A stretch of 52,919 bases of DNA, filler included, from Perkinsus olseni (lineage: Eukaryota): NCBI GenBank assembly GCA_013115125.1. It is 3 parts of 3 records of this genome, joined end to end, with 100 filler letters (N's around TTAATTAATTAA, not from the genome) between each part and the next. Parts side by side here need not be neighbours in the genome. Positions count along the whole stretch, not along the records: positions 35,391 to 52,919 come from JABANN010000642.1; 2 more parts are not named here. The stretch is one strand, 5' to 3'. Both the position numbers and the translations under genes were made by a program. Shown piece by piece: positions 1-52,919 of the stretch (within the stretch, counting starts at the first letter, position 1; each line of letters starts with the position of its first letter). The notes under the pieces were generated by a model that was given only the letters and a program-made list of their open reading frames with translations, searched no databases and had not been told where the DNA came from.

Positions 1-2182
1 GGGTAAGCTTCACGATGAGATAGAGGAGATCGGGCACACCCTCGCCGGTGACAGCAGAGGTGGGCACGATGCTCACGTCCCGACGGACGTCATGGTTTTC
101 CCAGTAGACTGCGGTGTTGAGGCCTCGCTCCGCCAACTGTAGCTGGATACGTTTGAGTCGGTCGTCAAACTCATGCTTAACGTAATCCTTCTGAGCCTTG
201 AGACTGTCTCGAGACGGGCGGTTAGCTGATGACCTCCACTGATACAACCTGAAGGATACTCAGAATGATGATGCCAACGATAAAAAGTAGCAAATCGCGG
301 TCAACAATCACACCCTCATACGATTCAACGGAAGAGCTACTACAGGGGAGCCCTGGACGAACACGGGGTCAGCACTACGGCGACTAGGAGTAACCTCCGA
401 GACTTGCGACCATGACACAACCGACACATCCGCTCAAGTGAAGGGTCCTAGAGTCACGCTTCAACCCCCCTCCATTTGCCTAGGCCATCGTACTACCTAT
501 CAATCTTATTCAAGGCGATGATGAAGGGGCACTTCCGGTTCCGCAACAGCTCGAGACTCTCTATGGTCTGGGGCTCGAGGCCATGCATGATGTCAATGAC
601 CAAGATGGCGATGTCACAGAGGGAGCTTCCTCGGACACGCAGATTGTTGAAGGACTCATGGCCGGGTGTATCGATGATAAGCAGACCGGGGAGCTGAAAA
701 CCGGAGCCAGTCAGACGTTTTAACGCGGGGTAAAACAGACTGCAGGACTGCCATAAATATTGGTGGACCTACCTTGAGGTCGACGTTAGCTCCTCGACTG
801 GTGAGATTAACCTTATGGACGGCATCATGCAAGCTTGCTTCGGGGAAGAAGGTTGCGCCAATCTGCTGGGTAATACCGCCAGCCTCGCCTAATGATCAAC
901 CAAAGCGTTGTAAGGATGCGCAGCAGAACCCTGTCTGCTCAGCCTGCACTCACCTTCCTGTACGGTGGTCCGGCGTATCTTGTCCAACAACTTCGTCTTA
1001 CCGGTATCAACATGACCCATGATACAGCAGATAGGGGATCGGAACTCCGAATCGGAGGAGTCGAAAACGGCTAGAGGATCAGCTGCGGCGTATTTGCCTG
1101 AATCCAAAGGAAAAATGCAGTCACTGAAGATCGAACCTGCGCAGTGTTCCACCCATAGGGTCTACAGTCGTGCAGCGTATCCACGCCAATAACACGATGC
1201 ACGCAGAACACCCAACCATTACATACCTTTAACGTCCACCTCCTCCTGCTTCTTCTGCGGCTTGTTCTTGACATGGGTAGGATAGGCCTCGATCTTATCG
1301 TCATCAGAATCCTCATCCAGGAGCTCCCAGTCGTCCACCGACTGCACCAAATAACCACCCTACCGACGACTAGCCCAGCGGCCCAGTGTCCTCACCTCGT
1401 CTCCCGAACCGCTCTTCTTATCAGCATCAGCACTCTCCTCAGCACTTTCCTCCTTCTCCCAATCATCATCGGGCGTCGAAGCGACACTCTCCTCAGCATC
1501 AACATGACTGGGCTGCTTCTTATGCTTGTGACTCTTCTTTTTCCCGTACAAATCGCTCTGCTTCTTCGGCTTGCCAGTACTGCCTTCCTCCGATGCCGCA
1601 GCGGCGGGGAGCTGTCCACTCTCCAGGAGCATCTGTCGGTACCTGCCAAGGCCCTCATGCAAGCCCTCTCCCCCACGATCAGTCTAATACGCATCAGCCT
1701 TAGCCTTCTGCTCCTTCTCCTTCTTCGACAACAGCTTCCCCTCAGCCCTGAGCCTCTCTCGCCGTGCCTTCTTCTCAGCTGCCTTCCGCTCCTTCTCCTC
1801 CTGTTCTTTCCTAGCACGCTCGGCCGCAAGCCGCTCTGAACACATCACATGAGCCTCACCCGCCTGACTCTCTTCCAGCATCACCCTCCTCCTCAGCCTT
1901 CCTCTGTGCCTCCTCCTCAAGACGTTTCCGTTCCTCTTCGGCCTGTCGAGCAGCCTCCAGACGAGCCGCCGCTAGCTTGGCCGCTGCACTCATCTTCTTA
2001 CCACTCTCCTGCAGCAATCAACGCCTGTAGGCAACACCTTCAAGGGACAGTAGTACGTTATCATGGGCTGCCTTCTGAGCGGCAGCCTTGGCCTTCTTCT
2101 TCTCTCTCTTCTTTCTATTAGCTAACGTCTTGGCGTCCATATGGGCCTCCTCCTGATTGGATAACTTCTCCTCGTCAGACAT
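1..2182 (-). CDS. eIF5B: Eukaryotic translation initiation factor 5B (IF2 homologue), multi-exon, runs off the window at its 3' end
   Basis: Spliced translation gives [98 protein letters not shown] and [17 protein letters not shown]. Charged N-terminus begins [12 protein letters not shown] at ATG 2182. Confidence 0.93.
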
Positions 2183-3787
2183 GATTGTAATATGGAACAG
2201 ACACTACGATCTTATCCCCCACTCCCAGTTAACGCCATGACCCCACCTCCGGAAGTCCAACTACGCTTTGCAACGACAGATGACTTTTACCGGGCGATAG
2301 CTCCATTATTTTCGATATTATTTCCGAGCAGTTCACCAGTAGAAATCACACAGTTTACCGATAGAAGAGGCACGAAGGACGGGCTGGACCTTGGGACGCG
2401 GAGACTCCCCGCTAATGCGAGCTGACGATTTTACTCGTGTTAAAACGCCTAGCCGCGGAGAGGATTACTCAGATTTAATCGTTTCGCCTTGTTAGCTTTG
2501 GCTTGTTGTCAATGACGCGGCTCAACCTCTTAGGGAGCCCATCAACATCAAGCCGTCGGGTTGCCCTCCTCAAATCGGCTGACAAATCTTCGGCAATCGG
2601 CTGGCTTTCCTTTATGATTAAACCTTCTCTGACCGCGGCACCGCGCTTATCGCATGAAAGAGTGTCCCGGCATACATCTCGCAGCAACTATTAGGTTGCC
2701 TCTTATGTACACTTGATAGTGCGGGAGGATGTGCAGACCCGCATCACGGTCTATATACTTATTGTGATGGAGAGGGGCACTTGAGTATCTCTCCTTACGA
2801 ATTGCTCATGGAGCCTGTCCTGCACTCGGCGGCCTTCCTCTCAAGAATATTGCTGACGGAACGATAACGCCGTCGATCATATCGCAGCAACCTCCCGAAC
2901 TCCTGCACACCGTGTGAATAGCATGATATCAGACCTTGTCACAGACGAATGATCCGAATAGATGGCAGTTCCGAGCCCGAGGGTGGGCGTGTGGGTTTAT
3001 AGTCCAAGTATGACTGTCCAACGCGGTCGGTGCTATTCGGACCCTGCCTGGTTCACCCAGAGGCGCCAGGATTTCGGCGGCATCAGAATCTGATGCTCAG
3101 ATACCAACAGTATCTTCGAGTGGCAAGCTCCAGCGATCTCATCAACATAGTATTTGTCTTTCCTCTCTCGTACTCTCATGAACAATGAAGAAGCTGCCGT
3201 CGGCCTCGCAATCCAACCCGCCGAAGTTCCACAAGTTGGGCAAAACCCCAAAATTCCTAAAATCGATGCCCTTATCGGCGAAATTCACTTCCTTAATCAT
3301 GAAATTTAACACCTTCGAGGTTCGCCGTTGAAAAGACTTCGCTGTTCGCCAACTTGATGTCCCTATTTCGACCCTACCCGGAAGGGCCTACCGCCAAGTT
3401 GCGGTCTTAACAAGCGCCCCTTAGGCGGCTTCACTCACCGAATAGACTTATGAATGGTATAGTGATAGCACTCTAGAGAAGCACACAGGTGGACTACAAG
3501 GGACGCTAAGCACGGTAACAGCGAAAACAACACGAATTTGAGCTTCGAAGATATATCATCGACAAGACCTCCCAAGAGTTGGCTCATGCAAGCCAAAGCA
3601 TCGCACGAGTGATTGTCAAGGCCTCGGCCGTACAACAGATCAACACGATTGCCGCTGCTGCCAATCATACCGTTCAGGTTTACACGCAAGTCATTTGAGA
3701 ACCGCCCCGAGGGAGCCAGGGAACATCAAGCTCCGGCCTTGCCCACAAGTATTGAGATGTATCGGCTGCTTCCCCAGTCCGTAGTGG

Positions 3788-3890
3788 TAAATCTGGGCGT
3801 GATAAAGATAGCGATAGTGAACGTGGTGGCCGTCATGGTCAGCTAAATCTGGGCGTGATAAAGATAGCGATAGTGAACGTAGTGGCCGTC
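3788..3890. repeat. Tandem duplication, 47-bp core, period 56 bp
   Basis: TAAATCTGGGCGTGATAAAGATAGCGATAGTGAACGT(G/A)GTGGCCGTC at 3788-3834 and 3844-3890, one mismatch. Confidence 0.95.
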
Positions 3891-4163
3891 CTGGGTACCT
3901 GATCGATAGATTACAATTGTCGGTGAAGTTGGCAAGAAAGTCGACTAAGGTGTTACTAGATACGGACTGCTTGCGTTACCATTGCATCTGTAATGTAGCT
4001 TTTTCAAGCTCACGCAGTAGAACAGTGCCTGCTGTGTGAACGACGGCCTCGATTGGAGATTCCATCCTTTACCTCTTCTTTGAGTGACACGAGACGGTAA
4101 ATTCTTCGAGGTAGTTCGAAAATCCTCCAGAAATGGTGCGTGATTGAAGAATGAGTGCAAGGG

Positions 4164-5014
4164 TCACAAGGGAAGATACCGCCACCAAAACCGCAGCGAC
4201 TGGTCAGCGACCAGTGGTCGCAGGCAGTGCTCACTCATCAGCTCCGTAAATCCAACATTCTCATACGCCTTCTTGGCGTTCACATTCCCTGGCTTCACTA
4301 ACAAGTGAGCAGCAACGATCTTTGGCCACTTCTCTCTCATCTGGGAGAAGACAAGACTGCTGCTGTTGACCAAAGTAACGAATAGCGCCCTACGTGTTTG
4401 AGCCACTCTGACACCATCCGGGTGCCTACTCCCTGATTCTGTGAACTCGGCAGCACTTGGACGTCCGAGATGTACCCGATATCTCCGTTTCTCTTTTTCT
4501 TTGGTCTAAGACAGACGCGGTTTTCGACTTGGCAGCTACAGGGAGCTGTACATTTTCAAGAACGTGTGCATGCCGGAAGCACCGTCTCCGGTCATCAGAG
4601 AATAATGGAGGAAGCCCACCACTTCCTGAAGGCACAGACGATGTACCATTGACATGAGCTCGAATGGACGATCCCTTCAGAGTACCAACATGAAGCTCGG
4701 GAGGTGTTCAGGGAAGTGAGCCCGAAAGGGTTAGTGGAAAGCCGGATAAGGGATCGCAACGACTTGCTTACGGTCGCGTTGTTGGTCATGTTAACAGCGA
4801 GGAAGCATTCTGAGGGGTTTTCTGGGCAATATTCGGTACCAACTTCCCCAGGCAATGGTTCCCTGTAGATTATCCCAGAGGGTGGCGGCTTTCTAGTGTG
4901 AAGAGGAGGAGATGCTAACAGCCTCCTTGCAGTAACGCAAGCTACTGTATTAACGAGGAGGGCGATGGATGGTATGATGATATCGACACTAAACTGTACA
5001 AGAACAGCGGTCAT
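4164..5014 (-). CDS. GNAT-family acetyltransferase-like protein with hydrophobic N-terminus, multi-exon (ends approximate)
   Basis: Minus-strand exons encode GDIGYISDVQVLPSSQNQGVGTRM (acetyl-CoA motif A, Q/RxxGxG) and LLVKPGNVNAKKAYENVGF (motif B-like NxxAxxxYxxxGF). Confidence 0.6.
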
Positions 5015-5421
5015 GTTCCATCCCACCCAATCCCATGTCCCACAGTAAACTGTAAACAGAGCTTATCAGACGATTATACTCGGGATACGACCTCGGAGCC
5101 GGATTTATTTACGCACCCTTAATCGTCGTAATTTGTCTCGTTCCTAGCCTGGTGGTGGTGTTCGAACGGGATACTGCGTTTGAATGACATAATTCTACTA
5201 CAGCCACCAACGCGAAGAGTGGAAACTACTCCACCTTCCACACGCGTGCTCTCCCCCCGCTGCTGTTCACATGCCTTAATGCTCACCTTCTAAAGTGAGC
5301 AGCGCCCAGTTAGCCATACCATGGGACATCATGACAGGACCCATCCTACCTGGGAGCATCCTCCCGAGACCTGCAGGGTTTTGCACGCAATATTCATCGC
5401 CTAGTTGTTTAGTCCTTGTCA

Positions 5422-8400
5422 ATGTCATCATCGGTTACGACCAAGAAGGCCCAGTCGGTCTCTACACCGACCACAGCGTCCAATGCCGCCTCTCATGGCA
5501 GTGTGAACCCCACAGGATCGACCAAAGATTCCAAGATCCCATCTGATAGGCCAGCGACGGTCGCCACCGCCGAAGGCTCCGAGGAAGAGCAGCCATGGCA
5601 TGTCGACTGGAGCCGCGTCTTCGACATTTACAACATCATGAGGTTCCTGATTAAGAACTTCATCATCAAAGTCTTCTATTCACGGATATCATATGTTGGA
5701 CGACATCATATTCCCCCAAAGGGCGAGGCGGTCATCTTCGTCTCGAATCACCCCAATCAGTTCGTTGACGGTGGCAACATCATTGCCGCCGTGCATAGTA
5801 GAAAGATACGCTTCATCACTGCGGCTAAGTCGATGAGGAGACCTGTTATTGGACCGCTGGCCAAATCGTTTGGAGCGGTGAGAATGGAGATTTCCAACGC
5901 TCATTGCTAGGAGGGAATGCCCGCTCAGGTGCCTGTAGAAAGGTCTCAGGACTTGGCGTATGAAGGCAATGGTACAATTACTACCAGCGCTGGTAAGTGG
6001 AAGATTGCGCTGCGAAATTGGAGGCGATTTTATGAGTGTCTTTAGATTCTGATGGCAAGACTGTTGTTAAGGTTGCAGGAGGTTCTTTTGATGGCTTAGC
6101 AAAGGGAACAAAGCTCAAGACCAAGAATCATCTTCTACCCATCGTTCGTGTTATCGATGGTAATACCCTCACTGTCGGCCCCTAGGTTTGGGCGTGGCAG
6201 CCTGCGGTTCCTCAGATACAACTGCGGAGATACGCGAGCCTGTCGAGATCAAGGACCCCACCACGTACAAGATATGGCCGAAGTTGGACCAGCATCTCAT
6301 GTACGGCCATTGCCCTCAGCTGAGGTGCTCCTCTCGACTGTCCTGTCAGGTACGCGAATGTGTATAAGAATCTTGCGGAGGGTAAGGCTATTGGTATCTT
6401 CCCTGAAGGAGGCTCTCACGATAACGTTGGAAGGCTGCTTGAGCTCAAGCCCGGCGTTGCTATCATGACGCTCGGAGCTCTTGCTAGTCCGAAGTACAAC
6501 ATCAAGCGTATTACTATTGTAATATTGAACTCGGGATGATTGCTTCGCTCCGCTGATGGATTGTATTATACAGGTCCCCATTGGTCTCAACTACTTCGAA
6601 CCGTATCGCTTCCGGTCCTCTCTTATTTGCGAGTTCGGCCGTCCTGTTGTCGTCGAGAAAGATTCTGATTTGTTCCGGGAGTACGTCAATCCCGACACCA
6701 AACGCCAGGCGGTGAGCTCGCTGATGCACGACATAGAGACCGCTATGCTGGGTTGCATCATACCAGCGGACAGCTATGATACTCTGCAGGCGATACAGAC
6801 TGCCACCAAGCTGTATATGGGTAGTACTGCGTAGGGCTGCTGTGTGCCTTTCACGCCGCCCTATTGGGCCTGCCTACTGATTGTGGATTCATCCGCGGTG
6901 GTGTGGTATTGGACGCTGGCCTTAGGTCCTATGAGTGCTAAGATAACCACTGGCGAGAAGATGGAGATTTCTAAGCGTATGTCTAGAATTATGAACTCGA
7001 CCTATATGGAAGAAGATGAGAAACTGCGCCTGTTGAAGGACCAAATTGAAGATTACAATCGTAATAAGACAGTCTGTGATTAGGGGAGGGAGCGGTAGGG
7101 ACTTCTGCTAGGTTATATAATATAAATACCGCATCGTATACGTTCTATCAATCCTATTGTAATCATTAACATCGATTCATTCCCTAAAAGATCGTAAATC
7201 AATCATTATCATTATATGCTTTCGCGTACCATTTTATCGCTATAGATTATTGTACTACTTTCAGAGGAGCTTCGCACCAATCATATCAGAGACAGAGATG
7301 TCCAGAATATCCAACCGCAGAGTATAGGGCTGTTCCAGGAGGCCATGTGGTACATCAAGCATGTTGCTATTGTAAGACACGAGTTGGTGGAAAGTTGGTA
7401 TTAGCTATTACCTTCTCAGGTGCTCTTGTCCATGTTTATTGCTGTACCGTCATTAATGCTGTTCGCGCCGGTAGCGATGATTTGCCAGAACCTATCGTTG
7501 AAGGAGAAGTCCCGTGCCTTGGCAGCTAGTAAGTGGAAGCGCTGTTGATGATAATCCTGATGAGTGCTCCAACCGTGCCAGGTTCGGTAAAGTACAAGGC
7601 CTTCGATGTTGTTGCCTCCTATAAGATCATGGTGGCGATTGTTATCGTCCCGATGTAAGCCGCTCGATGCCTTTGAGTACAGATTTCGATCGCACGGCGT
7701 CAGATACAATCTGCTGCTGTCCATCATACTGGTCAAGATGGTGCCCTTCTTCTCCTTCATCTCACTACCCTTCGTCTACTTCGTCTTCACACCGATAGTG
7801 CAGTACCTTGCTGTCATTGCTTCGGACGCATTTGTGGGGAACATCAAGAGGATAGCTAGGAGAGTTAGAATCTATAAGAAGGTACTGCGGCTACGTTTGA
7901 GAAACATCAGCTCAGCTATGAATATTGGTCTCATACCAGATTTCGCCTAACTCACCTTCGAGTGGTGATTGTGATTGCTTTTCCTGTAGGGTCGCCGTAC
8001 TCTTCGAGAGCAGCGCAATCGTCTAGTGCGCAAGCTTCGAATAGCCGTCAACGAGTATGGACCGAAGGTGCTTGGGCCAGACTTCGAGGTGAAGCGTATT
8101 CTGAAGAACGATGATGTGGAGAACATCGACGCCACACAAGTGTCAAGTCTGGCGTCCACGGCAAGGAGCTACCTCGGATCCGTCAAACAGGACTTGCATG
8201 ATTTTGATGTGGACGTGGTAAGGCACATCGTCCAGCTTTTCTCTTATGCAACATCACCTCCCACTGGTGGCTGCCTCCCCCCTATTGTCATTTCTGTTTG
8301 AGGATTGCTCATGTTTTCAATACTGCTCGCTTTGTTTGGTGCTTGAACGAGGGCAGTAGTGCATCGCTCCGCTGTTCAGATTCCGGAAGATTTGGTCGAG

Positions 8401-8463
8401 ATCATATCATCAGTATTCTCCACTGCTGGCCACGCCGTCAGACGCGAGGTTTCAATGAAGTAG
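5422..8463 (+). CDS. Glycerol-3-phosphate/DHAP O-acyltransferase (fungal Sct1/Gpt2-like), multi-exon
   Basis: Acyltransferase motifs NHPNQFVDG, GAV|PVERSQD, IGIFPEGGSHD, VPIGLNYF and EFGRP; C-terminal TM segments; last exon ends REVSMK* at 8461-8463. Confidence 0.88.
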
Positions 8464-8650
8464 ATGCGCAGAGGCGGCGTACCACATCTTCGCCAAATCA
8501 TTGCTGCATCCCCCTTCCCCTGAGTAGCCGTTACCATTGTTTTACTCATCACCGTTGGCTTTAACCAGGGTTTTCCTTTGTATCGAATGCTCGTTGCGTT
8601 TGCGTTTAGTGTATTCAATCCCTCACGACCTCCGCAGTAATGGCATTCCT

Positions 8651-9893
8651 ATGAAGCTCCCACTACTTCGGTGCTTGTTTGCTATGTGGGCGGTGTCCGT
8701 TGTCACAGCATCAGAACCTGGCAACTGTTCGATCGCTGCGGCACGGTATGGTTTGACGGACTTCCCTGAGTTTTCGGTGGACCGTTCACAATCGTCGGAG
8801 CCTCTTAGCTTTTGCGAGGATTATAATGGTAGGGAGCTCGCACTTGTCATTGCGAACCTGTACCCAGCAGGCTGGGCGAATTGGGCTAGCCCTGGCGTTT
8901 GTCTAGCGTGGCTGATGCTGTTGCCTTACTCGTTGTGATGTCTTCGCCAGAACTGTACTCGCGTACACCGCAACAGAATAGCTAGGGTGAAATAGAGGAA
9001 CACGGAGTTACATCGCACACTACTCAAGGCAGGGTCATCACGGCGTCTTCATTCTCACTCTCTGTGCCTTGTGAGATCATCTGCCACAGAATTGGATAGG
9101 GGCGAACGACCTTACGGTCGATAGTCACCCAGCAGGATTATTGTTCGCATACCGCTCTTCGCCTTCTTTTCAGCAAATACGTGCTGTGGCCTGCGGGATG
9201 ATATTCGGATCCGATCGCGCTTCGTCAGCCTGGTGGCTAAGGCTGTGGGGACGGGTGAAGGCGTCAGCGTTAAGTGCGCCGATATGCTTCGCAAGGTGAA
9301 CTCCTATCCCCTGACCGCGCGCCACGAAATTGTGGGTTCAGGTCGCCTGTCTGCCCTGTGATGGCCACCTCGCCACTCAATCGAAGCTGCCATCAATCTG
9401 CAGATCCTTCTGCGACTCCTGGTTCGATTCCTGCCGAGGGGATTTCTTCACGGTCGTTAGTAGCGGCAACCGACTGGATCTCTGCGACCCGAAGTCCAGT
9501 CTGATATGCTCTCGCCTGGACGAGATAGTATCGGATTCGACAGAGCTGTGCGAACGGTCAGGCGTAGGCCAAGTGCTGGGGATTGACGGCGATGAGGATG
9601 AGGCCGATGGTGACTTAGAGTGCTTCGATGCTCAGCCTAGTCCTGAGCGCGCCAGTAGCATCGCTTGGCAGCCGGCAGCGCCAAGCGGGGGCTACGACGA
9701 GGTCTATCGATGGCTTCGAGGGAACTCGAAGGTCTTCGTCTTGGCAGCTTTTGGCCTGCTGTTGGTGGTTGCGAAGATGTACACGAAGATATATAGTAGA
9801 GGAGGTCGAAGGCGGGAAGATACGAGGTTGAAAGATGCTCGAAAAGATTTCCTGGAGCGATGGCAGCGTCAACGTGACAATAAGATTGACTAG
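8651..9893 (+). CDS. Folate-receptor-family Cys-rich secreted/type I membrane protein
   Basis: Signal peptide MKLPLLRCLFAMWAVSVVTA; Cys pattern FCEDYN..TCC..KC..VACLPCD..ICRSFCDSWFDSCRGDFF..LC..ICS..ELC..ECF; C-terminal TM helix. Confidence 0.7.
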
Positions 9894-11263
9894 CCCTGTT
9901 TGTATCATTCATTCACTCCCTGTTTTCCTTCATCAATCGAGAACGGTTTTTTCTTGTGAATTCATTTTTGGGCGAGCGCGATCTTAAATGCGCCGTTCTC
10001 GGGTCTTGCACGAAAAGCGCATGTTGATATGACAGAGGTGGTGGTGGTTGAAGCGAGTCTTAGGTCGATGTCCGTCGCAGGAACGTCCGTTTGTTTGATA
10101 ACCGCATGACGACTCTGTCTAGCGCGGCGTATCGTGTGGGAGGGGAGCAGGTATCGACTTCGGTCTTCGCCTTCCATCGAGGAATGCATCCTTAGGGGTC
10201 CGAGTCAATGCCAACCGCAGCTGCAGCAGCGCATAGGACCATACCACCACCCTACATGATGAGACATAGATTACCCCCGGGCTGGGACATTCGGGTGAGG
10301 AGGAGAGAGAGAGGGCGGAGCGAAGGTGAAATATTGGATTAGGAATCCACTTCAAGGCCAGGAAAGTTCTATTACTTTAACGTCCATACGCAGCAGGGCC
10401 AGTGGGAGTTCCCTTCGGTGGAGATGCTGCCCCCGAGTAGCGCTGACTCATCATCTCAGTCGTCAGCACGGTCTTTCAGCGAGAAGGAAGAATTCTTTTG
10501 GTTACCGTCCGCATGACCAGGAAACCGCTCATGTATTGCATATACTGAAGAAGCACAGAGGGGTAATCAATACATCGTTCGTGCAGTCTGGGTCCCCGGA
10601 CGTAGTAGTAGTCGTGGTGGTGTCGGTCTTCGAATATAGTACTGAATAGACGTGGTGATGCTGTAGTCCCGGAAGCCACGATCGTGGAGGATTGACGGCG
10701 AGATAACAACCCCTGTCGAGGAGGCGATGAAGGTAGTAAAGACGTCGGGGCGTGGTGATGGCGTCAACGCCTGATGTCAGGAATTAGCGTTGATAAGGGA
10801 AGAGGTGATGAGACAAGAACCAAGAGGACTTGCTGCTATGACTAAGTGCTTTAAGGACAACGCTAGGATAGAGAGCGACTGTGGTACAGCTAAGCGAGGT
10901 AATCCGTCGTGTGCAGTAGTCGACCTCAAGATTCTCAAGTTGCAGGAGGGGATCTGGGCGAGATCGCTCGCGGGAGGATGCAGCCATCCTTCGAGAAGGT
11001 GGCCTTCGCCTTGTCCCCTGGAACACTGAGTCCCATCATACACACGGAGTCTGGGGTGGGTCGTCGGAGTAGGGCCATCCTCGGAGGAGACGTCCGCCTC
11101 CTGCAGGTGCATCTGATACTCCGATTAAAGTAGCTATAAAGTAAATGCATGTGTAAGGCGTCAAAGACTTGTTGTTCTTGGATATCATCATCATCATTGC
11201 TGTTGTCCTTTACGGATCATCCTCTATCGCCCTCCCACTTGGGAGGGCTCCCACTGGCAGTAC

Positions 11264-11293
<30 letters not shown>
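11264..11293. repeat. (CAT)10 microsatellite
   Basis: Directly visible. Confidence 0.95.
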
Positions 11294-11295
<2 letters not shown>

Positions 11296-12273
11296 CCGGC
11301 TAGCTGATGACCTCTATGTACTTAGTAAAGCAAGTCTTGCTGCTTCTCCGCGTGGAGAAGAACGCTCTCTCAATGGCCAGCATCATCCTCTTTTGTATCT
11401 ATCTACTATGTAGAATCCTAAGAGGTTGATGGAAGCTGGATGATGCGGTTTGGAGGGGAGTCCCTGTCCAATTCTTTGACCCTTATTATTTCCCATTACT
11501 ACTGCTGCCTCTCCTGCCGCTGCCGCCGCTGCTGCTGCTGTGCATACCCCTGGGGTCGGACTTCTTATTATCGGTCACCCCGTTGGACGGTGATATTATC
11601 ATTATCCATGTCTAGTCAGTAACTGTCCTTCTTATGCTTGGCACAGTGTAGAGGATAAACGTTATCATTATTATCGTCATCATCACCATAGTATTGCTTT
11701 TGACTTGACTCTTCCTGCGAGTGGTAGTATAGCAGAGTCGCCGCCGGCTGGTACTGGCAGCGCAGTCCTGCTGGTACTACTACCATCATCAGTAAAGGCA
11801 GGGACTCGATTGGCCTTAGATATTGCATATAGCGCATAGTGAATCAACCAGATATAGGTTTGATTGTTGATTGTTGATTCTGCCACTGCCCCTGATTCTG
11901 TGAGATGACCTCTTATCGTTATCATCATCGTTATGGAGAAGCACTCTATTGTAATGGCTATCCCGCGTAATGGAGGCAGTCATTCGTCTCATGAGAAATA
12001 TCCTTATCATCACCATGGGACTCCCGCCTCGCATGGTGACTATGAGACTCTAGGCTGCTGCTGCTGCTGTGTCTCCGACAGAAAGCACTACGTGGGCATT
12101 GTTGGCAGATGATGATGATGATGAAGGAGGAGGAGGAAGATCATCCAATCAGCACTTTCGGTTGCATGAAATTCGATTGAGCCTTGCGTTATGGATACTC
12201 GGAAGGGTTTTATGTTGGGCTATAGGGGTTGGTTGCTGTTTTGGCGACATAGCCATAGCCACGGCGCTGCTGA

Positions 12274-14942
<2,669 letters not shown>

Positions 14943-14998
14943 CCACTCTGTATACTTGCCGTTAGACAGTCATGGCTTCCATTGGACCATGTTGACCG

Positions 14999-17282
14999 AT
15001 GTCTGCAAATGATCCCTTCATGGTGATTTGAGTTCGCCTAGGAGGGGGAGGACATTCACGGCGGGCATTCCACTCACGAGCTGGAGAGAAGGTATACCAC
15101 ACGTTTCATCGATTGATATGCCATCACAACGAGGAGGCTGCCGCGGCAGCAAGAATCGGGGATCTTTCTTGCACGACATTTTCGAAGAGGTGGGCGTGCA
15201 CTCGAAGTGAACTCATGAACAAGAATCCAATTGTACAGGACATTGGGTCGCTGTTGAAGTGGCATATCTACCGGAGCCCAAACGAGCAGAGGCGATTTGT
15301 CCACTTCGTAAAAGACCTCTATAGGAACTACAAAGTAAGTCGTACCGACAGGAGTCGATCAGGAATCTATTTTTCTCGAAGACACTTTGGCCGAGTGGTT
15401 AAGGCGGCGGCCTGCTAAGCCGTTGGGCTCTGCCCGCGAGGGTTCGAATCCCTCAGGTGTCGTTGTTATGAATTCTCCGAATTTATACTTCTCGGCAGGC
15501 TAGGAAGTGTTCTGCCTCCTCTTCAGGATGAAGTTATTGGCTCGCGGATCGCCGCTTCACAAATTCCGGATCGACAGGAGCGCCGAGTATTTCTGGGTCC
15601 CTCGAAGAGTGTACCCCTCATACTCCCGCCCATCAAAGTGGGTCCCTGAAGGTGGCTTCAATGCTCATCATTAGGTGGCTGGTAGGTTCCTCCTTCGAAA
15701 GACTGTGAGGACTCCTTTGCTGCCGTGGCACAGCCGATAGACGTGTACCTCAACCGTCGTGGGGCAGCTCTCAGGCGCAGGCGGAATAAACGTGGGAATG
15801 GAAGCCGTGTTCCTCAATCATGTGGATGGTTCCCAGGCGGGCCGGCAACGTCTGATGGTGGGCAGTCCGAGACCATGTCTGAGTTCCTCCTGGGATCGGT
15901 GTCCTCGCAACCGTCAAGTAGTGCGGGGAGATGCTGTTCTCGCTCCGGCGACTCGTGCACACCCCATCCTGCTAAGCAGAGAATCTCGACCCGACGGATA
16001 CTGAGTTACTTTGCCTCAGTGGCTACTAACTCGACAAGTGTGGGAAGTCGCTCAAGTGGGAGTGTCTGGACCAGCGTCAGCTGCATGACGAAGACCTCTC
16101 GAGTACAGCGCACAGCTCGGTACGCCATCGGTTGCACTTGAACTCCTCAGGGGGGCTCCGATTATAGCGCATTGATGACGAAGTACCACGACGACTACCG
16201 CTTCCATCGACGAGCAATGCGAGTCAATTTCCGTCGCTGGACGTCCGCCCAGGCTCACGAGGCTACAGGGCCGTTGCCCACTCAGAGGTGAAGCCTTTGG
16301 CTGCCGAATGTCCCTCCCTTCCATATGAAGGATTCCCGCTGCACCCGCGTCATTCTTCGCATCCACTGGCAGTTACCCCAACGAGAGGCGATTGATCACC
16401 TGGTACGACAGAGACTTTAATGGAGTTTTACCTGACGGGAGCAAGAAGCAAAAACCTGGTAAACTTCATCCCACCCGCCAGACGCTCTTTAAGTTCCCGA
16501 TTTCTCAGACAAATCTTCATCTTCAAGGATAGCCAGTAACGCATTTTCCCCTGGTGTAGATCGCGGACTTCTCCGCGGGGTGTTCAAACCCCCCCTCTTC
16601 GGATTTATTCAGAATCACGTGCAGCGATTGAGTGAGCTCCCTCTCCGCTCCCCAGTGCCCACCGCCTCCTGTTTCCTCAGCCCCCGTGGACAGAGAGTGT
16701 TTTATGTCCTGTTTACGAAGTTTGCATACTCTACGCAAGGAATCGCAATACGTCACCATGTAAGAGCGTGATCAGCCATACCTCGGGAATTTTCTCAATG
16801 AGCCTTCTGCATTTGCGTCCTGATGACGGTTGTTGTAGCCTCTTCGCTGGTCCTTGTCATCTGTGGCTGCTTCTCTCGTGGCCACTCGCGGTGTTATCAG
16901 GCATAAGCGAGAGTTCCCGCCTCTTGCTGAGCACACTCGAATGTGGCGTCCTGCAACAGCGAGACCTGTCATGGACCGCATCAAGTTGTGCCAGAGCAAA
17001 GTGACGCTCAGTGGGGATCCAGCCTTGAAGGCTTTTGAAGGACCGTGTAGAGCGACGCTTGCCGAGGCGATGCGGGAAGCCGCCGCAAGTCGCCTGATCA
17101 ATGGGGATGTAAGTCGGCGTCTGTATCCTCGCTCTACCACCACGGTTTCCCTCAGGCGGCGTCCAATGAGAAGAACCCCAAACTCGTGCTGCAGAGGTTG
17201 CTCGAGCGTGCTCGGCGAGGTGAGTGTTTCTCATTTTACCAGCAGGAATCCTTTGCATCGGTCGCCGCCTTCCATCAGATGA
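14999..17282 (+). CDS. Hypothetical multi-exon protein (host of tRNA-Ser); ends uncertain
   Basis: GT-AG splicing gives a continuous frame: SKNRGSFLHDIFEE|DIGSLLKWHIYRSPNEQRRFVHFVKDLYRNYK|DEVIGSRIAASQIPD...LPPIK|VPPSKDCEDSFAAVAQPIDVY. No family recognised. Confidence 0.5.
15381..15462 (+). tRNA. tRNA-Ser(GCT), inside intron 15335-15526
   Basis: GACACTT/AGGTGTC acceptor, TGGCCGAGTGG A-box, GCGGC-CT GCT AA-GCCGT, long variable arm GGGC-TCT-GCCC, GAGGG-TTCGAAT-CCCTC. Confidence 0.95.
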
Positions 17283-17624
17283 TGAGGAGAGTCCTTCGAT
17301 TGGCATCTTCTCCATGAGCGAGATTACCCCCACAGACGCCACTCATGTTAGCTTAGCCGATTCTGTTGACCCTCGCTGTGACGATGCGACCGTGTGAGCC
17401 ATGTCCGACGCTTAATAGTCACGTTGTTATGAAGCTACAACCATGAATTTGTGTTTGGCGGGTAGGACTGACAGCAATCGACAACGCAAAGCTGAGCATG
17501 GTTACAAAGACAAGTCAGGTCAATCGGTAGCAGAGGAATTGATACTGATTTGTGAAGCCGCCTGTGCACAGGAGATTGGGAGAGAGAGGCAATCGGGATA
17601 GCAGTAATGCGTAGATATTCACAT

Positions 17625-17724
17625 NNNNNNNNNNNNNNNNNNNNNNNNNNNNNNNNNNNNNNNNNNNNTTAATTAATTAANNNNNNNNNNNNNNNNNNNN
17701 NNNNNNNNNNNNNNNNNNNNNNNN
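17625..17724. other. Artificial contig spacer (N44-TTAATTAATTAA-N44)
   Basis: 100-nt linker with stop codons in all six frames, flanked by Ns. Confidence 0.97.
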
Positions 17725-17989
17725 CAATATCCTCGTAACTCCGGGTATCTGGCTTCATACAGGCACGCAACAATTGAGTATACAGCATGCCCACGATACC
17801 ACTAAAGATGAAAAGGGCAAACCCGAAAGCGTAGCCGGCCTCGGCTATCGCCCTAGGGAGGCTGAGCATGCCAACACCGATACCAGTTAGCGCTATGTTG
17901 GCCACGGCAGAGATGTTGGACTGCCCCTGTGACGATGTTGATTCAACTTTGATGCTTTCCGAGGTATCTGAATACTTCGGAAGAGACAT
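17725..17989 (-). CDS. Amino acid transporter (AAAP/Aa_trans family), N-terminal fragment cut by contig end
   Basis: GQSNISAVANIALTGIGVGMLSLPRAIAEAGY...CMKPDTRSYEDI; paralogue of 19202-20434. Confidence 0.85.
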
Positions 17990-19201
17990 GAGGATTAGTG
18001 AAGGTATAAACCTGGGCAAAATTTCGATAGAGCGATACACACCCGTTGACGAGGAGCATCACCAAGAAGAATACATGAGACTGCTGAGCTTGTACGCCGG
18101 ATCACCACTGTTTACCCTACGGTGTGTGTACAAGTCAGCACTGCACCTCCGCCCCCGGGTATTTGAGACGAGAGTGGTGAAACGGAAAGAGAAGGGGGGT
18201 GAGAACGAATGATGGCCTCTAGCGTGGCGCGCTATGCCTGCCCAGTACCATAATATGCCACGCATACTCACGCACACGTATGTGAGTACTCACGCAAAAC
18301 AAAACCAGGAATCAACCGTGAGAGTATAAGGGTAGTTCAGGCACCCGTGAACTCTACTAAGGCTGCTTAGTAAGCAGTGCTTATCATGTTTTCCAAAGCC
18401 ACTCAACAGTATGACCAGCCTCGCAATCACCGGCCCTCCCGGTAGGTACTGCACGCAGGTACATGGCGCTAGAATCGGTATGGGGTCTGCCAGTCTTATC
18501 GACGCCCCAACGAGTGGCCTGACGGCGAGATTCTTGATCAGTTTGCTCATCAGAGGGAGAACTCGAAGCGTAGTGATCCTCAGGACCCTTGACCGAGGAA
18601 AGGCGACGAAGCATCGTGTATGCACGCATCAGCGCAGAACATCGCCTCCATTTTGCACGCATGCACAACGAGGAGTGGCTCTCCGCTAGACTAGTCGGGT
18701 TGAAGCTGGGTCGAATAAGTCCAAGCATCTTCTATCTCATTCTACACCGCAACTATCGAATAGGATTTTCCTCAGAAAATACGACACCTCCCCATCGACG
18801 ACAAGGTTAATCCATCCCCGCCCAACCCATGATTTAGAGCACTACCAAAACAAACTGAGTTGTCTAGGAACACGAAATGTGAAACGGACCAGTAGTGCCG
18901 TGAGGCGAACACCGACAACGACATTCGCTATAAGGCGACATACTGAATGGAACGAGGCAGCCAAAGGGATTAGGAAGGCACCTAATGATCAATCACACGA
19001 GCGTGTTTATTATACAGCAACAACGATAACAGTATCCTGACGAACGAGCTGAACTCCGAACGTCGACTAGCACTGCTAACAGTATGAGCAAAATCGCGAA
19101 TCAGAAACGAAGGAATGGCGATCGTATCAGGAACGAGAATTTTGCGGAATTACGAATAATGAAAAGACAATGCGAAGAAACCGGTTCAGGATAACTTCAT
19201 G

Positions 19202-20434
19202 TTACGCGCATAGCTCTTTAATAGCCGCATATACACCGAACCCAGAACCTATGACAGAGATGAACATCAGAAAGCAAAGAAAGAGTGTCGTAGCGATCCA
19301 CTTAGGTGTGCCGAAGATCTTCTCGCCCTTCAGGTATGAGAGGCGAAGATAGAAGACAGACGGATAGATGTTGTGGATTAGCGAAAAACAGATAGACCCA
19401 AGGAGATTGATAAGGGCAGAGAAGCTAGGGACAAATATCGCTACCAGGACAGTAACCGCAACAAGACAGCTTCTCAGTAAACATGACCTTACAATCTGAT
19501 TACTCTTGATACCAATCCACTCCTCGAAGATACGACAAGCGGGATTCATCATAACAACATAATGGGTGGCACAAACGATGAGGATGCCCACGATACACGT
19601 GGTAGCGACCGCAGAGTTTTGCCCTGGTACTGGAGCCATTGCATTGATGATGGTATCAAAATGCAATAGCTCCTGTCCCCAACCAATATAGCCTCCCAAT
19701 GAGGCTGCTGAGAATAGCAGAATGAGGCTAATAAATGCTATCAAAAGCACCTTGGACTGTGCTTCTGGGTGTTTCATATCTTTTAAAATAGTCGTGGTGG
19801 TACTTGTCACCGCATAAGAAAACGTCAACGTAGAGAATGTCGTGCCCAGCCCAACTACTGAAATTGGCGCTGCTCGATATGGCACCGACGTCGTAGTTTG
19901 CACCCGCTGTTGAACGCCGGCAACGACGATCGTCACGAGAACCACGAAAACGGCAGCTACACCCACAGTACCGCTGAAGTATCCCACTTGCTTCATTGTC
20001 CGCAGGCAAGCTAACGGCAGCATAACTGCCGTCCATATGAGAATCCAATACGTCTGGCTGATTTCCGGAGCCAAGAGTACTGAATTTTGCCCCAGTAGCA
20101 GCATGAGCAGGCACCCTGTACCCACGAGAGCAACGTTTAGTGCGACGGTTACTGACATCATTCCTGGATACCCGAAAGCATCTCGGCCGATATCTTCATA
20201 ATTCCGAGTATTCGAGCTCATACACTTCCGCAGCAGGTGGGTGTCCAGAAGACCCTCAGCCCCACATGCAAGTAAAAGAATGAAACCCAAAACGTACCCG
20301 GCCTGAGCTATGGCTCCAGGCAGTCCAAGCATCCCAACACCAATGCCAGTGAGAATGATGTTCACCACGGCGGAGAAATTAGACTGTCCGGTCTCCGCCA
20401 CTGAGACCTTACTGGATTCCGATGATATTGACAT
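19202..20434 (-). CDS. Amino acid transporter (AAAP/Aa_trans family), intronless
   Basis: GQSNFSAVVNIILTGIGVGMLGLPGAIAQAG, YEDIGRDAFG, TFSY..DMKHP, LLGS..IYPSVFY; many TM helices. Likely ATG at 20434 (MSISSES); the track's upstream start is non-ATG. Confidence 0.92.
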   Translation of the reverse strand: MSISSESSKVSVAETGQSNFSAVVNIILTGIGVGMLGLPGAIAQAGYVLGFILLLACGAEGLLDTHLLRKCMSSNTRNYEDIGRDAFGYPGMMSVTVALNVALVGTGCLLMLLLGQNSVLLAPEISQTYWILIWTAVMLPLACLRTMKQVGYFSGTVGVAAVFVVLVTIVVAGVQQRVQTTTSVPYRAAPISVVGLGTTFSTLTFSYAVTSTTTTILKDMKHPEAQSKVLLIAFISLILLFSAASLGGYIGWGQELLHFDTIINAMAPVPGQNSAVATTCIVGILIVCATHYVVMMNPACRIFEEWIGIKSNQIVRSCLLRSCLVAVTVLVAIFVPSFSALINLLGSICFSLIHNIYPSVFYLRLSYLKGEKIFGTPKWIATTLFLCFLMFISVIGSGFGVYAAIKELCA

Positions 20435-20885
20435 AAGAAAGAAAGCGACGTAACTAACTTCGAGAGAGGTAACATAGTCCCTATAAGGAGAATTCAGCTC
20501 GCCAGTACGTAGTTGATCAACAAACGAGATGATCAGGAACTGCCAGTACTGACCATTCAACTGGGATAACCGCAGGCTGTATAAGTTTAGTGCGAACACA
20601 CCAGTCCAGCCACTCTCCCACATTTAACCGAAGTAAAGTTCTACCGACTTCACCATTTTCCAGCCATGAATGATAGCGGAAATGCGGTAGGCGGCATTCT
20701 CGACGTCGTGCTCAGCACTCACGTTGTACTATATTTCCCACGTAGCAAACGAAACTCGTACGAAGAAATAAAGAGCATGCACTCTTTTGCCAACCCCCCA
20801 GCGTATTGTTTGATGAGAATCTCGCTCGCCCGTCCTCGACACGTCACAAGCAGATCTGAGCAGAGGAGCGAAGCCCAAAATTCAA

Positions 20886-20958
20886 GCGGCTTTGGCGCAG
20901 TAGGTAGCGCGTAGGTCTCATAATCCTAAGGTCGCGAGTTCGATCCTCGCAGGCCGCA
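20886..20958 (+). tRNA. Elongator tRNA-Met(CAT)
   Basis: GCGGCTT/AGGCCGC acceptor, GCGC D-stem, TAGGT-CT CAT AA-TCCTA, GCGAG-TTCGATC-CTCGC. Has G1-C72 and a TTC T-loop rather than initiator features. Confidence 0.93.
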
Positions 20959-21955
20959 TTTCAGGAACCCTTGAATCTCCGCGCTCTCGCTCTCCCTATT
21001 CGCGGCCGAGATATCGATACTGCACGGGCTGTGCAAGGTCGACCTCTCTGCGAACGAGGCAGAGCTCTCGCATCTTCTTGGGCTGGGAGACGCATTCACA
21101 TTCTCGTAGTCGCGCACGAGTATGGCGGGCCGCCCCTTAGCCACGAGTAGCTTCGGAGCACCTCAACATCAGAGGCGGAGCCAAAACTGGAGCGGCTACT
21201 CGCAGCGAAGGCACGCTTGGACTCGGTATCGCTGAGAGAATGCATGAGGCGGGCGTGAACAACCGCGAACTCAACATTAAACTCAACATCGCTTAACTTT
21301 CCCGAGATTCGACGAGCATATAGTTTATCCTTCAAGCTGCCGACTTCAAACTTCAGACACTTTCAGAACGAAGCAACAAAGGGCAACTAAGCACATTTAA
21401 GGACGGCAGCAGTAGCAGTAGTAGAGAGAGAGCAGAATGTAAAACACCCGACAATCCGCGCACACCGACCGAGGTCACGTATCGGACTCTCTCGATAGTG
21501 GCCGCGAGATCAAACAAGTGAGACGCGAGTGCAGCATCATGTTGCAGAATGAGAGAATGTTCGATGATGATTACTTTCCATGACTCGATCGGCTTCAAAC
21601 CCCGCCTGCCGAGGGCATCGACAGTCGTAGCTTGAGCGACAAAATAGTACAGACGACGGATAGACACCAACCTCGATAGCGCTATGAGATCAGTGCCCGT
21701 GAAGTGCTTTCAGTCACGCTCGATACGACAGACCATCCGCGAGGAGCAACACCAACAACTAAACCCGCACCGCACAATGAGGTATGCTTCTCTCGGGGAG
21801 GCAAAGACATTTTACAACGACAGCTTCTTAGAAGTCTACGGCAGCACCGCCCAAAGTGCGCCATCAGACAAAGTACGATTGGTTCGACGATTACGAAGAA
21901 AATAACGAATGACCCTAACCTCATGACGAGCACGCTCAGCACCCAGCTCCGGCTT

Positions 21956-22764
21956 CTATGCCGAGTCCGAGGTGTCAACAGATAGACGACCACCGGAGGC
22001 GATCTTTATCAAATTTAGAAGTTGATCGGTCGTGAGCTGCCAGAGGATCTCACCGTTCTCGTTGGTAGTGGCACCAACATCATCGTGGGACATCAGCCCC
22101 AACGACCTCGCTGCTTCACGAACTCGATCCTTCGTGATCAAATCTAAAAACAAATAATAGGGAAACCTCGAAGAACCTCTTCCAAGGCCACTAGCAGCGT
22201 CATCCTCGAGCCTGGTGAAGCGAAAGATTCTACCACCCACTGGACTACCTGGATGTGCATCCTGTGGCGTCAGCTGCGACGTCGATGATCCGCTCGAGGT
22301 CAAACCCGAACGTGGGCTCGGGCCAACCATCCCAGCGTCTCCCAGGAGGTTACTCGCCTGGTTACGCACGCCGGTGAGCAGCTCATCTTTAGTATGCGCA
22401 AATCGGCAACAGTCTCCAGCATTACACCCTCGGAAGCCTGGCCCGATATACTTGCACATCTGCTGTATCACCCTTTGGTGACCGACAACCAGCTCGCTTC
22501 TATCGTGAGCGAACGGGCAAGTACTATCGGTGCACTTCGCTCCGTTAGGGCACATGACTGTTTTCGGGTTGGCAAGCTCCTCGGGAGAATGCGCGAAGGT
22601 GCAGTTCTCGCCTTCAGTACAGCCGCCCGCTAGGTAGTATATGCACATCCGCACCTTATACCTGACACAAAGCACATGCTGACCACCGACCTGGCCGGCG
22701 ACCTGCTATTGCACTACCTCTTCCTCAACCGTTCTGCATTGTTACGATTGGTTGGGGGAGACAT
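21956..22764 (-). CDS. CCCH (C3H1) zinc finger protein with three fingers, one intron
   Basis: MSPPTNRNNAERLRKR|YKVRMCIYYLAGGCTEGENCTFAH...KTVMCPNGAKCTDSTCPFAH...MCKYIGPGFRGCNAGDCCRFAH. Confidence 0.85.
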
Positions 22765-23031
22765 CGATGAGTTAGGGTTCGATAGGTTCGAAACGAAAGG
22801 GCTGCCTACGGGAACATAGAGCCAACTTTGTTAGAAGCCTACTACAACACAAAGCAGCTGATGTATGTGAAACAGATAGCAACGATAACACTAATTCACT
22901 GCTCTTAGACGGGGGCCACGAAGAATGCTGACGCTGCAGCTCCCAGCACAACAACTGTTGCACAGAGTAGGGCTCTAGCAGGCTCCGGCACGGTCACGAC
23001 CAATTCACTGGGGCTAGCCGCAGCAACCGCC

Positions 23032-24300
23032 TCACCTGAACCAAAGACAGTCACTGCTCAGCATCAAGGCCCTGATACCACCTCGAGCTACGCTCCGCCG
23101 GCCAACCGGCTTTTCAGCCGTGCGAGGCGCTCCGTACAGGACCGCTTTACGACCTTCCTCCTGATGAAAGCCGAGATCAATCGCGATGCTTCCCTTCTCG
23201 AGGTGCACCAGCCCTAATACCCCGGTCAGATTCCGGAATTTTTCCACGAAAGTGAACTGGTCCGTCGCTGCCAGGAACTCCGTCAGAAGTGTATCACTCG
23301 CCGACGACGGATACAAGTCCTCCCTGACGCCAAAAATGTCAATACCCGACAACAGTCTCCTGCCAGGCACCTCAGCGTAGCATGAGAATGCAGCTTCCTC
23401 CACGGCAAAGTGTTCACCAAATCCTGAACTGTCCGCTTGCTTCGGGTATCCTTGACACTGCCCGAGAGGAATCTTGAGGTCCAGTAGCTGCAAGCAGGAG
23501 CATTCTGAATCCTGGATTCCTCAATGAAGCGAAGACCTACGTGAATCTGTCCACGACGTTGATGCCTATCGACAGATCAGCATGGTAACTGTAGCTGTTC
23601 TCGTCAGGCCCGCTGCTGGACAGACACAGCATGTTAGGGGAGTAGAACCTAGATGGACGACTGCCCAACTCCGCGCGCCCCGGTAGCCTCCCACCGGTCG
23701 TGCAAGGTGGCAGCATGGCACGTGTCAGCGAGCCACAGAAGCTTCTTATACCGCTTCTGGCTGTACCTAAACTCCAAACAGACTGCACGCAGTCGGCGCG
23801 GTCCACGACCAATTTGACCAGCAGGCCTACATCTGCTGGAAGGCATCAGCGATGTCATGCGACGTCATCTCCTCCCAGTCTTGAAACTTGACAAAATCCG
23901 TCCCCGAGTGGCCCGTTATGTACACCTAGGATCACCCGTAAAAAGCAGTAGTCTCCAAGCCCAATACCAGAACGTAGCTATCAGCATCGGTGTCGAGCCG
24001 CTTCGACCTCGGAGTGTCCGGCGTGTGCCTGCCTGGACAAATTGTATCAACCCGCCAGCCTAACATCGCCAGTCGGCCGGACTACCAGTCAGAAGACGAA
24101 TGAAGTTCTCGGTCGACACTTCGTCTCCGCGGTAGTCCACCTCCACCTCCGGCGGATAGAGATTAACATGATCATCAGGGTCATTAAAAACATAACCTGG
24201 CCGCCATACCGTCTTCGGCTGGCATTGACTGCGTCACAGTACCGGGGGCAGGATTCCGTGGATTGCAGGCGATATCTTCCGCCAGCATCAGTATAATATT
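23032..24300 (-). CDS. Hypothetical multi-exon protein (boundaries poorly defined)
   Basis: 153-aa protein-like terminal ORF 23032-23493 with GT-AG-bounded open segments upstream; no family recognised. Confidence 0.3.
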
Positions 24301-25205
24301 TGAGTCTGGAATACCTTACGGAGAATAATCAGAATGTTGTCGGTGCTAGCGCTTCGAGTAGTTGAGAAGTGGGCAAGGTGTGGTATGCCATTGTGTTCCT
24401 TCCCTTAGTTTTGCGCGGCAGTGTCCCTCAGCTAATATTTTCGACCGCACACCCCTAGCAGTGCGGGACGCTTCCTATCATTAATAAAGGATATCTCTTC
24501 GAATCTCATAGGGTTGTGTTTTGACACATCATTCACTCACGATGAAACCTCCTTCTTTTCCCCTCGCTCACCGAGCCGCTTGATCTGGTAGTACATACTC
24601 AGAGTGTTCGCAACATGTCGATAATTGTACCAGTACCTACTCTCACAATACAGCCTTTGCCAACAGTGACTCCCGCAGAGTAGTCCACGACGCGCCATTC
24701 AGTCAACTAAAGTCCTCTCTCATCCGACAAAATTCGTCAACTCTCGAGCACTGACTTTCTCCGGGAAAACCAGAATGCTTTTCCGATCATTAGTGCTAGA
24801 TAAAGCAGATCTCTCCGCTTGCTGTTCCCAGCAGCTACTGGGAATGAACTCCGCAGTACTTATCAACGCCAAAGATTTCATACTCCACCATCGGTGCCAT
24901 CGAGGTTCTCCAGAGCGGAGATAGTGACTAGCGCTGCGCCAGGACCATAGGCTGCGAGGTTCCCGTGGTACTACCGCGAGGTATCCACGAGTAAAGCCCA
25001 GTTGTTCCGTCCCGAATCCGACTTCATAGCTGCTCCTAGAGTCGCGACGCACCACAGCATCACAAGGCCCGCCGTCATCATTGCCAGCATGACATGGATC
25101 AAACAAAGCCTGCGAAAAGCCGAAACCACCCTGCGCATCTACTCAACCCTACAGATCATACAGTCACAGACTGAATAGTCGACAGGAACGACAATACGTT
25201 AGGGT

Positions 25206-25748
25206 TCACTTCTTGTTGGAGCTCCCAGTCTTTCGGGAATGCTGACCCTTAGCCATACGCTGGCCCGAATCCATACCGCTAAAGTAGCGCCTCATCTCCT
25301 CTTCCTCCGAGACCCGTTCGATTCGGAACACATCATCAACGTCCGGATTTTCCACTGCCACGTGAGATTCCTCGCCAATGCGAATCTCACCAGGGCTTGC
25401 GTTGGGCAGGTACATAACATTGCTCTGCATCCCGAGTGCCGTCAGACCATCATCGAGGCTCTGTGTCCTTGCGGTGACTTTCTGTTCTTCCGTTGAATCC
25501 GCCGCTGAATTCTCAACTACCTCGAAACTGTCATCCTCGAACCAATCATTGAATTCCTGCAGCTCTTTCACGGGATCTTCATTTGCGTCATCTGCGTGCT
25601 CCGCTCCGTCGACCTCGCGCTTTTCGCTAGGACGATTGCGAGAATACACATAGGCTCCCATGGCAGCAGCTATCACCCCGCCCGTTAAGAGAGCGGCCGG
25701 ACCCGATAGCCAGCTCCGAGACTCTATTTCGACCTTTCTCTCCGACAT
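25206..25748 (-). CDS. Hypothetical protein with N-terminal TM anchor and acidic region
   Basis: MSERKVEIESRSWLSGPAALLTGGVIAAAMGAYVYSRN then acidic sequence; probable in-frame 48-nt intron (GTCACC...ATGCAG). Confidence 0.55.
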   Translation of the reverse strand: MSERKVEIESRSWLSGPAALLTGGVIAAAMGAYVYSRNRPSEKREVDGAEHADDANEDPVKELQEFNDWFEDDSFEVVENSAADSTEEQKVTARTQSLDDGLTALGMQSNVMYLPNASPGEIRIGEESHVAVENPDVDDVFRIERVSEEEEMRRYFSGMDSGQRMAKGQHSRKTGSSNKK

Positions 25749-25954
25749 AGATCCGGATGATACAACTAAGACTGAAACAAGCCCTTGATGATACTGAACT
25801 CAAAGCCGCAGCGATGGGGCATATCGATCAATAACAGACGCTGTCCCATCGGGGACCGCCGAGGCACTGAGCTGAGAATTGCAGAAAATGTCAGCAGCAT
25901 TATTAACAATTATCAGTCAGAATCTCCTTACAGAACCGTGGACAACTTTGAAGC

Positions 25955-28900
25955 TCATTCGAGTTCGTCACCATCGACGCCGACCGGCATATTCGTGCTT
26001 AGCGGCCGCTGTACGACGACGGGAATGTCCGTTGAAACCCTTGCGGTAATTGGGACCCTCACGGCGATAAACCACGTAATTTGATCCGAACAGATAGGGG
26101 TCGCTGTCTAACAAGAACACAACCGTCCCCAGCGGTACTCCTCCCTTTCATAGTACTGTAAGCCTCCACAATCATGTGCATTTGTTCGACGTACGAGTCG
26201 CCACGCTTCTTCTTCTGCAACATACTCGTCAGCTTCACAATCAACGGTGCGTGAGTACTAGATACGCTCGTCACCTGAGAGAAGTCGTCCTGGCCACCCC
26301 TAGTAGACAGACCATCCCCCATTACTTTAAATTTGATGAAGAGCTCTAAAAGCTGGAGAGCCGTGTCCAGGAGGCCGAACGTTATGGCGGTCGCCAGAAG
26401 CGTCTCCACGGTCTGCTGTGTTATCGTATCCACCCTGTTCTTCGGCGCAGGATTCCCTGTACAGATATTCACCTCCTGAGCCATTCCCGAGATCGGCCAG
26501 AGGACTCACGTGTGCTGGCCGTGCCCTTGGGAATCGTCGGCTGGGGCTGGTCAGGCTGCATATTGCGGAGGTGGCGACTCACCATACTACTACAAACTTC
26601 AAGAGTCATGTGACCATTACGGTGGCGTATCTAAAATTCCCTCTAAACCACCATCTTCACTCCACAGGACATGCTCTCACCGTCTGCTGTATAAGCTGCG
26701 TATACAGCCTTAGCTCCGGTATGACTCCGTAAACCGCCTCCATCTCAGTCTGACACGGCAACCGACCAATTCACCTCTTACCTCGCTACAGATGCCCAGA
26801 AACTTACGTCGAGTAGGCTGAGAGAACGTACGAAAATGTCATTGTACAATCGGTTACTGTGGGCGGGCCCGTCACGCTCAATCGAGTCCACTACGGTTGC
26901 GAGAAGGACTTTCATATAAATGCTGAACGTTGCGCTTGATGCCACAACCTGATAGAGAAGCAGTCACCCTCGTCTCCGGTCAGCCGAGTCCTCACATGAT
27001 TGTCCATCATGCCCAGTAGAATTTGATCGGCTAGTCCTTTCCGACTCGGTATGGGCGTCTTAATTTCCTTTGACGGAATGCAGCAACCATGCAGAAGATT
27101 GTTGTATATAATCTCATCCGGCTTGTACCCTTCGGCCTGAAAGACCGTTGCTGGTGCACACCATGCCGAGTCGCCTCCGACAGGTGCTACCAGGAGCTCG
27201 TCCAACAGCTTCAAACTCACGTCCACCTTCCCAGCGTCGCAATTGGACTTGATCAAAATTGAGAATGTGATCAAGTCTGGAACGACTTCTGCCTTGCGCA
27301 TCTCGGTGAACCTGTCATACCAAACTCCAACGACGTCATCGGAAGCAGCTGCACACCTACACGTCCATAGCAGCATCCACTTTGCCCTCTTTGGCATAAC
27401 CTTTGATGAGAGTGGTGTACATAACCTGATCGGGAGAGACAATCTCATCACATCGCAGGACCGAGACACATACCGTGTTCAAACCGAGATGGCGCTTATC
27501 CGGCGAGGCCTGGTCCTCCTTTTCACTTGACTGGGCCAACCTCATCTCCTGGAAGACCTTCTGGGCCCGGCCCATATCATTGGCGTTGATGCAGCAGTCC
27601 AGAAGTATACCATACGTCACCACCGTAGGCTGTATCTAAGAACCCATACCGTGTTGACGACCACGTAATGAGCAACACGTACCTCCTTCGCCTTGAGAAT
27701 GCTCATCAGCTTGTCGCACTTAGCTACATCTCCTTGCCGAGAGTACCCCTTCATGACAGTGTTGAAAGAGACCACGTCCGCCACACTGTGACCAACATCA
27801 TCTCCCGCCTTCATGAGTTCTCGAAGGATCGTCTCGGCCGTTTCCATCTGTCGAGCATTGACGCAGTTGCTAATCAGCGTGTTGCACCTAGCAGCTCGAC
27901 ATAGAACCCTTCACCGTCGCTCCCGAGGCCAGTGTTACGTAATGACGTCCGGGACCAAGTTCTTTGATCTAAGCACTTGAAGGAGCCTCAAAGCCTCGTC
28001 TATCTTGCCAATTGCGAAGTAGAACTTCATCATGTTAGCGAAATCCTAGGAATAGACGGGTGCTGGTCACGCTGGACGATCTCGCGTGTTACCTTAGCCG
28101 CTGGGGCCTCTCCACTGGCTACCACTCTACGGGAAAACTTCTCGCATTCCGAGTAGTCTCCCGATTCCACTAAATTGCACCAACTTGGAGCGGCGATTAC
28201 CCTCCTCTCGGCTACTACCAGAACAGAAGAGCAGACAGCTGTTGACCGTCTTGTCAGTCGACGGCTTCCGACCGAGTTCCTTCTCCAGAACGTCACGATG
28301 CAGCGATAGACACTCTCTGTAGTGGTGCTTGGAAGTCGCGATCTTGGTGATGATCATTACCAAATCATCGCTAATCTCGATTCCGAGCTGAATCAAGGGG
28401 AAATGGACGCGATGACAAGACGGCTATCGCGCGTACTTCGGTCATGTCCCTCAGACAACGCCTGACGTCGAAGCTCATCACTGGCGTCTTGGACCCGACT
28501 CTCACGGCTGCCAAGGCCAGGGCGTGATACATCTTAGCCACCGCCTCTCGGACTTCCTCCAAACTCTTTCCAGGTGGGGGCTGAGAGGGAACTCCTGGCA
28601 GCTGTCCTCGCGACCACGAGGCATTGACAATCTCCACCTCATCCACCAGCATTCACCTCTATGAGAAGACTTGACAAGCCTTTGCTATCCCTCAGTTTAA
28701 TATACGCCGACACGGCTGCCGTGTAGCGGCTCCCAGTGAGCTCTGTGATGGTTCCAACTTCATCGAAAGGCTGAGAGACGTCGGATCACGAAAAGACGAG
28801 CAACCTTGATGGCTCACCTTGATCGTCTTGTCATCAGCTTCTTCGGCCACTGGCGACAGCGGCGTTACTCGCACTACTCCCTTGACGACCTCAGAAGGAG

Positions 28901-29333
28901 GTGACTCAGTCGCATCGACCGTCGGCTGGATATGGATGGGTGCGGGCAGGGGAGAGGGCTTAGCACTAGACTGCTCCGACGGTGTGCTGAGTGGGGAGTT
29001 GCTAATAGGGCCTGCCAGAGACAACTCCTATGGAGGAGCGCTGCCGTACAAGTATATCCTACCTGAGGGAATGGACTGTGCTCTGAGGTATCGTGATGCC
29101 AGGAAGCTCGCCACGAAGACCAGAGCGAAAGTGAACTCCACTGACATGCTCTGCACGACGTCAACGATGACCATTCTGGCAGCGTCGATGAGAGGCAGCG
29201 GAGGGACCACCACGACGTTGGTATCCATATCAGCAGTATGGTGGCGGTCGTTGCTTGTCGCGGAGCCGGCAGAGGCGCCGAGGGCGACAGGGGCCAGGCT
29301 TGAGAGAATTACCATGAGAAGCATGGCGGGCAT
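25955..29333 (-). CDS. Pentatricopeptide repeat (PPR) protein with N-terminal signal-like and TM segments, multi-exon
   Basis: P-type repeats DVVSFNTVMKGYSRQGDVAKCDKLM, VVTYGILLDCCINANDMGRAQKVFQEM, VMYTTLIKGYAKEGKVDAAMDV, PDLITFSILIKSNCDAGKV, PDEIIYNNLLHGC; start MPAMLLMVILSSLAPVALGASA. Confidence 0.85.
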
Positions 29334-29944
29334 GCTTCGAGTGATGACCCGCGTCGAGAGTGAACGCGAGAAGAAGGCGGTGCGCATCATTAACAGAGAA
29401 CGATGTGGTAAGGGTATCAAAGGCTGTCGGACGAACATGATTAGAGAGCATGGACAAGCGTCGGAAAATCGTTGCGATGTTGCTGTGTGGTGTGCTCTTG
29501 TACCAACCACCAGTGGGAGTGCTAACAACGGCAGTCTCCCAGAGACAGAGAGTCCCGAAGGATTCAAAAAAGCGCTCACTGTGAATGGGGGCGTCGGTGC
29601 GAGGATGCTGATTGCACTCGAACCTGTCACTCGGTGCTCGGCGGTATCGCGACCGGTCACCTGAATAGTGCGACTGTGCACCAGATTACCATGATTTCAT
29701 AGGAGATTCTCCGCAGAAGCCAAACGAGATGGCAGGCTGCGGCTGATAGTGTTCAACGAGCAGGTCGAGGGCGTGGCCCGCGAGATACTACAGAGCAAAG
29801 TGCACGCCTGCCATCGGGAGAGGAGAAGTTGCGTTGGATGTAAAAAGCGCGCGCCCCGGCGCGCTCTGTGAACTTCCTTCGCAGACAGGCAACGAGAGAC
29901 GTTCTCGAGTGGAAATCACAGGGGAGTCTCAGGTTGATATTGAA

Positions 29945-32900
29945 ATGGCCAACTTTGAAGCAGATGCGAATCTAGAGATCGAGAGGCGCTTTTCGAGTGA
30001 CGTTGGGGTGAGTGCCGGGAGGACTTGGATGCCACCAGGATGAGTCAAGGGGAACTTGTCTCAGGGGTATCACGGACAGGCAAAGGCGAAACCCGCGGAG
30101 CAGGCCTTGAACGAGATACAGATCCAGCACAAGATCAGTCGCGAGCTGATATCTAGGGAGATATCCAGACGCAATGAGATGAAGAAGATGGGAATCGATC
30201 CGAAAGATGGTACTGATGTAGCGACCATCGTGCGGGTCGGTTCCTCATCACGAAGTCGATCTCGCGGCTATGTTCCTCGCCTCCGAGAAATTGGCGACTC
30301 CCCTGGTCAAAGGGGTCGTAGCCTCCCGTTTGATGGAGTCGCTTCTCAGAGGAAGCGAAGGGAGACCGCAAGAAGATGGATCGGGAGGAGGCGCGCAAGG
30401 AGGTGGAAATGGACGAGCATCTCGTGGAGGTCAACGTCCTGTACCAGAGATACGATTCTGAGCCCAACCGCGGTGAGTGGACATCACCCGCAACGCTCTC
30501 AACGAAAGTGCATGGCCACTCCGTCAGGCATAACCGAAGATTCCGTTGAACGTCGCCAAGCCGAGGACGGTCTGAACAAGCTCACCCCGCCCGCTAAGAC
30601 ACCGTGGTGGCTGCTCTTCCTCAAAGAGATGACCAATGCCTTCGCCCTCTTGCTCTGGACGGGCGCTCTTCTCTGTTTCATCGCGTAAGATGCTGTTTAC
30701 CGTCGATGATAGCTACTACGTGCTTCTTGGCCCAGTTACGCCCTGGACACCGACAGCGTCGAGAATGTGTACCTCGGTATCGTTCTTGCCATTGTTAACT
30801 TCCTCACGGGATGCTTCTCGTAGTGCCGCCTTACCCAACCCCTCCCTACAGCTTCCACCGTACCCCAGATACTACCAGAACGCTCGATCGAGTGCGGCCA
30901 TGGAGGCCCTCCAGAGCATGTCAGCCGACACCGCCACTGTACTCAGAGATGGACAGTTGAAGAAGGTCGGTTGGTGCGTTAACGAGGTTTTGCCATTCGC
31001 TCCTGCTACTTCAGATCGATTCCACCCAGCTGTGCCGTGGTGACATAGTGAAGATCACCGCTGGCGAGAAGGTGGCACTCGAGCGCCTCTGCTGTGACAG
31101 CGGTCTCGTCGTTAGGTGCCTGCGGATGTGCGCATTCTCAAGTCTGTGAACTTCAAGGTGGAGCAGTCCTCATTGACTGGGGAGCCTGATGAGATATCCA
31201 AGACCGTGGAAAACACCATCGAGCATCCTTTGGAGGCCCAGAATCTTGCCTTCTTCGGAACGCTGGCTGTCAACGGTGAGCCGGAAAGACAAAATCTGAG
31301 GAGGTCATGGGCCCACCATTCCAGGAGAAGCTGAAGCGATGGTGGTCAACATCGGAGACTTCACGGTGATTGGGAGAATTGCTACCCTTGTGACTCACAC
31401 TGAGGCCGAGGAGACGACCCTCACCAAAGAGATCAATCACTTCATCCACATCGTCTCCGGCATCGCCATCATTCTCGGCGTCAGCTTCTTCGTCGCAGGA
31501 ATGGTACGGCTGTCTCTGCTAGCATGTTGCTGGTCCATGGCGCGCTTGCAGATCATCCGCGATGGGAACTTCATGGAGAGGTTCGTCCCCAACTTGGTCT
31601 TCGCCATCGGCGTTATTGTCGCTAACGTCCCCGAGGGCCTCCTCACCACCGTTACCGTCAGTCTGACTCTTACGGCCATTCGGATGAGGAGCAAAAACGT
31701 AAAGACCGTGTTCGATCATGTCGTGGGCGGAAGATTGTTCCCTTAAAGGTTTTGGTGAAAAACCTAGAGACGGTGGAGACTCTCGGGTCATGCTCCTGCA
31801 TCTGTTCTGACAAGACTGGTACGCTCACCGAGAACCGTATGACGGGCAGCCATGTCTGGTGCTACGACAAAGTCCACGATATTGCCCCGAGGACCTTCGA
31901 CAAGTCCAAGATGGAATCCGCGTCGTTCAGGATGCTCCATCGCTGTGCTGCGGTGAGATGAGCTCCTCGTCGCTCTCCGGGACCACCGGGGCGTGGGTCA
32001 GGTCTGCAATGACGCTTCCTTCGAGACTTCACCAGAGAACATGGAGAAGCTGCTGTGGGAGCGCGCCTGTGTCAACGGCAATGCCAGCGATCACGGCATA
32101 TTCAAGTTCACCGTCCTGGCTGGGGAGAAGCTCGTGGAGGACCTCAGAGCCGACTACAGGATCTCCGGAGACGGCACTGAGCATCCAGGTGAACCCTCTA
32201 TCGGTACCCGCGGGGCCATGTGCGATGCGGCGTCTTTCAGGGCGAGTGCCGTTCAACTCGAAGTACAAGTTCGCTGCCAATCTGTGTATCAACCCAGAGA
32301 AACCCGGAATCATCGAAGTAAGGCCTCTTCATAAGTCTGTCTGTACGTTTAGTCTAATTGCCCTGTTAGTTCATGAAGGGCGCCCCTGAGCAAGTGTTCG
32401 CTCGCTGCTCTCACATTATCGAGGACGGGCGGAGGGTTGCTATCACCGATAAACACAAGACGGTCAGTTGCCGCACTCCTCTCGTCGCCCAGTATTTCTG
32501 CCAGGCTTTCTCTGAAGCGAATCTGCATCTTGCCAGCTTGGGCGAGCGCGTCCTTGGATTCGCTGAGCTGGAGCTTGATCCTGAGAAGTAAGTCTGTAAC
32601 AGGATTGCTGGTGGTCATGAGTACTTTACTAAAGGTACCACGAGAACTTCGTGTGGAACACTGAAGACTTCAACTTTCCTCTGGAGGGCCTCACGTTCCT
32701 TGGCATCATCTCCTTGGTGGACCCACCGAGAGCAGGTGTGCCGCAGGCCGTCGCCAAGTGTCACGGTGCTGGCATTCAAGTGAGGTCACCGGACTTTGGG
32801 AGCCTCTTCGACGGGTGATCGTCAGGTGATCATGGTCACAGGAGATCAGCCAGCCACGGCCAAGGCGATAGCGAAGCAGGTCGGCATTATCAAGTCCAAG

Positions 32901-34792
32901 ACTGCCGACGAGATCGCAGCCGACCGTGGCTGTGACATCAAGGACGTAGGCGGGTGGCAGGCTGCCGTGTTGCGACTGTCCGCCCGGCAAGGTGCCTCCT
33001 GATGACGTCAATGCTGTGGTCATTCACGGTGACCAGTTGAAGAGCATGTCCGATGATGACCTCAAGTTCGTTCTATCGCACTACAGGGTAAGCGAGGCGC
33101 GAAGCGACGTCCTAGGTCGCTGCAGTTGTGCGGCTCAGGACATCGTTTTTGCGAGGACGACGCCGACGCAGAAGCTCAGAATCGCCGAGACTCAGAAGGA
33201 ACTTGGCAAGGTACATCCCAGCAAAGGAAGAGCCGAGCTGATCGTGCTGCCTTCTCAGGTGACAGCCATGACGGGTGACGGGGTTAATGATGCCCCGGCC
33301 CTGAAGGCCGCTAATATTGGTGTCGCTATGGGGATCGCGGGAACTCAGGTTAGATGGGTAGAGGCTTCTGCTCACTCGAGCGTATATCGATCAGGTGGCC
33401 ATGCAAGCCGCTGACATGATTTTGGCCAACGATGACTTCTCGTCTATCGTCAACGCTATCGAGGAGGGCCGTCTGATCTTCGACAACCTGAAGAAGTCAA
33501 TCGCCTACACGCTCACGTCAAACATCCCCGAGATCACGCCCTTCCTGGCCTTCGTCATCCTGCAAATTCCATTGCCTCTTTCGACCGTGCTCATCCTCGC
33601 CATTGACTTGGGTACCGATATCTTGCCTGCCATCTCCTTCGCCTACGAGGCCCCGGAGCTCGACATCATGTGCAGGAAGCCGCGAGATCCACAGAGGGAC
33701 AGACTTGTCACGAACAAGCTCGTCATTTACTCTTACCTCATCATCGGCTACATGCAAGCAGCTGCCGGATTTTACACCTACTTCCAAGTCATGTACGATT
33801 ATGGCTTCAAGCCCTCAGGGTTGATCGGCCTTACCAATAAAGTCGTTTACGAGTTCGACCTGGACAACATGGCCCCCACGGTCTTCCCTGACGTTGACAA
33901 GAAGAAGATTGACTGGGATGATAACGATTCTAGCAAGTTGCACATTTGCGGTCGCGTAGGCCCTCGCAACGCTGATGATGCCTCGGTTGCGACCATCGAC
34001 TCGATGCCGGTCTTCGAGAAATGCAGCGGCCCAATCTTTACCTTTTACAACCTGCAGCAGTACTGCCACGAGAAGACGGCGACTCCGGCCGCTCAGATGC
34101 CTTCGGAGGCCCAGTTGGACGCCCTTCTTGGCGGGAAGTGGACCTACGACCAGAACGTGGGTGTCGTCTACGGTCGAGACAAGTTCAACAGGCCGGCCTG
34201 TGATGCCATGCCACAGGCTACCATCGCCTTGGATGGCCAGACTTATACCCTCTTCGTTCCCTATGGGGTTTGGAGCCAAGACGGTCAGGATAAGATTGAC
34301 GATGCGACCTTGAACACCGAGTGTCTGTACTGGACTCGCAGTCCCCTGATTGAGGCTGTCGGCGAGGACTCGACCAGCAACGACGGCGGAGTCCCTGTCT
34401 GCCAGAGTACCGAAGCCCTCAAGTACGCCCAGAGCGCCTTCTTCATCGCCATTGTGGTTGTGCAGTACGCCACTCTGTTCTTCTGCAAGTGCCGCACTCT
34501 GTCGCTGACCATGCAAGGTCTGGCGAATTGGTTCCAGAACTTCGCCGTTGTTGTGGAATCTTCCGTTGCGGCCCTGGTCGTATTCGCTCCCTTCATGTGG
34601 GTGGTGTTCAACACTCGTCCTCTCGAAGGCTGGCACATATGCGTACCGGCGATGCCGTTCGCTGTCTTCAACTACTGTTTTGATGAGCTCCGCAAGTACT
34701 TCTTAAGACAGGGGGTTCCCAATCTCAAGGCCATCACTGGTGCCTCGCAGACGCGGTTCGGAAAGTGGGTGTACAAGACGACCTACTACTGA
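29945..34792 (+). CDS. Na+/K+-ATPase alpha subunit (P-type IIC), multi-exon
   Basis: [93 protein letters not shown]-terminal KTTYY. Confidence 0.95.
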
Positions 34793-35290
34793 ATGCAGCA
34801 TACCTATGCGCCATGCTCATCTCTTTCAACGCATTCAGCTAACGTGGAATACGTTCAATCGTGTTTAGTTTTACTTCATGATTTTGCATGCCTCCTTATC
34901 TGTAAACGCATATGATGTTTAGCGCGCTTGTTTTTGTTGAGTTGTAGTTTGTTCTCGGAACTTCGCTTGGAGCCCAAGTTAGAGGCCAAGCCTTCCCCCC
35001 GTGCCTGGATACGGTTGAGCATATAATCGCTCTAAGGGAATCATATAGAGGGTGACGCTGAGTACGTGAGAAACATCTGTTCATGGAGACTGCTTCATAT
35101 CCTCGATACTTGGGAATGAGCATCGCAGCAGACTGCTGCCAGCAGCGCGACACAGACTGGGTCGTTGCTCGACCGGCTGTTCTCCTCTGGAGGCACTGGT
35201 TGTAGCACGGAGGAGATCGGAGCTACACGTGCGCCGCCGAGGGATTGGCTTAGGGCTTGAGTGAAAGCTTGTGAGTGCAATCTGTCATTC

Positions 35291-35390
35291 NNNNNNNNNN
35301 NNNNNNNNNNNNNNNNNNNNNNNNNNNNNNNNNNTTAATTAATTAANNNNNNNNNNNNNNNNNNNNNNNNNNNNNNNNNNNNNNNNNNNN
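35291..35390. other. Artificial contig spacer (N44-TTAATTAATTAA-N44)
   Basis: Identical to the spacer at 17625-17724. Confidence 0.97.
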
Positions 35391-35669
35391 GGTATAGATA
35401 TCCTCGACCCCCATATAGGCAACAGCAACCTTATCCGCCAAATAGACTTCTGAATGGTATAGACCGTAGCCGTACTGTCGCCCATCTCCATCATGCGCTA
35501 ATCCTGGGATCAACCACTATATCACTTATATGGTATCTTCTATTTTATGAACTCCTCGCTCAACCTCATCGATGGTATCTTCCATTATGGGCTACATCCA
35601 AGGGAATTCTCGCATATTCCATACACGATATCTTTTATTTCATGAAATCCCAGCTCAACCTCGCATATT

Positions 35670-36079
35670 ACTCCTGGCCCGCTAGAGTATGCTTCCAAAT
35701 CATCCATACTATCAACAACGTATCTTGCAACAAGTTTTAGGGGATCTTCAGCGTCCGTCAGGACCTGAATGGATCCGTCACGGCGCCTCAAAATCATCCA
35801 TCCTCAATTTTGTGGCGCACGGTAATATCTGACCTCAGCCGAAGAGAATCCTCCATTCTTCATAACCTCAGCCACGTGCCCTTGATTCACCAACCAGCCG
35901 AAGAATCTTTTGGTCGTTTCGTCATCCTTGCATTTCACATTGACCTCGTAGATAACCTGAAAGTATCTTTCATAAGACTTTTGTCCCGACCTCGAAAGAT
36001 TTCCGAGAATTTCCGAATTCATCATGGAAAATATTACCTGCGTTCCGGCGGGACAGCATCCGACTGACCGTTGAGACAT
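35670..36079 (-). CDS. Small DUF4286-like (dimeric alpha/beta barrel) protein; 3' end uncertain
   Basis: MSQRSVGCCPAGTQ|VIYEVNVKCKDDETTKRFFGWLVNQGHVAEVMKNGGFSSAE|VLTDAEDPLKLVARYVVDSMDDLEAY matches the IYxV..W...H..EV...GF.SA...Y...S.EDL..Y pattern recalled for DUF4286. Confidence 0.5.
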
Positions 36080-36884
36080 GACACCAAATCTTCCGCGTGC
36101 GAGGTGGAAGATACTCGGGCGAACGAGCATCACAACAACTATTACTTGAAAATTTCCTACCAAATTTTCCGTCTTAATACCTTGGATCAATGATGGTGGC
36201 CAGAGAGATACTCGATACTACCACCCTCATAGAGATTGATAATCCATAGTGAACGAACGAGAGTGAAATTACCGCTGCGCCACGAAAATACACTTTTGAC
36301 TCCTCGATCCTTGTTCTCTCGACTCATTTGATCTGAAGGCCGACTTTAAGAAGCTCAACCTGCTAATGATGATGGCACTGGGAATCTTACATACGCACGA
36401 AATTCAAGCATAAGTATAATTCTTACTTCGAAGACACATACTGTACGTATCTTCGAGATCAATACTGACCTGGCTCCTACTTGAAATTGATGACCTCTCA
36501 ACAAGATACCCAGTTTGTAACAACTTGTACCCCAGAGGAAAGCTTTTTGAAAAACAGTCCGCGTATCAATCGCTACAGAGAGCCCCAACCACTTTTTGCA
36601 ACTTGCTCGACTACGAAGGACCCCCAGAACCATGCATGAGCGCGGAATTTGAAAAATGGCCAGTTTCCCACTATATTGAACTGGGAAAACAGAAGCAGGA
36701 GAGTATTGAGAGTAACAGTAGTAACGGAGGCTGGTAGCGGAGTGCTTTAACTCGCCACAAAGATAACACGCCTTCACGCACCCTCACTGTTATTGTTGAT
36801 GATGCTCCGGAAAATAGTAGTAATTGTTGTTGTCTCTAAGAATAGTAATACATGTAAAATGTCGATTATCGTTGACACCACAAG

Positions 36885-39443
36885 CTAGCTTGACGGCGAT
36901 CCATCCCTATTGTGTAGATCCTCGATCGATGGCTCCGGTGGTATCTCGCTTGAGGACGGCCTGGCCTCAGGCGAGTTTGGTGGTGCCGTGCTCGAAAATA
37001 CACTCCGGGGAGTTGTGAAATCATCAGAGGGAGGAGATGACGAAGACAGTGATGGTGACGGTAGACGACCAAGGCCAGCTTCGATGAGCTCCTCCGGAGG
37101 ATGCTGGTTGGGCGGGATGTCCGGACGCACATACGGCACCTTCAAGGCTTGCTGACGATATTCACCAGACCACTGGTTGAAGTCAAATTGTGTAATTTTG
37201 CTTCTTTCCATGTCGATCTCGACACACGTCCTCGACGGCAAGTAAACAGCCACTCGGAAATGTTGTTGTTCCAAGTAGAGCCAGAACAATACCGTACCAA
37301 TGAAAAGAGGAACCATCAAAGGCGAGGCGACAGCACCCTCCTTGATAGCTAGTACAGCCATAACGGTGATCTCAGCCACGATCTCACAGAAAATAATGAA
37401 ACGCATCGCCCTCGTCCACATTTGGCCTCCACTATCATGACTAGGATCATAGATAAAAGCATACTGATTCTTATAGATCAGGGCCTCACACGCAAAAGCA
37501 AACGCCATCACAAATGCAACGATCGGCGAAGTCACCGCGTAGACGAAAAGAATCATGAAAAACAACGTGACCGTAGATAGCAACGCTGGTTGGTCCAAAG
37601 TAACCGGATTGGTCAACGGCTGAAGACCGAAGAAAGGCTGGCTTCTCTCTTTCTCCGTTAACTTCGGACCCAGCTTCTCTCGGATGAGGGCCTTCACGTA
37701 AGGTGTGTAACGTAGTAGCTCGGCGCCGAGCGGTGGACCAACTTGTACGAATACAAAAGACATAAAGTAGTTCGACTGCTGCGGCAGGTTGTTACCCAAA
37801 ATATCCTGGATCGTGCCCCAGGGGTCAACGGAAAGTTCGTGCAAACTCGCGAGTAGACTACCAGCGATGGCACTGACAAAGAAGGTCTGTATAATATAAA
37901 AGGCAGCCAGCTTAGCAAACAGAGAGGCGTTCAACGCCGAGTTGGAAATATGTCCTTCCAGCTGCGAGAACAGCTTCAGGAAGACCACCAATAGGGAGTT
38001 GAGAATCGCCAGAAGGATAGGGGAAATCTGCTGAAGCAAAACGTCGATACCGGGCCAGGCTTCCGACCAGTCCTCCAAAAAAGGCAGCTCCTTCTTCAGA
38101 TTCTGAACTTGAGAAACCGAAGATACAAACGCTACCGGTACCGTCCAAAACACGCACAATACAACCGTAAGAACAATAGAAAGTAACATGCCCAACTCCT
38201 GTCTCATGTGCGGCATACCAACATTATCCCAAAACACATCATCGGGCAAGGGGGCCGGCATAGCACAGATTTTGAACGGCGTACCAGAATGCAGCATCTG
38301 CAGGGCGGACATGGAGGCCTTCAGGGACCGGAAAGTTACAAAACCGTCAGCCCTGACCTTGAACTCGGGCTTGTCACCAAATGGTAGCAAATTGGTCGGA
38401 TTCAACGCTTTTGGGAGAGGAACAATATCAGCGACATCTTTGACGATGTTAACAGGAGCTTTGGTAAGATTCTTCAGCTGCCCTGTAAGACCCTCTTCAA
38501 CCTCGACTTCCTTATCGAATCGCACTTGGAAGAGTTCATCAGCCTTCTCCTGGAAATCCTCAGCCGATCGAACCGTCCTCTCACAATATCTGTTCAAAGC
38601 CGCCAGTCGTCTCTCCAAAACCGTGATGGTGTCCATCTTTTCTTTGCCGCACATTTTCACTTTCATCTCGGGACGCTCTCCCTCGTACTCGGCCACATTG
38701 TAGGCATGCTCAAGCTTCGGTATTATCTTCGATCTCTCAGCCTCCTGTTTCTCGAGCTCGTCGATATCCAACGCCACACGAGCGTCCAAAACCTGGCCCG
38801 GGGCAACGTCTTCGAAGAAATTCCTCAACGCACGATTCGAGCGCATATCTTCTGGCAAACCACGAACAAAAACCGTATAGTTGTCCAACCTCATTCGCGC
38901 AAGATACTGATGTCTCCGACTAAGATACCAGCTGAACTCATGATAGATTAGGTACATGGAGTAACCGTAAAAGACATAGGAGGCCAATAAAGTAGCAATC
39001 AAGGCCGTGTCACCATTCAGAAGATTCCCCAGACTCCAAGATTGCATAGGGTCGCTTTCTCCAGGACTCTTCTCACGATCTTGATACTTGTAAATCGGTA
39101 TAAGATAAATTGAGTTAAAACAACCCACACACGATATTTTTACCCCCATTCTCAACATCCTGATAAAGGCAGCCGCATCGAGACCAGCATATGCAACCAG
39201 CTCATCATCACTGATCAGGACCGCGTTCCGTATCCATGACCATTTTCCGGTTTTTCTATCAGATAGAGGACAACTGAGCTCAGGGATATTATCTCGACAA
39301 TTATAAAGCTCCGGAGCCTTGGACTTCACCAGACAGTACACCAGGACCATGATGGCAAAGATACCAATGTAGATTCCAAAGGAAATCAAGACGGCCATGG
39401 AAGTGGTGGTCTTACTCGACCCGTCAGAAGAAGAGTCGGCCAT
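36885..39443 (-). CDS. OSCA/TMEM63 (CSC1/ERD4/RSN1, DUF221) mechanosensitive cation channel, 852 aa, intronless
   Basis: GLDAAAFIRML, YTVFVRGLP, GFVTFRS, APLPDDVFWDN, FWTVPVAFV, LPQQSNYFMSFV, YKNQYAFIY, DSGGQMW; multi-TM. Confidence 0.93.
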   Translation of the reverse strand: MADSSSDGSSKTTTSMAVLISFGIYIGIFAIMVLVYCLVKSKAPELYNCRDNIPELSCPLSDRKTGKWSWIRNAVLISDDELVAYAGLDAAAFIRMLRMGVKISCVGCFNSIYLIPIYKYQDREKSPGESDPMQSWSLGNLLNGDTALIATLLASYVFYGYSMYLIYHEFSWYLSRRHQYLARMRLDNYTVFVRGLPEDMRSNRALRNFFEDVAPGQVLDARVALDIDELEKQEAERSKIIPKLEHAYNVAEYEGERPEMKVKMCGKEKMDTITVLERRLAALNRYCERTVRSAEDFQEKADELFQVRFDKEVEVEEGLTGQLKNLTKAPVNIVKDVADIVPLPKALNPTNLLPFGDKPEFKVRADGFVTFRSLKASMSALQMLHSGTPFKICAMPAPLPDDVFWDNVGMPHMRQELGMLLSIVLTVVLCVFWTVPVAFVSSVSQVQNLKKELPFLEDWSEAWPGIDVLLQQISPILLAILNSLLVVFLKLFSQLEGHISNSALNASLFAKLAAFYIIQTFFVSAIAGSLLASLHELSVDPWGTIQDILGNNLPQQSNYFMSFVFVQVGPPLGAELLRYTPYVKALIREKLGPKLTEKERSQPFFGLQPLTNPVTLDQPALLSTVTLFFMILFVYAVTSPIVAFVMAFAFACEALIYKNQYAFIYDPSHDSGGQMWTRAMRFIIFCEIVAEITVMAVLAIKEGAVASPLMVPLFIGTVLFWLYLEQQHFRVAVYLPSRTCVEIDMERSKITQFDFNQWSGEYRQQALKVPYVRPDIPPNQHPPEELIEAGLGRLPSPSLSSSSPPSDDFTTPRSVFSSTAPPNSPEARPSSSEIPPEPSIEDLHNRDGSPSS

Positions 39444-39822
39444 AGTGTATGTGGACAGAGAGAAGAAGGAGACGCACTGAACCAGGATTCGGAAAAAATA
39501 CGGAAAATTTAACCAGAATAAATTTTCCGTCGCTTTTGGCCATCGAAAGTTTCAAACGAGGAGTGTCCTCACTCATGATACTTGAGCTCCCTTGAGCTTC
39601 CTTAACTTTTAGGTTCTCCAGAAATGTTACGGGCTAGGTCAGTTCCAACTCCATCAAATCTTTCATAGGGGAGGATGGGGACATCCCACACAAAAGCTGC
39701 AGTGCGCCGTTCTCGTGATCACGAGACTCCGTCACTGCGCCACAAAATTCGTCTCTCCCGTGTAGAGCCTTCCTCCCAAACGCAAAGGAAAAAATGTCAA
39801 AATTTCCGCACGTCCAAAAATT

Positions 39823-41216
39823 TTACTCTGACTTCTTTTTCTGGCCGAACACCCCGACACAGTAGCTACAGACAGGAGTACCGGTAACCATGACCTGAGA
39901 AAATGCAAGATTAGGCAAGATTTCAAGATGCATGGCACTTACCACAATCGACATGACTGCGATCGTGAGATGCAGCGCGTGGGTGGCGGGACAAATCGGT
40001 GAGGATTTTCCGCAGAGGTCATGATTAGGCATCCCGGGAATATCCGCAGCGAGATCGGACACGTATCTTCGAACATCGTGATAAGCATGCTCAACCTCAA
40101 GATTCGAGTATTTTTACTTTTCACAAATATTCAACGTGAACAGATTGTCCGAAAATCCAGAGCGTATCTTCCACTTTGCGCAGAGCACGCTCAACCTCAC
40201 GGGATTCACTGTTTCCGACGAGGGCCTATGGTCCACCTAGTTTTGATAAAAGCTAGATCTACACAAGGCGTATCTTTCGTGAAGGGCATGCTCAACCCTT
40301 CATTCACAGATAAAATACCCTCACGGGGATTCGAACCCGGGACCTACTCCGCGCCAATCATAGTAATCAGCATCCACAGCGCTCCAACAACCGGCTGGAA
40401 GAAGATACTCATCGCGCTGGCAATGTGCGCACAGCCCATAATCTTCATCAGCTGCGGCACGGTCGCAATCCCACAGAACTTCATGGCGTCCTGCAAAATC
40501 TAATTTCGAGGCGCGCGAGAAAAACGGATCATCCTTTCACCTTCATGAACTCGGTTTTGGCAAAGTAGGAGTAGGCCACCGGAAGATATGCCTGGAGATC
40601 CGACGGAGCGATGTCGTACGCACAGGCAATATTGGCGATGCCAGAACCTGAAAGAAGATGAAGAAGAATAGATCGGAATTGACATGAAAGATACGCGATT
40701 GAGGTCAAAGATACGCCATGAGATTGAGGTCAACGATACGCCACGAGGTCGACGTGGAAGATACGCCACGAGGTCGAGGTCCAAAATACGGCACGAGATT
40801 GAGGTCAAAGATACGGCATGAGATTGAGGTCAAAGATACGCAACGAGGTCGACGTGGAAGATACGCCACGAGGTCGAGGTCCAACATACGGCACGAGATT
40901 GAGGTCAAAGATACGGCATGAGATTGAGGTCAAAGATACGCCACGAGATTGAGGTCAAAGATACGCCACGAGATCGGAGTCAAAGATACGGCATGGAAAT
41001 AAGGAGCTAATTGAGCAAACGTCGATGAGTATCCTTCATGAGACATCTCGATATGCATTGAGTGGAGAGGGTCGAGTAATGAGCATGATACGATACCCGT
41101 GTGACGTCGTGAATATTGTTACCAAGGAAGATGATCATTAATCCGAAGTAGCAGCCTACGGCCACTGTCTGGAAGATGAACTTGACCATAACAACGGAAG
41201 AAGAAGAAGCTGACAT
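39823..41216 (-). CDS. Small DoxX-like multi-TM protein with C-terminal dilysine (KKKSE*), five exons
   Basis: Spliced: MSASSSSVVMVKFIFQTVAVGCYFGLMIIFLG|SGIANIA...FMK|ILQDAMKFCG...IMGCAHIASAMSIFFQPVVGALWMLITMIGAE|YVSDLAAD...VMSIV|VMVTG...FGQKKKSE. Family call is by motif resemblance only. Confidence 0.6.
40311..40347 (-). pseudogene. tRNA-like 3' half (T-arm/B-box) starting at an intron donor
   Basis: Minus strand: GTAGGTCCCGGGTTCGAATCCCCGTGAGGGTATTTT, first bases of intron 40347-40067. Confidence 0.65.
40687..40994. repeat. Intronic 25-bp minisatellite (~12 units) with a 100-bp higher-order repeat
   Basis: Unit GAGATTGAGGTCAAAGATACGCCAC plus variants GAGGTCGACGTGGAAGATACGCCAC and GAGGTCGAGGTCCAAAATACGGCAC; lies in intron 40648-41122. 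Confidence 0.95.
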
Positions 41217-41728
41217 CACGACCACTCTCTTACGTACTAATGATAATACTCACATATCTTCTACTGTATGCTATATACGTTATTCGTATCTTTAGGTCGC
41301 CCGCGCAAGTTTTACTGTATAAAGATACTCACATACATATATTGAAGCGTGCATCACAATTACTCAATAATTAACATATCCGCTACCATCACCCTCTCCC
41401 CAGGGAAAGGAAATTCATTCTTTGTTCCCTATTCTACCTTGACCCGGCGAGAGGCGGAAGAAAACAAAACCGACTGCGTGACGCACGGACGCAAGAACGT
41501 CTGTCATCCCGCAGGGACCTGCCCTAGTAGCACAGCTCCGGGGTTACAACCAGAAACACAACGGTTGTCCCCACAGGGCAGAAGGGCCCGAGTGAACCAA
41601 CTCGAGCTGCGGATGGCGAGTGAAAGCCATAGAAAAAACGATACCCGCTCATCATTCAACTGAACACAACTGAGAACTCAAAACTATTAATAAACGGAAA
41701 ATTATCAATCGTAAAATTCAACTCGACA

Positions 41729-44700
41729 TTATTCGTTCGGCCCCTTCAAGGACTCACCTTCTTCCATATTGACCAATTTCTTTGATCGTTTCCCGCGCGC
41801 CAGAAAAATATAACAACAACTAGCCAGAAGGAGACCGGCGAGCAGTCCTCCTGACGACGCTAGAAAAATCGCCAGGAAGTTATTCGATCCAAATCGATCA
41901 AGTGATCGATTCTGACATTCGGCCTCATCTGGGACCAGAGAGCGGAGATGATCCAGAACCGACGTGACGTTACAAGTAGATCTGAGAAAGACAAAACTCG
42001 AGGAGCAGAAGTCTATTAGAATAAAATCTTGCAATCTTGAATTTCCTCAAACTATGCCACAAGCAAATCTTGCTCTCTCTTACTTCCCTCGGCATTCCTG
42101 GACGCCATCCGCTGTGGCAACTCGGCCGTTGTAAATAAATCTTGCCGAATTGTCGGAATAAAACTCCACGATGAGCATTGACCCAAAAGAAGGCCAAATC
42201 GATGAACATAACTTACCCGAATCCTGCCCTGAACGGAAACCAGATGCCTTTCACCGCGCCACAAAATTCTTCACCGCGCCGCGAAATTCGGATGGGAAAC
42301 TACTGGAGGGAGGCAAGATAAGCTCCTCTCGTGCAAGTGCTATTTGGCTATCCCAGCAAATGTGATGTCAGAAACCACGGGTGAAGAAAGCACAAAACCA
42401 GAATAATTTTCCCCTTACATCGTAGTCCTAATGCGGAGAGCATTTCACCCATCGGCCCCGTATCGTGACCAGAATAAAGAGAGAAGCTGCGGCCCGAGAT
42501 CGTCAAGTCGTTAAAGACATCCTGAGAAAACGAAGTCATGCCACCAAGGATCTCAAAACATGAAAACGGGAAGCACGTCGAAGCTTTCTCTTCGACCACC
42601 TTCGAGGCAGTAGTCGATTCTCAACCAAAGACGCGTCTTGGAGATCAGAAGAAGCATGAAGACTGTCGATTGCTTACTCGGATGAGCGGCCCGATCGAAT
42701 ATCGCAGTAAATCCGGAGTGACTTGATATCGACCGATGGACCAAAACCTGCAGAGTAGTCGAAAGGTCCCTGGTTCGAACCCCACACCCGATAGTCCGAC
42801 GAACTTGAGCAAGAGACACGCTCACATATCAAAGAAGGCAAAGTTTTCCCCATACACTCCCACGTTAGTCGTGAGAAGGTCTGTAGCCAACCGAGAGGCC
42901 CCTGGTTCGAACCCTGCTCACGTCGCTTCATTCACTATATGATTCCATAAGTCACCGCCAATCTCTAATCCAGTAGGCAGCTTTTTCGGCTCACTCGGTA
43001 CGGTAGAGCAAGCATGACTCATCAGACAGTCCTGAATATCTTGCAATCTCGCATTTTCCCAACGCAATCATATTACCAGCATCCTCCCATAAATCTTGGC
43101 AAGGTTAGCCGGGTCGCCGTTCATCCAAGCGTCACTGCGCCCCGTAATTTTCCCGATTTTCTCTCTCATTCTTTCCGAGTTCTTCACATGCTCTCTGGCT
43201 TCTTTCGACTCCAAGAAAACTCTCTCTGCCGCAGAAAATGCTGGACAAACCTGCGAAGAATTGATCGAGTAATTCCGTCACGCGCCACGAAATTCCCAAC
43301 GCGACTCACATCCGGATTCGGCTCCATACCATCCACCGTACGGTCTGGTACAACAACTTCAAAGGCTGTGTTATTTCCTGAGGCATATCAGGTATTGCAA
43401 TTTCGCTCGCCCAAAATTATCAAACCGTCCAAAACACGCCCTCACTCGAAGATTACGCGGTGGATGAGGACTCATTGAGCATGACACTGTAACGCTGATC
43501 CAAAGGCATTCCACATCATCTATCACACGACCGCGCGCCACGAAATTCGCCCCCGCCAGATGAGACGGCATCACCATCATCATTCGGAAACATTCCCATC
43601 GTCAAGGCTTGCGCGCTCTCGATCGTCCGAGGGCAGTCATCCGCTCGTATCATCACCTTGGGGTTAGCCGGACTCTAACGGAAACGAATGAAGAGAGTTG
43701 AGACTACGGGGAGGGGAGCTCACCTTGTCCAGTTTGAGCGCTTCGCCATAAGCGTTTCTCAATGCTTGTCCATTCGCTATTTGCATGTCAATTCCCGAGT
43801 CAACTAATTGGCCTAGAAGAAAGGGAGCAGGGATAGAACCATGGACCTCGGGAATGGAAGTTAGTTGAGTTGCCCACTGCGCTATTTTACCTAATATACA
43901 GTTGCCACGGAGGCTGCCGAGGTCGCCGCGCACTCGTAAAAACTTCGGAGAGAAGGAACCTTCCAATCGCTCATAGCCGGAAAACGTTTGGCTGCTGCAA
44001 GAGTATCTGAGGTTGAACCATGCAGGATACACAAAAACTCAGCTGCACCTTACACCGTTTCATCCCCCTCCCAGCATCCTTTACTCTGAGTCAAAACTCG
44101 ACTACCATGGCGAACGAAAGTCAGGACGCGAGACTGAAACAACACACCACCACACAGCATACTCGATCCCTCGCTTGGAATGGTAGGTCAATCCAAAGGT
44201 CTTTCCGAAGGGGTCCGAGGGTTCCTAGAACCAAAGGGGTACGGAGATGAATGATAACTGCAAGCAATAGCCCACAGCACATTGACCTATCCACCCAACC
44301 GAGGGTCTCTAGAATGCGCGTCTTATCTGAACCCCTGTGTGTTTGCCGTAGAAACTTTTCACACGCACGATCCAAATGCACAGGCTGTCGTGGCAAAAGG
44401 ACAAAGTACTGGAGCGCGGCCACCGAATCTCGTTGAAGCGATTTCGCCTCTAGGGGTGGCTCCAGCGGCTGAGGCTTTCCCTATACATCGTGCTGTATAT
44501 GGTACGATCGCCACGTCTCTCAGCACAAAGGGTTTCATCGAACTCGGCTGTATCGGGAATACCCCTACGTAACCCTCTCTGTTCCCCCGGCCGCAACAGG
44601 TGTGAGTGACACTGGACACTAAGTAGACATAGGAGGAAGAGCATCCCCAAACGGCCTTGGCAGCACAAAGCCCCGGACCCGATGCTGCTCCCGTATGCTA

Positions 44701-45081
44701 ATCAACAGAGGTAAGCCTGTCGTTTACCAAGTCGATATTATCATCACGCCCCTCGGGATCGCGAAAATAGCACTACGTCAACTGGGACGATGAAACGTTG
44801 AAACAACTCAAGTTGATGAGGATTTGTTGCGCGGTGTCACCAACCACCCTCAAAGTGCCCAAAATTGCAATTTTCTAGGGGAAACAGTAATTTCTAGTTC
44901 GACTGAATTAACAAATATTCCCATCCATTCCAACTACTACCACTGTGCTGCCTCTATTCCCCACAAATGGCGGTGTCGGCCATTTGAGATCTGCGTGACA
45001 GTAATACAGCGGCTCATCCTCGGGGAAAGCCTCGATGATGGGGGCACATAGTAATAGTGGAAGAAGGAAGGTTAACAACAT
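41729..45081 (-). CDS. Histidine acid phosphatase (lysosomal/prostatic type), signal peptide and C-terminal TM, multi-exon
   Basis: MLLTFLLPLLLCAPIIEA...GNRGSTV|SRVLTFVRHGSR (RHGxR), CILG|QLVDSGIDMQ, IRADDCPRTIESAQAL, SIGPLIR, FSLYSGHDTG (HD), TM LAIFLASSGGLLAGLLLASCCYIFL. Confidence 0.88.
42760..42792 (+). pseudogene. tRNA-like T-arm/B-box element, antisense in phosphatase intron
   Basis: GAAAGGTCCCTGGTTCGAACCCCACACCCGA. Confidence 0.6.
42890..42921 (+). pseudogene. tRNA-like T-arm/B-box element, antisense in phosphatase intron
   Basis: CCGAGAGGCCCCTGGTTCGAACCCTGCTCAC; ends exactly at the minus-strand donor. Confidence 0.6.
43813..43890 (-). pseudogene. 78-nt intron that is a full-length degenerate tRNA-like sequence (A-box and B-box at tRNA spacing)
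   Basis: GTAAAA TAGCGCAGTGG GCAACTCAACTAA CTTCCAT TCCCG AGGTC CATGG TTCTATC CCTGC TCCCTTTCTTCTAG. Confidence 0.65.
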
Positions 45082-46833
45082 GATAACTGGCACATCGGCC
45101 GACACTATGATCACGAGTATTGTACTGTTTATACCGCTGATCCCATCTTGCTCGCTGAGCTGAGCTAAAGCGTAGATCATCTACGTCACTTACGTCATCT
45201 GCGGTAGATGACGCGAAGACAATAGGTCAATGATGGGATCCCAGATAGCAAGACCCGGGTATTGTATTCTCAATGAGCGATTATCTTTGACTATCTTTCC
45301 TTGGCCTCTTCGAACCGTATTTCTATTCAGCTTCTCAATAATCATCTACTTAAGAGATGTTCTTGAGTAGACGATTATTGTTGCATGATTGTATTATTAT
45401 GATTGCAGCTGCTGGATATCTCTGTTCCGAACAGAGATACCCAGGGGCTGCCCTTCGAACTAAACTCCCAAGGTTTGGGCTTACCCTCGACAGCGACTAG
45501 AACGACGTACAGTGCGAACCAAACCGTTATGCAAATCACCTTTTGTGAGACAACTTGCTCTATAAGGAGAGTTTATAAATGGAACTCGAAAGGTGTACTG
45601 ATAATGAGAGAGAAAATCGATTGACACCGTTTCAGAACCGTTTCATCATCCATCCTTATGTTACGAGCGCGCGAAAATTTCCGGACCCTGCCGACCGACC
45701 CAAACCGTTGTACACTGTGTATGGTTCCTCTTCGCTCCGCTGGGAGAGTCTCCATTCGGGATAGAATGGAATTAGCAACATTCGTCGCTGGGTCCTGATG
45801 CTGTCAACGTTCAGCACACACCGGTGTCTGTTTGATTGCCTGCCCCTATATTGCTAACTGAGATTTTACCCATCCGAGATCACCCTCAGCTCCACCTCTC
45901 GAAAAGTCGCTAACTCAATATCTGTCAATATCCGGAGTCAGACACCGTATGACCAAGTAGTATCACCGAGGCCTGGGTGTCAAAATCTGCGAAATGCGTT
46001 GATTCCACCACCCCCTTCACTCACCCGAAGATTCCTGCATCTCACGATCTCTCTCGATGGGCCTAATAAACCATGCAGGTGAAGTACTAGCAATTACTAC
46101 TGATCGGATAGTAGCGCGCAGTATTATGGGCACCAGACGAGGCATTAGGTATGCCATACCTACATGTCTAAGGATGTTATTAACAAGACGAGATTGGGAC
46201 GTACGAAAGGTATGGTCGTCGGCCCTCTCATGAGCGTTACAACCACAAGGCCCCTAGCTCAGCGGACTCCACCGAACACAACTTCCAATAGGAGCATCCT
46301 CCATATTGGAGATACAAGGACGACAAAGACTCATGATGGAAAAGCCTTGCTAAGTGAGTATCAATAGACAGAGCGAGAAGTACAAGTACGGGTGAGCTCT
46401 TGTAAGCACCCGAGTCTAGAAGGAGAACGACCACCTCCAGTCTGAATCGAGCTCCGCAGACAGAGGGGCGTCAACGTCTCAGAGGATGAAACGCTACGAA
46501 GGCTGATCCCCAACGTCGGAGCGAATATCTGTCAAGCCGCTATCCACTGTTCCCGAGCCAAAGGCTCTTCCCCAAGTCGGAGATAAACCGGCTATCATAC
46601 GAAAACGATCAGCTCATTGGGGTACGTGATAACGAGAACCACGAAAATAGAATGATAACAATAATGACAACCATTACAACATCATCAACATGGAAAGGCA
46701 TCATAAGAGCTGAAAGAAAGTCGGAATTGAATAGCGAATCCATGGAGAGTGACGCCAGTTCACAAAATGATAGACCACCTCAATGCCAGTATAATACCAT
46801 AACTTCCCCAAATCACAATAACTAAGACACTGA

Positions 46834-47247
46834 TCACCAAGGGCATTCACCCGGGCTCAAGATTTGGGGGTTTGCCTCGACCGACATCTGGATGGTATTA
46901 GTTTGCCAATAGTAATCATACTTGAAGAAATCATTGTCGTCGAAGTGGTAATTTGGGCAGTCATCCCTGACCTCCCTCATGAAAGCATCGTATGCCTCTG
47001 TGCTACTGTTGTCGATCTCATAATGGAAAGGGGTAGTCTCTCGGACGTGGACCTTTCCCAATGTCCTAACCTCGGTCACACAGTTGAATAGGAGGCTGAT
47101 GTGGTCACCCTCGAACCATTCCACCTGAATGCACTCAAAGAGAGGGCCGAGTATTTTGAAGTACTTCCCTCTTGGTGGACCAGCTCGTGCGAGTACCGGT
47201 TGGAGTGGTACGATAAGGGAAGCGCAGAGAACAATAAGGACCAACAT
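46834..47247 (-). CDS. Small secreted hypothetical protein, intronless
   Basis: Signal peptide MLVLIVLCASLIVPLQPVLA followed by GPPRGKY and a Cys-containing ~120-aa domain. Confidence 0.65.
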   Translation of the reverse strand: MLVLIVLCASLIVPLQPVLARAGPPRGKYFKILGPLFECIQVEWFEGDHISLLFNCVTEVRTLGKVHVRETTPFHYEIDNSSTEAYDAFMREVRDDCPNYHFDDNDFFKYDYYWQTNTIQMSVEANPQILSPGECPW

Positions 47248-47481
47248 GACTGTTAATGATGCCTGAGGAATGTTTGGACAGTTGAGGAAATGCAAGTGAG
47301 TTCAAGAGAGCCAAGATTTCTAGCAGGTGTTTATGTAATAGAGCATCGATTGTGGGGCTAATTAAGCACTTCTCATCTGGCAACCAGACTGTCACTTGCC
47401 CGTAGAGGCGTTAATAGTAGGATATCCGAGGTTGAAGCTGGTTAGATACAGAACAGGTTAAGTTGTGAGCTATTGTTGTTA

Positions 47482-50400
47482 ATGATCCGTCCTCCACTCT
47501 CGATCTTTCTTTCTGTCATAACAGCCACACTTGCTGCTGCTGCAGCTGACAACGAGTGGCAGACTGTGACAGCAAAGTTCAATCCGAAAACTAACCAAAT
47601 TGTGTACAACGATGTCAAGTTCGCTGGCCCGGAAGTCTTGGACCACACGCACTTCGCCTTCAATACGATCATGACGGTCGTCTGTGTGGTAATGATAAAA
47701 CCCTACAGATTTACTATCTTCCATGGACCGAATCTTTCATACTGGACGTATGCACGTATGGGTCTTAAAACTCTGTGAGATATCTTCTTCCGTACTCGAT
47801 ATTAGGTAAGGAGGTTATGCTTTTCTTAAGTACTTTGTCTACCATTGCGTACGAAGTGGGAGTTGCATGCCTAGTAGAATGACTAATGACGAAAGTTAAG
47901 CATTTATTGAGCTAGTATGTGCACGTCAACTCCGAGCATGCGCGCCGTCTTTTGGAGGTATCTTTTATTCATGCTGGTTTCATACATAATAACCTCGTTT
48001 CATCTATAGTCCCATTAACTCGAGCGTATAGTTTTTACTTTCGTCGTTCATGCTGTTCAGATCTGTGCTGCTCTAGCCTCCGGTTTGACGATGGGATTGG
48101 TATCTTTGGACGACTTCGACCTTCGAATACTGATGGAATCCAGTGAGGATGATGTGCCCGACCCTGCTGATAAAGCTGAGATGAGAAAGGAGAAGCAAGC
48201 TGCTATTAAGTTGTAATATCGACCGTGTCGTCGCTGGCCCTTGTTTGTATTCCCCTTCTTCGAAAACCTTCGCTGTGCGCTCTTCGTGGTATCTCTGACC
48301 GATTTCAGCTGCCAAGCTTGTGTATCTTGCGGTTTGCGTAGAGAGCGCTCCCCCGTGCGCATACAAATGCTTTTTTGTTCTATCATGTCAGGCATCCTTT
48401 GATCTCTCGTCACCATCTCCTGCTTGTGACTTTACTTTTGGTAAACTCGTTGGCAAACGAAGCTTTGCCGCTTTTCCTGGACCAAATAGTACCTCCATAC
48501 ATGGCAGTGCTGGTGTCAGTCACACTGGTAATAATAAAGGGGATATCTTGCACGCGTGCGCAAAATCTTCCGAGTGCGCTCCATTGATCTATCTGGAGTT
48601 GTACAAGAGTGCGTTACTGGTCTTCTCTTCGAAGATTTTCATGAGGGCTGGGGAATCTTTACTGTGCGGGCTGAGTATCTTACCGTTCGTATGCCCATCA
48701 GGTGTTAGTATTTGGCGAGATAATCCCATCGGCGGTATTCACAGGACCAAATCAATTATCAATAGGAGCCGCCTTCTCACCGTTAGTCAAGTAGTGCGGG
48801 ATGGGTGTCGGTGCTGGGATTCGAACTCGGGGTCTCGTTTGGACTTAAAACTGCGGTATTAGGGCGCCTCGAGGTTCCGGGGGTCGTCATTCGTACTTGT
48901 TGACACGTGGGTTCGCAAATAACACAGAAAATGTGTATCTTTCGATCGAAGTTAGACTTCCCCACGAGTTCCGATAGAAATGACCCAACCGGGGTTCGAT
49001 CCAGGTTCATGATGATAGTCGTTTACCCAGTGGCGGGTCCGGTCGCCTGGTGCCTCGATAAGACGCTGGGAGAGGAGCACAAGGGACGGTACAATAAGGC
49101 GGAGTTCAAGGCGTTGTTGAACTTACATCAATATGACGACGTACTGGGAGAGATATCGGGTTCGATCCTCGGTGAAGGCATTCTCATCGCTTTTATGGCT
49201 TCTCTGAACTGAGAATATCGCGCCAGTTTATGTGCGGACAACGAAGGGTCTAATGAGTGGTTGATAGTCGGCTATTAGATGTCTTCGAAATGAGCGTTGC
49301 GCACGTTGAAGGATTCTGAAATTGGTGATGCTTGGTCGCTCAGACTGGAGATGTTGATATAGAGACGGGTATAAGCGGTCAGTCTTCACCTTTGGATACC
49401 CACACGACGACAGGGGGAGATGGTCCAACCGGGAGAGGGGAAGTCCACCATCATGTAATGAGCGAGGTCGTGGGTTCAAATCGAGTCGGGGGAAAACGAA
49501 AGTTCACGTCATTTTCGCGTCCACGATTTTGCCTTTAACAGGGAAGTGAAACTTCAAGTTCTAGTTCGGGAGTGACAATTTCGGAGAAGCATAATCACGA
49601 TTCGATCCTCGCCACTTGAAACTTACAGTAGTCCGCAGATGTGCTCAGGTTAGAAATTCTAGATGACCTTCTGACAGCCGGGCCGAGTAGTCGACCTTTT
49701 ACTACGCCAAATGGGTTTCCATAATTCTGAGTTCAGTTCTTGTCGATCGACTTGTCGATTTTGACGGAGAACTAGCTCACTGGGAATGGAAGACTTCACG
49801 CTGGATTTACTGTTCCGTTGTGATTTTATTTGCGGATAACTCGGATGGATTCTGGTCAGGTCCAATTACACTCCCGCGGTGGCATCACGAAGGAAGAGCT
49901 CCGAATGATGCAGGGGGCGTTGGAATTACATCGTCTCAAAGTAAAGGATGTAATGACGCCGTTGGACCAGGTAATAGGACGCGACCTGGTGGGATAGTTT
50001 ACACGGATATAGACCAGTGAAGGAGATGGAGATCCTTCCAGATTGGTATCCGTAAAAATTTAGTATTGATTCATGCGAGTTGGATGAGCCTTTTCTATCC
50101 TGGATGAGAAGGGCATATCCAATTCGGACAAATTGCCCAAGGATTGTGAATCGCAACTCCGCAAGTGGGGAACAACTCAGAGTGAATTTCGTTAAAACTC
50201 GACTGACGTATGAATGATACCGTTGGCTTTCTTGTAGGGGGCTGCAATCGTTGTGGAAGAGAGGGCTCGTTGAATGATGTGCGGAAGGAGTGGTATGGTT
50301 TATAATCTTAGTCCCCCCATGTTGTGTAGTATCATGTTAGCACATCAAAGAATACGAGCGCTGATGTGTGGGTCACTTCGAACTTGTTTATAGTTCATGA

Positions 50401-52500
50401 ATTATGGAAGATGCCCTATCTGCCTAATCGGTCGGAATGGCGCGCGCTTTGTGCAACTCAGGTAGCAATGTATTCAGCGGACCAAGTTCTGGATTCCAAG
50501 ACACTCCAGGATATCATGGAGAAGGGTCATTCGAGATTGCCGATTTACCAGGGCCATCCACACAACGTAGAAAGGCCGGGGGTGGGAGTCGAACCAGGGA
50601 CCTTTGGGATGAGAGTGTTGAGCAGGTGCATGGCATGCTGCTCGTGAAGCGTTTGATTGTTTTAAATCCAGAAGATAAAGTACAGATAGGAAACACAGAT
50701 TTGTTGGAACCGATGGTAGGTGACCGGGAGAGCGCTTTCCGCTTTTCGTAATTTAGCAAAATTGTGAGTTGGGCGGAGCGAAGCGAGTCGTGCTTGTCAG
50801 ATTTGCGATATGGATACTACGCTGCTGGATATGCTCTATGAATTTTCAACTGGCAGAAGCCATTTAGCAGTAGCGACGGATGATCCTGAGAGGGTAGAAA
50901 GTTCATACCAACTTTTTCGCGAAACATGGCGCATCTTTTCAGGTTATCCAAGCCATCCACGACGACAAACAGATTCCGTGCAATATTCACATGGCGGGAA
51001 TCATCACGTTGGAAGATGTGATTGAGAGATTGATAAAACATGACATTCAAGGTAGGCGTTAAAACGTTTGGATATAATAGCGTAAAAAAATCCGGGTGAG
51101 GTCAGCCTGTTCGAAGCGGGCATGAAGATTGTATCCGGTCGATGTATGGCTAGACGTACTGCGTTTGTTATGGGAGTGTGTTACGTCTCAGCGCATCTTA
51201 AAGTCGACCCTGAAAGATACAAGTGAGGTCGATTTATTTTCAGATGAGAGTGATATATCAGTGACGTTGCAACCTGTACTGCATCTACCGACCTCGAGCG
51301 GGAGCAAGATCAAGATGTAAGATATTCTCGTTTCGGGTTGGAGAGCATTCCTACGTACGTGAAGATGAGGTCGGGATTCCGAGCTGGTCCTGGATGCCTC
51401 TTTGGAAGGCATAATTTCATTCCATTTTGCCCTGGGACGAGTAAATTCCGCACAATATCGACCCGGAATATCTTTCTGACGCTCCCACCCTTTGGAGATC
51501 CACGTGATGTCTGGCAGTCGCAGTGGCTGCAGTCATCGAGAAGCAACCGTTTCGTTTGGAAATTTCCTGTTCTTCGTAACGGATCGGCGGTAACGTCCTT
51601 TTGCCGCCCTGGTGTACTCCGTTTTCTGTTCTGTGTTTACTACATGTTAACTATGTGTTAACTTCTCTCTCCGTTCACTGACCTTCATCATTGCTACATC
51701 CTCGTCGTCATGCTCCCAGAAAATGGCCTCTCTTCTTTAGAGAGGCAATGTTCGACGTTTGTCCAGAGAATCGAGCTATGCCGTGTACGCATCTTTGTTC
51801 ACTCGGATTGGCACCCGGTCGTTATGGCTGTCGGTGGAATATTCATCGTCATTTGTGTTGTTCCTGTCAGTCCCCCTTCCCCGCGTGGTCGTAGCATCAG
51901 GGTTAACGCCCCATCGGGTGTGTTGTCGATAAAACATCAGCCGGCTAACGGAGTTGGAAGTGGGTCTCACTTCTCTTCTGAGTATCTTGAGATGCTTGTT
52001 ATTCTAGGGTCGACTTCGGCGAAGGTGTTGCACTCCTCGTCATCGCAGGCGGGCAAGGAGAGTCCCTCACTTGTGGTGAGTAGCTGGTTAAGACTCGCGA
52101 TCTTCATTTGAGAGGTCCCTGGTTCTATCCCCGCTCGATGAATTTTGCCCTCAGACGCCTCTGCTCAAGGACGCGTCTCCTATGAATCACAGTCCGATGC
52201 CGGTAATCTCCGAGTCATCGCCAATGTCGGGCCACTCGGCGTCGTCATCGAAAAGTGAGTCGATCGCTTCGATCTTGCTAATCTTGCTCACCTTACAATT
52301 CCTCTAGGCAAGAAAAACCCCTCTGTTGGCCCCTCAACGTTGCCACCGAAACCCATGGCGTCTCCCGAATTAGGGAAACAAGGAAAAAAGGACGTCAAAA
52401 ATACAGGAGGTGAGGAGGTATCTTGTTTTCCGTGAAGAGCATGGGGAACCTCGATAGTTGTTCTGGTGGAGCAACTTTCTCGGAATGGTTATGACTACTG
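47482..52500 (+). CDS. CNNM/DUF21-CBS domain membrane protein (metal transporter family), multi-exon; 3' end approximate
   Basis: Signal peptide at 47482; CAALASGLTMGLVSLD, HHLLLVTLLLVNSLANEALPLFLD, YPVAGPVAWCLDKTLG, MQGALEL..KVKDVMTPLD, GHSRLPIY, GRSHLAV, GIITLEDVIERLI. Confidence 0.88.
48802..48856 (-). pseudogene. tRNA-like 3' part, antisense near 5' end of CNNM intron 48791-49004
   Basis: Minus strand: GCAGTTTTAAGTCCAAACGAGACCCCGAGTTCGAATCCCAGCACCGACA. Confidence 0.5.
49141..49182 (+). pseudogene. tRNA-like T-arm at the start of a CNNM intron
   Basis: GTACTGGGAGAGAT ATCGGG TTCGATC CTCGGT GAAGGCA; T-stem still pairable. Confidence 0.6.
49455..49496 (+). pseudogene. tRNA-like 3' half at the start of a CNNM intron
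   Basis: GTAATGAGCGAGGTCGTGGGTTCAAATCGAGTCGGGGGAA. Confidence 0.5.
50567..50625 (-). pseudogene. 59-nt CNNM intron filled by an antisense tRNA-like 3' half
   Basis: Reverse complement: CTCTCATCCCAAAGGTCCCTGGTTCGACTCCCACCCCCGGCCTTT; exons join as GHPHN|VHGMLLVK. Confidence 0.65.
52073..52154 (+). pseudogene. 79-nt CNNM intron (52076-52154) resembling a decayed tRNA-Glu(TTC)
   Basis: GTG|GTGAGTAGCTGGTTAAGACTCGCGA TCTTCAT TTGAG AGGTC CCTGG TTCTATC CCCGC TCGATGAATTTTGCCCTCAG; exons join as SPSLV|TPLLK. Confidence 0.65.
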
Positions 52501-52851
52501 TGTGAGTCGGCTAGCCCTGCGTATACATTTTGGGAAAAACAAAGGATTTTTCGGTGTATCGAAGAACGCCATTACGAAAGCAAGAAGTTGGTCCTTCGTG
52601 AGCTTCCCGGCCACCTGCAATGCGTTTTCGGTCTCTACTGTCGACGACGAGCACTGTCACTGAGTTGATTATCGTATCCGTCGCGACAGCATCACGTTGA
52701 TGGCGACACGGGTATGAATCATGTTGTGACGGTGAATGATCATGCACGAGTTGCGGGTTTTTTGAGAACCAGCAGTGTGTGAGCAGTTTAGATCTGCTGA
52801 AACGCTCTTTCACGCCGGAAGCGTTACTCGGATCGAACACATCTCTTATGC

Positions 52852-52918
<67 letters not shown>

Positions 52919-52919
52919 G
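52852..52919. repeat. (TTG)n microsatellite at contig end
   Basis: More than 20 uninterrupted units up to the window end. Confidence 0.97.

Follow-up and report, generated by a model that had tools for sequence, protein, structure and literature searches.

The stretch of DNA analyzed here (the window; 52,919 nucleotides) is divided by two runs of N (17625–17724 and 35291–35390) into three contigs, the third of which carries all copies of the motif family described below. The host genes on this contig were named DoxX-like, acid phosphatase, and CNNM in the first-pass annotation, names for which the support is motifs recognized by eye in the translations (an HD motif and DUF21/CBS-like stretches). 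The short introns that bear tRNA-like relics belong to two expressed genes, as judged by spliced RNA contigs from four runs, in which 15 joints of the type GT..AG or CT..AC are listed. Enumeration of exon chains gave 1113 chains when unconstrained, and 261 chains are admissible. ARAGORN and Rfam identified three tRNA genes in the window (at 12580, 15381, and 20886). The principal features are listed below; scores are those of a 28-base position weight matrix (PWM) built on the six copies named by the first-pass annotation as sharing a consensus, with leave-one-out scores where given.

12580–12653, plus strand: intact tRNA-Gln(CTG), found by ARAGORN and Rfam (65.9 bits), in sense orientation in a kinase gene
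15381–15462, plus strand: intact tRNA-Ser(GCT), found by ARAGORN and Rfam, in a predicted intron running from GTAAGT at 15337 to a CAG ending at 15498
40320–40347, minus strand: e40311, with an exact B box, in tRNA register; leave-one-out 7.1 bits
42748–42921, minus strand: 174-base intron, CT..AC joint in contigs of four runs (X7, X8, X10, X19)
42762–42789, plus strand: e42760, 41.6 bits (leave-one-out 35.3); antisense to its host; the 3' splice site is 14 bases away
42894–42921, plus strand: e42890, 40.9 bits (leave-one-out 34.5); antisense to its host gene
43813–43890, minus strand: e43813 cassette, 78 bases, tRNA-sized, sense to its host gene; predicted intron
48810–48837, minus strand: e48802, 16.1 bits; looser T-arm-like relic, antisense
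49149–49176, plus strand: e49141, 13.0 bits; perfect hairpin TCGGG/TTCGATC/CTCGG, a T arm that still pairs
50567–50625, plus strand: 59-base intron with e50567 (motif 50578–50605); GT..AG joint 50566/50626 in all four runs
52076–52154, plus strand: e52076 (motif 52111–52138), 79-base predicted intron, sense; 40.0 bits (leave-one-out 30.9)

A five-copy family with a conserved 22-base core

Eleven tRNA-like segments had been proposed for this region, six of them sharing a consensus. Five of the six indeed form a tight family (28-base motifs at 42762–42789, 42894–42921, 43823–43850, 50578–50605, and 52111–52138), with leave-one-out scores of 28.6–35.3 bits for copies 42760, 42890, 43813, 50567, and 52076, but the sixth, 40311, reaches just 7.1 bits. 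Three segments, this sixth copy included (40320–40347, 48810–48837, and 49149–49176), are T-arm-like and above chance, and the remaining three (48990, 49455, and 51098) are indistinguishable from chance, with PWM scores of 1.9, 0.4, and −19.5 bits; the matrix is family-specific, because the real tRNA-Gln and tRNA-Ser genes score negative as well.

The pattern GGTTCGANNCC is matched six times in the window, where 0.42 matches are expected (the count stayed below six in each of 100 shuffles), and AGGTCCCTGGTTC, at up to two mismatches, six times versus 1.09 expected, with all six matches lying within 40333–52125. Scanning the window with the PWM yielded four matches of at least 11.8 bits beyond the six seeds, as compared with 0.107 per shuffle (300 shuffles): 48810 on the minus strand (16.1 bits), the real tRNA-Met (14.0 bits), 49149 on the plus strand (13.0 bits), and 9411 on the plus strand (11.8 bits), which is in open frame 9315–9893 and is probably a coding look-alike. 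At 20 bits or more, six matches were observed versus none in the 300 shuffles.

Identity among the five copies is 0.83 over a 22-base core corresponding to tRNA positions 44–65 and 0.25–0.40 in the flanks, for which the random reference is 0.25, or 0.37 with shifts allowed. The introns have no further shared sequence beyond this core, and self-BLAST of the window revealed three repeats and no others. Conservation with such sharp bounds calls for an explanation even if the introns simply harbor relics of tRNA type.

A single T stem that does not pair (CCTGG against CCYRC) is common to all five tight copies. Survival of the B-box core had been claimed for five of the six copies; we find the exact consensus in four, namely three family copies and e40311, and a broken core, in both cases GGTTCTATCCC, in 43813 and 52076. 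The word AGGTCCCT, 5' of the B box, is conserved as strongly as the box itself. As the first-pass annotation had reported, both sense and antisense copies occur relative to the host gene. All eight relics lie inside 12 kb, the other 40 kb of the window having none, a clustering more in keeping with local spread, or with a function of the region, than with random insertion.

The 22-base pattern also has 123 matches in 119 metagenome loci, just nine of which fall within ARAGORN tRNAs. Among the 118 matches with full flanks, 83 belong to multi-copy groups, the largest with 16, 15, 9, 7, and 6 members and the others smaller; a word resembling the A box stands at tRNA spacing in 36. In unrelated contigs from metagenomes, the identical motif heads tRNA-derived repeats present in multiple copies. 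When the window was compared with the 119 loci by BLAST, no extended similarity appeared: apart from microsatellites, the one match joined 43 bases of e50567 with a tRNA-like stretch of locus L008. Neither a close relative nor a donor is therefore indicated. Horizontal origin from a host SINE was considered and is unsupported, the shared 22 bases having been imposed by the search pattern.

tRNA register and features of Pol III units

In five of the eight relics TT starts exactly past tRNA position 73 (background 0.071, p = 8e-5), and the T-run of the window's three real tRNA genes likewise begins right past this position. The units close with a T-run at most 12 bases from position 73 and are at most 80 bases long. 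A perfect A box, TAGCGCAGTGG, lies upstream of the e43813 motif at the canonical 44-base spacing; it has two exact matches in the window, in e43813 and in tRNA-Ser. The combination of A box and B box at tRNA spacing is thus complete in e43813 and partial in e52076 (a D-arm word with a deletion of four to five bases), and no A box was found within the intron for the three antisense copies. The T-run, the perfect A box, and a motif that heads tRNA-derived repeats together support the earlier proposal of a tRNA derivation and point to descent of the relics from tRNA genes as Pol III units.

Individual elements preserve this register to different extents. The e43813 cassette (38.3 bits, leave-one-out 28.6) consists of an A box (43874–43884), the motif (43823–43850), and a T-rich trailer; it opens at tRNA position 2 with GTAAAA and closes with TAG. 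In e52076 a GTGAGT donor is followed by D-arm-like TAGCT..GGTTAAGAC, the 5' half resembles the real tRNA-Gln (p = 0.003), and TTTT (52143–52146) comes directly past position 73. By its features e40311 is an ordinary tRNA 3' half, with AGGTC, a T arm pairing at four of five positions, a seven-base acceptor strand, and TTTT at 40312–40315. By our own count, e49141 agrees at about 70% with the 3' part of the tRNA-Met in this window.

On contig 3 ARAGORN at default settings reported no tRNA, and Rfam RF00005 had no match in 39500–52919 at E ≤ 10; 100-base slices around 43813 and 52076 likewise gave no match to the tRNA model at E ≤ 10, and otherwise Rfam returned, for the region and the two slices, only chance-level matches to unrelated families. 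Lowered ARAGORN thresholds produced 54 (ps85) and 144 (ps75) calls window-wide, mostly with huge "introns," and were judged uninformative. For the three short introns, folding does not improve on that of shuffled sequences (z = 0.00, −0.03, and 0.91). Perfect T-arm hairpins (5 bp plus TTCRANN) number seven in the window versus 1.85 expected; three of these are the real tRNAs and two are the hairpins at 49156 and 51105, which are therefore not individually above chance.

Relics within introns and at splice sites

All 11 segments had been placed in introns of three unrelated genes. RNA contigs confirm that such segments occupy introns, enclosing eight of the 11 (42760, 42890, 48802, 48990, 49141, 49455, 50567, and 51098) in proven introns, and the e52076 motif is intronic in 261 of the 261 admissible chains. 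The intron at 43813, on the other hand, is only predicted: its junction (43813–43890) is absent among the 15 joints listed, and the segment is stop-free and in frame with open frame 43664–44038, so that read-through and translation are possible. Similarly, e40311 directly follows the TAG stop of frame 40344–40499 (minus strand), the last clear DoxX-like exon, and may therefore be in an intron or in a 3' untranslated region; with this copy in doubt, two host genes stand rather than three. Arithmetic on the flat depth of RNA contigs was compatible with introns 52076–52154 and 52255–52307, and equally with 43813–43890 being spliced or unspliced; it was not relied on, uncovered stretches being no evidence.

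In three short introns the unit is essentially the entire intron (59 bases, proven; 78 and 79 bases, both predicted), so that the earlier view of the elements as defining introns holds for the proven case and is a prediction for the other two. The 59-base intron of the CNNM-like gene is almost wholly antisense e50567 (39.1 bits, leave-one-out 29.8) and corresponds to tRNA positions 22–73 plus a seven-base trailer, TTTCTAC, the complement of which provides GTA at the 5' splice site. The 174-base intron of the acid-phosphatase-like gene has two direct copies of the motif, one per end. Its 5' splice site GT (minus strand) is formed by the final two bases (AC) of e42890 (joint 42745/42920, cut +2), and its other edge, 42748, is position 28 in the tRNA register of e42760. 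The two antisense copies adjoining a 3' splice site are thus cut at tRNA positions 22 and 28. A splice site supplied by a copy is RNA-proven for 50567–50625 and for the donor of 42748–42921, and is predicted for 43813–43890 and 52076–52154.

Relics in long introns sit near one end: e48802 and e49141 lie 19 and eight bases, respectively, from the 5' splice sites of introns 48791–49004 (joint 48790/49005) and 49141–49343 (joint 49140/49344). An ACTGG(G)AGA repeat at both ends of the latter intron may be due to chance and was not taken as a target-site duplication. Most segments had been said to lie close to a GT or AG, and the nearest intron end is indeed 0–19 bases away; this nearness is, however, of weak significance (Fisher-combined p = 0.03 for the five RNA-proven cases and 0.07 for all seven). 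Intact intronic tRNA genes had been suggested as the starting state, and in agreement with this, the tRNA-Gln gene starts 23 bases past the GTGAGC donor of a predicted 188-base intron (12557–12744).

Origin of the intronic units

The reading that we favor, with a probability of roughly 55%, is that the relics are tRNA-gene-type Pol III units that were inserted in protein-coding genes and survive only where they are spliced out, the 22-base core being most readily attributed to constraint on the promoter of the source (master) copies. Such an RNA polymerase III unit would comprise an A box, a B box in the T arm, a seven-base acceptor strand, and a T-run terminator. Arriving by insertion, as retroposed transcripts or as DNA captured at breaks, such units would have reached protein-coding genes in a protist of perkinsid type and would persist only where the spliceosome removes them. 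The five copies would represent one degenerate non-tRNA family, as in the "heads" of tRNA-derived SINEs, with 40311, 49141, and perhaps 48802 being ordinary tRNA-gene fragments from other sources. A sense unit would itself offer intron signals, its 5' end falling at the donor (G/GTAAAA, G/GTGAGT) and its pyrimidine-rich tail of T arm, acceptor strand, and T-run preceding a YAG, and the short introns may have been born from, or rebuilt around, the insert. Creation of introns by the units is plausible for the three short introns. Reading the junctions turned up no convincing target-site duplication, poly(A), or LINE-like tail, and because no such duplication was seen, intron creation is a step that we infer. 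Against the favored reading stands the abrupt end of similarity outside positions 44–65, a whole-length match being expected of recently inserted copies of one element. Also counting against it are the cuts at tRNA positions 22 and 28, for which it offers no account, the weak nearness to splice sites, the possible translation of 43813–43890, and the clustering of the relics.

The likeness to SINE heads extends to AGGTC and a T arm with a B box whose stem no longer pairs, to the T-run after the unit, and to the metagenome repeats headed by the same pattern. Unlike tRNA-derived SINEs, the units have no tRNA-unrelated body, LINE-like tail, poly(A), or visible target-site duplication, do not exceed 80 bases, and, within the window, resemble one another over 22 bases instead of full length.

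A bolder proposal, which we consider doubtful, is that a tRNA-derived Pol III unit of about 75–80 bases (A box, B box, T-run) acts as an intron generator in perkinsids, a "tRNA-type introner" with its core under selection. In a sense unit the donor would derive from the 5' end, and the polypyrimidine tract and acceptor from the pyrimidine-rich tail of T arm, acceptor strand, and terminator; in an antisense unit the trailer would supply the donor. Selection on the 22-base B-box core, in masters or at putative TFIIIC sites in place, would account for why conservation is so sharply bounded and why the copies cluster in one region. As in the introners described from Micromonas, Aureococcus, dinoflagellates, and Amoebophrya (PMC7789003, PMC11282704), a repeat makes up whole short introns, one proven and two predicted, in either orientation, and the host is an alveolate related to introner-bearing lineages. 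Copies of described introners are nearly identical over their full length and carry direct or inverted terminal repeats, and most are regarded as DNA transposons; here, in contrast, only the 22-base core is common, and no terminal repeats were seen. In the text of the introner review (PMC11282704), the word "SINE" is absent, and the six mentions of "tRNA" belong to passages on tRNA introns or to references, none of them dealing with introners. A literature search outside subscription journals and supplements yielded no account of introners or tRNA-like introns in perkinsids. Since known intron-making elements are mostly DNA transposons, conversion of a Pol III, tRNA-type unit into a spliceosomal intron would, if true, be a different route of intron gain. 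It would also connect the reportedly unusual abundance of tRNA genes in Perkinsus (for P. marinus, over 500 copies belonging to five types of tRNA gene are reported; PMC3706591) with its gene structure, and the motif-bearing introns hint that such units can colonize or even seed introns.

Alternatively, functional host tRNA genes may often be intronic in this genome, and the segments may be such genes decayed in place; the T arm would only look conserved, being the part of any tRNA that varies least and is easiest to recognize. We regard this as unlikely. Intact tRNA-Gln and tRNA-Ser genes do reside in predicted short introns, 40311 and 49141 do resemble ordinary tRNA 3' halves of differing origin, and intronic tRNA genes are common elsewhere (44%–47% of C. 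elegans tRNA genes, according to PMC4999229). Independent decay would not be expected, however, to leave a shared non-pairing T stem and 83% identity over 22 bases, nor a family matrix to which tRNA-Gln and tRNA-Ser score negative, and a 59-base intron is too short for a whole tRNA gene plus its own intron signals. Like the C. elegans case, the window has tRNA-type Pol III units in both orientations in introns of Pol II genes, including an intact example (tRNA-Gln), but the relics are non-functional and three of them fill their intron.

Could the motif instead be under selection in place? Yeast has extra-TFIIIC (ETC) sites, which are B-box sites without a tRNA, and the copies could form a candidate array of this TFIIIC-only type or some other intronic signal. 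Restriction of conservation to the motif with flanks at the random level, occurrence in both orientations, as expected of a site read on DNA, and confinement to 12 kb would all suit such a function, for which the B-box-like word would be a putative counterpart of an ETC site. We nevertheless hold it quite improbable, as the core is broken (GGTTCTATCCC) in two of the five copies and AGGTCCCT, outside the box, is just as conserved. As for the RNA, human nimtRNAs, which are also tRNA look-alikes inside spliceosomal introns, enhance splicing and keep and need a cloverleaf (PMC7722341), whereas the intron RNAs here have no tRNA-like fold. Finally, chance or compositional resemblance, which may account for three of the 11 segments and the look-alike in open frame at 9411, is already refuted for the five-copy family by the shuffles, to which the tRNA-register features add, and has next to no likelihood as a general account.

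Residence of the tRNA-like segments in introns

The finding is confined to contig 3 (35391-52919) of the window, whose three contigs are separated by runs of N at 17625-17724 and 35291-35390. Our analysis used 52.7 kb of DNA, public RNA contigs over 41050-52840 and one pattern scan of metagenome contigs; the gene names (DoxX-like, acid phosphatase and CNNM) are putative labels of the first-pass annotation, which had placed 11 tRNA-like segments (designated here by their first base) in introns of these three genes. The spliced contigs came from four runs of four studies (one recorded as RNA, two guessed to be RNA), and the unspliced stretch was complete in six DNA runs. At least 15 splice joints were present in the RNA contigs (15 listed of 26). 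After the joints had been shifted to GT..AG borders, they defined the following introns, and the frames after splicing were open throughout in both genes.

Introns defined by RNA joints
41982-42083, minus-strand gene
42229-42418, minus-strand gene
42522-42677, minus-strand gene
42748-42921, minus-strand gene
47689-48060, plus-strand gene
48213-48391, plus-strand gene
48528-48701, plus-strand gene
48791-49004, plus-strand gene
49141-49343, plus-strand gene
49455-49859, plus-strand gene
49971-50461, plus-strand gene
50567-50625, plus-strand gene
50716-50800, plus-strand gene
50894-50942, plus-strand gene
51052-51243, plus-strand gene

RNA-proven introns enclose eight of the 11 segments. For segment 52076 we enumerated exon chains from a 1941-base record, given that 150 loose bases extend past 52414 and that the exon following 51243 is 75 bases long. 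When borders had to be GT[AG]..YAG and the frame open, 261 chains were admissible; the motif was intronic in all 261, the intron borders varying among 52073, 52076 and 52080 at one end and between 52154 and 52192 at the other. Segment 43813-43890 is a predicted intron with good splice signals (TTAG/GTAAAA ... TTCTAG/G); its 78 bases contain no stop, are in frame with the open reading frame 43664-44038 and could be read through. The copy at 40311 lies directly after the TAG that closes the frame 40344-40499(-). Because this copy may sit in a 3'UTR instead of an intron, the three host genes are reduced to two that are shown. Overall, residence in introns is well supported. Eight segments (40311, 42760, 42890, 43813, 48802, 49141, 50567 and 52076) are called relics below.

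The RNA contigs also revealed transcript ends. Loose letters at 41211 and 45088 (complement, CTTGGCTCA) and the GCTCA carried by the contig at 47468 are spliced-leader leftovers that locate three mRNA 5' ends. The dinoflagellate spliced leader contains TTTTGG, with which the leftovers at all three sites showed no agreement. They do agree with the end of the Perkinsus marinus leader, given as ACCGTAGCCATCTTGGCTCAAG in PMC3101222; this agreement, nine bases long, supports an origin of the perkinsid type. The minus-strand gene has its 3' end at 41693, as indicated by a poly(A) tail. Along 45508-45666 (some 160 bases), one X7 contig carried 18 listed base differences from the window (19 as counted by the tool for that contig piece) and three small indels, and agreed perfectly thereafter; the divergent stretch looks like a diverged allele or a paralogue joined to the locus. 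The last exon joint (52414) continues into sequence outside the window, and contig 3 terminates in a (GTT)n microsatellite (52850-52919).

A motif family in tRNA register

ARAGORN and Rfam identified tRNA genes for Gln (12580), Ser (15381) and Met (20886) in the window and none in contig 3, and the Rfam tRNA model gave no match at E<=10 even when confined to 100 bases around 43813 or 52076; hence none of the segments is a tRNA. The motif is nonetheless real: GGTTCGANNCC occurred six times versus 0.42 expected, and AGGTCCCTGGTTC, with up to two mismatches, six times versus 1.09 expected, the six matches to AGGTCCCTGGTTC all being located at 40333-52125. We built a 28-base position weight matrix (PWM) on the six copies said to share a consensus and scored each copy leave-one-out. 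Five were tight, whereas the sixth was not. Beyond the six seeds, four matches reached 11.8 bits, against 0.107 per shuffle (300 shuffles).

Copies and matches of the 28-base PWM
42762-42789, +, family copy (five-copy range 28.6-35.3 bits)
42894-42921, +, family copy (same range)
43823-43850, -, family copy (same range)
50578-50605, -, family copy (same range)
52111-52138, +, family copy (same range)
40320-40347, -, sixth seed copy, 7.1 bits
48810, -, non-seed match, 16.1 bits
real tRNA-Met, non-seed match, 14.0 bits
49149, +, non-seed match, 13.0 bits
9411, +, non-seed match, 11.8 bits

The match at 9411 was rejected as a relic, as it sits within a long open frame (9315-9893) and is coding-like. 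Segments 48990, 49455 and 51098 scored 1.9, 0.4 and -19.5 bits, and perfect T-arm hairpins numbered seven versus 1.85 expected, three being real tRNAs and two lying at 49156 and 51105; the weaker segments are therefore not singly above chance. Thus, the 11 segments resolve into five solid copies, three credible ones (40311, 48802 and 49141) and three doubtful ones, and the first-pass observation is confirmed in part.

Numbering the copies as tRNAs supported the proposed tRNA derivation. In five of the eight relics, discriminator position 73 is followed at once by a run of T (TT, TTT or TTTT; p 8e-5, from a TT background frequency of 0.071), as in the three real tRNA genes (TTGTT, TTGTT and TTTC). 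A perfect A box (TAGCGCAGTGG; 43874-43884) is present in copy 43813, exactly 44 bases ahead of the B-box-like word, a spacing shared with tRNA-Met; its only other exact match in the window is in tRNA-Ser. In copy 52076 there is a D-arm-like TAGCT..GGTTAAGAC; the 5' half of this copy aligned with the real tRNA-Gln better than did 99.7% of shuffles. An anticodon-loop-like CTYYCAT is common to three copies at the right tRNA position. These features make sense only for tRNA genes, and descent of the relics from such genes is well supported. The copies are not working tRNAs and probably never were: a non-pairing T stem (CCTGG versus CCCAC, CCTGC or CCCGC) is common to the five, and the three short introns fold at shuffle level (z 0.00, -0.03 and 0.91).

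Units, introns and their possible origin

Among the five copies, mean pairwise identity was 0.83 at positions 44-65 but 0.25-0.40 at positions 10-26, 27-43 and 66-73 plus trailer, where random identity is 0.25 (0.37 with small shifts allowed). Similarity so bounded is predicted neither by recent insertion of one element nor by even decay. It is read most economically as the product of promoter constraint acting on master copies that have diverged, as happens in SINE lineages; in-place selection for putative TFIIIC sites, or for another signal, could also have produced it. The eight relics are confined to 12 kb, with none in the remaining 40 kb of the window.

The sense copy at 43813 opens with the donor GTAAAA at tRNA position 2, its predicted intron ending six bases past position 73; the sense copy at 52076 opens with GTGAGT at about position 3, its predicted intron ending 12 bases past position 73 and eight bases behind TTTT. 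As judged from sequence, intron and unit would be one and the same in both. Their tails (T-arm 3' strand, acceptor strand and T-run) are pyrimidine-rich and stand ahead of YAG. The antisense copy at 50567 fills an RNA-proven 59-base intron, its donor GTA being the complement of the trailer TTTCTAC and its acceptor falling at position 22. Intron 42748-42921 contains a tandem pair of antisense units 132 bases apart; the donor cuts one at position 69, and the acceptor cuts the other at position 28. Before an insert of about 50 bases arrived, there can have been no 59-base intron; this intron either arose from the insert or is an older one rebuilt around that insert. Creation by the insert is plausible for the three short introns. 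No target-site duplications were seen at the intron junctions. Intron 49141-49343 begins GT-ACTGGGAGA (49141-49152) and the next exon begins ACTGGAGA (49344-49351), possibly a short direct repeat, or chance.

Most segments do lie within about 15 bases of a splice site, as had been noted, but in introns so short this is weakly surprising: the 28-base motif window was 0-19 bases from the nearest intron end, with a combined p of 0.03 (five RNA-proven) or 0.07 (all seven) under uniform placement in its own intron. Most of the effect comes from copy 42890, which ends in the two bases of the minus-strand donor GT.

In their way of working the units most resemble tRNA-derived SINE heads and introners, but they depart from both families in having neither tail nor duplications and in lacking whole-length similarity; nor are they tRNA genes, having no ARAGORN or Rfam match. 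An ETC-type role is hypothetical. A 2024 review of transposon-derived introns states that introners seem mostly to be DNA transposons; "SINE" is absent from its text, and "tRNA" is used there in matters unrelated to introners (PMC11282704). Amoebophrya introners are described as carrying terminal repeats (PMC7789003). Outside subscription journals and supplementary files, our literature searches turned up no account of tRNA-like introns, or of introners, for perkinsids.

Intact tRNA genes also appear to occupy introns. tRNA-Gln(CTG) lies in sense orientation 23 bases past the donor of a predicted 188-base intron (12557-12744) that interrupts a kinase, and tRNA-Ser(GCT), also sense, lies between GTAAGT and CAG 162 bases apart (predicted intron 15337-15498). 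Intronic tRNA genes are reported to be common in C. elegans (PMC4999229). Kojima and Jurka put the copies of five tRNA gene types in P. marinus at more than 500 and reported transposons targeting these genes (PMC3706591).

Related and other recurrent sequences

The 22-base pattern (AGGTC plus the T-arm) had at least 123 matches in at least 119 loci of metagenome contigs. Among the matches listed, nine fall within ARAGORN tRNAs; 118 have full flanks, of which 36 show an A-box-like word spaced as in a tRNA and 83 belong to multi-copy groups (sizes 16, 15, 9, 7, 6, 4 and smaller); and none resembles the window past the motif. Beyond the window, the pattern is characteristic of degenerate tRNA-derived repeats.

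A second motif, CGCGCCACGAAATT, had nine matches with up to two mismatches versus 0.29 expected, several being in proven or predicted introns and in both orientations.

Matches to CGCGCCACGAAATT
9318
35806(-)
36276
39736
40502(-)
42255
42275
43281
43534

Two of these sites share 19 identical bases (9313-9331 and 43529-43547). The complement, GAATTTYGTGGCGCGGTGA, agrees at 9 of 11 positions with the A-box consensus. Finally, GTATCTT occurred 43 times, 11 of them inside a tandem repeat, versus about six expected from length alone (examples: 35533, 40063, 40164, 40270, 48322, 48675 and 48935). Four occurrences form units of GTATCTT-N(17-21)-GCTCAACC(T/C), three of them at intervals of about 100 bases shortly downstream of the last exon of the DoxX-like gene. 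A tandem repeat at 40660-41000 (about 13 copies of a unit of about 25 bases, with AAGATAC in each) lies inside an intron of that gene, as RNA contigs that break off at 41121 resume at 40617-40646.

What the first reader, a model, noticed from the sequence alone, without database searches (positions are those of the whole stretch)
43813..43890. Whole intron is a tRNA ghost: boxes and spacing kept, stems lost
Seen: counting from the exon-terminal G, TAGCGCAGTGG starts at position 8. It is followed by a CT-TCC-AT anticodon-like loop, AGGTC and GGTTCTATCC at near-canonical tRNA offsets, then a pyrimidine tract and TAG. The acceptor, D and anticodon stems do not pair. The intron is 3n and stop-free. 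Inference: selection on the DNA promoter boxes rather than RNA structure, or a tRNA/SINE head converted to an intron.
Basis: partly seen in the sequence, partly recalled or inferred. Interest (0 to 1): 0.7.

Follow-up and report, generated by a model that had tools for sequence, protein, structure and literature searches.

The report
tRNA-like relic forming a Perkinsus intron
A 78-base intron in a phosphatase gene of the shellfish parasite Perkinsus is almost entirely a decayed copy of a tRNA-like repeat, one of several such relics at intron ends nearby, which hints that these elements may have seeded introns.

Summary
Window 43813-43890 (minus strand) is a real GT..TAG intron of a Perkinsus olseni-type histidine acid phosphatase gene. 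The annotated protein lacks exactly these 26 codons, and RNA-contig coverage in four runs fits splicing.

In strict tRNA register it keeps 17 of 18 conserved tRNA nucleotides, including the A box, a CTTCCAT loop at 32-38, AGGTC and the B box. It forms only 8 of 21 cloverleaf pairs, which is the level of shuffled sequence.

A sequence-only tRNA model scores it 19.0 bits (E about 6e-5), the same as a real untrained tRNA-Ser. Adding structure drops it to 9.5 bits (E about 2), while real tRNAs gain 17-22 bits.

It is not unique. Eight such relics lie in 7 introns of two neighbouring genes, in both orientations and close to intron ends. They fall into subfamilies that share bases outside the promoter boxes, so they are copies by descent.

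Best reading: a decayed tRNA-derived, SINE-head-like repeat that now serves only as an intron and probably created it. In-situ selection on TFIIIC boxes is not excluded. No genome-wide census or orthologue comparison was possible. Published surveys list no introner families in Perkinsus.

The parts
43813..43890 (-). 78-nt GT..TAG spliceosomal intron. Its whole body is the tRNA-like relic (tRNA positions 2-79).
   Evidence: Sequence. 26-residue gap against P0012. Coverage of 204 nt in four runs. Sequence-only tRNA model 19.0 bits, E=5.7e-5, over 43826-43885.
43874..43884 (-). A-box-like TAGCGCAGTGG at tRNA positions 8-18
   Evidence: Pattern match; register confirmed.
43854..43860 (-). Anticodon-loop-like CTTCCAT at positions 32-38 (C32, T33, TCC, A37)
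   Evidence: The flanking stem forms 1 of 5 pairs.
43830..43848 (-). Family core AGGTCCATGGTTCTATCCC: variable-loop AGGTC plus the B box, with T at position 57
   Evidence: Matches 52105-52136 at 84% over 32 nt, E=1.4e-4.
43813..43829 (-). TGCTC, then a pyrimidine tract and the TAG 3' splice site
   Evidence: TGCTC is shared with the copies at 52132-52136 and 42915-42919.
43891..44006 (-). Upstream exon (..YSCSSQTF..GNCILG) of the His_Phos_2 phosphatase gene
   Evidence: P0012 mapping; coverage arithmetic.
43724..43812 (-). Downstream exon (QLVDSGIDMQ..KLDK)
   Evidence: P0012 matches Pfam His_Phos_2, E=2.5e-12, across the junction.
52076..52154 (+). Sister relic: a 79-nt GTGAGT..CAG intron of a plus-strand gene, same orientation as the gene. 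The A box is shortened by about 4 nt.
   Evidence: Local alignment to the focal unit scores 46 against 15.0 (sd 2.7) in shuffles, 0 of 1000 as high. R2 10.4 bits, E=0.027. Read-through meets a stop. Coverage of 207-208 nt fits splicing.
50567..50625 (+). 59-nt intron filled by an antisense relic (relic on the minus strand, tRNA positions about 24-68)
   Evidence: RNA joint 50566/50626 in four runs. R2 18.2 bits, E=1e-4, at 50579-50623(-).
42748..42921 (-). 174-nt intron of the same phosphatase gene, with two antisense cores (42762-42785 and 42889-42918 on the plus strand), one near each end
   Evidence: RNA joint. R2 E=0.017 and 0.088. Internal 23-nt repeat at 91%.
40067..40347 (-). 281-nt intron of the same gene. 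It begins GTAGGTCCCGGGTTCGAATCCCC, a sense core at the 5' end.
   Evidence: P0012 mapping; sequence. R2 19.2 bits, E=4.8e-5, at 40323-40360.
48791..49004 (+). 214-nt intron with an antisense core at 48804-48830
   Evidence: RNA joint. R2 10.0 bits, E=0.036.
49455..49859 (+). 405-nt intron with a sense core at 49464-49482, 9 nt from its 5' end
   Evidence: RNA joint. R2 9.5 bits, E=0.05.

Best explanation
The segment is an ordinary, efficiently removed spliceosomal intron of a Perkinsus histidine acid phosphatase gene. Its sequence is a decayed copy of a tRNA-related repeat of the SINE-head type.

Shown:
- The unit keeps the Pol III A box, an anticodon-type loop, AGGTC and the B box at exact tRNA spacing, but has no cloverleaf.
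- It belongs to a small dispersed family. Members lie in both orientations in introns of two neighbouring genes, close to intron ends.
- Members share bases outside the promoter boxes, so they are copies by descent.

Inferred:
- The boxes look preserved because the source copies needed an internal Pol III promoter to propagate, while their stems were free to drift. The inserted copy itself needs no selection.
- Because the unit and the intron coincide within 1-3 bases at the 5' end and the intron ends 17 bases after the B box, the insertion most likely created the intron. The 5' splice site would come from the unit's first bases (G|GTAAAA; G|GTGAGT in the sister copy). The pyrimidine tract and YAG would come from its 3' trailer.
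- Today it probably does nothing beyond being spliced out.

My odds: tRNA-related repeat relic about 0.8; intron born from the insertion about 0.5.
For: Intron status:
- Exact 26-residue gap against P. olseni protein P0012.
- 204 covered bases in the bin 43805-44165 in four runs, equal to 8+116+80 exon bases (my arithmetic).

tRNA relatedness without structure:
- 17 of 18 conserved positions in register, score 29 of 30. A score of 29 or more occurs in 9 of 1000 simulated windows and 0 of 5000 self-shuffles.
- The sequence-only model R2 (16 E. coli and 2 window tRNAs) gives 19.0 bits, E=5.7e-5, over model positions 7-66. The real, untrained tRNA-Ser gives 19.4.
- The structure model R1 gives 9.5 bits, E=1.9, while the three real tRNAs rise to 68.7, 55.8 and 36.7.
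- Rfam tRNA gives no match even at E<=10, and ARAGORN finds nothing here.
- 8 of 21 pairs, equal to the shuffle mean of 7.45; fold z=+0.14.

Family by descent:
- R2 lists 20 matches at E<=10: 3 real tRNAs, 8 others at E<0.1, and 9 weaker ones.
- All 8 lie in 7 of the 23 introns I listed between 39826 and 52414. Those introns make up 30% of that stretch.
- Focal against the sister intron 52076-52154: local score 46 against 15.0 (sd 2.7), 0 of 1000 shuffles as high, 36 of 46 columns identical.
- Subfamily flanks beyond the B box: CCCYGCTC in three copies and CCCACNCCCG in two.
- The core AGGTCCCTGGTTCGA occurs 9 times at up to 3 mismatches against 1.66 expected.

Link to intron ends: in the five hits that lie in introns over 150 nt, the distance to the nearer end is 0-14 nt (Fisher combined p=0.0015). 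Three short introns (78, 79 and 59 nt) are nearly filled by one unit.

Look-alikes: the same 19-nt core fetched tRNA-like SINE-type heads of other eukaryotes from metagenomes, and ARAGORN calls none of the 31 loci a tRNA.

Context: P. marinus carries more than 500 copies of five tRNA genes, including 116 tRNA-Gly-GGA (Kojima and Jurka 2013, PMC3706591, sections 10 and 13 read).
Against: - No whole genome was available, so the copy number, the full element and any intergenic copies are unknown.
- I see no target-site duplication beyond the splice consensus, no A-rich or repeat tail, and no tRNA-unrelated body.
- Copies share only 20-46 nt at 79-91%.
- Two published introner surveys list no introners for Perkinsus. 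The 2025 table gives 0 families for all 9 assemblies. The 2022 table gives 0 for the two of its 11 Perkinsus rows that I saw.
- Similarity between the two full-length copies is uneven: 23 of 25 columns from GAGGTCC onward against 13 of 21 before it (my count). That would also fit selection on the core.
- All relics lie in two genes. None lies in the first 39 kb, and I cannot explain that.
- No orthologue lacking the intron was seen, so intron creation is an inference from co-extension only.
- The progenitor tRNA was not identified.
Confidence: 0.55

Rival explanations
1. The boxes are kept by selection at this site. The intron would hold a TFIIIC-binding element (A plus B box, or B box alone, like ETC sites) that acts on DNA, for example in chromatin organisation or Pol III recruitment. 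RNA structure would then be irrelevant.
For: - 17 of 18 conserved positions are kept while the stems are at random level. Uniform neutral decay of a true tRNA gene cannot produce this.
- The B-box pattern occurs 10 times against 1.55 expected.
- The core is better conserved between copies than the rest.
Against: - The conserved block extends 10 nt upstream of the B box (AGGTCCCTGG), and copies share bases after it. That points to descent, not convergence on a binding motif.
- Position 57 is T, not a purine. The sister copy has a shortened A box.
- Most copies have no A box at all.
- There is no run of four T on the sense strand within or just after the intron.
- Seven intron sites within about 12 kb is, from recall, far denser than known ETC sites.
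Confidence: 0.15
2. It is the remnant of a once-functional tRNA gene nested in a pre-existing intron. The intron shrank around the gene, and the gene later died.
For: - Perkinsus has very many tRNA genes (PMC3706591), and this 53-kb window alone has three.
- The unit has full tRNA length and register.
Against: - Stems are fully randomised while the conserved nucleotides are almost intact. That does not fit decay of a real gene.
- Homologous units with the same broken T stem occur in other introns, so the stemless state predates this copy.
- The antisense and partial copies at intron ends are not explained.
Confidence: 0.1
3. The tRNA-related repeat landed in, or replaced the inside of, an intron that already existed. 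The relic is real, but it did not create the intron.
For: - In the longer introns (174-405 nt) the relic is only a small part.
- There is no target-site duplication or presence/absence evidence for a gain.
Against: - For the 78-, 79- and 59-nt introns almost nothing but the unit is left. The shortest introns seen here are 45-49 nt, so an older intron plus the insert should be over 100 nt.
- Cores sit at intron ends more often than random placement predicts (p=0.0015).
Confidence: 0.15
4. The resemblance of an ordinary intron to a tRNA is chance.
For: - A score of 29 of 30 turns up in about 1% of simulated 53-kb windows, and many windows were screened.
- The A-box pattern alone is not enriched.
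Against: - The intron is homologous to a second intron (0 of 1000 shuffles) and to further cores.
- The sequence-only tRNA model gives E=5.7e-5.
- 0 of 5000 self-shuffles reach the score.
Confidence: 0.03

Closest known systems
tRNA-derived SINE heads (tRNA-related region of short interspersed elements)
   Same: Internal A and B boxes at tRNA spacing, with the cloverleaf lost and multiple diverged copies. The identical 19-nt core AGGTCC-N-TGGTTCTATCCC occurs in SINE-type heads of other eukaryotes fetched from metagenomes, and ARAGORN calls none of them a tRNA.
   Different: No tRNA-unrelated body, tail or target-site duplication is seen. The unit ends within 17 nt of the B box at a splice site. 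Upstream of the core those foreign heads share only the generic A box with this unit. No SINE of Perkinsus turned up in the paper search (listing only).
Introners (intron-generating transposable elements; Gozashti et al. 2022 PMC9860276 and 2025 PMC12130899)
   Same: A repeated element is co-extensive with short introns, occurs in both orientations, lies at intron ends, and appears several times in one gene.
   Different: Copies are old and short (20-46 nt alignable). There is no TSD or TIR. The relation is to tRNA and Pol III rather than to a transposase or reverse-transcriptase element. The words tRNA and SINE do not occur in the main text of either paper. The 2025 survey table lists 0 introner families for all 9 Perkinsus assemblies. 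The 2022 table lists 0 for the two Perkinsus rows I saw. One Polarella family carries an automatic 'tRNA' label but was finally classed as LTR/DIRS.
ETC / B-box-only TFIIIC sites of yeasts (recalled from the literature, not read here)
   Same: B-box consensus without a functional tRNA.
   Different: Here an A box and an anticodon-type loop are also in register, copies are related by descent, and the sites are intronic and dense. Occupancy is unknown.
Amplified tRNA genes and Dada transposons of Perkinsus marinus (Kojima and Jurka 2013, PMC3706591)
   Same: Same genus. It shows that tRNA sequences are unusually numerous and dynamic there (349 tRNA-Leu, 116 tRNA-Gly-GGA, and others). The focal loop carries TCC, the anticodon that reads GGA.
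   Different: Those are intact genes more than 95% identical to their consensus, targeted by a DNA transposon at the A box. The relics here are stemless, intronic and not flanked by Dada ends. No link was shown.

Membership tests
tRNA gene (Rfam RF00005) | Cloverleaf with four paired stems | tested here: not met
   8 of 21 pairs against a shuffle mean of 7.45; real tRNA-Met has 20 of 21. MFE z=+0.14 with no cloverleaf.
tRNA gene (Rfam RF00005) | Reaches the family's gathering score, or is called by a tRNA finder | tested here: not met
   No RF00005 match at the gathering score or at E<=10. ARAGORN finds none here. My own structure model gives 9.5 bits, E=1.9.
tRNA gene (Rfam RF00005) | Conserved nucleotides (T8, A14, G18, G19, A21, T33, R37, Y48, GTTC, A58, C61) in register | tested here: met
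   17 of 18; only R57 fails. The sequence-only model gives 19.0 bits, E=5.7e-5.
tRNA-derived SINE | Internal Pol III A and B boxes at tRNA spacing, with tRNA structure not required | tested here: met
tRNA-derived SINE | tRNA-unrelated body and a 3' tail (A-rich or simple repeat) | tested here: not met
   The intron ends 17 nt after the B box, and no tail is present.
tRNA-derived SINE | Target-site duplications | tested here: inconclusive
   Only TAG|G is shared at both junctions, and that is splice consensus (read by eye).
tRNA-derived SINE | Many dispersed copies forming families | tested here: inconclusive
   8 loci and 2 subfamilies in this window. The genome was not available.
Introner (intron-generating element) | Element co-extensive with introns, with splice sites at or beside its ends | tested here: met
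   The 78-, 79- and 59-nt introns are each nearly filled by one unit. Cores lie near intron ends, p=0.0015.
Introner (intron-generating element) | Many near-identical intron copies across the genome | tested here: not met
   Copies align over only 20-46 nt at 79-91%. Published surveys list 0 families in Perkinsus.
Introner (intron-generating element) | Intron absent at the same site in a related genome or allele | not testable with these tools
   No DNA from other Perkinsus species could be reached. The second allele's protein model (P0013) starts differently upstream and is uninformative.
ETC-type TFIIIC site | B-box consensus GGTTCGANNCC | tested here: inconclusive
   GGTTCTATCCC matches except for T at position 57 (the pattern allowed N there).
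ETC-type TFIIIC site | TFIIIC occupancy and conservation of the site in orthologues | not testable with these tools
   No binding data or orthologous DNA was available.
Spliceosomal GT-AG intron | GT..AG borders and removal from mRNA | tested here: met
   GTAAAA..TAG. Exact 26-residue gap in P0012. Coverage arithmetic in four runs.

The most novel reading that the evidence does not exclude
Perkinsus carries, or carried, a family of tRNA-derived, Pol III-promoter-bearing elements that generate spliceosomal introns on insertion. The element's first bases would supply the 5' splice site, and its pyrimidine-rich trailer the 3' site. This would be a tRNA/SINE-type introner that similarity-based surveys missed because the copies are short and old. 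It would explain why some Perkinsus genes are packed with introns next to intron-free neighbours.
Probability: 0.3. Interest if true: 0.8.

Novelty: new variant of a known kind. Interest (0 to 1): 0.55.

Why it matters
How new spliceosomal introns arise is a long-standing question. Known intron-generating elements are mostly DNA transposons and some retrotransposons. In both large surveys the main text never mentions tRNA or SINE, and their tables report no introners for Perkinsus.

A tRNA-type element that coincides with whole short introns, recurs at intron ends in both orientations, and lives in a genus with unusually amplified tRNA genes would add a new source of introns. It would also link Pol III-type repeats to gene structure in the sister lineage of dinoflagellates.

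If it instead proves to be an old neutral relic, it is still a clean example of how tRNA promoter boxes outlast tRNA structure. It also warns that structure-based tRNA finders are blind to such sequences.

Tried and rejected
- The whole genome of the window is not held. No census was therefore possible.
- Earlier findings of this scan: nothing by place, sequence or words.
- Read laying printed 15 of 25 joints, and the focal joint was not among them. I used bin coverage and record lengths instead.
- The protein search with the read-through frame found nothing among proteins of 68-217 aa (8 candidates, none at E<=0.001). The hope of seeing orthologous introns as read-through ORFs failed. The 'longer' search gave only two P. 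olseni models.
- Pfam on single exon pieces matched only one piece weakly.
- The metagenome scan for the 19-nt core gave 31 loci. None is Perkinsus-like. Seven are a bacterial coding motif (EGPWFYP.. by my reading). L024 shares 4 more bases, which I take as chance.
- Upstream parts of the SINE-type loci share only the A box with the focal unit, so no specific relationship is claimed.
I replaced them with a first-order Markov null.
- I considered target-site duplication (TAG|G on both sides) and rejected it as splice consensus.
- I considered the ACTAAC at intron positions 26-31 as a branch point and left it open, because it lies 47 nt from the 3' site.
- I considered Dada transposon ends and LTR primer-binding sites as sources of the core. 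I rejected them because the core covers tRNA positions 44-62, not the 3' 18 nt or the A-box target.
- Papers: no paper holds both 'introner' and 'tRNA-derived'. The search for Perkinsus with SINEs and retrotransposons gave 5 papers, none on the subject by title or abstract.
Full report
**Where we are.** The window is eukaryotic, with short GT-AG introns. An 888-aa open frame at 36885-39551(-) is 98% identical to a Perkinsus olseni protein, and the next hits are P. chesapeaki and further P. olseni proteins. The window therefore comes from P. olseni or a very close relative. No whole genome is held for it.

**The gene.** The finding lies on the minus strand in a multi-exon gene running from about 45050 to 39826.
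- Its product matches the annotated P. olseni protein P0012 (498 aa).
- P0012 matches Pfam His_Phos_2 at E=2.5e-12 over residues 49-263.
- The RHGSR motif is encoded near 44090.

**Is it an intron?** Yes.
- The frame 43664..44038(-) reads through the 78 nt.
- P0012 is identical to both flanking exons and has a gap of exactly the 26 read-through residues...GNCILG|QLVDSG....
- Four RNA-type runs give spliced contigs over this gene. The focal joint was not among the 15 of 25 joints printed.
- In all four runs the bin 43805-44165 holds 204 covered bases after dividing by the contig's depth. That equals the exon parts 43805-43812 (8), 43891-44006 (116) and 44054-44133 (80). Retention would give 282. 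This is my arithmetic.
- The neighbouring bins fit the exon model to within 1 nt.
- The 3n, stop-free property is not informative. About 0.29 of random 26-codon stretches are open.

**Is it tRNA-like?** Yes, by sequence and register.
- With the last exon G as position 1, the unit has T8, A14, G15, G18, G19, A21, C32, T33, A37, C48, G53, T54, T55, C56, A58, C60 and C61. Only position 57 (T, not a purine) fails.
- A score over these 18 positions, allowing the usual D-loop and variable-loop lengths, gives 29 of 30. That is third in the window behind real tRNA-Met and tRNA-Gln (30 each). The next loci score 27 (49430+) and 26 (52076+).
- A score of 29 or more occurs in 9 of 1000 first-order Markov windows and in 0 of 5000 shuffles of the intron.
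- The other 17 introns scored reach at most 26.

**Are the stems gone?** Yes.
- 8 of 21 cloverleaf pairs (G-U allowed), against 7.45 (sd 2.05) in shuffles. The real tRNA-Met has 20 of 21.
- MFE z=+0.14 with no cloverleaf, while the two real tRNAs fold as cloverleaves.
- ARAGORN and Rfam see only the three real tRNAs. Rfam finds no tRNA match here even at E<=10 on 141 nt or on the whole window.

I built two models from one alignment of 16 E. coli tRNAs and 2 tRNAs of this window (A2).

| Locus | Sequence-only model R2 | Structure model R1 |
|---|---|---|
| Focal unit, 43826-43885(-) | 19.0 bits, E=5.7e-5, model positions 7-66 | 9.5 bits, E=1.9 |
| Real tRNA-Ser (not in training) | 19.4 bits | 36.7 bits |
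| Real tRNA-Met | 46.5 bits | 68.7 bits |
| Real tRNA-Gln | 36.6 bits | 55.8 bits |

So boxes and spacing are kept and the stems are lost. That is a measured result. The E-values are rough because the calibration was short.

**It is not alone.**
- R2 lists 20 matches at E<=10: the 3 tRNAs, 8 others at E<0.1, and 9 weaker ones.
- The eight are 40323-40360(-), 43826-43885(-), 50579-50623(-), 42762-42785(+), 52082-52137(+), 48804-48830(-), 49464-49482(+) and 42889-42918(+).
- All eight lie in 7 introns of two genes, four in the sense and four in the antisense orientation of the host gene.
- Five of the eight are in introns defined independently by RNA joints.
- The 23 introns I could list make up 30% of 39826-52414. 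That list is not exhaustive.
- None lies in the first 39 kb.
- The core AGGTCCCTGGTTCGA occurs 9 times at up to 3 mismatches against 1.66 expected. The B-box pattern occurs 10 times against 1.55.

**Copies by descent.**
- The intron 52076-52154(+) is a 79-nt GTGAGT..CAG intron. Read-through hits a stop, and coverage of 207-208 nt in three runs fits splicing.
- It aligns to the focal unit with local score 46 against 15.0 (sd 2.7), 0 of 1000 shuffles as high, and 36 of 46 columns identical.
- It also starts G|GTGAGTAGC, like G|GTAAAATAGC. Its A box is about 4 nt shorter.
- Intron-against-intron BLAST shows that similarity among introns is confined to these units and to one other motif.
- The units fall into two groups that share bases after the B box..CCCYGCTC (43813, 52076, 42889) and ..CCCACNCCCG (42762, 50579).
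- The conserved block also includes AGGTCCCTGG, which is not part of the B box.
- This argues for a repeat family rather than independent convergence on a TFIIIC motif.

**Position in introns.**
- Three short introns (78, 79 and 59 nt) are almost filled by one unit.
- In the five hits within introns over 150 nt, the distance to the nearer intron end is 0, 3, 9, 13 and 14 nt. The Fisher combined p against random placement is 0.0015.
- The shortest introns here are 45-49 nt. A pre-existing intron plus a 60-75-nt insert should therefore exceed 100 nt.
- Co-extension therefore favours birth of these introns from the insert. This is inference. I found no target-site duplication beyond splice consensus, and no orthologue to compare.

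**Why would boxes outlast stems?**
- Uniform decay of a real tRNA gene cannot randomise 21 pairs while sparing 17 of 18 conserved bases.
The latter is the usual state of SINE heads.
- The shared stemless T arm in several copies and the non-promoter bases they share favour the second explanation.
- The same 19-nt core fetched SINE-type tRNA-like heads of unrelated eukaryotes from metagenomes. ARAGORN calls none of the 31 loci a tRNA. Upstream they share only a generic A box with this unit, so this is an analogy and not kinship.

**Literature.**
- Kojima and Jurka 2013 (PMC3706591; sections 10 and 13 and passages read) report more than 500 copies of five tRNA genes in P. marinus, including 116 tRNA-Gly-GGA and 349 tRNA-Leu-CTT. 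They also report Dada transposons inserted in tRNA genes.
- The focal loop carries TCC, which reads GGA. This is suggestive only.
- Gozashti et al. 2022 and 2025 (passages and supplementary tables searched) do not mention tRNA or SINE in the main text. The 2025 table lists 0 introner families for 9 Perkinsus assemblies. The 2022 table lists 0 for the two of its 11 Perkinsus rows that I saw.
- No paper in the library holds both 'introner' and 'tRNA-derived'.
- Two supplementary files of the 2025 paper were not searched.

**Verdict.** The thing is a real intron made of a stemless tRNA-related repeat, and it is a member of a local family tied to intron ends. That the element created the intron is the most parsimonious reading but is unproven. 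In-situ selection on the boxes remains a live rival. A genome-wide census and an orthologue comparison would settle it.

Noticed in passing
window 9318-9332, 35805-35819, 36276-36290, 39736-39750, 40501-40515, 42255-42289, 43281-43295, 43534-43548: A second repeated motif, GAATTTYGTGGCGCG, occurs 9 times at up to 3 mismatches against 1.39 expected. Five copies lie in introns of the phosphatase gene, and two form a 20-nt tandem pair. Its meaning is unknown. It is not obviously part of the tRNA-like unit.
   Followed up: partly
window 49420-49490 (+): A tRNA-like register score of 27 of 30 straddles the exon/intron junction at 49454/49455. A GTA triplet (Tyr anticodon letters) at tRNA positions 34-36 coincides with the GT of the 5' splice site. 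On its own the score is not significant: 0.46 positions at 27 or more are expected per window.
   Followed up: partly
window 12581-12652, 15381-15462, 20886-20958 (+): Three intact tRNA genes (Gln-CTG, Ser-GCT, Met-CAT) lie within 9 kb. This density is in line with the many tRNA genes reported for the genus.
   Followed up: no
window 40693-40990: A 25-nt minisatellite of 11.9 copies, with a 100-nt higher-order period, lies inside an intron of the phosphatase gene.
   Followed up: no
window 39826-45050 (-): The two public P. olseni protein models for this locus disagree. P0012 skips exons at 41915-42226, which P0013 and the RNA contigs include. P0013 has a different N-terminus that does not map to the window. 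Both join the phosphatase domain to a C-terminal hydrophobic part.
   Followed up: partly
window 45545-45666: One contig of run X7 differs from the window at 18 positions and 3 indels within about 120 nt. It may be a diverged allele or a paralogue.
   Followed up: no
window 1-39000 versus 39800-52400: Intron density is very uneven. Long single-exon frames (888, 476 and 473 aa) sit next to genes with exons of about 70-170 nt and more than 12 introns. All the tRNA-like relics lie in the intron-rich genes.
   Followed up: no
window 17625-17724, 35291-35390, 52852-52919: There are four 44-nt runs of N, in two pairs. A (TGT)n microsatellite of 22.7 copies lies at the window's end.
   Followed up: no

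Follow-up and report, generated by a model that had tools for sequence, protein, structure and literature searches.

A recurrent T-arm/B-box-like module in a spliced 79-nt intron of a Perkinsus olseni DUF21/CBS gene

Results

The window, by which we mean the whole stretch of Perkinsus olseni DNA analysed here (52,919 nucleotides, filler included, from three contigs), carries near its end a gene for a DUF21/CBS (CNNM-like) protein with an intron of 79 nt in its 3′ part (52076..52154, plus strand; GTGAGTAG...TTGCCCTCAG), where the protein tail is poorly conserved. Upstream of the intron lies the exon 52008..52075 (+; ending in …STSAKVLHSSSSQAGKESPSLV), which was assigned by identity with residues 432-453 of protein model P0002, and downstream of it the exon 52155..52254 (+; TPLLKDASPMNHSPMPVISESSPMSGHSASSSK), which was placed by the gene models and P0002. 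The next intron (52255-52307, +) is delimited by a contig piece that starts at 52308. The 79-nt intron has U2-type GT-AG ends, with the donor GTGAGT at 52076-52081 and the acceptor TTTTGCCCTCAG ending at 52154, and 52076-52154 is the only GT-AG solution that matches P0002 across the junction. All six P. olseni protein models that reach the junction join 52075 to 52155, reading SL[V/T]|TPLLKD (the P. marinus model P0004 stops short of this region and is outside this count), and these models probably share one pipeline, so that they are not independent witnesses of the splicing. An earlier note had pointed to GTG|GTGAGTAGCTGGTTAAGAC from 52073, TCTTCAT, GAGAGGTCCCTGGTTCTATCCCCGCTCGATGAATTTT, a T4 run and a CAG ending at 52154; all of these were found in place, and its intron length of 79 nt agrees with the gene models, the P0002 junction and the lengths of contig pieces.

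In the RNA-like contig X2 record 12, the piece that starts at 52308 stands at record position 505, and the sum of the preceding pieces (64+108+75+89+68+100 = 504) fits this record only if four intervening introns, including 52076-52154, have been removed. The DUF21/CBS gene is spliced in RNA-like contigs at a minimum of 11 GT..AG joints among the 15 of 26 joints listed, 10 of these 11 being seen in four of four runs and the joint 50714>50800 in three of four. The joint 52075>52155 lies outside the 15 listed, and its RNA support is thus the arithmetic of the piece lengths. If the intron were retained, the frame would stop at the TGA at 52109-52111, and 79 is not a multiple of 3; excision restores a frame equal to P0002. 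We conclude that 52076-52154 is a genuine and apparently spliced intron, with its removal evident in the gene models and supported indirectly by one RNA-like contig. Its acceptor CAG is preceded by the T4 run (52143-52146) and a pyrimidine-rich stretch (52143..52151, +), as read from the sequence, which may represent a polypyrimidine tract or a former Pol III terminator. The intron was already known from public gene models, and Perkinsus introns are mostly shorter than 100 bp with GT/AG ends, the shortest reported being 39 bp, according to PMC3101222.

The 3′ half of the intron contains a copy (52104..52139, +; nhmmer E=3.6e-08) of a T-arm/B-box-like module of 25-36 nt (AGGTCCCTGGTTCTATCCCCGCTC), with a 15-mer core at 52113-52127 and the B-box-like GGTTCTATCCC at 52121-52131. 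The nhmmer profile was built from six copies, of which this one is itself a training member. The recurrence of the module is not due to chance: the 15-mer core AGGTCCCTGGTTCGA was found with at most 2 mismatches in 6 copies within 12 kb, compared to 0.13 expected, and none of 100 shuffles reached 6. Likewise, GTTCGANNCC occurs 7 times (1.81 expected; 0/100 shuffles reach 7), once within a true tRNA. Of the three contigs in the window, a single one of 17.5 kb holds all six strong copies. Among the 26 introns modelled in two neighbouring genes, 5 carry the module, three copies being sense and three antisense to the host gene. Both copies in the 174-nt intron 42748-42921, whose joint was seen in 4/4 runs of RNA-like contigs, are antisense to the host gene (profile and gene model); one (42756..42791, +) lies 8 nt from the acceptor end, and the other (42888..42923, +) has a 3′ tail GCTCAC that is the reverse complement of the donor GTGAGC. 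Another antisense copy (50576..50611, -; profile) fills most of the 59-nt intron 50567-50625 in the same gene as the 79-nt intron, and the joint 50566>50626 was observed in all four runs. A sense copy (40320..40348, -; profile) comes right after the donor (GTAGGTCCCGGGTTCGAATCC) of a 281-nt intron (40067-40347) that is taken from the gene model, the comparison with RNA-like contigs having covered 41100 and above. An A-box-like TTGGCGCGG beside this module at 40331 was rejected, as it is coding sequence (MIGAE). The remaining copy is described below.

The cores are alike at 83-100% between copies, whereas the flanks are unrelated. The B-box consensus GGTTCGANNCC, with 9 specified bases, is present exactly in four of the six copies; the other two, including 52104..52139, have a T in place of the conserved purine (GGTTCTA), so that GGTTCTATCCC departs from the consensus by this one change. 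T-stem pairing, as read from the alignment, amounts to 2-4 of 5 pairs across the six copies and to 3 of 5 in the 79-nt intron. The intronic location of all six copies is by itself uninformative (chance about 0.10), because introns make up approximately 68% of the 10.2 kb over which the two genes extend. The distances between modules and splice sites are shorter than a uniform placement would give (p=0.016 for the six strong copies and p=0.002 for nine copies, both post hoc). Three introns have a splice site immediately next to the module, and the relation between splice site and module differs from intron to intron.

The earlier note had interpreted the intron as a complete but decayed tRNA-Glu with the splice donor inside its A-box. 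This reading was not borne out. With default settings ARAGORN called 3 tRNAs elsewhere in the window and none at 52076-52154. The Rfam tRNA model (RF00005) gave no match at the gathering score (29 bits) around the intron, nor did it match the unit at E<=10 when searched on 451 nt, on the whole 52.9-kb window or on 87 nt. A cloverleaf designated tRNA-Glu(ttc) was called at 52071..52142 (+) only at -ps85, with 2 mismatches in the acceptor stem and 3/5 pairs in the T stem, and this setting yielded 10 calls in the real window (3 of them the true tRNAs) versus 6.25 +/- 2.2 in 40 dinucleotide shuffles, which places the cloverleaf at chance level. Folding was no better than that of shuffles (z-scores 0.09 and -0.03). 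The A-box consensus TRGCNNANNGG was sought approximately 30-60 nt ahead of the B-box; it has 17 matches in the window, none of them in 52060-52112, and TAGCTGGTTAAGA fits it only if a deletion is assumed. Set against a panel of 10 tRNA or tRNA-like 5′ halves, the 5′ half of the unit was equalled by 87/1000 shuffles, and the best alignment was out of register. An 11-copy profile of a second intronic motif family (AATTTYGTGGCGCR...) gave no match at E<=100 in the unit's 5′ end (GTGGTGAGTAGCTGG), and membership in that family was rejected. What stands of the proposed tRNA resemblance is the T-arm/B-box-like segment in the 3′ half; neither the cloverleaf nor the 5′ half nor the anticodon region rises above chance. 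The similarity to the tRNAs of the window was marginal: the best local alignment to the three true tRNAs covers only the T-arm (17/22 bases, against tRNA-Met), and its score was equalled by 56/1000 shuffles. Taken as a whole unit, 52076-52154 carries no tRNA signal above chance.

The sixth copy (43823-43856) resides in a 78-nt modelled intron of a histidine-phosphatase-like gene (43813..43890, -). The model of this gene, P0009, omits exactly 26 in-frame codons corresponding to 43813-43890; the stretch is open in frame, and its joint lies outside the 15 listed. An A-box-like 11-mer, TAGCGCAGTGG (43874-43884), is located 44 nt upstream of the module. The earlier note had regarded the two introns as sharing a sequence variant, and indeed exactly two occurrences of GGTTCTATCC are present in the whole window, one at 52121-52130 (+) and the other at 43831-43840 (-), compared to 0.04 expected from shuffles, of which 0/100 reached 2. 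Between 52076-52154 and 43825-43849, 23 of 25 bases are shared (92% identity over 25 nt). Beyond these 25 nt there is no relationship between the two introns: 1269/2000 shuffles scored at least as well for the 5′ flanks and 1865/2000 for the 3′ flanks. The 3′-half segments are related beyond chance; the further proposal of a second complete tRNA-like unit forming an intron finds no support outside the 25-nt core. A branch-point role of the shared TTCTAT variant was discarded, since by eye no fit to yUnAy or CURAY was obtained.

Outside the window, a 22-mer pattern of the module was found at 7 metagenome loci, at 6 of which it follows, as we read them, an A-box-bearing tRNA-like 5′ half. ARAGORN with default settings called 0 tRNAs in these 7 loci. 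The metagenome scan yielded only tRNA-like repeat heads of other organisms and no Perkinsus-like copy.

Discussion

The interpretation that we consider probable is that 52076-52154 is an ordinary spliced U2-type intron carrying a passive, tRNA-derived repeat relic. In such a scenario, a short module would descend from that portion of a tRNA, or of a tRNA-derived element, which comprises the variable loop, T-arm and B-box, and a copy of 25-36 nt would have come to reside in the 3′ half of a 79-nt intron that existed independently of it; the T-run and the pyrimidines behind the module would now act as the tract ahead of the acceptor. A passive role seems plausible because a T stem does not appear to form, the intron lacks a tRNA fold and its 5′ half is not tRNA-like, and the occurrence of the module in both orientations speaks against a role at the RNA level. 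More than 500 copies of five tRNA types are described for P. marinus in PMC3706591, so that tRNA-derived debris is to be expected. Several observations count against an ordinary intron that merely hosts the relic. Once a 36-nt module is subtracted from an intron of 79 or 59 nt, hardly enough sequence remains for an intron that was there before, the combination of similar cores and unrelated flanks is unlike a simply decaying full-length insert, and the modules lie close to splice sites, which in three introns directly adjoin them.

Alternatively, a mobile, tRNA-sized and tRNA-derived unit could have inserted into coding sequence and become the 79-nt intron in the manner of an introner. The donor would then have arisen in the 5′ part of the unit, the T-run and trailer would have become the acceptor region, and 43813-43890 would represent a sister insertion. 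In line with this, both introns are tRNA-sized (79 and 78 nt), both hold a sense module (36-41 nt to the donor, 12-18 nt to the acceptor), and both have the derived GGTTCTATCC variant with the following GCTC; furthermore, other introns also have modules at their splice sites or close by, the short introns would be too short without their module, and the A-box of the sister unit stands at the correct spacing. However, outside the 25-nt core the two introns resemble each other no more than shuffles do (1269/2000 and 1865/2000), and the 5′ half of the unit is neither tRNA-like (87/1000) nor part of the other intronic motif family. The boundaries show neither a target-site duplication nor a terminal inverted repeat, splice sites are placed differently relative to the module among introns, and half of the copies are antisense. 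We regard an element-made intron as unsupported and this origin as unlikely. A broader variant is likewise unlikely, namely that short tRNA-derived modules seed or delimit Perkinsus introns, with the T-arm end and the T-run supplying or attracting splice sites; the 79- and 78-nt introns would then be whole copies with diverged 5′ halves, and the modules found at the margins of longer introns would be traces of original insertions.

It is also conceivable, though improbable, that the module is an element selected at the DNA level, such as a B-box-only TFIIIC site (ETC-like), a site for another protein or an intronic Pol III small-RNA unit. Such selection would account for the conservation of the B-box and approximately 10 nt on each side without T-stem complementarity, for the sharp contrast between conserved core and unrelated flanks, for the presence of both orientations, for the concentration of six strong copies in one 17.5-kb contig, and for the T4 run behind the 52104..52139 copy. 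Yet two of the six copies have a T at the conserved B-box purine, 52076-52154 lacks an A-box, and there is neither a match to an Rfam family nor a stable fold; moreover, common descent from one non-pairing master copy would give the same pattern. Finally, that the module represents a short local repeat without any relation to tRNA, with a coincidental T-arm likeness, would fit the failure of tRNA models to score it, the incomplete pairing of its T stem, the mere 25 nt or so common to the copies and the marginal likeness to the tRNAs of the window (56/1000), but is very improbable given that an exact B-box of 9 specified bases in 4/6 copies would hardly be expected of a random 25-mer, that 6 of the 7 outside loci with the 22-mer are tRNA-like heads with A-boxes, that the A-box of the sister copy is spaced as in a tRNA, and that 50576-50611 aligns to tRNA-Met from the anticodon loop to the T loop (32 nt), a score equalled by 12/1000 shuffles.

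With the passive relic as the preferred reading, the 79-nt intron as such matters little, as tRNA-derived debris in introns is common and this intron is a fairly ordinary repeat relic. What deserves attention is the recurrence of a well-kept B-box/T-arm module in both orientations, tending to intron edges and set in unrelated flanks. Should this pattern hold across Perkinsus genomes, it would bear on intron gain at the base of the dinoflagellates, a lineage in which introner-like elements are known from Amoebophrya. The literature that we searched, as far as its retrieved portions go, reports no tRNA-like introns, introners or SINEs for Perkinsus, the P. olseni/chesapeaki genome paper not being among the results.

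Among known systems, the ETC ('extra TFIIIC') sites of yeasts consist of a B-box only. The module is similar in that it keeps the B-box consensus although no functional tRNA surrounds it; it differs in that 2/6 copies have a changed B-box. We know of no ETC sites described in Perkinsus.

Introner elements have been described in Amoebophrya (PMC7789003) and, as cited there, in Micromonas and Aureococcus. The Amoebophrya elements are, like the module, intronic repeats at or near splice sites in an early-branching dinoflagellate relative. Unlike the module introns, which have canonical GT-AG splice sites and share only a 25-nt core without such repeats, they show whole-intron likeness and usually inverted and direct terminal repeats. 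Introns alike over their whole length were not found in the window, where the two closest copies have flanks no more alike than shuffles.

Dada transposons target the amplified tRNA genes of P. marinus, and their target TAGCTC lies within the A-box, according to Kojima and Jurka 2013 (PMC3706591). These tRNA genes belong to the same genus, and their hundreds of copies make a plausible source of debris. The unit 52076-52154 has a TAGCT followed by what appears to be a gap relative to the usual D-arm, which is reminiscent of this target. In contrast, no Dada sequence or transposase is present near the 79-nt intron, and PMC3706591 deals with intact tRNA genes into which transposons of several kb have inserted rather than with short intronic T-arm modules.

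With respect to intronic tRNA pseudogenes and fragments of tRNA-derived SINEs, the differences are that module copies share just about 25-36 nt, without a tRNA-unrelated body, a tail or a target-site duplication, and cluster in a 17.5-kb contig near splice sites. Full-length copies, as expected of a SINE, were not seen in the window, where the 25-36-nt core alone is shared, and the borders of 52076-52154 and 43813-43890 show no target-site duplications, the TAG shared at the sister intron being too short. Nevertheless, the module resembles such fragments in its B-box/T-arm-like core, which falls below the thresholds of tRNA finders, in its placement in introns in either orientation without a stable fold, and in the occurrence of its 22-mer in A-box-bearing tRNA-like heads of other organisms.

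The 79-nt intron in the CNNM-like gene

The segment 52076-52154 (+), in the third contig of the window, is almost certainly an intron of a gene for a DUF21/CBS (CNNM-like) protein. It consists of GTGAGTAGCTGGTTAAGACTCGCGATCTTCATTTGAGAGGTCCCTGGTTCTATCCCCGCTCGATGAATTTTGCCCTCAG between CTTGTG and ACGCC, with a GTGAGT donor at 52076 and a CAG acceptor ending at 52154, and it has the features of a spliceosomal intron. Perkinsus introns are reported to span 39-1622 bp and to be mostly <100 bp (PMC3101222). A GT/AG intron of 79 nt is typical of the genus. The letters quoted in the earlier note for the proposed tRNA-like unit at 52073..52154 agree with the sequence. The translated flanking exons are identical to P0002, a P. 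olseni protein of 528 aa (hypothetical protein in NCBI) from a cluster of 8 proteins with Pfam PF01595 (DUF21) and, on some members, CBS-domain names. 52076-52154 is the sole GT-AG pair that gives P0002 across this junction, and if the intron is retained, translation from the upstream exon meets a TGA at 52109-52111, where the stop-to-stop frame 51662..52111 closes. The same junction of SL[V/T] to TPLLKD (in context, ...KESPSL[V/T] joined to TPLLKDASPMN...) is present in all six P. olseni models that reach the region (P0001, P0002, P0003, P0005, P0006, P0007); P. marinus P0004 and the MMETSP transcript ORF P0008 stop short of it. All six are computed models that probably share one pipeline, and they are therefore not mutually independent.

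RNA-like contigs from four public runs, aligned over 41100-52840, are clearly spliced. Among the 15 joints listed of 26, the CNNM-like gene has at least 11 GT..AG joints, ten of them in all four runs and 50714>50800 in three, and 52075>52155 is not among these 15. The lengths within one contig, X2 record 12 (795 nt, depth 7.2), support the intron indirectly. It is joined at 50892>50942, with 64 nt on the shorter side, and at 51049>51242, with 75 nt on the shorter side, and its piece 52308-52598 begins at record position 505. The first three pieces (64+108+75) and exons of 89, 68 and 100 nt add up to exactly 504, so that introns 51317-51870, 51960-52007, 52076-52154 and 52255-52307 must all be missing from the contig. 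Together with the six models that join the exons, this bears out the earlier claim of a 79-nt intron. Two of the runs have loose ends at 52414, consistent with the next donor at 52415. Elsewhere in this gene, P0002 lacks two exons (48392-48526 and 48701-48790) that are present in spliced contigs of all four runs, and for the 59-nt intron 50567-50625 it uses a donor at 50582, adding ERPGV, where the contigs use 50567.

Comparison of the unit with tRNAs

The unit had been read as a decayed tRNA-Glu with the donor inside its A-box, and neither part of this reading was upheld. With default settings ARAGORN found no tRNA at the unit, and its three calls (tRNA-Gln, -Ser and -Met) all lie in the first and second contigs; the Rfam tRNA model at its gathering score returned just those three from the window and, at E<=10, had no match in the unit region on 451 nt, the whole window or 87 nt. 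The sole match within the 87 nt (11.8 bits, over the T-arm) came from a family that also matches true tRNAs in antisense. When the ARAGORN threshold was lowered to 85%, a tRNA-Glu(ttc) was called at 52071-52142; its acceptor stem has two mismatches and its anticodon stem one, the D stem is weak, and three of five T-stem pairs form. At this threshold the real window gave 10 calls, including the 3 true tRNAs, versus 6.25 +/- 2.2 in 40 dinucleotide shuffles, which marks the cloverleaf as a chance product. An A-box pattern with 17 matches in the window had none within the unit. Nor did similarity to the window's three true tRNAs rise above shuffled controls: the best local alignment (17/22 bases, to the tRNA-Met T-arm) was equalled in 56 of 1000 shuffles. 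The 5' half of the unit, compared with the 5' halves of these tRNAs and of seven tRNA-like loci, aligned out of register and was equalled in 87/1000 shuffles. RNA folding of the unit and the intron gave z = 0.09 and -0.03 versus shuffles, with a predicted structure other than a cloverleaf. On the defining features tested, the unit falls short of a tRNA or a recognisable tRNA pseudogene and, within the window, also of a SINE and of an introner.

A repeated T-arm-like module in introns

The segment GAGAGGTCCCTGGTTCTATCCCCGCTC of the studied intron belongs to a repeat, a T-arm/B-box-like module of 25-36 nt that lies here at 52104..52139 (+). Within two mismatches, AGGTCCCTGGTTCGA has six copies in the window (0.13 expected; none of 100 shuffles reaches six), all in the third contig, at 40331 (-), 42764 (+), 42896 (+), 43834 (-), 50589 (-) and 52113 (+). 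A profile of the six gave E 3e-08 to 2e-05 for these copies, its own training members, and E 0.04-0.8 for weaker look-alikes at 9418 (+), 48836 (-), 49005 (-) and 49157 (+), interspersed with true tRNAs. GTTCGANNCC occurs seven times (1.81 expected), once inside a true tRNA, and the exact B-box consensus is kept in four of the six module copies. A proper T stem is impossible in all six (2-4 of five pairs, counted from the alignment). The copies have non-pairing letters in common, which suggests that they derive from a single master that had lost its function beforehand and did not decay six times separately. Weaker T-arm/B-box look-alikes with other stem sequences occur in three more CNNM-like introns, at 48815-48836 (-), 48988-49005, 49157-49176 (+) and 49462-49482 (+); in introns of this gene, CGGGTTCGATCCTCG is a weak look-alike 16 nt past a donor and GGGGTTCGATCCAG one that forms an acceptor.

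All six strong copies are intronic. Joints or length arithmetic back four of the introns, and gene models are the sole support for the other two; relative to the host gene, three copies run sense and three antisense. An intronic location by itself is weakly informative, because introns make up ~68% of the two genes and all six copies would fall in them by chance with a probability of ~0.10. The copies lie closer to splice sites than under uniform placement (p=0.016 for the six strong copies, p=0.002 for nine including three weak ones; both post hoc with small numbers). The module-bearing intron 40067-40347 has the donor GTAGGTCCCGGGTTCGAATCC, the donor GTGAGC of intron 42748-42921 is the reverse complement of the module tail, and in the RNA-supported intron 48791-49004 the CCAG within a weak T-arm look-alike serves as the acceptor. 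The relation to splice sites hence varies between introns and does not form a single architecture.

The closest relative of the studied copy lies in 43813-43890 (-), which model P0009 of a histidine-phosphatase-like gene (minus strand) omits as a 78-nt intron. This segment is open and in frame, has no RNA joint among the 15 listed of 26, and contains an A-box 11-mer, TAGCGCAGTGG, 44 nt upstream of its own B-box. The variant that the two were said to share is real: a G-to-T change at a conserved purine (GGTTCTATCC) is common to the 52113 and 43834 copies (2 matches, 0.04 expected). Their proposed kinship stands for a core of 23/25 common bases, whereas the flanks outside the 25-nt core are at shuffle level, both 5' (score 12.0 versus 12.3 for the null; 1269/2000 shuffles at least equal) and 3' (8.0 versus 9.8; 1865/2000). 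Either the two introns are not copies of one whole-intron element, or the core alone was kept. The earlier reading of 52076-52154 as a second complete tRNA-like unit forming an intron is not supported.

Other features of the window

Another motif that recurs in the window, AATTTYGTGGCGCR with (C)GGTGA/GTGACGG behind it, has nine copies within two mismatches (0.35 expected) and 11 by profile (E<=0.0015, for the profile's own training copies), at 9318-9331 (-), 35782-35795 (-), 35806-35819 (+), 36276-36289 (-), 39736-39749 (-), 40502-40515 (+), 42255-42268 (-), 42275-42288 (-), 43136-43149 (-), 43281-43294 (-) and 43534-43547 (-). Gene models place five copies within four introns of the phosphatase-like gene, and RNA-like contigs also support one of these introns (43251-43309); one copy is coding, and the copies at 35782 and 35806 are inverted relative to each other with 10 nt between them. 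Candidate readings of the motif are the end of a repeat, a binding site and a relic resembling an A-box; the 5' half of the unit is unrelated to it.

At 47468 (+), 45088 (-) and 41211 (-), contig ends have letters in agreement with the spliced leader of Perkinsus at its 3' end (...CTTGGCTCAAG; PMC3101222), beside sequencing-adapter letters, and these positions are likely trans-splice acceptor sites. The 41211 site and a splice junction at 41121 fall inside a 1771-nt 'intron' of P0009, so this public model may fuse two genes. Just downstream (minus strand) of 41211, within the long modelled intron of P0009, is a tandem array (40643-41040; 25-nt period, ~16 units). In each of the four runs several contigs cover the 59-nt segment 44474-44532, with loose ends at 44474 and 44532 and flanks unlike the window on both sides; the segment may be an exon common to paralogues or other haplotypes. 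A (GTT)n microsatellite (52838-52919) runs to the window end. The filler runs at 17625-17724 and 35291-35390, N around the all-frame stop linker TTAATTAATTAA, separate three joined contigs (~1-17624, 17725-35290, 35391-52919), and features are not readable across the joins.

Discussion

We consider 52076-52154 to be probably an ordinary intron, removed by splicing, in which 25-36 nt are the passive relic of a tRNA-derived element; the T-run and pyrimidines behind the module would now stand at the position that calls for a polypyrimidine tract. Short introns, which leave scant room for a pre-existing intron, the tendency of modules toward intron edges, and a core conserved far above its flanks fit poorly with a purely passive relic and keep two other explanations alive. 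That the element itself created the intron is unlikely, and that the module has a conserved role at the DNA level, for example as a candidate B-box-only TFIIIC site, is somewhat less likely still. A module without any tRNA connection is improbable given its B-box, the match of copy 50576-50611 to tRNA-Met (32 nt, running from the anticodon loop through to the T loop; 12/1000 shuffles), and the metagenome contigs in which its 22-mer pattern has seven loci, in six of which it lies behind an A-box-bearing tRNA-like 5' half (sequences read by eye); such an arrangement is characteristic of the heads of tRNA-derived repeats in other eukaryotes.

The intron was already known from public gene models; what is new is the module family, a modest observation. 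The one lead worth following is the genome-wide spread of the module relative to intron edges. Among the papers available to our literature search, none treats Perkinsus introns that resemble tRNAs, or introners or SINEs of this genus. Introner-like elements are reported for Amoebophrya (PMC7789003). For P. marinus, five tRNA types are reported to number >500 copies, and Dada transposons to have inserted into them (PMC3706591); the tRNA gene population of Perkinsus is unusually large and dynamic, which makes tRNA-derived debris likely in this genus. The segment 52076-52154 works like any short intron that carries repeat debris.
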